Shown here: positions 1 through 32,000 of the stretch, in pieces
Numbering within the stretch: the first letter of the stretch is position 1
How the letters are laid out: every line of letters starts with the position of its first letter
NCBI RefSeq assembly: GCF_000145275.1
Contig: NC_014393.1
Location: 1,119,367-1,151,366 of the forward strand
Length of the DNA: 32,000 nucleotides
Reading direction: 5' to 3'
From: Clostridium cellulovorans 743B
GTDB lineage: Bacteria; Bacillota; Clostridia; Clostridiales; Clostridiaceae
Made by a program: the position numbers and the translations under genes
The notes under the pieces: model-generated
Told to the model about the DNA's origin: nothing
Databases searched by the model: none
The model's input: the letters and a program-made list of their open reading frames with translations, nothing else

Positions 1-1893
1 GAGGACATTGAGTTAATAGAGCCTTGGATTAAAGAGGAAGATAGAGCAAGTCGTGCTCAAAAAACACAAACAGCTTCAATACAAAATGGTGAGATTATTG
101 CTGTCTTTAATGGAGAAGGCTGGCTTACTTTCAAAAATAGTGATGGTAAAATACTTACCGAAGAATACTGGAGAGATAGAAATCGTATTGATAGGTATTG
201 TGTTCCACTTCGTGTTGAAGCAAGGGAATTAAAGCCTATTACTGGAACCAGTGATTACAGCTTAACTCTTCGTTTTGAAGCTTATGAGGATGAAAAAATC
301 TTTGGGCTTGGTCAATACCAAGAAAAAGTTTTAAATAAAAAGGGCGCAACTTTAGAATTAGCACACCGTAACTGTCAAGCTAGTGTACCATTTATGATGT
401 CAAGCCGTGGCTATGGTTTCTTGTGGAATAATCCTGCTATTGGAACTGTAACCTTTGGAACAAATCGTACTGAGTGGTCTGCAAAGAGTACTAAAAAATT
501 AGATTACTTCATTACTGCTGGTAAAACACCTGCTCAAATTGAAGAGCAATATGCAAATGCAGTTGGAAAAGCTCCTATGATGCCTGAGTATGGGCTAGGT
601 TTTTGGCAATGTAAGCTTAGATATCGCAATCAAGAAGAATTGATTAATGTTGCTAGAGAATATAAGCGCCGTGGCATTCCAGTAGATGTGATAGTTATAG
701 ACTTCTTCCACTGGACAAGACAAGGAGATTTCAAATTTGAACCAAGAGACTGGCCAAATCCTGATGCAATGATAGCAGAATTAAAGGAAATGGGTACTGA
801 ACTTATGGTATCTGTATGGCCAACAATTGATAGCCGTTCTGAGAATTATGGAAAAATGGCTAGTGAAGGATATTTAATCTCCGCTGATAGAGGTTTGAAT
901 ATCAATATGAACTGGATGGGGGAAACAGTATTCTTTGATGCTACACATCCAGGGGCAAGAGATTTTGTATGGCAAGTTTCTAAGAAAAATTATTATGATA
1001 AAGGTGTTCGTATCTTCTGGTTAGATGAAGCAGAACCAGAGTATGGACCTTATGATTTTGATAACTATAGATACTATCAAGGTCCTGCACTACAATGCAC
1101 TAATATATATCCTGCTATGTACGCAAAAGGTTATTATGACGGAATGGTTGCAGAAGGACAAGAAAATGTATGTAACTTAGTTCGATCTGCTTGGGTTGGC
1201 AGTCAAAGATATGGTGCACTTATATGGTCAGGAGATGTTTCTTCCACTTTTAGAGCAATGAGAGAACAATTGCAAATCGGTCTTAACATGGGTATCGCAG
1301 GTATTCCATGGTGGACAACAGATATCGGAGGCTTCTTAGGTGGATATGTAGAGGATAAGAATTTCCACGAATTATTACTTCGTTGGTTTGCTTTTGGAGT
1401 ATTCTCACCAGTATTCCGTCTTCATGGAGAACGTGTTCCTCATATTGAACCAGAACAAGCAGTTATTGATGGTGTAGCTCAAATGATGACAGGCAGTGCT
1501 AATGAAATCTGGAGCTATGGTGAACAAAACTATGAGGTTATGAAAAATTACATCGATATGAGAGAAAGACTTCGCCCATATGTTAGAGAATGTATGAAGG
1601 AAGCTCATGAAAAGGGAACTCCAGTTATGAGAACTATGTTCTATGAATTCCCAGAGGATTCTGCTTGCTGGACTGCTGATACACAATATATGTTTGGGCC
1701 TGATATTTTAGTAGCACCTATATTAGAATTAGGTGAAAGAAGTAGAGAAGTATATCTTCCTAAAAATCAACTTTGGAAGAATCCTAAGACTAATGAAGTT
1801 TTTGAGGGTGGGCAAACAATCACTGTTGATGCTCCAATCAATGAGATTCCTTTATTTATGAGAGCGGAAAAGGAACATCCTATATATTTATAA
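1..1893 (+). CDS. Glycoside hydrolase family 31 (alpha-xylosidase/alpha-glucosidase-like), 5'-truncated by the window edge
   Basis: Frame 1 has no stop from nt 1 into the 394..1893 ORF, so the gene starts upstream of the window. GH31-like motifs are present: FWLDEAEPE (nucleophile region), IWSGDVSS, WWTTDIGGF. Confidence 0.85.
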   Translation, partial: EDIELIEPWIKEEDRASRAQKTQTASIQNGEIIAVFNGEGWLTFKNSDGKILTEEYWRDRNRIDRYCVPLRVEARELKPITGTSDYSLTLRFEAYEDEKIFGLGQYQEKVLNKKGATLELAHRNCQASVPFMMSSRGYGFLWNNPAIGTVTFGTNRTEWSAKSTKKLDYFITAGKTPAQIEEQYANAVGKAPMMPEYGLGFWQCKLRYRNQEELINVAREYKRRGIPVDVIVIDFFHWTRQGDFKFEPRDWPNPDAMIAELKEMGTELMVSVWPTIDSRSENYGKMASEGYLISADRGLNINMNWMGETVFFDATHPGARDFVWQVSKKNYYDKGVRIFWLDEAEPEYGPYDFDNYRYYQGPALQCTNIYPAMYAKGYYDGMVAEGQENVCNLVRSAWVGSQRYGALIWSGDVSSTFRAMREQLQIGLNMGIAGIPWWTTDIGGFLGGYVEDKNFHELLLRWFAFGVFSPVFRLHGERVPHIEPEQAVIDGVAQMMTGSANEIWSYGEQNYEVMKNYIDMRERLRPYVRECMKEAHEKGTPVMRTMFYEFPEDSACWTADTQYMFGPDILVAPILELGERSREVYLPKNQLWKNPKTNEVFEGGQTITVDAPINEIPLFMRAEKEHPIYL

Positions 1894-1952
1894 ATTTCAT
1901 GGTGAGCCTAGAAAACAAAGCTATATTTGATATGTTTATAAGTTTTATATTG

Positions 1953-1982
1953 AAACCCTCGATGGATGCGTCGGGGGTTTTT
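1953..1982 (+). terminator. Rho-independent terminator after the GH31 gene
   Basis: CCCTCGA (1956..1962) pairs with TCGGGGG (1971..1977) with one mismatch, followed by TTTTT (1978..1982). Confidence 0.7.
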
Positions 1983-2027
1983 AACATAAAATTTTAAAAT
2001 TAATTGTAATTAGTTTGTTTTGTATCT

Positions 2028-2049
2028 ATTTTACAACTATTTTACAACT
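2028..2049. promoter_or_regulatory. Perfect tandem 11-bp repeat ATTTTACAACT x2, candidate OmpR-family response-regulator site
   Basis: Identical 11-mers at 2028..2038 and 2039..2049. On the minus strand this reads TGTAAA-N5-TGTAAA. It lies just upstream of a TATAAT at 2067..2072 and of the RR gene. Confidence 0.55.
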
Positions 2050-2131
2050 AATTTGAAAGATTATTATATAATGGATATATGAATTAACATTCATTGAATA
2101 GATATTAAGTTGCTGTACTAGGGGGATAAAA

Positions 2132-2788
2132 TTGAAAATAAATATTTTAATCATAGAAGACGAAGAAGCAATTTCTAATTTAATAAAGATAAACTTGACT
2201 ATGGCTGGTTATGAAAGTCGGCAAGTATTTGATGGCTTGGAAGCTTTAAACTTGCTTAAAGAAGAATCTTTTGATCTGATACTCATGGATATTATGCTGC
2301 CAGGGATGGATGGTTTTGAATTAATGAAAAGAATAAAAGACTTAAATATACCAGTTATATTTCTTACAGCTAAAAATGGACTAGCAGATAAGGTGAATGG
2401 ACTTAAAGCTGGTGCTGAAGACTATATTGTTAAACCATTTGAAACAGTTGAACTATTGGCAAGGATTGAAGTAGTCTTAAGACGATATTCTAAAAATAGT
2501 AATTGTATAGAATTTAAAAGCTTGCAGATATATGAAGATAAAAGGATTATAAAAAAAGATGAAGAGACGATAGAACTCACTTTAAAGGAATTTGAACTTA
2601 TGCTTTTACTTGTGAAAAATAAAAATATAGCTTTATCAAGAGAATATTTACTAGAAAAAATATGGGGTTATGAATATATGGGAGAAACAAGAACAATAGA
2701 TACTCATATTCAAAAGGTAAGAAAAAAGCTTAATATTGCAGATAACATAAAAACTGTATATAAAATTGGATACAGATTAGAGGAGTAA
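2132..2788 (+). CDS. OmpR/PhoB-family response regulator (receiver plus winged-helix)
   Basis: TTG start 6 nt after GGGGGA (2121..2126). Receiver motifs IIEDEE, LILMDIMLPGMDG, KAGAEDYIVKPF. C-terminal trans_reg_C-like segment (LTLKEFELMLLL, RTIDTHIQKVRKKL, YKIGYRL). Confidence 0.9.
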   Translation: MKINILIIEDEEAISNLIKINLTMAGYESRQVFDGLEALNLLKEESFDLILMDIMLPGMDGFELMKRIKDLNIPVIFLTAKNGLADKVNGLKAGAEDYIVKPFETVELLARIEVVLRRYSKNSNCIEFKSLQIYEDKRIIKKDEETIELTLKEFELMLLLVKNKNIALSREYLLEKIWGYEYMGETRTIDTHIQKVRKKLNIADNIKTVYKIGYRLEE

Positions 2789-2793
2789 TAGAT

Positions 2794-4221
2794 ATGAAGC
2801 TTTGGCTGAAAATATATCTTTTTTCTTTACTATTACTTATATTTACTTTAAACATAACTGGATTTGGATTGATACAAAAACTTCATAATAATCTATTAGA
2901 AAAAGAAGTTGAGAAGTGTATTTCAGAACAAAAATTTGCTTCTAGAGAATTAAGAGGTAATTCTAGATCTTTACAAAAAAACTATACAGATGTATCTCCT
3001 GATATAAATAACTTAATAAGTACTTTAATTAGTGAATATACTAGTTCCATTGACTATGAAGCTGGGCAGCATGGGGAGATACAAATTTTAGACAAGCAGA
3101 ATAAAATACTATACTCCGATGTAGAGTTTCCAGTTTCAAGCGAAAAGAAAGAATTGGAAAATCTTTCTTTAGGAACATTCAATTACATTATAAGAACATT
3201 GAATGACAAGCAGTATTTATATATCAGTAGTTTAGTCAAGGTATATAATATTCCAGTAAAAATACACTATGCTAAGGATATTTCAAATATATACATTGAA
3301 AAAATCAATTACTATACTCTTTTTGTAAAATTAGATATTTTAATTTGTTCTATTTTTGCTGTATTTATGTTTTTTATAAGTAGGTTGATAACAAAACCAA
3401 TAAATACTCTAATAGATTCCACTCAAAAAATATCTTTAGGTCAGTATTCTGAAAGGTTAAGAATAAAATCAAAGGATGAATTTAATGTTCTTTCAGGTCA
3501 TTTTAATCTAATGGCTCAAACAGTAGAAGATAAAATAAATGAACTAGAAGTATCTAATATTGAAAAAGAAACCTTCATAAATAATTTAACTCATGAACTT
3601 AAGACGCCTTTAACTTCTATAATTGGATATGCTAATTTAATAAGAACATCAAAATATAATGAAGAGTTATTTTTTCAAGCAACGGATTACATTTATAAAG
3701 AGGGAAAAAGACTTGAGCAAATGTCTTTTAAGTTGATGGATTTAATCTACGCAAAGACTCAGGATGTTAAATTAACACCTGAAAAAATAATGCCAATAAT
3801 AGTTGAAGCTGAAAAGGCACTGCTTGTGAAACTTAAGGATAAAAATATAGATTTAATTATTGAAGGGGAAGATTGTATATTAGATATGGACAAAGATTTG
3901 CTTAAGATGGCATTGTGTAATTTAGTGGAGAATGCTATAAAAGCATCTACTAATAATTCTAAAATATATTTAAAAGTATCTGATTCACATAATAAAACCT
4001 CCATATCTATAGTGGATTGGGGCTCAGGAATGGATAAAGAACATCTGGATAAGATATGGCAGCCTTTTTATGTAGTTGATAAAGCAAGATGCAGAAAAAA
4101 CAATGGAGCAGGTATTGGTCTTTCCATATGCAAAAAAATAGCAGAAGTACATAGTGCAGATATTATAATAAATAGTCAATTAGGCAGAGGCACAGAAGTA
4201 ACCATAATTTTTAGTAGATAG
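2794..4221 (+). CDS. Sensor histidine kinase (2 TM, HAMP, HisKA, HATPase_c)
   Basis: H-box LTHELKTPLTSIIGYANLI, N-box NLVENAIKAS, G-boxes DWGSGM and GAGIGLSICKKI. Starts 6 nt after the RR stop, so the two genes form an operon. Confidence 0.9.
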   Translation: MKLWLKIYLFSLLLLIFTLNITGFGLIQKLHNNLLEKEVEKCISEQKFASRELRGNSRSLQKNYTDVSPDINNLISTLISEYTSSIDYEAGQHGEIQILDKQNKILYSDVEFPVSSEKKELENLSLGTFNYIIRTLNDKQYLYISSLVKVYNIPVKIHYAKDISNIYIEKINYYTLFVKLDILICSIFAVFMFFISRLITKPINTLIDSTQKISLGQYSERLRIKSKDEFNVLSGHFNLMAQTVEDKINELEVSNIEKETFINNLTHELKTPLTSIIGYANLIRTSKYNEELFFQATDYIYKEGKRLEQMSFKLMDLIYAKTQDVKLTPEKIMPIIVEAEKALLVKLKDKNIDLIIEGEDCILDMDKDLLKMALCNLVENAIKASTNNSKIYLKVSDSHNKTSISIVDWGSGMDKEHLDKIWQPFYVVDKARCRKNNGAGIGLSICKKIAEVHSADIIINSQLGRGTEVTIIFSR

Positions 4222-4227
4222 ATTAAA

Positions 4228-4249
4228 GTTTACAACTACTTTACAAGTG
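4228..4249. promoter_or_regulatory. Second copy of the TTTACAA direct repeat (GTTTACAACTA / CTTTACAAGTG)
   Basis: Same 11-bp phasing as 2028..2049. The minus strand reads TGTAAA-N5-TGTAAA. It lies between the kinase stop and the 4333 ORF, upstream of TATACT (4277..4282). Confidence 0.5.
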
Positions 4250-4332
4250 GAATAAACTTCTGAGACATCTAAATTTTATACTTAAAGAGTGGTAAGTATT
4301 TACACACAATAAAAGTATATGGAGGAATTATT

Positions 4333-5145
4333 ATGAGTTCTAAAAAAGTAATGGCAGTATTATTAGCTGTAGGAGTGGTAGCATCTACTTCTGCTATGGT
4401 TAGCAAAATCAATATTAAAGAGGTTTTTGCAGAAAGTATAAAACAAAATGTTGTATATACTAAAGAAGATACTACAACAGCTTCTCAAGATGATGGTACA
4501 GGGAAAGTAACTGGTGCTGAGGAGGAAGTCTATAAAGAAAGAACTTTAGATATTCTAAAAAATTATTTTAACATATCAGTTGAAGAAAATGAAAATTTCA
4601 AGTTTAGTGCATGTATATTAAATGAAAAAACTTTAGATGTAATACAGTTAAAAGAACAAGAATGGGTGCAGGAAGCATATGACAAGAAGGAGATTTCTAA
4701 GGAAGAATATGATAAACGAATGGCTGACATTGAAAGAAATTATAATGGACTCAAAGAGAGAGTAAAAAAATTAAAACATGGACTGGTTCAAGCTACATGG
4801 TTTGGTGAAAATAAATGCTATATGTTTGACTTTAATGAAAATACAAAGGAAGTAGACTTTGTAATGGTTAATGAAGGTAATCCAGCAGAATCAGATGTTC
4901 CATTAACAATTAGTGAAGAGCAATTAAAAAATACAGCTGAGGATTTCATTAAGCAAAATAAGTTAGCAGATATAGAAAAACCTAAATGTATATTTGTAAA
5001 AGGAAAGCATATTTTCTATGAAGATGAAAATGATTCAGCTAAAAAAGCAGAGATAAGCATTAATCCATTTACAGGTAAGGTATGGAGCTTTGCAGTAAAA
5101 GGATATGCAGATTTAGAGTATAATACGGCAATTAATAAAAAATAA
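4333..5145 (+). CDS. Secreted hypothetical protein, possibly PepSY-like at the C-terminus
   Basis: RBS GGAGG upstream of the ATG. N-terminal signal peptide MSSKKVMAVLLAVGVVASTSAMV. The C-terminal segment (AEDFIKQNKL...INPFTGKVWSF) resembles PepSY-type domains. The function is not established. Confidence 0.75.
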   Translation: MSSKKVMAVLLAVGVVASTSAMVSKINIKEVFAESIKQNVVYTKEDTTTASQDDGTGKVTGAEEEVYKERTLDILKNYFNISVEENENFKFSACILNEKTLDVIQLKEQEWVQEAYDKKEISKEEYDKRMADIERNYNGLKERVKKLKHGLVQATWFGENKCYMFDFNENTKEVDFVMVNEGNPAESDVPLTISEEQLKNTAEDFIKQNKLADIEKPKCIFVKGKHIFYEDENDSAKKAEISINPFTGKVWSFAVKGYADLEYNTAINKK

Positions 5146-5204
5146 ACAAGGTTAGTAAGAATGAAGTAATAGAGCCTTAATATAAATTATATTTAAGTAA
5201 TAGA

Positions 5205-5247
5205 GGAGAACCAAGTTCTGATGAAAGAGGTTTTCCTTATTTTTTTG
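5205..5247 (+). terminator. Putative rho-independent terminator
   Basis: GGAGAACC (5205..5212) pairs with GGTTTTCC (5229..5236) including one G-U, followed by TTATTTTTTT. Confidence 0.5.
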
Positions 5248-5511
5248 TTTGAAGAGGCGTGTTAATGATAAATCTTAGCATAAACGATAGAGAGTTGTAC
5301 TATTAGTCATTGATTTTATTTTGATAAGTCTGTTTTTATAAGTAACAATGACATACCAAAAGTAATAATGTATTTACAAAATATGTTACAATAAAATTAG
5401 GAAGATATTTTAGTAATAGAAAAATAGTAGTTTGCAATGGGGATTATTACTTGAATAATGGGAGGCAATAATTTGATAGATAAAGGCTAAATAATAGGAA
5501 TAAATACTCAA

Positions 5512-6157
5512 GTGTGTGAAGAGGCTGAAGTTATTGAATCTACACTTAATTCAAGGGTTTTTGTTGATAAATATACAAGAATTGAACACAGTGAATTAGG
5601 AGAAAAATTAAGGATAGAACGTAATAATCAAATTGTGTATTCATATAGGGGCAGATATTGCTATACAGGTGCAAATACAGTTATAAAGAATGCTCGTCTT
5701 GAAAGTTTTGTTTCAATAGCATGGAATGTTAGTATTGGTGGAAATACACATGATTTAAATCATATTACAACCCATAGTTTTCTTGTATACCCAAAATGGG
5801 AGATGGGAGATGGGAGGAAACGGAAACTGGAAATCGGCATCTGATGAATGTGAAATTGGGAATGATGTATGGATTGGTGCTGGAGCTAATATTTTAAGAG
5901 GAGTAACCATTGGGAATGGAGCAGTAATTGGAGCTTCAAGTGTAGTTACGAAAGATGTACCACCATATGCAATTGTAGTAGGTAATCCGGCAAAAATAGT
6001 GCGTTTACGATGCAAAGAAGAATGGATTGAGCGGTTGCAAAAGTTAAAGTGGTGGGAGTTACCAGAGGAAGTTATTCGTAATAATCTAGATCTTTTTAAA
6101 GAAGCGTTAACGAATGATGTAATAGAAAAGATTGAAAATATAAAAGCAAATCTCTAA
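5512..6157 (+). pseudogene. Hexapeptide-repeat xenobiotic acyltransferase (Vat/CatB-like), frameshifted
   Basis: ORFs 5512..5844 and 5783..6157 overlap in different frames. Together they give one XAT-like protein ([15 protein letters not shown] / [52 protein letters not shown]). The 5' end is uncertain (GTG start, no clear RBS). Confidence 0.8.
5796..5816 (+). repeat. ATGGGAG x3 tandem heptamer at the frameshift point
   Basis: Read directly: units at 5796..5802, 5803..5809 and 5810..5816. Removing one unit joins ..YPKWEMG to [21 protein letters not shown] in a single frame. Confidence 0.9.
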
Positions 6158-6204
6158 CGAGGTATAAACAATATATAATAAAAACGAGATATGGAGTGAG
6201 ATAT

Positions 6205-6786
6205 ATGAAAATATTATTGCTATGTGCAAAAGCATTTGAAACATTAGAATTTAGTGCATTTATTGATGTGATGGGTTGGGCGAGAGAAGACTATAAATGC
6301 AACATTTCAATTGATATATGTGGGTTTGAAAAAATCGTTACTAGTACTTTTGGTGTCTCTGTAATGATGGATGTCCTTATAGATGATATTAACGTTGAGG
6401 AGTATGATGCATTAGCAATACCAGGTGGATTTAGAGAATTTGGATTTAATGAGGAAGCCCTTGATGTTAGAACTTTAGATTTGATAAAAAAATTTGACTA
6501 TTATGAAAAGCCTATTGCAAGCGTCTGCGTTGCTGCATTTGCTTTGGCTGAGAGTGGAGTACTTAAAGGCAGAAATGCAACAACATATCATCTAGATAAT
6601 GGGAAGACTCAAGGAGAACTTGCTAAGTATGGTATTAATATTATAAATAAACCAGTTGTTATTGATAAAAACATTATCACATCATATTGTCCTGAGACAG
6701 CTCCTGAGGTGGCATTCAAGTTATTAGAGATGTTAACTAATACAGAAAAAATGCAACAAGTAAAAGGAGCCATGGGTTATAATTAA
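6205..6786 (+). CDS. DJ-1/PfpI family protein
   Basis: ATG at 6205 lies 8 nt after GGAG (6193..6196). Motifs AIPGG and the nucleophile-elbow-like IASVCVAAFAL. The ORF track start at 6196 is probably too far upstream. Confidence 0.8.
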   Translation: MKILLLCAKAFETLEFSAFIDVMGWAREDYKCNISIDICGFEKIVTSTFGVSVMMDVLIDDINVEEYDALAIPGGFREFGFNEEALDVRTLDLIKKFDYYEKPIASVCVAAFALAESGVLKGRNATTYHLDNGKTQGELAKYGINIINKPVVIDKNIITSYCPETAPEVAFKLLEMLTNTEKMQQVKGAMGYN

Positions 6787-6806
6787 AAATTAGTGGATGA
6801 AATGGA

Positions 6807-7418
6807 ATGAATGTCGAAATTAAAAAATTGACACCTGCTCACGTAGAAGAATATATAAATTTTTTTGACACGACGCCACATGATGACAATATTCCTGAGC
6901 ATACTTGTTATTGTGAGTGTTGGTGTAGTGCTGACCACCGTTTCGGAACAGGGATTCCATCCTGTGAAGAAAGAAGAACAATGGCTATTGAATATGTTAA
7001 GAGCGGAAAAATACAAGGATATTTAGCATATTTTGACGATCGTATCGTTGGTTGGTGTAACGCAAATACAAAAACAGAATGTTTGAACTGTATCGGTTGG
7101 TATCGTTTTATGCCCCAAGTAAATGAATTGGATATTGAACCAAATGATAAAGTAAAATCTATATATTATTTTCTTGTTGAACCTGATATGAAAAGAAAAG
7201 TAATAGCAAAACAATTATTTCAATATGCTTGAGAAGAGGCGGCGAAAGATGGTTTTGATTATGTTGAAGTATATCTCGAAAAAGAAGCTACAGATGAACT
7301 TAAATATTTTATGGGATTTGTTGAGATGTATAAAAACTTCGGCTTTACTATTCATGCAGAAATAGAACAAAAATTTGTAATGAGAAAACAACTAAAGATC
7401 ACCACAGTATCAGAATAA
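6807..7418 (+). pseudogene. GNAT-family N-acetyltransferase interrupted by an in-frame TGA (7230..7232)
   Basis: The same frame continues after the TGA as EEAAKDGFDYVEVYLEKE..FVEMYKNFGFTIHAE to TAA at 7416..7418, a typical GNAT C-terminus. The motif-A-like segment reads RKVIAKQ, where G would be expected. Confidence 0.75.
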
Positions 7419-7492
7419 TTTGAAGTTATATTTATGGATAAATTTTAATTTAAGATTGAGTACTTTCAATAGTAATATGGAGATAGATTTAA

Positions 7493-7706
7493 ATGAATAA
7501 TAAGAGAATGAATAATAAGAGAAATTCAACAATATGGGGAATAAGTTACTTATTATTGGAATTGTAACTGTGATAAATGCTTTTTTTCACTTCTTGGAAT
7601 TGAGTTACCAGATAAATTAGTAAGGTTAGTGGGGATTATAATGATTGTTGTTCTTCCTGTTATTGTGTATAGTTTTGTAAAAGTATTAAAGAATGGTAAA
7701 AGCTAA
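7493..7706 (+). pseudogene. Fragmented small two-TM membrane protein gene (three short ORFs in three frames)
   Basis: GGAGA RBS at 7479..7483 with ATG at 7493. The ORFs 7493..7567, 7534..7620 and 7629..7706 read as one hydrophobic protein if frames are joined at a GGGG run and at a T7 run (7581..7587). A 15-bp tandem duplication ATGAATAATAAGAGA sits at the start. Confidence 0.4.
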
Positions 7707-7774
7707 ATCCCCAATTTGTATTATTCAGGCTAAAAATTTAAATAAAAAAGTTTATTATGTGAATTTAAGAGATG

Positions 7775-7815
7775 AAAGCACTGATTCTGTTTCGAATGAG
7801 TGCTTTTTCTCTTTG
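7775..7815 (+). terminator. Rho-independent terminator between convergent genes
   Basis: AAAGCACTGATTC pairs with GAATGAGTGCTTT (12 bp, one mismatch), followed by TTTTCTCTTT. Confidence 0.7.
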
Positions 7816-7869
7816 TATATATGAATGACAAGAAAAGTAATCTTGATAATTTGAGCATATTTTCAGGTC

Positions 7870-8943
7870 TTAGTCAGTTTTAGGTATAGATTTAAGGGTA
7901 TATTCTTCGAAGGGAGCAGATATTATAATACCTGATGAATCAAGTTTATAATTTGTTCCTTCAGTAATCTTTTTTTCATTAACTAAATTCATGCCAACAG
8001 TGTAAATAGTGTCTGCTAGAATTCGAGGATTATGAAAAACAGAACCAAGCATAAAACCTTTCTTAATTAATTCTTGAGCTTCTGGCAAAGCATCGATGCC
8101 AACCACAGGAATAGTTTTTGATTTATTTCCTTTATTATAACCATACTTTTGTAGACCTTCTATGGCTCCAATAGCGAGAGTATCATTGTTTGCAATGATT
8201 GCTTCAATTTTAGGACCATATCTTAAAAATAATGAAGTAATAGCATCTTTTGCTGTTTCTCTATTCCAATTACAAACTACTGTTGAAAGTTCATCGGTTT
8301 GTATTCCAGCGTTCTTAATTGTTTCTAGTGAATATTTTGTTCTTGTATCACTTAATGTACTATCTTTTTTTCCTTTTAACATAACATATTGAAGAATATT
8401 ATCTCCATTTTTATCCATGATTTTCTTGTTTGTTTTCCATTCATCAACAATTATTTGTCCTTCTAGTACAGGAGGGTCTTTTAGAGCTGCTGCTATAATA
8501 GCAATTTTTGAATAACTTTTCATAATATCTAAATTTGGAATAGTGGAAAGAAATAGAATTAATGCGATATTTTTTTGTTTGGCTCTATAAATAATATCTT
8601 CTAATATTTCTTGTTTGCTTTCAAAGATATTTAAAAATATAAGATCAAAATTTTTATTAATCATTTCATCCATAAGTTGATATTGTATAGCTGAATTTGC
8701 TTTCCCATCAAAAAAAGTAAATTCAACTTTGTCTGTATTCTCTTTTTCAATGTCTTCTAAACTTTTTTTTAGCAAGGAAAGATACATTTCTTCAAAGGAA
8801 TATAATAATATTCCTACTTTGATTGGATTTTTTGTACTAACATTTGAAGAAACTTTTATTGTTTTTAAGCCACAACTTGTTAGTGTAACAATAATAAAAA
8901 TTAAAGTAATAGTAAGTGTTAGAGTTCTTTTTAATAAATTCAT
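7870..8943 (-). CDS. Sugar-binding lipoprotein of the periplasmic-binding-protein (ribose/galactose, LacI-type) fold
   Basis: Lipobox LTSC after a hydrophobic N-terminus. PBP type I-like blocks (KVGILLYSF.., IANNDTLAIGAIEGL, VVGIDALPEA). No permease or ATPase gene is adjacent. Confidence 0.8.
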   Translation of the reverse strand: MNLLKRTLTLTITLIFIIVTLTSCGLKTIKVSSNVSTKNPIKVGILLYSFEEMYLSLLKKSLEDIEKENTDKVEFTFFDGKANSAIQYQLMDEMINKNFDLIFLNIFESKQEILEDIIYRAKQKNIALILFLSTIPNLDIMKSYSKIAIIAAALKDPPVLEGQIIVDEWKTNKKIMDKNGDNILQYVMLKGKKDSTLSDTRTKYSLETIKNAGIQTDELSTVVCNWNRETAKDAITSLFLRYGPKIEAIIANNDTLAIGAIEGLQKYGYNKGNKSKTIPVVGIDALPEAQELIKKGFMLGSVFHNPRILADTIYTVGMNLVNEKKITEGTNYKLDSSGIIISAPFEEYTLKSIPKTD

Positions 8944-9140
8944 TTTTACCTCACATAATTATCTTCTGGATTATTTCTTAGATTAATTCTTGAATAGTTA
9001 GATTATGAAGATTAATATCAAATATTCGTTTGCCTATGCAAAGCAACTCTCTATACAATGATAGATTTAGTATAAGAAAATAACTTTTAGATTATTCTTA
9101 ACAATTGAAGTTTCTATTGTGGATAAATTATAATAGAGAA

Positions 9141-9171
9141 GGCGTTGAGTTTTTGGCTCACCGCTTTTTTT
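9141..9171 (+). terminator. Orphan terminator-like hairpin in the divergent intergenic region
   Basis: GCGTTGAG (9142..9149) pairs with CTCACCGC (9157..9164) at 7 of 8 bp, followed by a T7 run (9165..9171). No plus-strand gene lies upstream. Confidence 0.35.
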
Positions 9172-9174
9172 ATA

Positions 9175-9198
9175 TACAATTGCCCAAAGGTACAATTG
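9175..9198. promoter_or_regulatory. TACAATTG-CCCAAAGG-TACAATTG motif (shared with 12271..12309)
   Basis: The 18-mer TGCCCAAAGGTACAATTG at 9181..9198 is identical to 12292..12309. TACAATTG also occurs at 9175..9182. Confidence 0.45.
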
Positions 9199-9211
9199 TT
9201 GAAAGCACTGC

Positions 9212-9300
9212 TTTAAATTAATATAAATATATATTAATGATGCAGATATATAGGGATTATTGATGAGAACTGTGTGTTTTAAATTAATATAGATATATAT
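9212..9300. repeat. Two 23-bp direct repeats TTTAAATTAATATARATATATAT
   Basis: 9212..9234 and 9278..9300 differ by 1 nt and start 66 bp apart. They lie immediately upstream of the kinase start. Confidence 0.6.
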
Positions 9301-9320
9301 CAATAGAAAAAGCGAGGTAG

Positions 9321-10544
9321 GTGAAAGTTTTGAAAAATAGATTTAAATCAGTATTTATAGAAGATTTTGATGAAATGATTTCACCAAAGTTTCCTGTGGT
9401 ATTTGGTGTTGTACTAATTTATCTTGCTACTGTATTTGTGCAAAGTTCGGGAAAGTTATCTTTTCATGAGACTATAGGATTTACAATAGTTATGCTAATC
9501 CAAATTCTAGTATTTTTATTTTCTAACAAAATATTTAAGCATAAGTATTGGATTTACTTTATTGTGCAGGGAATAATAACCTTTGACTATGCCATAATAG
9601 CCCATGAGGGATATAAAACTATAGTTCTTGGGTTAGTGCCTCTTTTAATCATTCAAAGTATGATTGTTTATAATGATGCTATTAAAGTTATTCTTACCTC
9701 AATGTTTTTCTATAGTATTTTTGGTGGCACTATCATTATCATCAATGGCTTCCATGAATTAATTCAGTCTTTGCCACTGATTATAATAATAACTATAGCC
9801 ATGCGTGCATATGCAATCTTTTATTTTAAGCAAGTGAAGTTGCGGATACAAACTCAGAAGGTTTTAAAGGAATTAGAGTTAGCTTATGAGAAGGTTGAAG
9901 AGCTAACCTTAGCTAATGAGAGACAGAGAATGGCTAGAGATTTGCATGACACCCTTTCTCAAGGTCTTGCAGGATTGATAATGCAACTTGAAGCAATAAA
10001 TGCTAATTTAAGTAAGGAGAATGTGAAACGAGCTAATGAGATAGTTGAAAAATCAATGGAACATGCAAGAAGAACCTTGGCAGATTCTAGGCTTGTTATA
10101 AATGATCTAAGAAGTTATGAAAAAAGAAAAATGGATTTAAATAAGTCTTTAGAAAATGAAATAGATACTTTTAAGAATGTATCTAATGCTTTTATTTCAA
10201 AAGACATTAACATAGAAGCCCAAATATCTTCAAGGATAATTAAACAGATGGTATACATTGTGAGAGAAGCTCTAAATAATATAGCAAAACACGCAAAGGC
10301 TGAAAATGTAGTTGTCAAAATAATAGAAATCAATAATAAAATTAATATAAATATTTCTGATGATGGTGTAGGGTTTGATATTAGGATTTTAGATAAGTTA
10401 TTTGGACATTACGGTATAGTGGGGATTACCGAGCGTGTAAAGGCAATTAATGGTGAAATCAAAATAGAAAGTAAACGGAAGGTTGGAACAAATATAAATA
10501 TCATTATACCAATAGAGAAAGGAATAGATGAGGAAAATGGATAA
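9321..10544 (+). CDS. Sensor histidine kinase, HisKA_3 (NarX/LiaS/DesK-like) with polytopic N-terminus
   Basis: About 5 predicted TM helices, then H-box RMARDLHDTLSQGL and HATPase blocks REALNNIAKHA, DDGVGF, GIVGITERV. The start may be GTG 9321 or the in-frame TTG 9330. Confidence 0.88.
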   Translation: MKVLKNRFKSVFIEDFDEMISPKFPVVFGVVLIYLATVFVQSSGKLSFHETIGFTIVMLIQILVFLFSNKIFKHKYWIYFIVQGIITFDYAIIAHEGYKTIVLGLVPLLIIQSMIVYNDAIKVILTSMFFYSIFGGTIIIINGFHELIQSLPLIIIITIAMRAYAIFYFKQVKLRIQTQKVLKELELAYEKVEELTLANERQRMARDLHDTLSQGLAGLIMQLEAINANLSKENVKRANEIVEKSMEHARRTLADSRLVINDLRSYEKRKMDLNKSLENEIDTFKNVSNAFISKDINIEAQISSRIIKQMVYIVREALNNIAKHAKAENVVVKIIEINNKININISDDGVGFDIRILDKLFGHYGIVGITERVKAINGEIKIESKRKVGTNINIIIPIEKGIDEENG

Positions 10545-11190
10545 GAGAAAAATATTGGTAGTAGATGATCATTTGGTAGTTAGGGAGGGACTAAAGCTAA
10601 TTTTTGAAACAGAAGAAGAATATGAAGTTATAGGTGAAGCAGAAAATGGAGAAAAGGCATTGGTTCTTATTGAGCAGTTAAAACCTGATGTGGTTTTGAT
10701 GGATTTGAATATGCCTAGAAGAAGTGGGCTAGAAGCAATACGAGCCTTAAAAGAAAAGAAAAATCCCGTTCCAATAATTATTCTAACAACCTTTAACGAT
10801 GAAAATTTAATCAGAGAAGGCCTTGCTTTAGGGGCTAGGGGGTATTTGTTAAAGGATAGTACTCGTGAGGAACTTATAAGAACTGTTGAGGCTGCAATCA
10901 GAGGGGAACTACTTCTTCAGCCTGAAATCAGTGGGATAATTTTTGGGGCAAAAAAAGAATCAAAAGAAAGTAATAATACTTTTAACGCAGGGATTACGGA
11001 AAGAGAATTGTTTGTTCTACAAGCAGTTGCAAGAGGTTGTACTAGTAAGGAAATAGCTGTTGATATGGGTATTGCTGAAAGAACTGTGAAAGCTCATCTA
11101 ACTAATATATACAGTAAGCTTAAGGTTGAGTCTAGACCCCAAGCAGTTGCAGTAGCTATAGAACAGGGAATCATCCATATTGAGAAATAG
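10537..11190 (+). CDS. NarL/LuxR-family response regulator
   Basis: ATG at 10537 (MDKRKILVVDDH) overlaps the kinase stop by 8 nt and follows GAGGAAA. Receiver plus C-terminal LuxR HTH (ITERELFVLQAVARGCTSKEIAVDMGIAERTVKAHLTNIYSKL). Confidence 0.9.
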   Translation: MDKRKILVVDDHLVVREGLKLIFETEEEYEVIGEAENGEKALVLIEQLKPDVVLMDLNMPRRSGLEAIRALKEKKNPVPIIILTTFNDENLIREGLALGARGYLLKDSTREELIRTVEAAIRGELLLQPEISGIIFGAKKESKESNNTFNAGITERELFVLQAVARGCTSKEIAVDMGIAERTVKAHLTNIYSKLKVESRPQAVAVAIEQGIIHIEK

Positions 11191-11271
11191 AAGGTATTTG
11201 AATTTAGCAGGTAATTATCAGAGGTAATCAATGAAAATATTGTAGCGTGTTTCTAAGGAAAGGGGAAAATT

Positions 11272-12102
11272 ATGAGAAAAGTATGTGTAATAACTGGTGG
11301 TGGCAGTGGTATGGGACTCGCAACTGCAAAAATAATAGGTAAGGATAACTATATTATTATTGTAGGTAGAACCATAAAGAAACTTGAAAAAGCGTTGGAA
11401 GAATTAAGAGCAGAAGGTATTGAGGCAGAAGCTTTTGCTTGTGATATTTCAGATGAAGCTTCAGTAAATAAATTAGCAGCCCATGCAAAGGAAATAGGAA
11501 CTATTTCTTCGGTAATACATGCAGCAGGAATGTCACCACATATGGGAGAGGCAGTAACAATAATGGAGGCCAATGCCTTAGGTACAATCAATATAAATGA
11601 GGTTTTTTATAAGGTTATGGAAAAAGGTTCTTGCATTATAGATGTATCATCTATGTCGGCTTATCTTACTCCGAAATTTATTATGCCCAAAGGTAGTTAT
11701 AAATACAGCAGAACTAATAAAGAAATTTTTATGAAGAAAATGATGGCAAGAGTTAATCTTTTCCCTAAAAAGGTTAGGTCAGGTGTAGCTTATGGCATCT
11801 CTAAAAACTTTGTTACTTGGTATGCAAAAACTGATGCTGCAAAGTTTGGGCAAAAGGGTATCCGAGTATTATCAATTTCCCCAGGATCTTTTGAGACACC
11901 TATGGGTGAAGTGGAAAAAGACGAAGTTGAAAATCTTATAAAATTTTGTGCAATAAAGCGACTGGGACATGTTGAAGAAATTGCAAATTTGATGGCATTT
12001 TGTGCCAGTGACAAGGCTGGATATTTAACTGGGGTGGATATACTTTGTGATGGAGGCTGTGTTGCCTCTGGATGTAATCCTCTTAAAATGAAGCAGAGTT
12101 GA
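11272..12102 (+). CDS. SDR-family oxidoreductase
   Basis: Rossmann motif TGGGSGMG. YGISK in the catalytic Y-x3-K position. RBS GGAAAGGGG upstream. Confidence 0.8.
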   Translation: MRKVCVITGGGSGMGLATAKIIGKDNYIIIVGRTIKKLEKALEELRAEGIEAEAFACDISDEASVNKLAAHAKEIGTISSVIHAAGMSPHMGEAVTIMEANALGTININEVFYKVMEKGSCIIDVSSMSAYLTPKFIMPKGSYKYSRTNKEIFMKKMMARVNLFPKKVRSGVAYGISKNFVTWYAKTDAAKFGQKGIRVLSISPGSFETPMGEVEKDEVENLIKFCAIKRLGHVEEIANLMAFCASDKAGYLTGVDILCDGGCVASGCNPLKMKQS

Positions 12103-12270
12103 AATTCATATAAGATATTATAAATCTAAGATAGTATAATGTGCATAATTAAATTTGCCCCCAAAACATATATATGACCATGGAAATTAACAAAGTTGAC
12201 GAAGCCACACTACTGCAGTGATATATAGGTTATATATTGATAGTAAAGCTGAACCTAGATAAAAGCTTTA

Positions 12271-12309
12271 CCCAAAGGTGCAAATGCCAGATGCCCAAAG
12301 GTACAATTG
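12271..12309. promoter_or_regulatory. Two copies of the CCCAAAGGTRCAAWTG motif upstream of the second SDR gene
   Basis: CCCAAAGGTGCAAATG at 12271..12286 and CCCAAAGGTACAATTG at 12294..12309, starting 23 bp apart. The second copy is identical to the site at 9183..9198. Confidence 0.45.
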
Positions 12310-12409
12310 AGGAAAAGGTTTAAGAATTATATACTAAGAACATAAAAGATAGCCTGTTGTGCTAACTGAATATTAAGGATTATAAAATAATTAATCATAG
12401 GGGGAAATT

Positions 12410-13210
12410 ATGAAGGTAGAAAATAAAAACATAGTAGTTACTGGTGGAGGAAACGGTGTTGGAAGAGAAGTAGTTCTTAAACTATTATCAAAAGGTGCTA
12501 GGGTAATTGCAATTGATATAAATAAATCTGCACTAGAGGAAACATATAAAATATCTGGTGGAAGCGATAAATTATTGACACGAGTTGTGAATATTACAGA
12601 TAAAAAAGCTGTCTTAGATTTTGCAGAAGAAATCATTGGAACTTTGGGGTATATTGATGGAGTTATCAATAATGCAGGAATTATACAACCCTTTGTACAA
12701 TTGAAAGATTTAACCTTTGAACAAATAGATAAAGTAATGGATGTTAATTTTTATGGAACATTGTATATGACAAAAGCATTTTTAAATCATTTATTGACTA
12801 GACCAGAAGCACATATTGTGAATATTGCTAGTATGGGAGGATTTTTCCCAGTGCCAGGTCAAAGTGCATACGGTGCTTCAAAGGCAGCAGTTAAGATAAT
12901 GACGGAAGGCTTGTATTCAGAACTATCAGATACTAATGTACATGTATCCGTTGTATTTCCAGGTGGTATAGCCACAGATATAAAGAAAAACTCACAGCTT
13001 ACTAATGAGAGTGCTTCGGAAAAAGAGAAAAATTCTAAATTAATATTATCACCTTCTGCTGCTGCTGAAAAGATTATAAGTGGAATGGAAAAAAATAAGT
13101 ACAAGTTCTGCATTGGCAAGGATTCTAATCTTATGGATTTTATGTATAGAATAAATCCAGGTTTTGCTACTAAAGTAATTAAACGAGCTCTTGGTTCAAA
13201 GATACATTAG
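12410..13210 (+). CDS. SDR-family oxidoreductase
   Basis: TGGGNGVG cofactor motif, NNAG, and catalytic YGASKAA. Confidence 0.85.
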   Translation: MKVENKNIVVTGGGNGVGREVVLKLLSKGARVIAIDINKSALEETYKISGGSDKLLTRVVNITDKKAVLDFAEEIIGTLGYIDGVINNAGIIQPFVQLKDLTFEQIDKVMDVNFYGTLYMTKAFLNHLLTRPEAHIVNIASMGGFFPVPGQSAYGASKAAVKIMTEGLYSELSDTNVHVSVVFPGGIATDIKKNSQLTNESASEKEKNSKLILSPSAAAEKIISGMEKNKYKFCIGKDSNLMDFMYRINPGFATKVIKRALGSKIH

Positions 13211-13234
13211 ATTTAAATAATATTAATAAAAACA

Positions 13235-13265
13235 GAAATGCTTAGCAGATATTGCTAAGCATTTC
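13235..13265. terminator. Bidirectional terminator hairpin between convergent genes
   Basis: Perfect 13-bp stem GAAATGCTTAGCA / TGCTAAGCATTTC with a 5-nt loop. There is an A-run on the left (a T-run for the minus strand) and only a weak T-run on the right. Confidence 0.65.
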
Positions 13266-13365
13266 TTAGGATAAGGGGGTTATCCTGTTTCTATATTTAT
13301 ATTATTTAATATAGCAAAGTTATTATTTTTTACTTAGGAAAATAAAGCATATTGTAATCTTAGTA

Positions 13366-14130
13366 TTACCATGTATTATTAGCGTCATCTAATAACAAAT
13401 CTCTACGACTACACCAGTTGTTTTCTAAAGCATTTCTTCTTAATACTAAATATAATTCAGCGTTTGTAGCATTACTATAAGGCATAACGAAGAATACACC
13501 TATTCCGCAAAGTAATGAGCCTAATATATACCAACCAATAAATGATAAGTCTAATACAAACATATCCCATTTATGTCCCATAGTCATTTTATTACTTAGA
13601 GCAATTGCTTCCTCAGTTCCGATATTTGGGTTGTCTGAAAGGATATAAGGTACCATTCTGTATGCATAAGCTTTTATGATACCAGGTATGATTAATAGTA
13701 GAGTCCAGAGGAAAATAAAAATATTTGTAACTAACATTGTTTTTACTATACCTTTGTAGTTTTCACCATTAAACCCAAAGCCTAAACAAATTCTATCATC
13801 TCCATATTGAGAAGCTTGAGTAAAAAATCTCTTTCCACCTACTTCTAAAGAATATCCGACGAAAATACGAAAGGCTAGTATTAGTACAGATACTATTAAG
13901 AAAATGGAAGCAAAAACAAGTATAAAGTGCCAATCTATAAAGTCACTATAGTGGAAATTTGAATAAGTATGATTTTTAAAATCTTTATAGTTAGAACGAC
14001 CGTTACCGCCGCCACTCCAGGCATCATTTCCACCAGTAATAGCTATTACTATACTAACCACAAGTGCACGCCAATAAGTCTTTCTTAAAATATCTTTAGC
14101 TCTGTTTTTTAATTCTTTTCTAGACCACAT
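13366..14130 (-). CDS. DUF975-like integral membrane protein
   Basis: The N-terminus MWSRKELKNRAKDILRKTYWRALVV and the multi-TM layout are typical of DUF975 proteins as I recall them. Confidence 0.65.
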   Translation of the reverse strand: MWSRKELKNRAKDILRKTYWRALVVSIVIAITGGNDAWSGGGNGRSNYKDFKNHTYSNFHYSDFIDWHFILVFASIFLIVSVLILAFRIFVGYSLEVGGKRFFTQASQYGDDRICLGFGFNGENYKGIVKTMLVTNIFIFLWTLLLIIPGIIKAYAYRMVPYILSDNPNIGTEEAIALSNKMTMGHKWDMFVLDLSFIGWYILGSLLCGIGVFFVMPYSNATNAELYLVLRRNALENNWCSRRDLLLDDANNTW

Positions 14131-14608
14131 ATAGATCCTCCATTCAAAATATCAATCTAATTTATTTAAAGCATTGAATAAGTAATTGGTATAAATTTAT
14201 TATATGGTAACTTATACTTTATAACAAGTTTAATATATGCACATAAACGGTTATAATTACTAATTGTATCTTCTAGATCCCAATATGCTAGTTGTTGCTT
14301 TTGATTACTTTCTTTTTCTAGGCTTTTCAAGTTAAGAAGTATTTATACATAACTAGGACCTTTTATTGAGGTTGAAATGATAAAAAGAGTTAGGAAATAA
14401 AAGGTTGTTTATCGAAAATTAAATGATGTGAGTTAAAAATTTGCATATGTTAGTTAAATGTTTACAAAATATTCAGCAAAAAAATAATCATTTATACGAA
14501 TTACTATATTGAGTTACTTTATAGATATATGAGTGCTTATTGAGAAAATTGCATAACTCAAAAACAAAGCATTTGTATAAAATCAATATTTTGAAAGGAA
14601 TGATGGGA

Positions 14609-16903
14609 ATGAAAGTCAAACAATTAGTGAAAAAGACTACAGTTAGTGTTGCTACATTAGCTATCTTTTCCACAATGCTTGGGGTACAAGCACACTCTGA
14701 AACTGTAAGCAAGACTTACAATTATGCAGAAGCATTTCAAAAATCAATGTACTTTTATGATGCAGAGAAATGTGGAGCAGGTATTACAGGTGGAAAGTTA
14801 GAATGGAGAGGGGATTGTCATACTGATGATGCAAAGATCCCTTTAGTGCCAGCAGGAAAAGGCGCTGATGGTGCAATGGCAGAGAAAGGTGTTTCCTTAA
14901 CTCAAGAATTTATTGATGCCAACAGAAAATATCTAGATCCTGATGGTGATGGAACTGTTGATTTAAGTGGTGGTTTTCATGATGCAGGAGACCATGTTAA
15001 GTTTGGGTTACCTGGCTCTTATGCAGCAGCTACTTTAGGTTGGGGTTTTTATGAATTTAAAGATGCTTATGCCAGAATCGGTGAAGAAGCTCATATGAGA
15101 GATTTATTAAAGTGGTATTCAGATTATTTCTTACGTTGTACTTTCATGAATGAAAATGGAGAAGTTGTGGCTTTCTGCTATCAAGTTGGAGAAGGAAGCT
15201 CCGACCACAGCTACTGGGGTGCGCCAGAACTTCAACCTACACTTAGACCTGCATATTTTGCAACTCCGCAGACTCCTGCTAGTGACCAAGTTGCTGGAGC
15301 TGCTGCAGCACTTGCGATAATGTATTTAAATACGAAAGATACTGATGCTGCCTATGCTGAAAAATGTTTAAGTACTTCAAAAGCTCTTTATAATTTCGCA
15401 GTTAAGTATCGTGGACTTGGATACTCTGGAGGGTTCTATGGTTCATCTTATGATGAGGATGAACTTTCTTGGGCAGCAGTATGGCTTAATATTGCAACAG
15501 GAGAAAAATCTTATATTAATGACATAGTTGAGGTTTCTCCAGATGGACGTTATTTAGGCTATCTTGGAAAGATAATTAAATCTACTCAGGATGATTGGCA
15601 AAATATTTGGTGTCATAGCTGGGATGTTGTTTGGGGTGGTGTATTTGCGAAGCTAGCTCCAATAACTAATACAGAGAGAGATTGGTACATATTTAGATGG
15701 AACATCGAATATTGGTCAGGGGTTCCACATGAAGACCCAAGTGACAAAACCTTTATGGCTGCTACTCCAGGTGGGTTCAAGGTAGTAAATACTTGGGGCT
15801 CAGCACGTTATAATTCAGCTGAACAATTATGTGCCTTAGTATATAAGAAGGAAACTGGTAGTAGTGATTTCGATGCATGGGTTAAGAGCCAAATGAATTA
15901 TATATTAGGTGATAATCCTTTGAATAGATGCTATGAGGTAGGTTATGCAGAGAATTCAGCAAAGCATCCACATCACAGAGCTGCTCATGGTTCTATAACT
16001 AACAACATGGGTGTCCCAAATGAACACAGACATACTCTTTGGGGAGCTTTAGTAGGAGGTCCAGACCAGACTGATAGCCATAAAGATGATACAACGGACT
16101 TTGTAGGTAATGAGGTTGCAGTAGATTACAATGCAGGTTTTGTTGGAGCTTTAGCAGGTATAACTAAATATTTTGGACAAGATCAAATGCCACTTGAAAA
16201 TTTTCCACTAAAAGAAGCTCCTGTAGATGAATTCTTTGTGGAATCAAAACTTGAGCAGGAAAATGGTGAAAGAACACAGGTTACAATAAGAGCCAACAAT
16301 CTTACAGTACATCCACCTCATACTGAAGACACAATAAAGGTTAGATATTTCTTTAATATATCTGAGCTTATGCAATATAACCAAGGAATAGATGCGATAA
16401 CTTGTCCTGTTATGTACGATCAATCAAATACTGTTGATGTTAAGGGTGCAACTATAAGTGCTCCAGTTGAATGGGATAAAGAAAAGGGTATTTATTATGT
16501 TGAAATTGATTGGAGTGGCAATGCTATATACGGTTCTAGAGAATTCCACTTTGGACTTGTAACAGGTCAAGATTCAAATTGGAAGGCTCATTGGGACCCT
16601 ACTAATGATTGGAGCCGCCAAGGTGTAACAGAAGAATATGCTCAAAACCCTCATATATCAATGTATGTTAATGGAAAGAAAGTATTCGGAGAAGAGCCAA
16701 CAACAAAAGTTCTAGTAATTAAAGGTGATGCTGATGGGAACGGAAAGGTTACAGCCATTGATTTAGCATACATTAAGAAATATATTTTAGGCCAAGGTAG
16801 CATAATTTTCCCAGGAGGCATAGAAGTAGTAGATATGAATGGAGATGGTGTAATAAATGCAATTGACCTTGCCCTCTTAAAGAAGGCTTTATTAGGACTT
16901 TAA
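14609..16903 (+). CDS. Cellulosomal endoglucanase: signal peptide, GH9 catalytic domain, CBM3c-like module, type I dockerin
   Basis: GH9 motifs DLSGGFHDAGDHVKF, HHRAAHGS, GALVGGPD, DYNAGF. The C-terminus has duplicated dockerin segments GDADGNGKVTAIDLAYIKKYIL and DMNGDGVINAIDLALLKKALL. The likely start is ATG 14609 (MKVKQLVKK...), 9 nt after AAGGA. The 14540 ORF start is an upstream extension. Confidence 0.9.
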   Translation: MKVKQLVKKTTVSVATLAIFSTMLGVQAHSETVSKTYNYAEAFQKSMYFYDAEKCGAGITGGKLEWRGDCHTDDAKIPLVPAGKGADGAMAEKGVSLTQEFIDANRKYLDPDGDGTVDLSGGFHDAGDHVKFGLPGSYAAATLGWGFYEFKDAYARIGEEAHMRDLLKWYSDYFLRCTFMNENGEVVAFCYQVGEGSSDHSYWGAPELQPTLRPAYFATPQTPASDQVAGAAAALAIMYLNTKDTDAAYAEKCLSTSKALYNFAVKYRGLGYSGGFYGSSYDEDELSWAAVWLNIATGEKSYINDIVEVSPDGRYLGYLGKIIKSTQDDWQNIWCHSWDVVWGGVFAKLAPITNTERDWYIFRWNIEYWSGVPHEDPSDKTFMAATPGGFKVVNTWGSARYNSAEQLCALVYKKETGSSDFDAWVKSQMNYILGDNPLNRCYEVGYAENSAKHPHHRAAHGSITNNMGVPNEHRHTLWGALVGGPDQTDSHKDDTTDFVGNEVAVDYNAGFVGALAGITKYFGQDQMPLENFPLKEAPVDEFFVESKLEQENGERTQVTIRANNLTVHPPHTEDTIKVRYFFNISELMQYNQGIDAITCPVMYDQSNTVDVKGATISAPVEWDKEKGIYYVEIDWSGNAIYGSREFHFGLVTGQDSNWKAHWDPTNDWSRQGVTEEYAQNPHISMYVNGKKVFGEEPTTKVLVIKGDADGNGKVTAIDLAYIKKYILGQGSIIFPGGIEVVDMNGDGVINAIDLALLKKALLGL

Positions 16904-16940
16904 ATTAATCAATCAATTGATCAAGGATAAAAATATATAG

Positions 16941-17010
16941 GTTCCAGTAATGTTTCTACATTGAATGCGTATAACATTTATGAAATTAATGTAGATTTCT
17001 AATTGGAATA
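16941..17010. repeat. Structured intergenic element, copy A (GTTCCAGTAATGTTTCTACA ... ATGTAGA ... TAATTGGAA)
   Basis: The 20-mer at 16941..16960 matches 29938..29957 at 19 of 20 nt. Both copies have a nested inverted-repeat layout: outer TTCCA.TAA/TTA.TGGAA and inner CTACA/TGTAG. Confidence 0.6.
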
Positions 17011-17027
17011 TATAGATAAATTATAAA

Positions 17028-17062
17028 GGCTGTCTAGGTAACTAAAACTTCCATAGGCAGTC
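17028..17062 (+). terminator. Possible terminator hairpin downstream of the GH9 gene
   Basis: GGCTGTCTAGG pairs with CCATAGGCAGTC (imperfect, with G-U pairs and a bulge), followed by a short T-run. Confidence 0.35.
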
Positions 17063-17214
17063 TTTATGTATTAAATAAATATAAATAAAGTTGATATATT
17101 AATAGTTTTAGAGTTTCAGTACAATATCTATGTAGATGTAAGAACAAAGAATACTATATATTTCCCTATTTTAATGAAGTCAAAAGTAGAATAAATAATT
17201 TTAGGAGAAGGTTT

Positions 17215-17649
17215 ATGAAAGATATGAAATTTACAGTTGAAGAAGCTATAAGCTTTTCAAAGGAAGGAAAAATAGAAGAATGGGTTCATTTATTTTTGAA
17301 TTCTGTAGGAAATAATGTGCCTTTTTCAGAAGGACTAAAATTGCAAAAAAGATATTGGACAGGTCCCTTGCTTATAAGTATTGATAAGTTAAGACGATGC
17401 TGTGGTCCAGAACCAGGTATGGAATATTACAATCCACCAGAGCATTGGGAGCCTCGCATTTTCAACTTACAAGAACTTATTCGTAAAGGTTGGGGCATGC
17501 CACCTTTAATAGTACAGCATGAAGGAGATGACTTTAGAATAAACGATGGAAATCATCGAGTTGAGGCTATGACTAGAGAAGGTATTGAAAAATGTTGGGT
17601 TATTATTTGGAATTCACATTATCAGGATGATATTAATGATTTTTACTAG
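17215..17649 (+). CDS. Small ParB/sulfiredoxin-like domain protein
   Basis: RBS AGGAGAAGG. The DGNHRVEA motif resembles the DGHHR signature of ParB N-terminal-domain proteins. The gene stands alone. Confidence 0.5.
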   Translation: MKDMKFTVEEAISFSKEGKIEEWVHLFLNSVGNNVPFSEGLKLQKRYWTGPLLISIDKLRRCCGPEPGMEYYNPPEHWEPRIFNLQELIRKGWGMPPLIVQHEGDDFRINDGNHRVEAMTREGIEKCWVIIWNSHYQDDINDFY

Positions 17650-17663
17650 AGTTTTTATAGATA

Positions 17664-17708
17664 CCTAAAGTCAAAGATTAAATTATTCGTCTAAACTTTG
17701 ACTTTAGG
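17664..17708 (+). terminator. Hairpin after the ParB-like gene
   Basis: Perfect 13-bp stem CCTAAAGTCAAAG / CTTTGACTTTAGG with a 19-nt loop and a poor T-run. Confidence 0.45.
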
Positions 17709-17892
17709 ATTTAATGATATCAAGAAAAATATTTATGTATAATCTTAGCTTTATTCAAATATGTTAAAGTGATTTATTTTGTGGATAATTCAAATTTAGT
17801 TGTTGATATATGTATGGATTATATACAAGGCAATGTATTTTGAAAAAAGGTTAAGAGCCTATGTATCAGAGAAAAAAGTTATGGGAAACATA

Positions 17893-17921
17893 TTGACATA
17901 AGTGCATTTGTTTACTATATT
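17893..17921 (+). promoter_or_regulatory. Sigma-A-type promoter of the metG leader
   Basis: TTGACA (17893..17898), a 17-nt spacer, then TATATT (17916..17921). Confidence 0.7.
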
Positions 17922-17924
17922 AAT

Positions 17925-18197
17925 AAAAAGGCCATGAAAAGAGCAGTAGTTATTTTTAAAACTTACAGAGAGTTCCTTTTGCTGAGATGGAACAGTGGAC
18001 AATTTAATGAAACAAGTCTTGGAGCTGCATACGGATCCTATTTTATCCATAGGTGATGCTATGACGTTTGTTCACGTTACAGAACTAGGGTATAATTTTG
18101 TACTTGATAAGGTTAGTATGGTGACATACTAATGAAATAGGGTGGCAACGCGGTATAATCGCCCCTACAAATTATTTGTAGGAGGTGTTTTTTTTAC
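17925..18197 (+). promoter_or_regulatory. T-box riboswitch leader, probable Met (AUG) specifier
   Basis: Stem I elements GAAAAGAGCAGTAG and CAGAGAG..GCTGAGA. Candidate specifier TTA-ATG-A with ATG at 18007..18009. Conserved T-box sequence AAATAGGGTGGCAACGCGG (18135..18153). Terminator CCCCTACAAA/TTTGTAGGAGG (18162..18185) followed by a long T-run. Confidence 0.8.
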
Positions 18198-18242
18198 GTT
18201 TTTTTATGCAAAGATAGGATTATATTTTAAGGAGTGTTCATT

Positions 18243-20234
18243 ATGAAAGATAAAAAAATAGAAAGACCTATATTTCCTAAAAAAGCTATTATAACTGCGG
18301 GAATGCCATATGGTAATAAAGATTTACATTTTGGTCATGTAGGTGGCGTGTTTGTTCATGCTGATACCTTCGCAAGATTTTTAAGAGATAGAATTGGAAA
18401 TGAAAATGTTATATTTGTCTCAGGAACAGATTGCTATGGCTCACCTATTTCAGCGAGTTATTTAAAGCTTGTAGAGGAAGGAAAATATGAAGGGTCTATA
18501 GAGGAGTATGTTCGTGAATATCATGAAAAACAAAAGGAAGTTTTAGAGAAATACGAAATGAGCATGAATCTATACGCAGCTTCTGCCTTGGATAGAGCTG
18601 GTGAAATTCATAAAGGTGTATCGGAAGAAATATTTAATAAGTTATATGACAATGGGTATTTAGCAAAAGCTTCTTCACCACAGTTTTATGACCCTGATTT
18701 TAAGGTGTTTCTAAATGGCAGGCAAGTAGTTGGGAAATGTCCTATTGAAGGGTGTAGCTCAGACAAAGGTTATGCAGATGAATGTGATTTAGGTCATCAA
18801 TATATGCCAGATGAATTAATTGACCCAAAGAGTATTTTATCTGGGAAAACACCTGAATTAAGAAAGGTGACAAATTGGTATTTTAAATTAGAGGAGTATA
18901 ACAATACCTTAGCTGAAAGGGTAGATTATTTAAGGGCAAATTCTAACTTACGAAAAAATTTATTAAATACCATAGAAGAATCTCTAAAACCACCAGTCAT
19001 TTTTGTAAAACGTAAGCAACTAGAAGGTATTACAGATTTAGAAGAAAAATTACCGAAGCATAGGACGATTGATGAACCTAAAAAGCCTTCTATTACTTTT
19101 GTGTTTGAAAGTCTAGAGGATAGAGATATTGCAAGAGGGGTATTTGATGAAGTTGGAGTTCGTTTTAGAACCGGTAAGACCTTAGTACCTTTTAGGTTAT
19201 CAGGAAATGTTGAGTGGGGTATACCAGTGCCAGATAAGGAAGAGCTGAAAGCTTTAACCTTTTGGGTTTGGCCTGAATCTTTATGGGCTCCTATTTCTTT
19301 TACAAAAACATATCTTGAAACCATAGGTAAGAATCCTGACCAATGGACAGAGTGGTGGCATTCCGAGGATTCAAAGGTATATCAATTTATTGGAGAAGAT
19401 AATGTTTATTTTTACGGGATTGCTGAAATGGCAATGTTTATGGCTTTAGAGGGGATTAAAGCTGGAGATAAAATAGATTGGGATAAGATAAATCTTCCAC
19501 ACTTGATTGCTAACAGCCATCTATTATTTATGAATAAAAAAGCAAGTAGTAGTGGTGCTGTAAAACCACCTATGGCAAGAGAATTATTAGAATATTATAC
19601 ACCAGAGCAATTACGTATGCATTTCCTGAGCTTAGGACTTTCAAAGGGAAGTGTTAGTTTTATGCCACAAGTATTCATGGAGGAAAAAGATAAACAAGGC
19701 CCTGATACAGTTTTAAAAGATGGCAATTTGTTGACTAACGTATTTAATAGACTTGTCCGTTCTTGTTTTTACACGGCACAAAAGCATTTTAATGGTACAA
19801 TACCAGTAGGTGAAATTAGTGATAGTATTATGGAAGAATCAAAAGAAGCTATTCTTACCTATGAAAGGCATATGTATAATCACGAATTTCATAGCTTAAT
19901 TTACGTTTTAGATAGCTACATTCGTAATATGAACAAGTATTGGGTAAATAATATGAGAGTAGCAGATACTAGCGATGATAATGCACTTAGAAAACAAGTT
20001 CTGATAGATGCCTTTCATGCCGTTAGAACTGTTACAACTTTAATTCATCCAATTGCACCAAAGAGCTGTGAAAAGGTAAGAGAATATCTAAATGTTAATG
20101 AAAACCTTTGGAATTGGGAATATATTTTTGAGCCAGTTTATAAATTTATAGTTGATCAAACTATGCATAAGTTAAAGTTTTTAGAGCCACGAGTGGACTT
20201 TTTTGAAAAGCATCAATCACAAATTTCTTTCTAG
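18243..20234 (+). CDS. metG: Methionyl-tRNA synthetase (E. coli-like core, no C-terminal tRNA-binding domain, atypical signature motifs)
   Basis: ATG 18243 lies 8 nt after AAGGAG (18229..18234). HIGH motif as HFGH (18327..18338). Knuckle region GKCPIEGCSSDKGYADECDLGH..PDELIDPKSILSGKTP parallels E. coli MetRS. The KMSKS position reads KASSS (19539..19553). Confidence 0.8.
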   Translation: MKDKKIERPIFPKKAIITAGMPYGNKDLHFGHVGGVFVHADTFARFLRDRIGNENVIFVSGTDCYGSPISASYLKLVEEGKYEGSIEEYVREYHEKQKEVLEKYEMSMNLYAASALDRAGEIHKGVSEEIFNKLYDNGYLAKASSPQFYDPDFKVFLNGRQVVGKCPIEGCSSDKGYADECDLGHQYMPDELIDPKSILSGKTPELRKVTNWYFKLEEYNNTLAERVDYLRANSNLRKNLLNTIEESLKPPVIFVKRKQLEGITDLEEKLPKHRTIDEPKKPSITFVFESLEDRDIARGVFDEVGVRFRTGKTLVPFRLSGNVEWGIPVPDKEELKALTFWVWPESLWAPISFTKTYLETIGKNPDQWTEWWHSEDSKVYQFIGEDNVYFYGIAEMAMFMALEGIKAGDKIDWDKINLPHLIANSHLLFMNKKASSSGAVKPPMARELLEYYTPEQLRMHFLSLGLSKGSVSFMPQVFMEEKDKQGPDTVLKDGNLLTNVFNRLVRSCFYTAQKHFNGTIPVGEISDSIMEESKEAILTYERHMYNHEFHSLIYVLDSYIRNMNKYWVNNMRVADTSDDNALRKQVLIDAFHAVRTVTTLIHPIAPKSCEKVREYLNVNENLWNWEYIFEPVYKFIVDQTMHKLKFLEPRVDFFEKHQSQISF

Positions 20235-20303
20235 ATTCAAAGATTGAATTTTAGAATTATATACTGAATATCTAGTTTAATTTATATTTGGTTGTTGGGT
20301 TGG

Positions 20304-20386
20304 TAGTTCATTATATATAAAGTACTACATAATATAAAGGATTCCACTTCATAGCTAAGTTAATATGTTAGTTCATTATATATAAA
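20304..20386. repeat. 18-bp direct repeat TAGTTCATTATATATAAA x2
   Basis: Identical copies at 20304..20321 and 20369..20386, between the metG stop and the IS element. Confidence 0.6.
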
Positions 20387-20453
20387 TTTACCATCAGTCG
20401 AATGTTTCATTACAATTTATTAGTGATTCAGGTTTCATCATATATCTCAAATA

Positions 20454-21221
20454 CCACCTGTAGATGTAGTTATTTACAGGTGGTTATATTTTTGTTTTAC
20501 GAATACCACAGGTTTTACCTGTGGTTCTAAAAAGCTTCTAGCGATGAGTAGAAAAAAAGAATACCTCCAATGTAAAATGGTAGTAGGTTTTCCGACCACA
20601 ACCAAAAGTACAAAGGAGGTATATCCGTAATGGATAATAGTAGTTTAGCACATAGTAAATGGAATTGTAAATATCACATAGTCTTCGCACCAAAGTATAG
20701 GAGACAAATCATATATGGAAAAATAAAAGCGGATATAGGGGTAATACTTAGAAAGTTATGTGAACATAAAGGAGTAGAAATTATTGAAGCAAATGCATGT
20801 AAGGATCATATACATATGCTTGTAAGTATACCTCCGAAGTTAAGTGTCTCTCAGTTTATGGGGTATTTGAAAGGTAAGAGTTCATTGATGATTTTTGACA
20901 GACATGCAAATTTGAAATATAAATATGGGAATAGGCAATTTTGGTGTAAAGGCTATTACGTTGATACAGTTGGAAGAAACAAAAAGATAATAGAAGAATA
21001 CATAAAGAATCAAATACAGGAAGATTTAGCATATGAACAAATGAGCTTGAAAGAATTTATTGACCCGTTTACGGGTGAATCAGTAAACAAAGGCAAAAAA
21101 TAAAGCACCTTTTAGGTGCAGCCAGTAAAGGTATGCGGTTGGCAAACCGCTCAATGTGCGAGTAGCACGGCCAGTAACATGCCCTTATAGGGCTAAAGCA
21201 AACCACCCGTTTGACGGGTGG
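20454..21221 (+). mobile_element. IS200/IS605-family insertion sequence (IS200-type, tnpA only); boundaries approximate
   Basis: A Y1 transposase gene is flanked by subterminal hairpins. Left: CCACCTGTA..TACAGGTGG (20454..20483, followed by a T-rich run) and CCACAGG/CCTGTGG (20506..20524). Right: GCACCT/AGGTGC (21105..21119), GCGGTT/AACCGC (21135..21150) and CCACCCGT/ACGGGTGG (21203..21221). There are no terminal inverted repeats, as expected for this family. Confidence 0.8.
20630..21103 (+). CDS. tnpA: IS200-family Y1 (HUH) transposase TnpA
   Basis: 157 aa with WNCKYHIVFAPKYRR, the HUH motif DHIHMLVSIPPK, and a catalytic-Tyr region GYYVDTVG. RBS AAAGGAGG. Confidence 0.92.
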   Translation: MDNSSLAHSKWNCKYHIVFAPKYRRQIIYGKIKADIGVILRKLCEHKGVEIIEANACKDHIHMLVSIPPKLSVSQFMGYLKGKSSLMIFDRHANLKYKYGNRQFWCKGYYVDTVGRNKKIIEEYIKNQIQEDLAYEQMSLKEFIDPFTGESVNKGKK

Positions 21222-21270
21222 TCCTGATTTTATCAATTAATGTTAATAGAAAAAGTGAGGGATAGAAAAT

Positions 21271-21329
21271 TTGACAACTATATCATTAAATGATATAGTT
21301 CAATTATGGATATATCATTTAATGATATA
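21271..21329 (+). promoter_or_regulatory. Promoter with two near-identical palindromic operators (likely PadR sites)
   Basis: TTGACA (21271..21276), 17 nt, TATAGT (21294..21299). Palindrome CTATATCATT-A-AATGATATAG at 21278..21298 overlaps the spacer and the -10. A second palindrome TATATCATT-T-AATGATATA lies at 21311..21329. Confidence 0.7.
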
Positions 21330-21352
21330 CTTGGAATTGGAAGGAGAACTTT

Positions 21353-21700
21353 ATGCCAAGGAAAGATTCTATTGATATTGGAGAACTAACGGATTCAGCT
21401 TTTTATATTCTATCTAGCGTCATTGAAGAAAAGCATGGATACCTAATTATGAAAACTATTGAGAAGTTTACTAATAATGAAGTTACTATTGGACCTGCAT
21501 CACTTTATACAACACTGAAAAAGCTTTTATCAGCAGAGTTAGTGGAGTTAAGCCCTAGTGCAGAGGAAAATAAAAAGGTATATAAAATAACAGGTAAAGG
21601 GCGAGAAATGCTCATAAAAGAGATTGAACGTAAAAAGCAGATGGTGAAATTCGCTGAGAATTGTTTTGAATTAGAAAAGGGGGATATTCATGGACAATAA
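21353..21700 (+). CDS. PadR-family transcriptional regulator
   Basis: 115 aa. Winged-helix segment HGYLIMKTIE..GPASLYTTLKKL and a C-terminal helix. RBS GGAAGGAG. Confidence 0.85.
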   Translation: MPRKDSIDIGELTDSAFYILSSVIEEKHGYLIMKTIEKFTNNEVTIGPASLYTTLKKLLSAELVELSPSAEENKKVYKITGKGREMLIKEIERKKQMVKFAENCFELEKGDIHGQ

Positions 21701-22415
21701 ATATTTAATAATTAATGGCCTTGCCTTTAGTGAAGAAAGTGATATGGAGAAATTAAAAAATTACGCCAGCAAAGGTTGGATATTAGAAGAGATAAAATAC
21801 GGTTTTTTCTATAAGTTAAAAAAAGATAAGCCACAGGATATAATATATACCTTGGATTATCAATCAGAGGCAAATGAAGAGTACTTTACTATATTTAAAG
21901 AAGCGGGATGGAGTCCCGTGGTTTCTATACAAAATTACATGCATATTTTTTCAGCAAAGGCTGGGACTAATCCTATTTATAGTGATAGTGCATCAGAAAT
22001 AGATAAATATGAAAGCATGAGAAACTTAACAAAGAAAGGCACCATTGTTTCTTTAGTAATAGCTATAGCATTAATAGCGTTGTTAGCTGTTTCTTTAATA
22101 GCTATAAGACCTATGTTTTTAATTATCTTGGGACTACTAATAATTGATATGTTTGTGTTTGTTTTTAACTTTATGCCTTACATAGCATATAACTCAAGGA
22201 TTAAGGAAATAAAAAAATATGGTAAGTGTAAAAGTGCAAAAGTAAATAATAAAATTTCATGGAAATTATATATATTCGCAGGGCTTATGCTTTGTATTTT
22301 AGGAGTCTTATATTTAATTTATAAAAAGGTTTTTGGAATATTTTACATGGCTTTAGGCATAATTTATATAGCTTTAAGTGTAAAGTATTATAAGAAATAT
22401 AAAAAGTCTTTATAA
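21690..22415 (+). CDS. DUF2812-like membrane protein (usual PadR partner)
   Basis: Overlaps the PadR stop by 11 nt. The N-terminal soluble domain (FSEESDMEKLKNYASKGWILEE) and C-terminal TM helices match the architecture commonly found next to PadR genes. Confidence 0.65.
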   Translation: MDNKYLIINGLAFSEESDMEKLKNYASKGWILEEIKYGFFYKLKKDKPQDIIYTLDYQSEANEEYFTIFKEAGWSPVVSIQNYMHIFSAKAGTNPIYSDSASEIDKYESMRNLTKKGTIVSLVIAIALIALLAVSLIAIRPMFLIILGLLIIDMFVFVFNFMPYIAYNSRIKEIKKYGKCKSAKVNNKISWKLYIFAGLMLCILGVLYLIYKKVFGIFYMALGIIYIALSVKYYKKYKKSL

Positions 22416-22435
22416 ATTAATTAAGGGGAATGGTT

Positions 22436-22918
22436 ATGGGCAATAAGGCAACTTTAATAGTTTGTGCATCAGTACATCATAAAAATACTATAAAAATTGC
22501 TAATGCAATTAGTGACATATTAGAGGCTGATGTAATAGAACCAAAGGATTTTGATATTGAAAGTATATCTAGATATGACTTGATTGGGTTTGGTTCGGGT
22601 ATATATAATGGAAAACATCATGAGAGTATATTAAATTTGGTTAGCAGTATTAATAAACAAAATAATAAGAAAGCGTTTATCTTTTCAACAGCAACTATTC
22701 CATTAGAAGTTCCACATAAAACTCTTAATGAAATGTTGATTGAAAAAGGTTTTGATGTAATTGGGCATTTTTGCTGTAAAGGCTTTATGGATTACAGTTT
22801 TACAAAATACCTATTTAGAGGCTTAAATAAAGGAAGACCAAATAATAAAGATTTTGAAAGAGCGCGTCAATTTGCTATGAAAATAAAACAAACGCTACAA
22901 GCATCTTCATTTTCATAA
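22436..22918 (+). CDS. Flavodoxin-family protein
   Basis: ATG 22436 lies 7 nt after AAGGGG. The ORF track ATG at 22430 is too close to the RBS. Flavodoxin-like pattern LIVCASVHHKNT..., YDLIGFGSGIY. Confidence 0.7.
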   Translation: MGNKATLIVCASVHHKNTIKIANAISDILEADVIEPKDFDIESISRYDLIGFGSGIYNGKHHESILNLVSSINKQNNKKAFIFSTATIPLEVPHKTLNEMLIEKGFDVIGHFCCKGFMDYSFTKYLFRGLNKGRPNNKDFERARQFAMKIKQTLQASSFS

Positions 22919-22955
22919 AAATGTATATTTAGTTGTGATTAGTTACAATATAGAT

Positions 22956-23000
22956 AAAAACTACTGTTATTCAATAATGTAATGAGTAACAGTAGTTTTT
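22956..23000. terminator. Bidirectional rho-independent terminator
   Basis: Perfect 14-bp stem AAAAACTACTGTTA / TAACAGTAGTTTTT with a 17-nt loop. It supplies a T-run on both strands and lies between convergent genes. Confidence 0.8.
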
Positions 23001-23096
23001 ATTTCCTTAGTATCGTAGTGGAGTTAACCATTAGTAGCTTTTTAAGTTTATAAGAGTAGGCTAAAAAGTATATATCTATGGAATATCAAAATATCG

Positions 23097-23702
23097 TTAA
23101 GTTCTTTTTTTTACAAACTTCCTTGCAACATAAAGACATAAGCATATTACTAAAATCGAAGCAATGATATCTGAGTAAAAGTCCATAAAATGGAGCACAT
23201 CTTCCCAGGACTCTCCAAGAATTGCTCCTGCATATACCAGCAATGTGTTCCAAATAAGAGTTCCTGCTGTGGTGTATATTAGAAAAACACTAAACCTCAT
23301 ATTTGACATGCCAGCTGGGATTGAAATTAAGCTTCTGACCAAGGGAATCATTCTGCAGAAAAATATAGTTCTGTTCCCATAGCGATTAAACCAACTATTG
23401 GCTTTATGAATGTCGCTTACCTTAACTCTAAGAATATGTCCATAGCGACTAATTATCCTTTCTAATTTATTTACATTAAGTAACTTGCCAATATTGTAAA
23501 GTATAGCAGCACCAGTTACAGAGCCAGCAGTGGCAGCGATAATTACCCCTAGAATAGTCATGTGTGTATTTGTGGTCATGAATCCCCCAAAGGTAAGAAC
23601 TATCTCAGAAGGAATAGGTGGAAAAACATTTTCCAGTAAAATCATTAAAAAGGTACCGAAGTAACCGTAGTTCTCCATAAAATTTGTAATCCAATTGTCC
23701 AT
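23097..23702 (-). CDS. DedA-family membrane protein
   Basis: The N-terminus ENYGYFGTFLMILLENVFPPIPSEIVLTFGGF and the FFCRMIPLVRSLISIPAG block are typical of the DedA/SNARE-associated family. Confidence 0.85.
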   Translation of the reverse strand: MDNWITNFMENYGYFGTFLMILLENVFPPIPSEIVLTFGGFMTTNTHMTILGVIIAATAGSVTGAAILYNIGKLLNVNKLERIISRYGHILRVKVSDIHKANSWFNRYGNRTIFFCRMIPLVRSLISIPAGMSNMRFSVFLIYTTAGTLIWNTLLVYAGAILGESWEDVLHFMDFYSDIIASILVICLCLYVARKFVKKRT

Positions 23703-23944
23703 AATGCAATCCTCACTTTTGGCATAGTTTATATAGAAGCGTATAATTAAATTATGGCCATTTTTTATGAAAATGACGGAGCTTTAAAGTTAATTATAGA
23801 GGCTATACTATTGACTTATGCAATTTTATCTTTAGATATAACTGGAAGTATATTAAACGACCTAATATGATAAATATAACTATATCAGCTAAAGGATAAA
23901 TTATCAATAGATTTAGTTGTTTTACAAATTTTGTTAAAAGGGTT

Positions 23945-23987
23945 CAGCATTTCAGTTGCCATTTATGGCAAGTTAGATGCTGTTTTT
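23945..23987 (+). other. Imperfect 38-bp palindrome plus T5 run (terminator-like) upstream of the RiPP-like locus
   Basis: CAGCAT..TTGCCAT-TT-ATGGCAA..ATGCTG (23945..23982), followed by TTTTT (23983..23987). No annotated plus-strand gene lies upstream. Confidence 0.35.
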
Positions 23988-24210
23988 AGTATCTTGAGAA
24001 TAATTTGAACATGTTGCTTATTTTGGGTGTTAATATTGTATCAGATCAATCAAAGAGATGTGAGAAAGAAAGGTAAGAATATACATTATTTAATATAACT
24101 TAGAATAAGCCTTGTCCGAAAATTATACGTGAAAGGCAAATTTATATATCATACAACAGTTAGTTTAGTTGGTTAGTAATATCTAATTTAATCAAAAAGG
24201 TGGAATGATA

Positions 24211-25470
24211 ATGATTAATAATAATAAAGTTACCAATGAAGTTAAGTATTATTTAAGCAATAAAGTTAAGCATCATTTAAGCAATAATGCCATTGATGAA
24301 ATCAAGTTATGCAAGGTCATTATTAGCTTATCTCATAATTATAAAATCGAGAATTTAGTAAAGGCAATAAAAGGCTTACCAGATATAAATATAGAAGCAA
24401 TTGATAATACAGAATATTTTGTATTTGCATCACTTACACCTGAACAAATTAATTTACTAGAACATATTCCAGAGGTTAGGAATGTATGGATTGATAAAGA
24501 AGTAGAAAAAATGGATTATGAAGTTTTAAAAACTATAAATGAGCCAGCTTTTCTTTTTGATGGAACTGAATTTTGTAATGATATAACATGGGCTGTTTTA
24601 GATGATGGAATTGATAAAATGCATGATGCGCTTAAATATTCAAATGTAATAGACATTGATCTTACAGGAGAGGGACCCACAGGTAAACATGGTACACATG
24701 TAGCTGGAATAATTGCTGGTTGGGATCCTAGTAATCATTTTTCAGGGGTTGCACCTAAATGTAAATTATATAATTTTAAAGTAATTAGTGAAAATTCGTC
24801 AAGTTCCCTTAGTCTTTGTATAAAAGCTATGGAACAGATAAGGAAGATTAACAGTGAATCAAATGAATTAGTTATACATGGTGCAAATTTAAGTTTCGGT
24901 GCAGCAAATTCAATTAAAGAATTTTATTCTGGACATAGTCCTATTTGTGAAGAGGCCAATAGATTAGTGGATTCAGGAGTAGTTGTATGTGTGGCAGCAG
25001 GAAATTATGGAGCTCAGGCATTTGAGGTACCAGGTGATGATATCAGTCCCAAAATATGGGCAAATTATGAGATGATTTCTGTGACGGATCCGGGTACTGC
25101 AGAAAAAGTAATTACAGTAGGTTCAACTTATAGAATTGAACCTGAAAAGTATGGGATTTCTGTATTTTCCTCTAAAGGGCCTACTGGTGATGGTAGGATA
25201 AAACCAGATTTAGTAGCGCCGGGTGACTGTATTTCTTCAGCGTTTCTTAATAATTCTTATATATCAGCAAGTGGGACAAGTTGTGCAACACCATTTGTTT
25301 CAGGTGCGGTAGCTCAACTTTTACATAGCTATCCACAATTAATTGGGAATCCAAGTAAAGTAAAAGAAATTATTATTTCATCATGCAAAGATTTGAAAAG
25401 GGATAATTATTTTCAAGGACATGGATTACTAGACTTGGGAAAAGCTCTTGAATTGGCAAAAGAGAGCTAA
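24211..25470 (+). CDS. S8 (subtilisin-like) serine peptidase with I9-like propeptide and no signal peptide
   Basis: Catalytic triad contexts AVLDDGID, HGTHVAGIIAG, SGTSCATPFVSGAVAQLL, with oxyanion Asn in GANLSFG. ATG 24211 lies 7 nt after AGGTGG; ATG 24205 is too close. The N-terminus is hydrophilic and contains a 24-bp tandem repeat (24240..24287, VKYYLSNK/VKHHLSNN). Confidence 0.88.
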   Translation: MINNNKVTNEVKYYLSNKVKHHLSNNAIDEIKLCKVIISLSHNYKIENLVKAIKGLPDINIEAIDNTEYFVFASLTPEQINLLEHIPEVRNVWIDKEVEKMDYEVLKTINEPAFLFDGTEFCNDITWAVLDDGIDKMHDALKYSNVIDIDLTGEGPTGKHGTHVAGIIAGWDPSNHFSGVAPKCKLYNFKVISENSSSSLSLCIKAMEQIRKINSESNELVIHGANLSFGAANSIKEFYSGHSPICEEANRLVDSGVVVCVAAGNYGAQAFEVPGDDISPKIWANYEMISVTDPGTAEKVITVGSTYRIEPEKYGISVFSSKGPTGDGRIKPDLVAPGDCISSAFLNNSYISASGTSCATPFVSGAVAQLLHSYPQLIGNPSKVKEIIISSCKDLKRDNYFQGHGLLDLGKALELAKES

Positions 25471-25509
25471 TTTTTACCTTATTTAGCCACTTGAAAGGAG
25501 GTGAAAAAG

Positions 25510-25716
25510 ATGAGTAAGAATATAGATGATTTAATAAAAAACCTACGTAGTGCAGCAGATCAATTAGATTCAATAAAAGATTCAGCTTCAGATGAAGATA
25601 TTAAAAAAGTAATAGAAAATAATGTTGAACCTATGAGTTGCTGTGGTACTTGTACTGGTGTACCACCAATACCACCATGTGAAAATACATGTGTAAGTCT
25701 TCCACCATTCATGTAG
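25510..25716 (+). CDS. Candidate RiPP precursor peptide (68 aa: acidic Cys-free leader, Cys/Thr/Pro-rich core)
   Basis: GGAGG (25497..25501) lies 8 nt before ATG 25510. Sequence: MSKNIDDLIKNLRSAADQLDSIKDSASDEDIKKVIENNVEP / MSCCGTCTGVPPIPPCENTCVSLPPFM. It sits immediately upstream of two rSAM-SPASM genes. Confidence 0.75.
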   Translation: MSKNIDDLIKNLRSAADQLDSIKDSASDEDIKKVIENNVEPMSCCGTCTGVPPIPPCENTCVSLPPFM

Positions 25717-25778
25717 AAATTTTTTATTACATTATGTACTCATACAATCTATCATAAATTGTATGCTATGTACACATG

Positions 25779-25801
25779 TTTGGCGGCTTTCAGCCGTCAA
25801 A
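25779..25801 (+). promoter_or_regulatory. Intercistronic hairpin between the precursor and the first maturase gene
   Basis: TTTGGCGGCT (25779..25788) pairs with AGCCGTCAAA (25792..25801): 10 bp including one G-U, 3-nt loop, no T-run. A second 8-bp hairpin CATACAAT/ATTGTATG lies at 25741..25765. Confidence 0.5.
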
Positions 25802-25857
25802 CAATCTATTAATAAATTCGTAATGTAACTTTCATTTTATAAATGTAGGAGGGAAAT

Positions 25858-27240
25858 ATGAGAGAGGATTATTATCCATTATTAAAAGATACAGTAAGAA
25901 TAAAAAAAATGCCTTCAGGTTGTTGGGTTGTAGATTTAGTTGCAGATAATGGAGCGGTTATACATCCATTCGAGGCATTCGCTTTATCTCTCTGTACAGG
26001 TGAATATACTCTTGAAAATCTGAAATATATATTTTCATCAGTTTTTAGTATAGAAAAAAGCGACTATATTGATACTATTTTTAATAAGCTCGACAGATAT
26101 ATTATATGGAAGGACAAGGTTTCAGCTTGTAACCATAAATATGATCCAAAAACATTTTTATATGATATTAAAACTACAGAAAATTCTTCTAAAAACAGAT
26201 TTGATAGCCCTGGTGAGATGACTATAATTCTAACACATAACTGCAATTTTAGATGTATATATTGTTTCAACAATTCAGGAGAGGCAAAAACTGTTCAGTT
26301 AAATACCAATGAATGGCTTGAGGTAATAAAGCAAGCTAGGGAATTAGGAATAGTAAAATGTACTGTAAGTGGTGGAGAGCCAATGTTACATCCCGGATTT
26401 TTTGATATTCTAAGAGCTATTACGGATAGTGGAATGTCTGTATACATATGCACAAATGGAAGTCTTGTTGATGAAAATGTGGTAAAACAATTTAAGGAAA
26501 TAGGATTGCCATGTGTTCAATTTAGTCTTGATGCTGGTACACCAGAAATTCATGATAAAATGGCAACTGTAAAAGGAACATATCCAAAAGTAATTAATGC
26601 TATTAAACTCCTTGTAGGTGCTGGGATAGATGTATATATCAAGTCGGTAATTACACCTGTCAATTATAGTGATATAAGTAATCTTATAGATTTATGTAGT
26701 GAATTAGGTGTGAAACAATTAGTACTTGATAGATTTGATCTTAGCAATGCAGGCAGAGGAGGTACTGAACTTTTTATGACAAGAAAGCAAGAGCTTGACT
26801 TAGAAGATTTAGTACAAACAAAGATAAAAGAACTCTCAGGGAAAATGATACTTAAGGCAGCTACAGTTCAAAGATGTTGGTCTGGTGAGGATAATATAGT
26901 AGTATGTGGAGCATTTAGACGTTCTATAAATATTCTTCCGAATGGTGATATAAGTGTATGTGAAAAACTCATCGAAGTACCTGAGATGACAGCAGGTAAT
27001 GTAAAAGACAATACACTTGAGGAGATATGGAATTCTAAAAAAGTTAGTGATATTGTTAATCCAAGTAAAGATATTATAGACGAACCTTGTAAAACTTGTG
27101 AACACTTAGATCATTGCCATACAGGATGTTATGCTTTATCTTTACTTGTCAGTGAAAATCCATACTCTATAGATCCAAGATGTTGGAAAGGAAATTATTC
27201 TAATAAATTTTTTATGGATTCAACTTATGAAAGGATATAG
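25858..27240 (+). CDS. Radical SAM / SPASM-domain peptide maturase with N-terminal RRE(PqqD)-like extension, paralogue 1
   Basis: CNFRCIYC (26242..26265), SGGEPMLHP, CX12GX4C (CGAFRRSINILPNGDISVC) and CX2CX5CX3C (CKTCEHLDHCHTGC). About 110 aa precede the rSAM core. RBS AGGAGGG. Confidence 0.88.
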   Translation: MREDYYPLLKDTVRIKKMPSGCWVVDLVADNGAVIHPFEAFALSLCTGEYTLENLKYIFSSVFSIEKSDYIDTIFNKLDRYIIWKDKVSACNHKYDPKTFLYDIKTTENSSKNRFDSPGEMTIILTHNCNFRCIYCFNNSGEAKTVQLNTNEWLEVIKQARELGIVKCTVSGGEPMLHPGFFDILRAITDSGMSVYICTNGSLVDENVVKQFKEIGLPCVQFSLDAGTPEIHDKMATVKGTYPKVINAIKLLVGAGIDVYIKSVITPVNYSDISNLIDLCSELGVKQLVLDRFDLSNAGRGGTELFMTRKQELDLEDLVQTKIKELSGKMILKAATVQRCWSGEDNIVVCGAFRRSINILPNGDISVCEKLIEVPEMTAGNVKDNTLEEIWNSKKVSDIVNPSKDIIDEPCKTCEHLDHCHTGCYALSLLVSENPYSIDPRCWKGNYSNKFFMDSTYERI

Positions 27241-27242
27241 TT

Positions 27243-28646
27243 ATGTCAATTATAAAATTTGAAGTGAATTCTAGGGAAAGACACCTTTATCCAGTGCGAG
27301 CTAGATATATAAGGACTCATATTATGAATAATTATAATATGATATCTAATTTTAGAGATGGTGGATCTGAATATATATCAACACAAAAAGCATTGATTTT
27401 TGAATTATTTAGCGGCAAATATGATATTGAAACTATTACTAAAATATTTTCAGGTACATTTGAGATTGATTTAGAAAAATCAGAACAATGTATAAAAGCT
27501 GTTCTGGATGAATACGCTTCACATATAACATTCTATCCACATGAAATCCAAACAGATTTATCCTGTGATCCCATGAGGATTCTGAAAAAGTCTTCTACAA
27601 AGTGGCAATATAATCCTGTGAGATATGAAAGTCCTGAGGAGTTAGTGCTATCCCTTTCATATGTGTGTAATCATAAATGTATTTATTGTTGTAATAGTTC
27701 TGGAAGCCGTATAGAAGATGAACTTTCGTTTAATGATTGGATTAAAGTAATTGACGAAGCTGCAGATTTAGGGGTTGAAACAATACTTTTTTCTGGTGGC
27801 GAACCATTAATGTATCCAGACTTTATAAAGTTAGTAAAGCGAACAAAAGATAATGGTATATATCCAATAGTTTCAACTAATGGTACATTGATATCTGAAG
27901 AAACTGCAAAACAACTTTCAGAAGCAGGTATAGACTTTGTTCATTTAAGTATGTCGGCAGCAAATGAAGAATTATATGATAGTATTATAGGTTATAAAGG
28001 TAATCTTCCTAAAGTGAAAGCTGCAATAAAAGCATTAAAAGATAATAATATTTATATTAGGTTAAAAGTGGTTTTAATGCCTGTGAATATAAAGCATATT
28101 GAGGAATTGTTAGATTTCTGTATTGAAAATAAAGTAGATTGCGTACATTTAGCGCCATTTATACTTACACATATATCACGAAATGGGAAAGAACTCATGC
28201 CCTCAGTAAACGATTTAAATAACTTGAAAAAAGTGATAAACAGTAAGAGAAATAAAATTAAAATATTAGAACCTTCTGTTGAGGGAATGTGCTGGAGTGG
28301 ACCAACTGACATTGTAAAATGTGGTGGAATAAAATCTAAACTGACGATTATTTCAAATGGGAATATAACACTTTGTGAGACTCTAGGTAAGACCCCTAAT
28401 TTTATATTAGGTAATGTGAAAACAACAAAAATAAAAGATATATGGAACTCTGATTTACCTGATAATATATTAAAGGTAAATATGAAATTAGTTGAAGAAC
28501 CCTGCAAAAGTTGTGAGTATTTAGAAGGGTGTAAAACAGGTTGTTTTATGTGTTCATTAATATATTCTGATAATTCATATTCAGTTGATCCAAGATGTTG
28601 GAAAGCTAATATCTCGAATAATGCTTATAGAAGTATTTATAGTTAG
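27243..28646 (+). CDS. Radical SAM / SPASM-domain peptide maturase with N-terminal RRE-like extension, paralogue 2
   Basis: CNHKCIYC (27666..27689), SGGEPLMYP, CGGIKSKLTIISNGNITLC and CKSCEYLEGCKTGC. It shares the C-terminal DPRCWK.N.SN tail with paralogue 1. It starts 2 nt after the preceding stop. Confidence 0.88.
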   Translation: MSIIKFEVNSRERHLYPVRARYIRTHIMNNYNMISNFRDGGSEYISTQKALIFELFSGKYDIETITKIFSGTFEIDLEKSEQCIKAVLDEYASHITFYPHEIQTDLSCDPMRILKKSSTKWQYNPVRYESPEELVLSLSYVCNHKCIYCCNSSGSRIEDELSFNDWIKVIDEAADLGVETILFSGGEPLMYPDFIKLVKRTKDNGIYPIVSTNGTLISEETAKQLSEAGIDFVHLSMSAANEELYDSIIGYKGNLPKVKAAIKALKDNNIYIRLKVVLMPVNIKHIEELLDFCIENKVDCVHLAPFILTHISRNGKELMPSVNDLNNLKKVINSKRNKIKILEPSVEGMCWSGPTDIVKCGGIKSKLTIISNGNITLCETLGKTPNFILGNVKTTKIKDIWNSDLPDNILKVNMKLVEEPCKSCEYLEGCKTGCFMCSLIYSDNSYSVDPRCWKANISNNAYRSIYS

Positions 28647-28708
28647 CTTTTATTACTAAGTTTCAATTAAATTAGAATAATAATTTATTTAATAATAAGG
28701 AGACAAAA

Positions 28709-29842
28709 ATGAAATATATTTTTTTAAGCGATGTTCATATAGGTGAAAATATTCCAGAAAACTGGTATCAGAAATCTGTTCATCAAGTATACCTTAAAGC
28801 TATTTTACAATACATACAAGCAAATGCACAGCAAATACAAGATGTTGTTATTCTTGGAGATTGGTTTGATTCATGGATGTATCCGCCTGAACCTCAAATT
28901 TCAGCTACAGTAACTGAAATCATAAATAATAATCTCGAAGTGTTTACTGTGCAGGATGATGGAGATTTTATTACTTGTATGGATAGTATAAAAGGAGACT
29001 TATATTATGTTCGTGGAAATCATGATATGACTATAGATTTCAATGAATTAAATAATTATATAAAGCTTCATAGTAAGAAAAACAAACAAGTAGTATGTTT
29101 GGATGAAGCTTATGGGGTAAATGGCATTTATGCTGAGCATGGTCATTACTTTGATTTACTTTGTAAACCTGATCTCGGTGACAAAAATCTGTACAAGCCG
29201 TTACCTATAGGTTATTTTGTTTCAAGAGTTTCAGCTTTGTATTGTCAACAAAAATTGCAAGAGGCTGGTAATCAGAATGCAGCTCAACTACCTGGTCAAG
29301 GAAACCCTGATATGTCCAGTATTTTGAAGGCAATAGTGTCAAATTATTCTGGAGATTATAGTAATTTTGCAAATGTGATAATGTCAACCCTTTCAAATTT
29401 AGTTAAGTGTCCGGATATGACTAAATTAGTTTTTACAATGCCTGATGGTACAGTAATAAATGCAGCAGATGTTGCAAAGATGTATCCTGATATTTTGAAA
29501 AATCAGCAAGACTTAACTAGCTTACTTGTAGTTGATGCGGACAACTCTTTAGACAATAATGGTGAAAATTTATGTAATAGTAGTTATAAAGGAATTAAAA
29601 ATAGAGTTGTAGTAATGGGACATACGCATGTAGATAGACTTCAAAGTCACTATACATTATTTAATGGTAAGACTATTTACGTCAATTCAGGTTTTATGTG
29701 TCCAGCAATTCCAGACATAAGTACTGGTATGGTAATGACATTTACTGAAGTTGAACAAAATGGTTCAACATTTACAGTTAGGTTAAAGAAAGTTAATTAT
29801 CCAGGCACAAGTATATCAACGTTAACAGAAGCTACTATTTGA
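28709..29842 (+). CDS. Calcineurin-like metallophosphoesterase
   Basis: Metallophosphoesterase (MPE) motifs LSDVHIG, GDWFDSW, RGNHD, EHGH and MGHTH. RBS AAGGAG. No signal peptide. Confidence 0.8.
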   Translation: MKYIFLSDVHIGENIPENWYQKSVHQVYLKAILQYIQANAQQIQDVVILGDWFDSWMYPPEPQISATVTEIINNNLEVFTVQDDGDFITCMDSIKGDLYYVRGNHDMTIDFNELNNYIKLHSKKNKQVVCLDEAYGVNGIYAEHGHYFDLLCKPDLGDKNLYKPLPIGYFVSRVSALYCQQKLQEAGNQNAAQLPGQGNPDMSSILKAIVSNYSGDYSNFANVIMSTLSNLVKCPDMTKLVFTMPDGTVINAADVAKMYPDILKNQQDLTSLLVVDADNSLDNNGENLCNSSYKGIKNRVVVMGHTHVDRLQSHYTLFNGKTIYVNSGFMCPAIPDISTGMVMTFTEVEQNGSTFTVRLKKVNYPGTSISTLTEATI

Positions 29843-29937
29843 GATTAGATTATAATAAATTACTTAACGTCTTTACGGATAACTTACAGATTATAGTTTT
29901 AGGACAGTGCGTAGATTGTATAGAAGAAAGTATATAA

Positions 29938-30006
29938 GTTCCAATAATGTTTCTACACAAAGTTATATACTGTAGTTGAAATAAAGGTAGTTCATTTATT
30001 GGAACA
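29938..30006. repeat. Structured intergenic element, copy B
   Basis: GTTCCAATAATGTTTCTACA (29938..29957) matches 16941..16960 at 19 of 20 nt. Outer stem GTTCCAATAA / TTATTGGAAC (29997..30006) and inner stem CTACA / TGTAG (29971..29975). It lies between convergent genes. Confidence 0.6.
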
Positions 30007-30056
30007 GTTATACAAGATCATTGAAAGAATTAAATGAGCATACTTAATAGGGAAAG

Positions 30057-30731
30057 TTATTTAATGATACTCTCTACATAAAGAGTAAATGCAGTTTTTT
30101 TACTTTCATTGCCTTGTGCATCTTTATATACAGATATAAACTTTCCGTCTATATAAGAACTTTTTTTATTAAAGCTTGTGGTTCCATTAAAGTAAAATTG
30201 GGAACTAGAAGCTTTAATGTGTGTAACACTAAAAGTTGGATTAGTGTCGAGATTTGTTACTTTAAAAGTAGCTCCGTCCTCATTAATAGATAATTCTTTA
30301 GTGACTCTAGAACTTGCAGATAATTCTTTGGTGTCTCCAGAACTTACAGAAGATACTGAGAACGGATACTCGCAGCCAAATATAGGACTAGTGTTATTAA
30401 TTGCAAGAGCATTAGAAGAAGAAAGTTTGATAGCAAACATTAAGGGCTCATAAGGTACTATTTCAATCCAGCAATCTTCAAAACCTTGTCCAAAGCTTAA
30501 ATTAGTATCTATAATAATTTTTGACATATGATTATCTAAATATATTTCACCAGATACTTGTGGCAGGCATTCGGAAAGATTTTTGATTTTATTGTTGATG
30601 TCTAAGGAAAATTTAATGTTAGAGGTATTATCAGGGGTTGTTATGTATATTTCTGTAGAACTTAGCGTATTATTTTGAAACTTTGGATTAAAAATTACAT
30701 TTATAGAACTTGGTGTCTTTATATTTGTCAT
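30057..30731 (-). CDS. Hypothetical protein (224 aa, Ser/Thr/Asn-rich, no signal peptide)
   Basis: A strong RBS AAGGAG precedes the ATG on the minus strand. The gene lies 42 nt downstream of the LytTR regulator gene. I recognise no family. Confidence 0.7.
   Translation of the reverse strand: MTNIKTPSSINVIFNPKFQNNTLSSTEIYITTPDNTSNIKFSLDINNKIKNLSECLPQVSGEIYLDNHMSKIIIDTNLSFGQGFEDCWIEIVPYEPLMFAIKLSSSNALAINNTSPIFGCEYPFSVSSVSSGDTKELSASSRVTKELSINEDGATFKVTNLDTNPTFSVTHIKASSSQFYFNGTTSFNKKSSYIDGKFISVYKDAQGNESKKTAFTLYVESIIK
30288..30347. repeat. 30-bp tandem duplication inside the hypothetical CDS
   Basis: AGATAATTCTTTAGTGACTCTAGAACTTGC / AGATAATTCTTTGGTGTCTCCAGAACTTAC (26 of 30 identical). It encodes the ..TKELS.. 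decapeptide twice on the minus strand. Confidence 0.8.
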
Positions 30732-30773
30732 TTTTACACTCCTTTTAAATTTAAATATTTTTGTTAATAAGAA

Positions 30774-31535
30774 TTACAAACCAAAGAGGCTTTTAAAACT
30801 AGTCATATAACTTCTGCTTACAGTTATATCAGAGTTGGAATCTCCATCCATTATTAACTTAAAGGTGCTATTGAACCAAGGAATAATTTCAGCTATCTTT
30901 TTAGTATTCACGATGAAGCTTTTGTGACAGCGAAAGAAACTAAGTTCATTTAATCTATCCTCATAATAATTAAGAGTTTCTTTGCTAGTGTAAGTCTTTC
31001 CTTTACAGGTGTTAATTTTCACATAACCACATTCTGAAAAAATAAAGCTTATATCTTCAATATCGCAAAGAAAGATTCTATCATTTTCCCATAGAGGTAG
31101 CTTTGAAATATTAGTTTTCATAGCTTTTTCTTTTATAAATTGATTTTTTTTAAATTTTTCCTTGGTAGTTTGGTCAACAGAAAACTTACTTAGTCTTTTA
31201 ATTGTTGCTTTTATTCTTTGTGGATCGATAGGCTTTAGTATATAGTCGATAGCACTTAACTCGAAGGCTTTTATCGCATAGTCGTCATAGGCAGTAACAA
31301 AAACAATTTTCATTTCCTCGTCATGGGATAAGATTTCTGCTGCACAAGATAACCCGTCAATTTCAGGCATGGAGATGTCAAGAAAAACTGCATCAGGTTT
31401 GTCAGTAATAATTTTCTTGATAGCTTCCAATGAGTCTTGGTACATTCCTATAATTTCAATATCCTCTTCTTTTGATAAGTAGTATTTAAGGTTATTAAGA
31501 CTTGCTAATTCATCGTCTACAAGTATTACTCTCAT
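30774..31535 (-). CDS. LytR/AlgR-family response regulator (receiver plus LytTR DNA-binding domain)
   Basis: MRVILVDDE.., FLDISMPEIDG, and a C-terminal LytTR-like segment (FFRCHKSFIVN, ITVSRSY). Confidence 0.9.
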   Translation of the reverse strand: MRVILVDDELASLNNLKYYLSKEEDIEIIGMYQDSLEAIKKIITDKPDAVFLDISMPEIDGLSCAAEILSHDEEMKIVFVTAYDDYAIKAFELSAIDYILKPIDPQRIKATIKRLSKFSVDQTTKEKFKKNQFIKEKAMKTNISKLPLWENDRIFLCDIEDISFIFSECGYVKINTCKGKTYTSKETLNYYEDRLNELSFFRCHKSFIVNTKKIAEIIPWFNSTFKLIMDGDSNSDITVSRSYMTSFKSLFGL

Positions 31536-31677
31536 GTATTTTATTTCCTCCCTTTATCTAAGCCTGACTTTTTTATGGTACTCCACGATAGGATTCTTAT
31601 TTATTTAAGCTTTCTGTTTTATTTATCAAAGGTAACTCCTCCTCGATTCCTCGGAGGAGTAAGTTCTGTTGGCTAAA

Positions 31678-32000
31678 TCAAAGATTTAGAGCATCACTTA
31701 AAGGTAATTCTAAGGTTACAATGGTACCTATTCCCTTGGTACTTTTTATTTTAATGGATTTGCCGTAAATCCTTTGTATACGGTTCTGAATATTTGAGAT
31801 ACCTATTCCTGCTTTCTTATCTGAACTGTTAAGTAAGGCAGTTAATTTTTCTTCAGTCATTCCTACTCCATCATCCTCAACGATAATAATAAGCATGTTA
31901 TTATTTTTTTTAACTGTGAGTCTTACAGTGCCTCCATCTTTACAGGGCAGTATTCCATGTCTTACTGAGTTTTCTACAATTGGTTGAATGATATATGCAG
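31678..32000 (-). CDS. Sensor histidine kinase, C-terminal HATPase part only (gene continues beyond the window)
   Basis: The minus-strand frame is open from nt 32000 (..AYIIQPIVENSVRHGILPCKDGGTVRLTVKK..) into the 31678..31896 ORF. N-box QPIVENSVRHG and G-boxes DDGVGM and GIGISN resemble LytS/YesM-type kinases. Confidence 0.8.
   Translation of the reverse strand, partial: AYIIQPIVENSVRHGILPCKDGGTVRLTVKKNNNMLIIIVEDDGVGMTEEKLTALLNSSDKKAGIGISNIQNRIQRIYGKSIKIKSTKGIGTIVTLELPLSDALNL

Follow-up and report, generated by a model that had tools for sequence, protein, structure and literature searches.

A five-gene locus of Clostridium cellulovorans that is likely a biosynthetic operon for a RiPP of an uncharacterised family

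In the genome of Clostridium cellulovorans 743B, a small open reading frame (ORF) encoding a cysteine-rich peptide lies between the gene of a subtilisin-like protease and the genes of two radical-SAM (rSAM) proteins and a metallophosphoesterase (MPE). This raises the question whether the peptide is the substrate of its neighbours and, if so, what kind of product the genes would make. We analysed a window of 32,000 nucleotides containing them. We consider it likely that the five genes are a biosynthetic operon for a RiPP of an uncharacterised family, working by the steps proposed below; the product is most likely a cross-linked natural product from a Cys-rich peptide. According to the ORF list, the genes are co-directional (24211-29842) and separated, from protease to MPE, by 39, 141, 2 and 62 nt, exactly as given in the initial annotation:

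24211..25470, + strand: cytoplasmic subtilisin-like S8 serine protease, proposed leader peptidase (Pfam, conserved triad; alternative ATG at 24205)
25510..25716, + strand: precursor peptide gene, 68 aa (GGAGG RBS, syntenic homologues in related loci)
25858..27240, + strand: rSAM1, 460 aa, RRE-like N-domain, radical-SAM core and SPASM, orthogroup 1 (Pfam, fold, tree)
27243..28646, + strand: rSAM2, 467 aa, paralogous RRE-like/rSAM/SPASM maturase, orthogroup 2 (motifs, tree)
28709..29842, + strand: divergent calcineurin-like MPE, 377 aa, with an insert of ~130 aa (Pfam, conserved motifs)

Pfam matches agree with the domain identities first assigned to the enzymes: Peptidase_S8 (1e-43, residues 128-407) in the protease, Radical_SAM (about 1e-31) and SPASM (1e-11 and 3e-9) in both paralogues, and, at 3e-8, Metallophos (34.6 bits, cut-off 21.5) and Metallophos_2 (34.4 bits) in the MPE.

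The 68-aa ORF is a real gene. GGAGG stands 8 nt 5' of its ATG, in line with the strong RBS noted at the outset, and a profile search retrieved about 50 homologous peptide clusters (E down to 1e-24), all unnamed. At least 19 of these have their longest contig, judged by identical length, in common with an rSAM family member. The peptide family is rare, with just 15 representatives at 50% identity among 1.84 billion proteins, and no database or searchable paper describes it. None of the clusters matched an NCBIfam precursor model, nor was a curated Pfam precursor family matched, in keeping with the earlier remark that the peptide resembles no family that could be named. Conservation follows a leader/core pattern with invariant Cys: residues 1-42 (25510-25635) form a helical leader with the motif KNLRxAADQL, and residues 43-68 (25636-25713) the 26-aa core, SCCGTCTGVPPIPPCENTCVSLPPFM. 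Read from the sequence, the last 27 residues, MSCCGTCTGVPPIPPCENTCVSLPPFM, contain 5 Cys, 3 Thr and 6 Pro, and Cys is absent from residues 1-43, so that the composition originally described is correct.

We compared 11 related loci whose flanks could be read (L081-L093, L082/L083 counted once). In all 11 and in the window, at 29-70% GC, the peptide adjoins orthologues of the same rSAMs, and look-ups begun from the peptide alone also gave co-occurring rSAMs. Conservation of the ORF beside homologous maturases, on which the initial annotation had made its reading depend, thus extends to C. felsineum and 10 further contigs. Since the same gene set is found again beside homologous peptides, in genomes as well as metagenomes of independent origin, the arrangement is far beyond chance. 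This bears on the view that the neighbourhood is coincidental and the small ORF no substrate, the genes forming a module for phage defence or stress, or the enzymes maturing a protein whose gene lies elsewhere. PADLOC subtilase and viperin-like rSAM models do match, and an IS200-family transposase gene lies ~3 kb upstream. The PADLOC matches, however, span generic catalytic domains only and the MPE has none, peptide and rSAMs occur together in every related locus examined, and the enzymes have a domain of RRE-like, peptide-binding type. We regard this view as extremely improbable.

The loci fall into two sub-types. In type A, to which the operon of the window belongs, the core is SCCGTCT..PPCxxxCIxVSPL, a new motif containing 5 Cys, and it is accompanied by two rSAMs, S8 and MPE. 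Type B has 6 Cys, three rSAMs and no protease, plus either the same MPE family or an unrelated DUF6765. The Cys count thus tracks the enzyme count (5 Cys with two rSAMs, 6 Cys with three). S43, C44, C45, C48, T49, P56, C57 and C61 are invariant in the type A alignment (A3); among all 48 family members, C44, C45, C48, C57 and C61 are invariant, and no residue other than these five Cys is invariant in both sub-types.

The two rSAMs share 34% identity over 450 aa, N-domain included. All motifs claimed for them, CX3CX2C, GGEP, CX12GX4C and CX2CX5CX3C, are present in each, and in 38 homologues the SAM-cluster Cys of rSAM1 (C129/C133/C136) and its seven SPASM Cys (C350, C368, C411, C414, C420, C424, C442) are invariant. 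Both enzymes keep the SAM-cluster motif intact and have a SPASM motif of 7 Cys; their N-terminal domain is a winged helix with the RRE topology. In the AF2 model of rSAM1 (pLDDT 90.6) this domain is beta-beta-beta-alpha-alpha-alpha (beta3-alpha3), and the long start of rSAM2 at 27243 retains the conserved N-terminal strand. The best folds for rSAM1 are SuiB, PqqE, SkfB and CteB, with anSME also among the nearest; over the full length, the best matches are SuiB (E 9e-24, 468 columns) and CteB, both peptide maturases that contain an RRE. The PqqD-type RRE postulated at the N-terminus therefore stands as a fold, whereas the Pfam PqqD model stays below threshold, with no match in the window proteins and sub-threshold scores in 6 of the 38 relatives. 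In the tree, the rSAM copies group by their position in the locus, and these orthogroups are older than the divergence of types A and B; that of rSAM2 is separate and common to both types.

Assignment of the rSAMs to a characterised NCBIfam clade was rejected, every match being far under its cut-off: PqqE, the best, 158/165 bits against 381 (~40%), MftC 154 against 265, StsB 122 against 625, AlbA 98 against 850, SkfB 92 against 300 and PapB 79 against 340. No curated NCBIfam or Pfam maturase family was matched at threshold, and the position outside characterised clades proposed for them is upheld. Synteny, fold and the failed clade assignment together support the RiPP logic that had been seen in a Cys-rich peptide beside RRE-rSAM-SPASM enzymes.

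What, then, would the enzymes do to the peptide? The RRE-like domains would dock the leader, and rSAM1 and rSAM2, probably ancient specialised paralogues, might act as a complex like TrnC/TrnD or each install a separate subset of cross-links, with the core cysteines as their source. On balance we favour S-C thioethers, of the sacti (C-alpha) or ranthi (C-beta/gamma) kind. A RiPP operon with other chemistry, namely epimerisation, C-C or ether cross-links or formylglycine-type Cys oxidation, the Cys later serving as disulfide or metal ligands, appears unlikely. The reactions of SPASM enzymes are diverse, the folds nearest to rSAM1 comprise, besides CteB and SkfB, SuiB (Lys-Trp C-C), PqqE (C-C) and anSME (Cys oxidation), and Pro, Thr, Ser, Val and Ile abound in the core. 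By HMM score, too, the families closest to the rSAMs are PqqE and MftC, which form C-C bonds, and not thioether synthases. Against this, the sole residues invariant across both sub-types are five Cys, the rSAM number rises with the Cys number, and just seven SPASM Cys are invariant, which presumably leaves a site free for a thiolate of the substrate to bind as a ligand, as in CteB.

With sactipeptide and ranthipeptide systems (AlbA/subtilosin, SkfB, CteB/SCIFF thermocellin, PapB/freyrasin, StsB/streptosactin) the operon shares a short Cys-rich precursor, an N-terminal leader and adjoining RRE-rSAM-SPASM maturases, with CteB and SkfB among the best fold matches of rSAM1. It differs in that none of their precursor or maturase models matched at threshold, in that one peptide goes with two or three dedicated, anciently diverged rSAMs, and in having S8 and MPE or DUF6765 as conserved partners. 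The core lacks the classical sactipeptide layout (N-terminal Cys donors, C-terminal acceptors), and the type A core lacks the CxxxD/E acceptors of ranthipeptides. Two rSAM/SPASM paralogues per cluster are also found in thuricin CD (TrnC/TrnD) and ruminococcin C (RumMC1/RumMC2). Those clusters have at least two different precursors; here there is a single precursor type with two to three rSAM orthogroups, and the rSAMs belong to neither sequence family.

The S8 protease has a hydrophilic N-terminus and, as first stated, no signal peptide. Its 'propeptide-like' character found no Pfam match; only an extension of ~120 aa is conserved among orthologues. The Asp (AVLDDGID), His (HGTHVAG) and Ser (SGTSxA) motifs are kept in 5 orthologues, and the gene is found in every type A locus. 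The enzyme would cut off the leader in the cytoplasm, between the conserved Q/M42 and the invariant S43. A comparable case is the Qhp system, in which the rSAM/SPASM enzyme QhpD makes several Cys thioethers in the small Cys-rich QhpC and the cytoplasmic subtilisin-like QhpE removes the leader (PMC7876137). QhpC is, however, an enzyme subunit with a CTQ cofactor, and the qhp operon adds dehydrogenase subunits, an ABC exporter and a flavoprotein; our operon has no Qhp dehydrogenase-like genes and scores 16.5 bits with the QhpE model (cut-off 165). The layout had been taken as one not known from earlier descriptions. The pairing of a cytoplasmic subtilase for leader removal and an rSAM thioether synthase does have a precedent in QhpE/QhpD/QhpC (PMC7876137), and co-operating rSAMs have one in TrnC and TrnD, which form a complex and act together (PMC12093266). 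As type B loci lack the protease, leader removal may be non-obligatory or be carried out by a host enzyme.

Downstream, and convergent with the operon, lies a candidate regulator:

30774..31535, - strand: LytTR-type response regulator (Pfam Response_reg and LytTR)

A histidine-kinase fragment accompanies it from 31678 onward, and homologous LytTR regulators adjoin the type B loci L092 (31% identity, full length) and L086. Expression may be under the control of this two-component system, whose link with the operon is no more than one of association. Among the window ORFs scanned no exporter turned up, nor did we find one conserved across the related loci, in agreement with the initial annotation; no immunity genes were found. 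Export, if any, would use a transporter encoded elsewhere.

The missing exporter also suits a cofactor pathway of the PQQ/mycofactocin kind, in which the rSAMs make C-C or other cross-links and S8 and MPE excise and trim an intracellular redox-active or metal-binding molecule. PqqE and MftC, with which the rSAMs share SPASM architecture, are the best HMM and PDB sequence relatives of both; a protease plus a further hydrolase recalls the logic of PqqF/G and MftE, and the G+C of the cluster matches that of its surroundings. The PqqE/MftC scores, however, amount to about 40-58% of the respective cut-offs, well below them; unlike PqqD/MftB, the RRE here forms part of the enzyme chain, and no other pqq or mft genes are present. 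The entire 26-aa core with its five invariant Cys is conserved, not merely a two-residue motif, and the precursor has neither conserved Glu/Tyr nor a C-terminal Val-Tyr. Moreover, no oxidase or partner dehydrogenase recurs near related loci, and LytTR-type regulators beside three loci suit bacteriocin or signal peptides better. We judge a cofactor quite unlikely and retain the cross-linked RiPP.

The MPE is, from its sequence, a conserved accessory enzyme of the operon. It has all five metal-binding motifs of calcineurin-like MPEs (LpxH, SbcD/Mre11, YfcE), and SDxH, GDxxD, GNHD, HGH and GHTH are invariant in 5 orthologues. Orthologues are encoded in L081, L082, L090, L086 and L093. Its relation to the solved MPEs SbcD, Vps29 and LpxH is remote only (PDB E-values 1e-3 to 1e-1; LpxH model 25 bits, cut-off 134). 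The insert falls between HGH and GHTH and, we presume, recalls the LpxH cap domain. Since no kinase, nucleotidyl-transferase or phosphorylated substrate is encoded, a role for the MPE is not evident; in the searchable literature we found no phosphoesterase tied to an rSAM RiPP, no MPE in a RiPP pathway and no mention of the accessions. The enzyme would perform a further required, hydrolytic step. The MPE family occurs in 6 loci, window included, and DUF6765 in 4, never both in one locus, and their profiles are unrelated; in sister loci the His/Asp-rich DUF6765 would replace the MPE. L084 has no family MPE, only an unrelated one ~1 kb upstream on the opposite strand.

Three further elements may act on the transcript:

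23719..23747, + strand: candidate sigma-70-type promoter, TTGGCA-17-TATAAT (consensus match only)
23945..23987, + strand: terminator-like hairpin in the 5' leader upstream of S8, 18-nt arms, 2-nt loop, then TTTTT (inverted repeat)
25777..25803, + strand: 12-bp G+C-rich hairpin between precursor gene and rSAM1 (folding energy)

The candidate promoter is the region's best consensus match (11/12). The 5' leader hairpin may be an attenuator; it has no Rfam match, and the entire 5' leader shows no unusual degree of structure (z = -0.58). The spacer between precursor gene and rSAM1 folds at -33.6 kcal/mol (shuffles -18.7 +/- 3.0; z = -5.0). Its hairpin is not a canonical terminator, since a T-tail is absent; it may work as an attenuator that permits read-through, or stabilise the transcript, and thereby set the ratio of precursor to enzyme.

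The initial annotation described five co-directional genes separated by gaps of 39, 141, 2 and 62 nt. ORF listing and reading of the sequence bear out this layout, and the ORF listing gives the same gap values. Moreover, Pfam matched all of the domains claimed, i.e. Peptidase_S8, Radical_SAM and SPASM in both radical-SAM (rSAM) paralogues, and Metallophos. The operon consists of:

24205/24211-25470, plus strand, S8 protease, two candidate ATG start codons
25510-25716, plus strand, ORF of the 68-aa precursor peptide (ADL50707), GGAGG 8 nt upstream
25858-27240, plus strand, rSAM1 (ADL50708), from the ORF listing
27243-28646, plus strand, rSAM2, from the ORF listing
28709-29842, plus strand, metallophosphoesterase (MPE; ADL50710), from the ORF listing

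The second ATG of the S8 gene has the better spaced ribosome-binding site (GGTGG) and agrees with the start of the C. felsineum orthologue. For rSAM2, the GenBank entry ADL50709 (467 aa) starts at window position 27243 and the RefSeq entry WP_242655221 (440 aa) at 27324, 27 codons downstream. Since the long form keeps the family-conserved N-terminal YPxxxxxxR strand of the domain resembling a RiPP recognition element (RRE), the short RefSeq start probably truncates rSAM2. No further hidden precursor ORFs were found in the intergenic regions.

A word-based search with the single 68-aa peptide retrieved no match but itself. Syntenic small ORFs were revealed by the genomic contexts of rSAM1 homologues, and a profile built from nine of these syntenic peptides recovered about 50 peptide clusters with E-values down to 1e-24, all of them unnamed or annotated as 'hypothetical'. 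The peptide family is rare but real: when 1.84 billion representative proteins were scanned exhaustively by HMM, no more than 15 representatives at 50% identity emerged. In a metagenome scan with the alignment of type A peptides (five-Cys core and two rSAMs, as in the window), one of 55 pattern matches passed tblastn, on a 1.8-kb contig. None of the 48 family members examined matches an NCBIfam model, precursor models included.

Each peptide begins with a helical leader free of Cys and continues into a highly conserved core. Type A leaders carry the motif (V/I)K(N/K)LRDAADQLE, and the type A core, represented by 16 sequences including that of the window, reads ...ELQ-SCCG(T/D)CTx(V/I)SxxPPCxxxCIxVSPLx with five Cys. 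Type B, which is associated with three rSAMs, has a six-Cys core, CC(N/G)xCxA(I/V)SxxC(V/T)PDxTPxKCxGGCTxTSFAF, together with a shorter variant (about 30 sequences). In the numbering of the window peptide, C44, C45, C48, C57 and C61 show no variation in any of the 48 members, and S52 and S65 hardly vary.

Gene content of the window and of related loci in other genomes and metagenomes

Window, L081 (C. felsineum), L082/L083 (counted as one) and L090, type A: S8 protease, peptide, rSAM, rSAM, MPE
L084, type A: S8 protease, two peptides, two rSAMs; the opposite strand carries an unrelated MPE ~1 kb upstream
A 5.6-kb contig: peptide, two rSAMs, S8 protease, then contig end
L085, L087, L088 and L092, type B: peptide, three rSAMs, DUF6765 protein, no protease
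L086 and L093, type B: peptide, three rSAMs, orthologue of the window MPE (37-40% identity), no protease

The peptide obligately co-occurs with two or three intact RRE-like/rSAM/SPASM orthogroups. Searches begun from the peptide alone also reached contigs with the enzymes adjoining, and at least 19 peptide clusters have their longest contig in common with an rSAM family member, contigs being equated by identical size. The loci range from 29 to 70% in G+C content; the system is therefore spread widely among distant taxa. The cluster in C. cellulovorans has a G+C content (31.3%) equal to that of its surroundings (31.7%). Carriage of the family by plasmids or phages was considered and rejected: the MPE is without any plasmid match, and the rSAM matches are only distant rhizobial relatives and PqqE/MftC. 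A scan of a genome collection with the rSAM alignment was left unused, as its pattern CNF[RK]C[IV]YC is generic and only distant rSAMs (22-34% identity) were returned.

Two loci show peculiarities of their own. The high-GC locus L084 has tandem precursor genes at 7213-7422 and 7579-7788, the second with a degenerate leader (VQKGDAAD vs VKKLRDAAD) and a divergent C-terminus (LPSGV). At L086 (10942-12319) the third rSAM is split into two ORFs, one of 306 aa with the rSAM core and one of 150 aa with the SPASM part; the gene may be frameshifted, a pseudogene or misassembled.

rSAM1 and rSAM2 are 34% identical over 450 residues, including the N-terminal ~110 residues. Membership in the radical SAM/SPASM proteins, as initially proposed, is supported by PF04055 and PF13186 above cut-offs in both, and both contain CX3CX2C, GGEP and a complete 7-Cys SPASM signature. 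Tested as CX3CX2C for the SAM cluster and CX9-15GX4C ... CX2CX5CX3C ... C for SPASM, the motifs are present in every one of the 24 full-length rSAM copies, which come from 10 loci; the SPASM part is missing from the split fragment of L086. The ten Cys of SAM cluster and SPASM are invariant in 38 homologues. In a neighbour-joining tree of 25 rSAM copies from 10 loci the enzymes form position-specific orthogroups. Groups 1 and 2 are each common to types A and B, which argues that the duplication is ancient and the copies are specialised, as judged from the tree. Group 3, the sister of group 1, is confined to type B. The number of rSAMs rises with the number of core Cys, from two rSAMs for five Cys to three for six.

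The N-terminal extension had been read as a PqqD-type RRE. Its winged-helix topology is recovered in the predicted model, but the expected sequence match to PF05402 (PqqD) is not: rSAM1 and rSAM2 have no match at E <= 0.01, PqqD matches are sub-threshold in 6 of 38 rSAM family members (best E 0.005), and at the sequence level the N-domain matched no solved structure. The AF2 model of rSAM1 (pLDDT 90.6, pTM 0.90) places strands at 6-9, 13-18, 21-26 and 33-35 and helices at 37-44, 52-63 and 69-77, so that the predicted N-domain, with three helices after three or four strands, has RRE topology. The best Foldseek hit of the model is SuiB (E 9e-24, 468 aligned columns), followed by PqqE, SkfB and CteB (457-472 columns); SuiB and CteB bear an RRE. 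The model thus matches the architecture of RRE-rSAM-SPASM peptide maturases.

The functional logic of the operon resembles that of sacti- and ranthipeptide pathways and of QhpCDE. Doubt had been raised that the precursor belongs to a named family, and it proved justified: every sequence-family test for sacti/ranthipeptides and QhpCDE failed. No NCBIfam model passed for either rSAM; the best were PqqE, MftC, GeoRSP and StsB. Against PqqE the window rSAMs score 158 and 165 bits (cut-off 381), against MftC 154 and 107 bits (cut-off 265), and the precursor-model search found no PqqA- or MftA-like peptide. Scores for sactipeptide maturases are likewise below cut-offs (AlbA 98 bits vs 850, SkfB 92 vs 300, StsB 122 vs 625). 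For SCIFF/ranthipeptides no precursor model matched and no maturase model passed, PapB reaching 79 bits against a cut-off of 340. The QhpE model NF049966 scores 16.5 bits (cut-off 165), and the window contains no dehydrogenase genes of the qhpABC type. Literature searches returned no relevant paper on ADL50707 or ADL50708, their RefSeq and UniProt equivalents, or DUF6765. They also found no phosphoesterase in an rSAM-RiPP cluster, large unnamed datasets such as the supplement of PMC10288494 lying outside the search; the family may be present, unnamed, in such rSAM-RiPP datasets. In a survey of anaerobe RiPPs from 2014, C. cellulovorans is listed with other clusters and not with this operon. 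We regard the precursor family and the maturase clade as new, and the conserved accessory set as unusual.

The protease of this set is an S8 enzyme, as annotated (PF00082, 149.7 bits), with the Asp-His-Ser triad motifs kept in five orthologues. Because its N-terminus is hydrophilic, the absence of a signal peptide is also upheld. The N-terminal extension of ~120 aa is conserved and unannotated.

Assignment of the last gene to the calcineurin-like MPE superfamily stands (PF00149, 34.6 bits vs cut-off 21.5; PF12850, 34.4 vs 27). All five motifs, DxH, GDxxD, GNH[DE], H and GHxH, are invariant in five orthologues, and an insert of ~130 aa holds further invariant residues, among them P166, G168, F170, R173, Y259 and D282. 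Similarity to solved MPEs, e.g. SbcD, Vps29 and LpxH, is only remote; in NCBIfam, the LpxH model scores 25 bits against a cut-off of 134, and the MPE fell into no sub-family. Structure prediction from the single sequence alone gave a pLDDT of 33. DUF6765 has invariant positions rich in His and Asp. Homology between MPE and DUF6765 was ruled out (hhalign probability 0.6%). The Pfam model Zn_dep_PLPC matches two of three DUF6765 proteins at sub-threshold E-values of 0.014-0.019, hhalign with the phospholipase C 1AH7 aligned the HxxxD motif alone (probability 0.5%), and a sequence search of the PDB had no matches; a putative kinship with zinc phospholipase C or P1 nuclease is statistically unsupported. 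MPE and DUF6765 substitute for each other across loci, and one of them is the sole non-rSAM enzyme in type B. This mutual replacement and sole presence argue that a hydrolytic step by MPE/DUF6765 would be an inherent part of maturation, not an incidental one. Neither a kinase nor a nucleotidyl-transferase is encoded.

The precursor is thus conserved with invariant Cys, and the catalytic motifs of S8 protease and MPE are intact. In the pathway we propose, the leader would dock on the RRE-like domains and the rSAM paralogues would cross-link the core regiospecifically or cooperatively; TrnC/TrnD provide a precedent for co-operating rSAM paralogues (PMC12093266). We lean slightly towards Cys-derived thioethers as the most probable chemistry; by definition, the Cys sulfur is bonded to the C-alpha of an acceptor residue in sactipeptides and to its C-beta/gamma in ranthipeptides. 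The S8 protease would then cleave the leader in the cytoplasm after Q/M42, for which QhpE acting on QhpD-cross-linked QhpC is a precedent of cytoplasmic leader removal (PMC7876137), and MPE or DUF6765 would carry out a further conserved hydrolytic step. A bolder reading, which we consider rather improbable, would make this a RiPP class of its own: a single Cys-rich core is worked on by two or three specialised rSAM/SPASM enzymes, and MPE, or DUF6765 as its non-homologous replacement, adds a maturation step without precedent among RiPPs. The step could hydrolyse a phosphoester- or nucleotide-linked intermediate or cleave leader or scaffold in a new way, and the scaffold, if this reading is true, would be chemically unprecedented.

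Radical-SAM RiPPs have been productive both of new enzyme chemistry and, in anaerobes, of narrow-spectrum antibiotics and signalling peptides. Orphan rSAM-RiPP families are many; the present one is set apart by its design of several rSAMs for a single core and by its MPE/DUF6765 partner. The precursor motif is absent from the curated precursor models tested. One precursor with two or three dedicated rSAMs offers a compact, conserved test case for the division of labour among SPASM enzymes on a single core. The conserved accessory class hints at a maturation step new to RiPP biosynthesis, and the operon family would supply the first functional context for DUF6765. Because C. cellulovorans 743B is cultivable and sequenced, the predictions are directly testable.

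Full-length relatives of rSAM1 (26-29% identity, 95% coverage) occur on rhizobial plasmids. Small ORFs adjoin the rSAM genes in three of the four plasmids examined:

L094, 5715-5903, small ORF beside rSAM genes
L096, 3732-3923, small ORF beside rSAM genes
L097, 1976-2209 (minus strand), small ORF beside rSAM genes

Those of L094 and L096 have helical leaders (..LAEQLRAEAAHAEARALRL.., LAEQLRAEAA..ARALRL) like the type A leader. The short Cys-containing cores are mutually different (QPCCSPILCASVGG, GCDSGCWNLLSTCIQLQPI, GCDSCTVCPCMICW). Three rSAMs are present once more at L097, together with an S8/S53 peptidase. These observations suggest a wider, still uncharacterised superfamily built on the same pairing of leader and RRE.

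Candidate regulatory elements and regulators near the operon are:

23719-23747, near-consensus candidate promoter upstream of the S8 gene, the best promoter-like site
23945-23987, plus strand, terminator-like hairpin (18-nt arms, then TTTTT) within the 504 nt that precede the S8 gene
30774-31535, minus strand, LytTR response regulator, downstream of and convergent with the operon
31678-32000, minus strand, histidine-kinase fragment, convergent with the operon

The upstream hairpin lies ~200 nt downstream of the promoter-like site and may be a transcription attenuator. The spacer between peptide and rSAM1 genes contains a 12-bp G+C-rich hairpin without T-tail (25777-25803; spacer fold z = -5.0 vs shuffles); it is a reasonable inference that it acts as an attenuator or stabiliser, raising precursor over enzyme transcript. 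A riboswitch or other known RNA element in the operon was rejected, with no Rfam match and a whole upstream leader that is not unusually structured. LytTR homologues also adjoin two loci of type B, L092 (31% identity) and L086, a hint of quorum-sensing-type control.

No exporter turned up in those window ORFs that were scanned, nor is one conserved at the related loci. A DedA/VTT-domain membrane protein (23097-23702, minus strand) is divergent from the S8 gene, and L084 encodes a VTT-domain protein (12012-12515) ~1 kb beyond the cluster on the downstream side; the recurrence may be coincidental or reflect an immunity or transport link. A flavodoxin-like protein ~1.3 kb upstream of the cluster (22430-22918, plus strand), which is not conserved near other loci, might act as electron donor for the rSAM enzymes. 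An ORF of 224 aa (30057-30731, minus strand), convergent with the MPE gene, matches nothing in Pfam or PADLOC and has no counterpart adjoining related clusters. A reading as defence system was rejected, the PADLOC matches being generic domains. Further upstream, an IS200/Y1-type transposase gene (20630-21103, plus strand) lies ~3 kb from the cluster, and a T-box leader (17925-18169, plus strand; Rfam RF00230, 105.9 bits) precedes a methionyl-tRNA-synthetase-like gene (18234-20234). The window also encodes a GH9 cellulase with CBM3 and type I dockerin (14540-16903, plus strand); this cellulosomal enzyme is of a kind typical for C. cellulovorans and has no bearing on the operon.

Follow-up and report, generated by a model that had tools for sequence, protein, structure and literature searches.

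A short open reading frame of Clostridium cellulovorans 743B, located in the 32,000-nucleotide stretch of DNA that we analysed (the window), probably encodes the precursor of a new sacti- or ranthipeptide-like RiPP family, matured by thioether-type chemistry through two adjacent radical SAM (rSAM)/SPASM enzymes, r1 and r2. The frame (positions 25510–25716, forward strand; ADL50707.1/WP_010076448.1, annotated as hypothetical in the databases) translates into exactly the 68-amino-acid peptide, followed by a stop codon, that a first-pass annotation of this DNA had reported, and a strong Shine–Dalgarno sequence, AGGAGG, is found 8 nt upstream of its ATG. It is a genuine gene, beyond chance expectation. 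The peptide carries Cys at positions 44, 45, 48, 57 and 61, and on re-reading all the other features ascribed to it were present: the vicinal Cys44–Cys45 pair, two Thr–Cys dipeptides (T47–C48 and T60–C61), the triplets V51–P52–P53, I54–P55–P56 and L64–P65–P66 with CCA as the codon for 6/6 core prolines, and a leader that is net acidic (6 K/R versus 10 D/E, net −4) and has no double-Gly motif. The all-CCA usage in the core is mildly out of the ordinary; in nine neighbouring genes 46% of prolines are encoded by CCA, giving a P of ~0.01 for six out of six, and P41 of the leader is encoded by CCT. The uniformity arises because a 9-bp tandem repeat (TACCACCAA/TACCACCAT) encodes VPP–IPP. The precursor matched no model of Pfam or NCBIfam.

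A word-seeded search with the single peptide returned only itself, and an alignment query was required to recover homologues. We found 58 relatives, 45 via a word-seeded profile search and 13 more via an exhaustive search; when grouped at 50% identity, the precursor homologues amount to 19 clusters among 1.84 billion representatives. A metagenome search made with type A sequences (see below) only gave three short contigs. A contig search with the maturase alignment was uninformative, as the generic pattern CNF[RK]C[IP]YC led to unrelated rSAM genes (L009–L088).

The loci fall into two types. Type A, to which the window belongs, has an S8 protease, a five-Cys core (consensus SCCGTCTxVSxIPPCxNxCIxVSPLF), the two maturases r1 and r2 and usually a metallophosphoesterase, and its core loci range from 30% to 70% G+C. 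Type B has a six-Cys core, three maturases, no S8 protease and a leader–core junction that differs from that of type A; its third enzyme is an r1-like duplicate. The number of maturases thus rises from two to three as the number of Cys rises from five to six. The first-pass annotation had taken the peptide for a precursor of substrate type acted on by the adjacent rSAM/SPASM enzymes, and had suggested checking whether homologues always sit beside such genes. Indeed, in 14/14 independent loci whose downstream flank was available (the window, L007, L008, L089, L096, L100, L093, L094, L097, L090, L091, L092, L098 and L101) an r1-type gene lies directly 3′ of the homologous peptide gene. The annotation had also named a substrate encoded elsewhere as the outcome that would speak against this assignment; a search for a second small Cys-rich ORF in 23600–30100 found none. 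With a short precursor, a variable leader, a conserved core, and modifying enzymes and a protease adjacent, the family has the general features of RiPPs, and it is rare, Cys-rich and apparently undescribed so far.

In a 46-sequence alignment, C44, C45, C48, C57 and C61 are invariant, bearing out the expected conservation of the Cys pattern, and they are the only residues of the core that are; type A also conserves P56. Among the remotest members, which the exhaustive search added, a few carry C-D-G-G-C in place of the opening CC. The three hydrophobic-Pro-Pro triplets, which had been presented as a hallmark, did not hold up as such: only the [IV]-P-P before C57 is conserved, and IPP is the sole Pro-Pro feature common to the family, while VPP and LPP sit on nearly invariant Ser positions. 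At the positions of P52 and P65, at least 90% of members have Ser, and Pro occurs at position 52 in two other members only and at the equivalent of position 65 in two others. From the alignment, either these Ser residues would not be essential modification sites, or this member may be modified differently. When the family was checked for Cys-x(2–3)-Asp/Glu/Asn/Thr donor–acceptor pairs, T47 was conserved in type A, position 60 was A or T, and many members had G where this peptide has N59; no clearly conserved Cx3[D/E/N] motif emerged. The C-terminus is hydrophobic/aromatic and conserved (SPL[FM] in type A, SF.[FIL] in type B), and the type A core has no aromatic residue or Lys conserved as in C–C cross-linked RiPPs. 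Purifying selection acts on the core: when C. cellulovorans was compared with C. felsineum, dN/dS was ~0.26 for the core and ~0.82 for the leader. The precursor of L001 showed 0 differences to that of the window, the two being essentially the same strain, and this pair was uninformative as to selection.

The putative leader (residues 1–42; 25510–25635, forward strand) is an acidic segment of amphipathic helix type, with hydrophobic residues at 5, 8, 9, 12, 15/16, 19 and 22 in an i/i+3/i+4/i+7 pattern. It contains the conserved motif [IL]xx[LV][IV]Kx[LF]RxAAxxLE, and L12, R13, A15 and A16 are conserved in type A. The predicted core, S43–M68 (SCCGTCTGVPPIPPCENTCVSLPPFM; 25636–25713, forward strand), whose N-terminal boundary we took from the alignment, would comprise 26 residues with five Cys and have an unmodified monoisotopic mass of 2652.12 Da. 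Cleavage after M42, which would release this core, appears more likely than cleavage at the EP/M site, because M42 aligns with a conserved Gln column (Q or M) that precedes a nearly invariant Ser.

A candidate leader peptidase, a subtilisin-like serine protease of the S8 family, is encoded at 24205–25470 on the forward strand (Peptidase_S8, 1.4e-43). Its true start is probably the ATG at 24211, giving 419 amino acids, as judged from the 419-aa gene call in L001 and from the Shine–Dalgarno spacing. The catalytic motifs are intact (D133/H162/N266/S359 in DDG, HGTH, GNYG and GTSCATP), and the protein, for which neither a signal peptide nor a TM segment was predicted, is predicted to be cytoplasmic. 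The S8 gene is present in 7/7 judgeable type A loci and 0/5 type B loci, and its presence tracks the [QM]-S leader–core junction, a feature of type A only. This distribution fits a leader-protease role. The earlier proposal that the S8 protease removes the leader near EP/M is plausible as regards the protease, the site itself being more likely after M42. The annotation had considered export-coupled C39 cleavage unlikely; neither a C39 nor an ABC gene turned up in the window ORFs covered, which took in all but a few short ORFs at 5.5–7.2 kb and 17.2 kb.

Maturase r1 (ADL50708.1; 25858–27240, forward strand) consists of an RRE-like N-terminal domain, a radical-SAM core with C129-x3-C133-x2-C136, and a 7-Cys SPASM domain (C350-x12-G-x4-C368, C411xxCx5Cx3C424 and C442); both Radical_SAM and SPASM were matched in Pfam. 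Maturase r2 (ADL50709.1; 27243–28646, forward strand) has the same three domains as its paralogue r1, to which it is 34% identical, and carries C142-x3-C146-x2-C149 and a full SPASM domain with equivalents of the r1 residues. CX3CX2C, CX12GX4C, CX2CX5CX3C and the final Cys are kept in all 21 complete maturases examined. The start of r2 lies 2 nt after the r1 stop, and because this spacing is shared with L007 and L008 we prefer the 467-aa form of r2 over the 440-aa form of RefSeq. In the tree r2 forms a separate orthologous clade, present in all nine loci placed there; r1 and r2 are separate, ancient orthologous lineages.

The AF2 model of r1 (pLDDT 90) has an N-terminal domain of beta-beta-beta-alpha-alpha-alpha order. 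In Foldseek it aligned full-length to SuiB, SkfB and CteB, the N-terminal domain included for SuiB and CteB. The RRE-like character of this domain was also checked at the profile level, where Pfam PqqD was unmatched and hhalign of the domain against PqqD-bearing relatives was weak (E = 0.035). Neither r1 nor r2 reached NCBIfam cut-offs: r1 scored 98.4 bits against a cut-off of 850 for AlbA (a match covering residues 6–429), 91.6 against 300 for SkfB and 122.2 against 625 for StsB, with r2 lower, and the cut-offs were likewise unmet for PqqE (157.7 versus 381.35 bits), MftC (154.4 versus 265) and PapB (78.7 versus 340). PqqE and MftC were the best HMM and PDB sequence matches of the maturases, and CteB was a distant PDB sequence match (5.5e-09). 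The sub-threshold HMM matches to the sactisynthases StsB, AlbA and SkfB argue for thioether chemistry; that the curated sacti- and ranthisynthase cut-offs are unmet, and that PqqE and MftC, enzymes of C–C bond formation or decarboxylation, match better, argues against it.

The active-site proximity signature of r1, F137-S171-C198-S223-E369-K370, is conserved across the r1 clade (family-wide, [F/Y][S/T]-C-S-E-K), and that of r2 is C-S-S-S-E-T (family-wide, [C/A]-S-S-S-E-[A/T]). These signatures match none of CteB (FFTSHQ), StsB (YTISKL), SkfB (Y-T-F-S-Q), PqqE and SuiB; two or three of the six positions are in common with StsB or SkfB, as given in the passages of the reference that were covered (PMC10288494). 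Compared with these hairpin sactisynthases, positions 3, 5 and 6 (C, E and K) are unique to the maturases of the Cys-rich peptide family. The r1 signature of type B opens with Y-T-x-S, as in StsB and SkfB.

The spacer between the precursor and r1 contains a 12-bp stem-loop (25777–25803, forward strand; spacer fold −33.6 kcal/mol, z = −4.2, 0/200 shuffles as good), a candidate partial terminator or attenuator that may set the ratio of precursor to enzymes. A consensus terminator scan did not call it, because a T-run is absent. Comparable hairpins lie 3′ of the precursor in L007, L089, L092 (with a U-run) and L096, and not in L008, L090, L091 and L098. Downstream of the maturases lies an orphan metallophosphoesterase gene (28709–29842, forward strand; Pfam Metallophos). 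This accessory gene is conserved: it is syntenic in L007, L089 and L096, present in L008 upstream on the opposite strand, and found also in type B (L091 and L101). All five motifs of the enzyme are intact (D8xH, G50DxxD, G103NHD, H144xH and G304HxH), and it is predicted to be cytoplasmic, no signal peptide or TM segment having been predicted. It is weakly LpxH-like, with marginal LpxH matches in a PDB sequence search; its single-sequence AF2 model had a pLDDT of 33, and we drew no structural inference from it. Some type B loci have DUF6765 instead, for which a PDB sequence search was empty and similarity to Zn-dependent phospholipase C was below threshold (E = 0.019). We considered PHP as a third cluster-linked phosphoesterase fold and dropped it, the L098 gene being RNase RNM/pAp-phosphatase-like and on the opposite strand. 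Exporter and immunity genes were absent among the window ORFs examined; in L100 an MMPL-family transporter lies directly 3′ of the S8 gene. LytTR-type two-component systems flank the window cluster and L091. No LytTR-type direct repeats were found upstream of the operon. L092 adjoins spoIIR, sleB and ypeB.

We propose that the leader would dock on the RRE-like N-terminal domains of r1 and r2, which would use the 5′-deoxyadenosyl radical and auxiliary Fe–S clusters to introduce links into the core of 26 residues. Most probably these would be several Cys-derived thioethers (sactionine or ranthionine type) bridging a hairpin, the turn of which may be formed by the conserved Pro-Pro before C57; the assignment of thioether formation to r1 and r2 rests on analogy. 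It is possible that r1 and r2 each install a different subset of the links. It is also possible that they act as a complex. The cytoplasmic S8 protease would then cut off the leader, probably after M42 (Q in most relatives), and the metallophosphoesterase, catalytically intact by its motifs, may carry out a further step towards a presumably bioactive product.

Among the known systems, thuricin CD (TrnA/TrnB, TrnC/TrnD) has a similar arrangement, with two adjacent paralogous rSAM/SPASM maturases per operon and an N-terminal Cys cluster in the core. Thuricin CD is made from two precursors, one per component, with a GG-type leader and an ABC exporter, whereas in the present family a single precursor is typical, there is an S8 protease, the window has no exporter among the ORFs examined, and the core has two extra C-terminal Cys. 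TrnC and TrnD work as an obligate complex on thuricin CD (PMC12093266), a plausible model, by analogy, for r1 and r2. The maturases of subtilosin A (AlbA), SKF (SkfB) and StsA (StsB) share the rSAM and SPASM/twitch architecture of r1 and r2, and their RRE may correspond to the RRE-like N-terminal domain here; the precursors of these systems are unrelated to ours, and the leader peptidase here is of the S8 type. AlbE/F, in contrast, are M16-type proteases. Like StsB, which resembles MftC and PqqE more than it does classical sactisynthases (PMC10288494), r1 and r2 are closer to MftC and PqqE than to the classical enzymes. The ranthipeptide systems (thermocellin/CteB SCIFF, freyrasin/PapB and QhpC/QhpD/QhpE) also combine Cys-rich cores with rSAM/SPASM enzymes in Clostridia, and the full-length fold match of CteB to r1 goes with agreement of its signature at 2/6 positions only. 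Ranthipeptide systems typically have one maturase. In the Qhp system an S8 protease, QhpE, is paired with the thioether synthase QhpD and cuts the leader off a peptide that carries rSAM-made thioether cross-links, a precedent for the role proposed here; the match to the QhpE model was weak. None of the 46 aligned precursors matched SCIFF or any other NCBIfam precursor model. The best structural match to r1 was streptide's SuiB (E = 3e-24, 464 aligned columns), and with PQQ and mycofactocin the cluster shares the cytoplasmic location, here predicted, of all enzymes and, among the window ORFs examined, the absence of a dedicated exporter. The precursor, however, is without the Lys/Trp, Glu/Tyr or C-terminal Val-Tyr substrates of SuiB, PqqE and MftC, with neither E-x3-Y nor a C-terminal G-V-Y, and it is instead the whole Cys-rich core that is conserved. 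A class I lanthipeptide, which the S8 ("LanP-like") protease and a core with Ser/Thr and Cys had prompted us to consider, was rejected: no LanB dehydratase, LanC cyclase or LanM/LanKC/LanL was found in the window ORFs examined or in the related loci.

The precursor might, though we think it unlikely, undergo radical chemistry other than thioether formation (C–C or C–O cross-links, epimerisation, C-terminal oxidative decarboxylation or Cys oxidation), with the five Cys in disulfides or bound to metal. The nearest family and PDB sequence matches (PqqE, MftC and GeoRSP), the best fold match to a C–C cross-linker, SuiB, and active-site signatures unlike those of known thioether synthases all point that way, as does the conserved hydrophobic/aromatic C-terminus, C-terminal Val-Tyr being the site on which MftC acts. 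Five Cys, an odd number, misfit an all-disulfide product, yet do not demand thioethers. It is the Cys, however, that are the only invariant core residues and whose number grows with that of the maturases, and the type A core lacks the conserved aromatic or Lys typical of C–C cross-linked RiPPs; moreover, StsB is MftC-like over its full length and yet a sactisynthase (PMC10288494), so that the resemblance of r1 and r2 to MftC is compatible with thioether formation. Another, tentative possibility is that the loci represent a distinct, unnamed RiPP class, in which two ancient rSAM/SPASM paralogues (three in the six-Cys subtype) act on one Cys5/Cys6 core, with an active-site signature unlike those of characterised thioether or C–C synthases, maybe a new type or topology of cross-link (for example, one that involves the vicinal Cys–Cys), and tailoring or processing by the metallophosphoesterase or DUF6765 that has no RiPP precedent. 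The signature in question is the invariant Cys at proximity position 3 and the Glu-Lys after the auxiliary-cluster Cys.

Rather improbable, in our view, is a product that, far from being secreted as a bacteriocin or signal, would remain in the cell or be associated with the spore and serve as a redox, cofactor-like or metal-handling peptide, matured wholly in the cytoplasm by analogy with PQQ and mycofactocin. The S8 protease, r1, r2 and the metallophosphoesterase all lack a signal peptide or TM segment, and no transporter or immunity gene was seen among the window ORFs examined, observations that also count against a sacti- or ranthipeptide-like product as proposed above; PqqE and MftC are the nearest curated families, and L092 sits beside spoIIR, sleB and ypeB. 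Against this, the entire 26-residue core is conserved, versus one or two residues in PqqA and MftA, the transporter of L100 directly follows the S8 gene, and flanking LytTR-type systems, as in the window and L091, are typical of peptide-pheromone and bacteriocin loci. This proposal concerns function only and is compatible with thioether chemistry. Finally, the ORF could be a chance frame, or the true rSAM substrate could be encoded elsewhere, as the merely hypothetical annotation and the lack of Pfam and NCBIfam matches might suggest. We regard this as scarcely credible, and the comparative data effectively refute it: besides its strong Shine–Dalgarno sequence, the ORF has 58 homologues with invariant Cys in genomes of 30–70% G+C, a fixed place directly 5′ of r1 in 14/14 loci and a core under purifying selection, and the cluster contains no other Cys-rich small ORF.

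We found no literature on the Cys-rich peptide family, including by accession and by core motif. Other clusters from C. cellulovorans are listed in a survey of anaerobe RiPPs from 2014, and the window cluster does not appear in the passages covered, which take in the sactipeptide table in part. Two large published surveys of rSAM RiPPs could have missed the family because one required a nearby ABC transporter, of which there is none among the window ORFs examined, and the other a recognisable RRE, Pfam PqqD being unmatched here. The family is small and sharply defined, with its 19 clusters, yet spans genomes from 30% to 70% G+C, and no curated model of Pfam or NCBIfam covers it. If ordinary sactionine chemistry proves true, it would simply be one more sactipeptide group. 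rSAM-modified peptides are fruitful ground for discovering new enzyme chemistry, as well as narrow-spectrum antimicrobials or signals made by anaerobes, and the 68-aa peptide is a good natural-product lead. The correlation between maturase and Cys counts, together with the metallophosphoesterase, could reveal how several rSAM enzymes divide their labour on one substrate.

The precursor gene occupies 25510-25716 (+) (ADL50707.1 / WP_010076448.1, annotated as hypothetical), with a Shine-Dalgarno sequence, AGGAGG, 8 nt 5′ of its ATG. Its translation is identical to the peptide of the first-pass annotation, including the noted Cys residues (44, 45, 48, 57 and 61) and the core triplets VPP (51-53), IPP (54-56) and LPP (64-66). 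All six core Pro codons are indeed CCA, which is only mildly unusual (P ~ 0.01), given a CCA share of 46% among the Pro codons of nine neighbouring genes. A 9-bp tandem repeat encodes VPP-IPP (TACCACCAA TACCACCAT, 8/9 identical), so local duplication or conversion, rather than codon selection, is indicated for this uniformity. The predicted leader (residues 1-42; 10 D/E vs 6 K/R) has hydrophobic residues at 5, 8, 9, 12, 15/16, 19 and 22, carries the conserved motif K-x-L-R-x-A-A-x-x-L-E and, as annotated, contains no Gly-Gly.

A word-seeded search with the precursor alone matched only the precursor itself. A search via the maturase r1 found ~50 relatives (39-70% identity), and their loci contain a homologous small ORF at the same position. 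An alignment of eight precursor-like peptides from related loci, used as profile query, retrieved 46 proteins, the window peptide included; when 1.84 billion representative proteins were scanned exhaustively by HMM, only 19 clusters passed E ≤ 1e-3, with 13 divergent members added. The profile search for core homologues suggested at first pass thus delimits a family that is real but, with 19 clusters among 1.84 billion representatives, rare. Across the 46 aligned sequences, C44, C45, C48, C57 and C61 never vary. As to whether homologues always adjoin rSAM-SPASM genes, an r1-type gene lies directly 3′ of the peptide gene in 14/14 independent flanked loci (the window, L007, L008, L089, L096, L100, L093, L094, L097, L090, L091, L092, L098 and L101), and no second Cys-rich small ORF in the cluster offers an alternative substrate. 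Between C. cellulovorans and C. felsineum, dN/dS was ~0.26 for the core and ~0.82 for the leader, an asymmetry expected of a RiPP precursor, in a small sample.

The three hydrophobic-Pro-Pro triplets, which the first-pass annotation took as the hallmark of the core, are all present in the window peptide, but only the [IV]-P-P before C57 is kept family-wide. At least 90% of members have Ser where the window peptide has P52 and P65; Pro at position 52 occurs also in P0104 (LPPTPP) and P0120 (VPPSPP), and at the position-65 equivalent in P0101 and P0113. Either Ser is dispensable there, or the product of the window lineage differs slightly. The distant members P0141, P0146 and P0147 have C-D-G-G-C in place of the opening CC-x-x-C and end in C-x-G-C-C-I, with the central hydrophobic-Ser-x-V-P-P-C kept. 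The high-G+C locus L008 has two tandem precursor genes (5213-5422 and 5579-5788), the cores of which have diverged (…CCGTCTLVSSIAPCMDACIAVSPLM and …CCASCTLISPLPPCANTCIQLPSGV). The pair's dN/dS of ~1.1 suggests diversification after duplication.

In the window the cluster is compact and on one strand: an S8 subtilase (24205-25470 (+); triad and oxyanion Asn intact), the precursor, r1 (25858-27240 (+)) and r2 (27243-28646 (+)), both with Radical_SAM and SPASM domains, and a metallophosphoesterase (28709-29842 (+); five of five metal-binding motifs intact). No signal peptide or membrane segment was predicted in the four enzymes, and a scan of the window ORFs, all but a few short ones, turned up no exporter (ABC, C39 or other). 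The precursor-r1 spacer contains a 12-bp stem-loop (25777-25803; z = -4.2), and a similar hairpin follows the precursor gene in 4/8 other loci tested, that of L092 being a classical terminator. RiPP operons often over-produce precursor mRNA via a leaky terminator, and we infer this role for the window stem-loop. For the S8 ORF there are two in-frame ATG candidates, 24205 and 24211; the spacing of its Shine-Dalgarno sequence, AAAGGTGGA, is better for 24211, and the copy in L001, a near-identical metagenome locus, is called at 419 aa. Within 500 bp 5′ of S8, an 18-nt imperfect inverted repeat (CAGCATTTCAGTTGCCAT / ATGGCAAGTTAGATGCTG; 23945-23990 (+)) is followed by TTTTT and lies downstream of a strong promoter-like site (23719-23747); it has no Rfam match and may be a terminator or attenuator.

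On the upstream side the cluster adjoins a DedA/VTT-domain gene (UptA-like undecaprenyl-phosphate transporter; 23097-23702 (-)); another (10012-10515) lies near the L008 cluster, and these neighbours may reflect coincidence or a resistance function. Further upstream are a T-box leader (17925-18169 (+); Rfam RF00230, 105.9 bits) 5′ of a 666-aa Met-tRNA-ligase-like gene (18234-20234) that scores well under the MetG model cut-offs, then an IS200-like Y1 transposase gene (20630-21103 (+)) and a PadR/DUF2812/flavodoxin trio (21353-22918). Downstream, a 224-aa Ser/Thr/Asn-rich ORF (30057-30731 (-)) matched no NCBIfam family and is split into calls of 127 aa and 69 aa in L001. Beyond it lies a LytTR-family response regulator with a histidine kinase (30774-31535 (-) and, past the window, L001 11900-13822); such a pair also flanks L091 (12227-13380). 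Loci under peptide-pheromone control typically have this arrangement; a search for LytTR-type direct repeats upstream of the window operon gave none.

The loci fall into two subtypes. Type A, to which the window belongs, has two maturases and a 26-aa core with five Cys (consensus S-C-C-G-T-C-T-[GL]-[VI]-S-x-[IV]-P-P-C-x-[NG]-[AT]-C-I-x-V-S-P-L-[FM]), found in loci of 30% to 70% G+C; S8 is present in 7/7 type A loci that can be judged and the metallophosphoesterase in 5/6, an MMPL transporter following the S8 gene in its place in L100. Type B has six Cys (e.g. YCCGSCVAVSSICTPDATPNKCKGGCTATSFAF), three maturases and no S8; L091 and L101 encode a metallophosphoesterase, L090 and L092 a DUF6765 protein in its place, and L098 neither. 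The type B cluster of L092 lies directly downstream of spoIIR, sleB-like and ypeB genes (flank 1-2761). In both subtypes, an orphan metallophosphoesterase with intact catalytic motifs accompanies the genes for the peptide and the rSAM enzymes (besides the window, L007 8821-9873, L089 8895-10118, L096 10391-11467, L008 1883-2857 (-), L091 10335-11504, L101 9063-10229). We know of no RiPP pathway with such an enzyme.

Leader removal by the S8 protease near EP/M had been proposed. S8 indeed occurs only with a [QM]-S leader-core junction, which makes it a candidate leader peptidase. The site itself is likelier to follow M42 than to fall between P41 and M42, since the alignment puts M42 at a conserved Gln position (Q or M) just before a nearly invariant Ser; the likely core would be S43-M68 (calculated unmodified mass 2652.12 Da).

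A neighbour-joining tree of 22 maturases resolved two ancient orthologous lineages, r1 (CNF[RK]C...) and r2 (CNH[KR]C...), both in 9/9 loci placed, the third type B enzyme being an r1-like duplicate. Window r1 and r2 are 34% identical over their whole length. Every complete copy retains CX3CX2C and an intact SPASM motif with all seven Cys (for the split L091 r3 the check covered CX3CX2C only). For r2, the 467-aa form (GenBank ADL50709.1), starting 2 nt past the r1 stop, is favoured over the 440-aa form (RefSeq WP_242655221.1) because the same tight junction recurs in L007, L008 and L089. Neither enzyme reached an NCBIfam cut-off; r1 scored highest below threshold with PqqE (158 vs 381 bits) and MftC (154 vs 265), with further matches to StsB (122 vs 625), AlbA (98 vs 850, residues 6-429), GeoRSP, SkfB and PapB. 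An AF2 model of r1 (28 family members; pLDDT 90, pTM 0.89) has an N-terminal domain of strands then three helices, and Foldseek with the whole chain ranked SuiB first (E = 3e-24, 464 columns), then PqqE, SkfB and CteB, all three-domain RRE + rSAM + SPASM peptide maturases. Sequence comparison leaves the RRE assignment insecure: the domain had no Pfam match, and hhalign against PqqD-bearing relatives was weak (E = 0.035), though with the expected helix region aligned. Further Cys are conserved in the r1 lineage beyond those of the known cluster motifs: C22 (28/28 sequences) and C46 (12/12 of the N-terminal subset) in the RRE-like domain, and C198 (at least 90%) at a catalytic-site proximity position.

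Through HMM alignments we mapped onto r1 and r2 the six 'catalytic-site proximity' positions that Precord et al. (PMC10288494) set out for CteB. All r1 copies read [F/Y]-[S/T]-C-S-E-K; r2 reads [C/A]-S-S-S-E-[A/T] in the four type A copies covered. Neither matches CteB (F-F-T-S-H-Q), StsB (Y-T-I-S-K-L), SkfB (Y-T-F-S-Q), PqqE (S-S-I-S-H-A) or SuiB (F-L-T-S-I-A). The Y/T/S positions lean slightly to sactisynthases, and the Cys and Glu-Lys are unique to the family, so the linkage chemistry is not assignable by analogy. The main arguments for Cys-centred cross-linking by the maturases are that maturases increase from two to three as Cys increase from five to six, and that only the Cys are invariant. 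Both speak against radical chemistry other than thioether formation, with the Cys paired as disulfides or binding metal, which we consider less likely. The main counter-argument is that nothing ties r1 and r2 specifically to thioether synthases. An intracellular, cofactor-like or spore-associated product, a rival on function only, seems less likely still, and a spurious precursor ORF is highly improbable.

The analysis establishes a conserved precursor and its two or three dedicated rSAM/SPASM enzymes, which are RRE-like and complete in their cluster ligands, and the S8 protease and metallophosphoesterase look active from their motifs. In the likeliest mechanism, the amphipathic leader would dock on r1 and r2. 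Each of the two would form some of the Cys-derived thioether bridges, spanning a hairpin with the conserved Pro-Pro at its centre, or both would work jointly in a complex like that of TrnC and TrnD (PMC12093266). S8 would then remove the leader in the cytoplasm, and the metallophosphoesterase may add a further, unnamed step. The cluster would operate in the manner of a sacti- or ranthipeptide pathway. In logic it comes closest to thuricin CD, with its two rSAMs, and to QhpC/D/E, in which a thioether-synthase rSAM is paired with a subtilisin-type leader protease.

By the criteria that can be tested, maturase model cut-offs and precursor models, the cluster falls outside every named family, and literature searches by accession, motif and keyword found nothing on the precursor family. 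The accessible part of a 2014 survey of anaerobe RiPPs has other C. cellulovorans clusters and not this one. According to PMC10288494, an ABC transporter nearby was a condition for the RiPP-RaS atlas and a detectable RRE for the Mitchell compendium, filters that could each miss the window cluster; the six unnamed 'new sactipeptide groups' of that paper may, however, already include it as a bioinformatic listing. The original observation is confirmed and its interpretation partly supported. That the family combines a new cross-link chemistry or topology with an unprecedented phosphoesterase step is a tentative prospect, and the precursor family is, if not yet a surprise, a solid, well-delimited genome-mining lead.

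Follow-up and report, generated by a model that had tools for sequence, protein, structure and literature searches.

A candidate RiPP operon of Clostridium cellulovorans 743B with two paralogous radical SAM/SPASM enzymes and one visible precursor peptide

Introduction

Characterised radical SAM (rSAM) RiPP pathways mostly have one maturase per precursor type, and the best-studied two-enzyme rSAM cases have several precursors. The enzymes of thuricin CD, TrnC and TrnD, are both intact rSAM proteins, yet they act as an obligate complex that relies on the radical activity of just one partner; a given peptide needs both of them (PMC12093266). RumMC2 of ruminococcin C by itself installs all four Cα-thioethers (PMC8188230). 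The 2014 survey of RiPPs in anaerobes mentions C. cellulovorans solely for lanthipeptide and thiopeptide clusters. Literature searches on the accessions, on DUF6765/PF20551 and on metallophosphoesterase combined with RiPP and radical SAM returned nothing about the cluster described here, and the wider ranthipeptide and multi-rSAM literature held nothing specific to it. The locus from C. cellulovorans 743B carries two paralogous rSAM/SPASM enzymes beside one precursor gene; by a narrow preference it is regarded as a RiPP operon in which the two enzymes split the work on that peptide.

Operon layout and precursor peptide

The window, that is, the whole 32-kb stretch of DNA analysed, contains a five-gene operon in the order S8 peptidase, precursor, rSAM/SPASM A, rSAM/SPASM B and metallophosphoesterase. 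These and the neighbouring features are as follows.

24205..25470, + strand: S8 (subtilisin-type) serine peptidase without a signal peptide (Pfam Peptidase_S8, E 1.4e-43)
25510..25716, + strand: precursor peptide of 68 aa (exact match to ADL50707)
25777..25803, + strand: 12-bp stem-loop in the spacer that separates the precursor gene from rSAM-A (RNA folding)
25858..27240, + strand: rSAM/SPASM enzyme A, ADL50708, 460 aa (Radical_SAM and SPASM)
27243..28646, + strand: rSAM/SPASM enzyme B, ADL50709, 467 aa (Radical_SAM and SPASM)
28709..29842, + strand: calcineurin-like metallophosphoesterase, ADL50710 (Pfam Metallophos and Metallophos_2, E 3e-8 each)
30774..31535, - strand: LytTR-type response regulator (Pfam Response_reg and LytTR)
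31678-31896: histidine-kinase fragment (HATPase_c), coming after the LytTR regulator and running towards the window end

The precursor gene has an AGGAGG site 8 nt ahead of its ATG at 25510 and encodes a leader of about 42 aa, with the motif IDDLIKNLRSAADQLDSIK, followed by a 26-aa core with five Cys, SCCGTCTGVPPIPPCENTCVSLPPFM. A 39-member alignment, from which the A-only precursor P0224 (lacking Cys48) was omitted, shows no variation at Cys44, 45, 48, 57 and 61; the core contains no repeated CxxxD/E or CxxxN motif, and neither Pfam nor NCBIfam has a curated model that fits the precursor. When all six frames of the 32 kb were searched with a profile built from 41 family precursors, there was a sole match, at 25495-25713 (E 2e-20; the next was 0.35). 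A profile search of 5.8 billion proteins, among which the C. cellulovorans genome is represented from NCBI, JGI and UniRef, returned ADL50707 as the only family member labelled C. cellulovorans; the family is rare, with 17 matches in 1.84 billion representative proteins. The single visible substrate peptide of the sequence-only reading is thereby borne out, and the further precursor genes that would have undone that reading appeared neither in the six-frame scan of the window nor in the protein database.

Sequence, motifs and predicted fold of the two enzymes

A and B are colinear end to end, with 34% identity over 450 columns (BLASTP, E 4e-93), and all five sequence blocks that had been read as shared between the paralogues are found in both translations. 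The gap of 2 nt between the genes is confirmed as a TAG-tt-ATG junction, given a 467-aa start for B; RefSeq places the start at Met28, giving 440 aa. The longer form is preferred because Pro17 of B is invariant in 20 B-family proteins and because the C. felsineum A-B junction is also 2 nt. A Shine-Dalgarno-like GAAAGGA site for B is located within the 3' end of A, and B is translationally coupled to A.

Both proteins match Radical_SAM (Pfam PF04055; E 4e-31 for A, 1e-32 for B) and SPASM (PF13186; E 1e-11 and 3e-9), and each has the CX3CX2C motif and the seven-Cys SPASM motif that define rSAM/SPASM maturases. The cysteines for the SAM-binding [4Fe-4S] cluster are Cys129/133/136 in A and Cys142/146/149 in B; the SPASM cysteines are Cys350, 368, 411, 414, 420, 424 and 442 in A and Cys360, 378, 421, 424, 430, 434 and 452 in B. 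Motif spacing is identical in the two, CX3CX2C and then CX12GX4C-X42-CX2CX5CX3C-X17-C, and the three plus seven cluster Cys are 100% conserved across 46 A and 20 B proteins, so that the loss of cluster ligands from one paralogue, which would have spoken against two working enzymes, is seen in neither. Only 35% of A and 15% of B proteins have a further, eighth Cys with which auxiliary cluster I might be completed; in the work on CteB, a thioether former, the substrate Cys is reported to bind to an open iron site on auxiliary cluster I. The family-fixed differences between A and B include F131/H144, C198/S211, Q221/H234 and D291-R292/A304-P305, and three invariant Cys are found in the A family only; the fixed-position differences would fit distinct substrate handling by the two enzymes.

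AlphaFold2 models of A and B (pLDDT 90.1 and 86.1) both place four strands, then three helices and a further strand ahead of the barrel, with the N-terminal strands and three helices modelled at a pLDDT of about 88-97. The RRE-like domain of A is predicted to span about residues 1-100. Full-length alignments with the RRE-rSAM-SPASM enzyme SuiB, of about 462 columns, take in this N-terminal domain (E 5e-24 for A, 5e-22 for B); fold searches with both models matched SuiB, PqqE and SkfB, and A additionally matched CteB (E 1.7e-17). Neither protein matches Pfam PqqD. The RRE-like N-terminus that had been attributed to each enzyme thus holds as a predicted fold, judged from the models and the SuiB alignment; an RRE is by definition a PqqD-like winged helix.

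The top curated model for both enzymes is PqqE (TIGR02109), at 157.7 for A and 164.8 for B against a cut-off of 381, and the top solved sequence match is PqqE 6c8v (E 5e-28 and 1e-21). Mycofactocin and GeoRSP maturases are also among the best curated models, and all scores are less than half the family cut-offs. Of the sactisynthase models, StsB scores 122 (cut-off 625), AlbA 98 (850) and SkfB 92 (300) against A; StsB scores 93 and AlbA 65 against B, with SkfB absent among the 25 models listed. The PapB (ranthipeptide) model reaches 78.7 against a cut-off of 340. By sequence, A and B belong to none of the curated sactisynthase, ranthipeptide or PqqE families and are far from any characterised maturase. 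The label of sactisynthase is not earned, since all sactipeptide and ranthipeptide models stay far below their cut-offs and PqqE is the top curated match.

Related loci, orthogroups and selection

Precursor homologues adjoin A/B homologues in 10 other loci. In 11 related loci, scanned for precursors 7-8 kb to each side, a single precursor accompanies one, two or three rSAM genes in 10; five loci pair one precursor with three rSAM genes, and L087 carries A alone. L003 is the only locus with two precursors and carries A and B; as a counterpoint to the favoured view, it leaves a one-enzyme-one-peptide reading at that locus. Core type appears to track enzyme number, with the A-only end being a single lineage on two contigs: the core at L087 lacks the third Cys of CCxxC, A+B loci have five-Cys cores of the form SCCGTCT...PPCxNxC, and A1+B+A2 loci have longer six-Cys cores of the form CCNACQAISSxCVPDxTPxKCxGGCTxTSFAF.

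The A family comprises about 50 clusters (37-70% identity) and the B family about 22. The B clade is monophyletic in 99 of 100 bootstraps, and A and B group together against other SPASM enzymes in 98 of 100; identities average 43% among A proteins, 42% among B proteins, 28% across the two families and 21.5% against outgroups. B comes second among the rSAM genes in 10 of the 10 loci that have it, with an A-to-B spacing of -8 to +83 nt. By these trees A and B are sister orthogroups that go back to an old duplication within the system itself. A comparison of C. cellulovorans with C. felsineum gives dN/dS values of 0.19 (A), 0.14 (B) and 0.22 (metallophosphoesterase), which are rough because dS is near saturation (about 1.0-1.2); by this measure A and B are both under purifying selection.

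A B-specific degenerate DNA pattern, controlled against 80 unrelated SPASM loci (1.06 Mb), located three short JGI metagenome contigs in which an A-type gene adjoins B. The 80 SPASM loci obtained from a mixed A/B profile scan of contigs were rejected as relatives, as they share generic rSAM motifs at no more than 34% identity and the scan missed known relatives; the motifs that the mixed alignment picked out were the generic CNFRCIYC and GGEP.

Accessory genes and regulation

The S8 peptidase translation has the triad motifs VLDDG, HGTHVAG and GTSCATP, and its gene lies directly 5' of the precursor in L001, L003, L088 and L089; it is likely a cytoplasmic leader peptidase. The metallophosphoesterase has the motifs SDVH, GDWFD, GNHD, EHGH and GHTH, and its only PDB-type match is LpxH, a marginal one; orthologues (23-58% identity) lie 3' of the rSAM genes in L001, L004, L087, L088 and L089. 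No exporter or immunity gene is conserved with the system. The - strand ORF at 30057-30731 was rejected as a cluster member, being unrelated to the ORFs at the same position in L001 and L003.

The hairpin at 25777-25803 lies in intergenic RNA with a folding energy of -33.6 kcal/mol (z = -3.7). The C. felsineum spacer has an equivalent hairpin followed by a U-rich tail (z = -6.5), and the two stems differ by compensatory changes (GGCGGC/GCCGUC against GACAGC/GCUGUC); the element is possibly a partial terminator or stabilises the transcript. A terminator scan called no terminator, the precursor-rSAM-A hairpin included, and a sigma-70 promoter scan found 47 sites against 42.5 ± 5.2 in shuffled sequence, no excess. 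LytTR regulator and kinase pairs flank L004 and L091 too; the regulators beside the three loci share 22-26% mutual identity, and the LytTR regulator is therefore a shared neighbour type, not a conserved gene. It is a possible regulator of the operon, with weak linkage.

Division of labour and its alternatives

A non-redundant division of labour by A and B on one precursor, probably through thioether crosslinks, is favoured at slightly better than even chances. The cluster ligands are kept in both enzymes, both appear to be under purifying selection, they form separate orthogroups in a set order, no extra precursor was found in the window or the protein database, and 10 of the 11 loci keep a single precursor; taken together, these results speak for several non-redundant enzymes on one peptide and fit sequential action and a heteromeric enzyme alike. 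The sequence-only reading had proposed either a division of labour on one peptide or a heteromeric enzyme; several non-redundant enzymes on one peptide is the part preferred here, and a fixed ratio of enzymes to precursors does not survive L003 and L087. The operon probably represents an uncharacterised modified-peptide family with several enzymes on a single substrate, since relatives keep the many-enzymes-to-one-peptide layout.

Under a division of labour, A and B would both bind the same leader helix of the 68-aa precursor, and each would make a different share of the crosslinks in the 26-aa core with its five Cys. These links would most probably be thioethers derived from Cys and formed via H-atom abstraction, and the two enzymes might act one after the other or in loose association. 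The leader would then be cut off near the EPM/SCC junction by the cytoplasmic S8 peptidase, and the phosphoesterase would carry out a further step. Thioether formation is a guess from the Cys-rich core, the best curated models being far below their cut-offs.

That A and B instead form an obligate heteromeric maturase of the TrnC/TrnD type, in which the radical chemistry of one subunit is essential and the other serves binding or scaffolding, is a possible but on balance unlikely account. TrnC and TrnD behave in this way, though both are intact rSAM enzymes (PMC12093266). The translational coupling of B to A is consistent with it, with the 2-nt gap recurring in L001 and L003 and overlapping genes in L088 and L004; B is never without an A-type partner in the 10 loci with a readable rSAM block, nor on the three metagenome contigs. 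However, in the L087 lineage A occurs by itself, together with a leader of the same type and a phosphoesterase, so that an A-type enzyme need not rely on B; moreover, in 20 of 20 members B retains the ten cluster Cys as well as the SAM motifs GGEP and TNG, and the constraint on it is no weaker than on A, which is more than a scaffold role would demand.

A broader proposal, put forward tentatively and itself rather unlikely, is that the operon belongs to a new RiPP class defined by a CCxxC core of ~26-32 residues, one to three specialised rSAM/SPASM paralogues that would each add a crosslink distinct in chemistry or position, and a phosphoester-hydrolysis step. In some loci the metallophosphoesterase would perform the hydrolysis; in others the task would fall to an unrelated DUF6765 protein, which may be an enzyme resembling zinc phospholipase C. 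A search of PDB sequences with a profile of four such DUF6765 sequences gave no meaningful match.

It is improbable that A and B differ in chemistry, one forming thioether rings and the other performing epimerisation, a C-C or C-O crosslink, oxidation or decarboxylation. Such a difference would agree with an A-B identity of only 28-34%, with the fixed barrel-strand differences (CTNG/STNG, QxSLD/HLSL, LDRFD/HLAPF), with the position of both enzymes outside any characterised family and with nearest solved enzymes that cover both C-C (PqqE, SuiB) and C-S (SkfB, CteB) chemistry. Indirect observations argue the other way: the core is almost without the aromatic or Lys residues of known C-C crosslinks, its five Cys are invariant except in one lineage, and EpeE, a known RiPP epimerase, ranks far below the SPASM maturases in the fold search. 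A window artefact, in which each enzyme has its own precursor and the second of these is unannotated or encoded elsewhere in the genome, is very improbable, for although L003 pairs A and B with two precursors, gene callers often miss small ORFs and the six-frame scan covered 32 kb of a 5.26-Mb genome, the family has one C. cellulovorans match among 5.8 billion proteins and one six-frame match in the window, and exactly one precursor occurs in 10 of 11 loci, five of them with three rSAM genes.

With division of labour as the preferred reading, this small family offers a natural series of one, two and three paralogous enzymes per single precursor, through which the sharing of one leader and a short core by several radical enzymes becomes testable by co-expression. 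The system is also a reasonable lead to novel crosslink chemistry among Clostridia and Lachnospiraceae of the gut, given that no curated peptide model matches, the enzymes fall under all cut-offs, the family is rare and the phosphoesterase is co-conserved.

Comparison with known systems

CteB/thermocellin, PapB/freyrasin and QhpD share the Cys-rich precursor and enzymes with RRE and SPASM domains, but have one enzyme per pathway where the A/B operon has two; the precursor-adjacent S8 peptidase recalls QhpE, although it fits the QhpE model very weakly (E 0.004). PqqE and MftC work with a separate chaperone, PqqD or MftB, whereas in A and B the RRE is fused to the enzyme, and the precursor has neither the Glu/Tyr of PqqA nor the C-terminal Val-Tyr of mycofactocin. 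The SynChlorMet cassette (ScmE/ScmF; TIGR04250, TIGR04251) has, by NCBIfam names, two different rSAM/SPASM proteins, but A and B score 84-121 bits against cut-offs of 400, and the taxa and the precursor are different. At the bioinformatic level, this uncharacterised cassette offers a precedent for several SPASM enzymes per cassette.

Ruminococcin C from Ruminococcus gnavus resembles the operon in having two RRE-rSAM-SPASM enzymes with a seven-Cys SPASM motif in one operon of a gut or anaerobic Firmicute (PMC8188230). It differs in that RumMC1 and RumMC2 face five precursors (RumC1-5), whereas A and B are ancient separate orthogroups with one substrate. The analogy that the sequence-only reading drew with this system is weak, since RumMC2 alone makes all four bridges (PMC8188230), which points to redundancy or substrate specialisation there. 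Thuricin CD from Bacillus thuringiensis (TrnA/TrnB, TrnC/TrnD) likewise has adjacent intact rSAM/SPASM paralogues in one RiPP cluster; however, it is a two-component antibiotic with two precursors matched to two rSAM genes, and the window holds one precursor for both. The sequence distance to this system was judged by the AlbA and StsB models (98-122 bits against cut-offs of 625-850), not by TrnC/TrnD themselves.

Operon organisation and surroundings

Five plus-strand genes of Clostridium cellulovorans 743B lie between 24.2 and 29.9 kb of the window:

24205-25470, +, S8 (subtilisin-type) serine peptidase, Pfam E 1.4e-43
25510-25716, +, precursor peptide, 68 aa
25858-27240, +, rSAM/SPASM enzyme A
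27243-28646, +, rSAM/SPASM enzyme B
28709-29842, +, calcineurin-like metallophosphoesterase

Four of the encoded proteins are identical by exact look-up to ADL50707-ADL50710; the S8 translation as delimited here had no exact-look-up match in the protein collection, and the peptidase lacks a signal peptide. The ORF listing places the precursor start at a GTG (25501) overlapping the AGGAGG ribosome-binding site; the 68-aa GenBank product corresponds to a start at the ATG of 25510. B begins at 27243 in GenBank (ADL50709, 467 aa) and at Met28 in RefSeq (WP_242655221.1, 440 aa). The 467-aa form, which contains a YPV motif, is better supported because its Pro17 is invariant in 20 B homologues and the A/B junction of 2 nt is identical in C. 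felsineum; the RefSeq model probably cuts into the RRE-like (leader-binding) domain (window 27243-27323). As the sequence-only reading had described, 2 nt separate the A stop codon from the B start; a GAAAGGA site lies upstream.

The spacer that separates the precursor gene from A contains a strong hairpin (window 25777-25803), with a second hairpin upstream of it; C. felsineum keeps the hairpin with compensatory base changes (locus L001, about 7921-7949). The z values are -3.7 in the window and -6.5 in C. felsineum, and the hairpin may set the precursor:enzyme transcript ratio. The genes flanking the operon differ entirely between the two species, which is consistent with the five genes moving together as one cassette; an IS200-like Y1 transposase gene (window 20630-21103; Pfam E 5e-41) lies ~3 kb upstream. 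Three of the 11 loci compared have a LytTR response regulator and a histidine kinase alongside (in the window at 30774-31535 and 31678-32000 on the minus strand; L004 14227-16202; L091 1-3841), which suggests regulation of the peptide-signal type; the regulators are 22-26% identical, so their association with the operon is loose. Elsewhere in the window, overlapping ORFs of 110 and 124 aa (5512-6157) both match hexapeptide-repeat transferase models and probably represent a single, frameshifted acetyltransferase gene; the GH9 cellulase at 14540-16903, which carries CBM3 and a type I dockerin, is a cellulosome component expected in this organism and separate from the RiPP operon.

Related loci and the precursor family

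The comparison set, comprising the window and ten further loci with DNA, falls into three layouts. Type I (the window, L001, L088, L089 and L003) has the order S8, precursor, A, B, phosphoesterase and five-Cys cores of the form SCCGTCT...PPCxNxC; in L003 the phosphoesterase-type gene is upstream on the opposite strand, without detectable similarity to that of the window. Type II (L002, L004, L086, L090 and L091) has one precursor, three rSAM genes, no S8 gene, and longer six-Cys cores of the form CCNACQAISSxCVPDxTPxKCxGGCTxTSFAF; the third rSAM gene of L004 (10942-12319) is present as two pieces, a radical-SAM part of 306 aa and a SPASM part of 150 aa, reflecting either the early decay of one paralogue or a frameshift or sequencing error. 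Type III (L087, with the same layout on a Logan contig) has a precursor, then A alone, then the phosphoesterase; this single-rSAM arrangement is one lineage on two contigs. Its precursor (P0224, L087 120-401) has the core LCCSSRFIFNPCVTCSSYTKGCLMVPR, in which the third Cys of CCxxC, a motif otherwise invariant, is missing; this hints, from this one lineage, that B may act at or through that Cys. In three short metagenome contigs found by a B-specific DNA pattern, an A-type gene adjoins B in each.

When all 11 loci were scanned in six frames with a profile, ten yielded exactly one precursor and L003 two. The precursor family is small, with 41 members by word-indexed search and 17 matches when HMMER was run exhaustively against 1.84 billion representative proteins; all share the leader helix (I/L)(D/E)xL(I/V)KxLRxAADxLExxK and a CC at the start of the core. 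The HMMER pass also returned P0255, a Cys-rich repeat protein of 1179 aa in which 17 repeated stretches match the middle of the profile (positions 42-60).

Every related locus has a metallophosphoesterase or a DUF6765 protein, and none has both; in type II the accessory gene is DUF6765 (L002 12337-13413, L086 5334-6470, L090 8413-9618, L091 4050-5225), except for the phosphoesterase of L004. BLAST finds no relation between the two families. Three of the four DUF6765 proteins have weak, sub-threshold matches to zinc-dependent phospholipase C (E 0.014-0.087), and His and Asp make up most of the invariant residues; a phosphoesterase step could have been replaced non-orthologously by DUF6765. The clusters contain no kinase or nucleotidyltransferase.

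Structure and age of the enzyme pair

A and B align end to end (34% identity, E 4e-93) and contain all the shared blocks by which they had been called colinear paralogues. Each carries CX3CX2C and a SPASM motif whose spacing does not differ between them (CX12GX4C-X42-CX2CX5CX3C-X17-C); loss of cluster ligands in one paralogue was looked for and is absent, all ten Cys occurring in every one of 46 A-type and 20 B-type proteins. A candidate eighth Cys for auxiliary cluster I occurs in 35% of the A proteins and 15% of the B proteins; as it is mostly missing, an open iron site would be predicted to remain on this cluster, like that reportedly described for CteB. The RRE-like N-terminus proposed for each enzyme holds at the level of predicted fold: the AlphaFold2 models (pLDDT 90.1 for A, 86.1 for B) have the same N-terminal unit of strands and three helices, and Pfam PqqD matches neither protein. 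SuiB is the full-length fold match to both models (E 5e-24 and 5e-22), followed by PqqE and SkfB; A also matches CteB.

In neighbour-joining trees with 100 bootstraps, the B-type proteins are monophyletic across type I and type II loci (99/100), the A+B clade is separate from other SPASM enzymes (98/100), and the type II rSAM genes in first and third position cluster with A. On average, A proteins are 43% identical to one another and B proteins 42%; identity between the two groups is 28%, and to outgroups 21.5%. The A/B differences fixed within each family are F131/H144, C198/S211, Q221/H234 and D291-R292/A304-P305, and three Cys (C22, C168, C198) are invariant in A only. B occupies the second rSAM position wherever present, mostly overlapping A or within ~20 nt of it. 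The duplication is therefore older than the split of locus types, and the two enzymes represent long-separated lineages. Neither copy is a decaying duplicate, as both are intact and constrained (C. cellulovorans-C. felsineum dN/dS, rough at dS ~1, 0.19 for A and 0.14 for B).

Proposed mechanism

The operon couples one leader-bearing, Cys-rich peptide to a pair of intact, diverged RRE-rSAM-SPASM enzymes, with peptidase and phosphoesterase co-conserved. A and B would both recognise the same leader, each installing a different subset of core crosslinks, probably thioethers formed by its five Cys; leader removal would then fall to the cytoplasmic S8 enzyme. Such non-redundant action on one peptide is modestly favoured, since the number of enzymes changes with the type of core (A only, A+B, A1+B+A2), the A-only lineage implies that A is not strictly dependent on B, and B keeps all catalytic motifs. 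An obligate complex of the TrnC/TrnD kind, with just one essential radical activity (PMC12093266), is rather unlikely here; it overlaps with non-redundant action and is indistinguishable from it by sequence. Division of labour and a heteromer, both proposed in the sequence-only reading, look the same at this level; what that reading observed is confirmed, its interpretation has partial support, and the several-enzymes-to-one-peptide layout is conserved. That one paralogue does different chemistry is improbable. A hidden second precursor is very improbable: the 41-precursor profile in six frames matches the window only at 25495-25713 (E 2e-20; next 0.35), and this peptide is the sole C. cellulovorans-labelled match among 5.8 billion proteins.

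Comparison with known systems

A and B fall below the cut-off of every curated model.

Scores against curated maturase models
PqqE: 158 bits (A), 165 (B); cut-off 381
Mycofactocin maturase: 154 bits (A); cut-off 265
StsB: 122 bits (A); cut-off 625
AlbA: 98 bits (A); cut-off 850
PapB: 79 bits (A); cut-off 340

These scores place A and B in the rSAM/SPASM maturase superfamily, outside the characterised sactipeptide and ranthipeptide families; PqqE is the best solved sequence relative (E 5e-28 and 1e-21). A literature search found no paper on the operon accessions, on DUF6765, or on a phosphoesterase in an rSAM RiPP cluster; the operon is an uncharacterised, rare system. It offers a good lead for experiments and no categorical surprise. 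Thuricin CD has a similar two-enzyme logic but two precursors, and ruminococcin C has five precursors, with RumMC2 alone sufficing (PMC8188230), whereas here there is one precursor; what is distinctive is the conserved several-enzymes-to-one-peptide layout, together with its unexplained phosphoesterase or DUF6765 partner.
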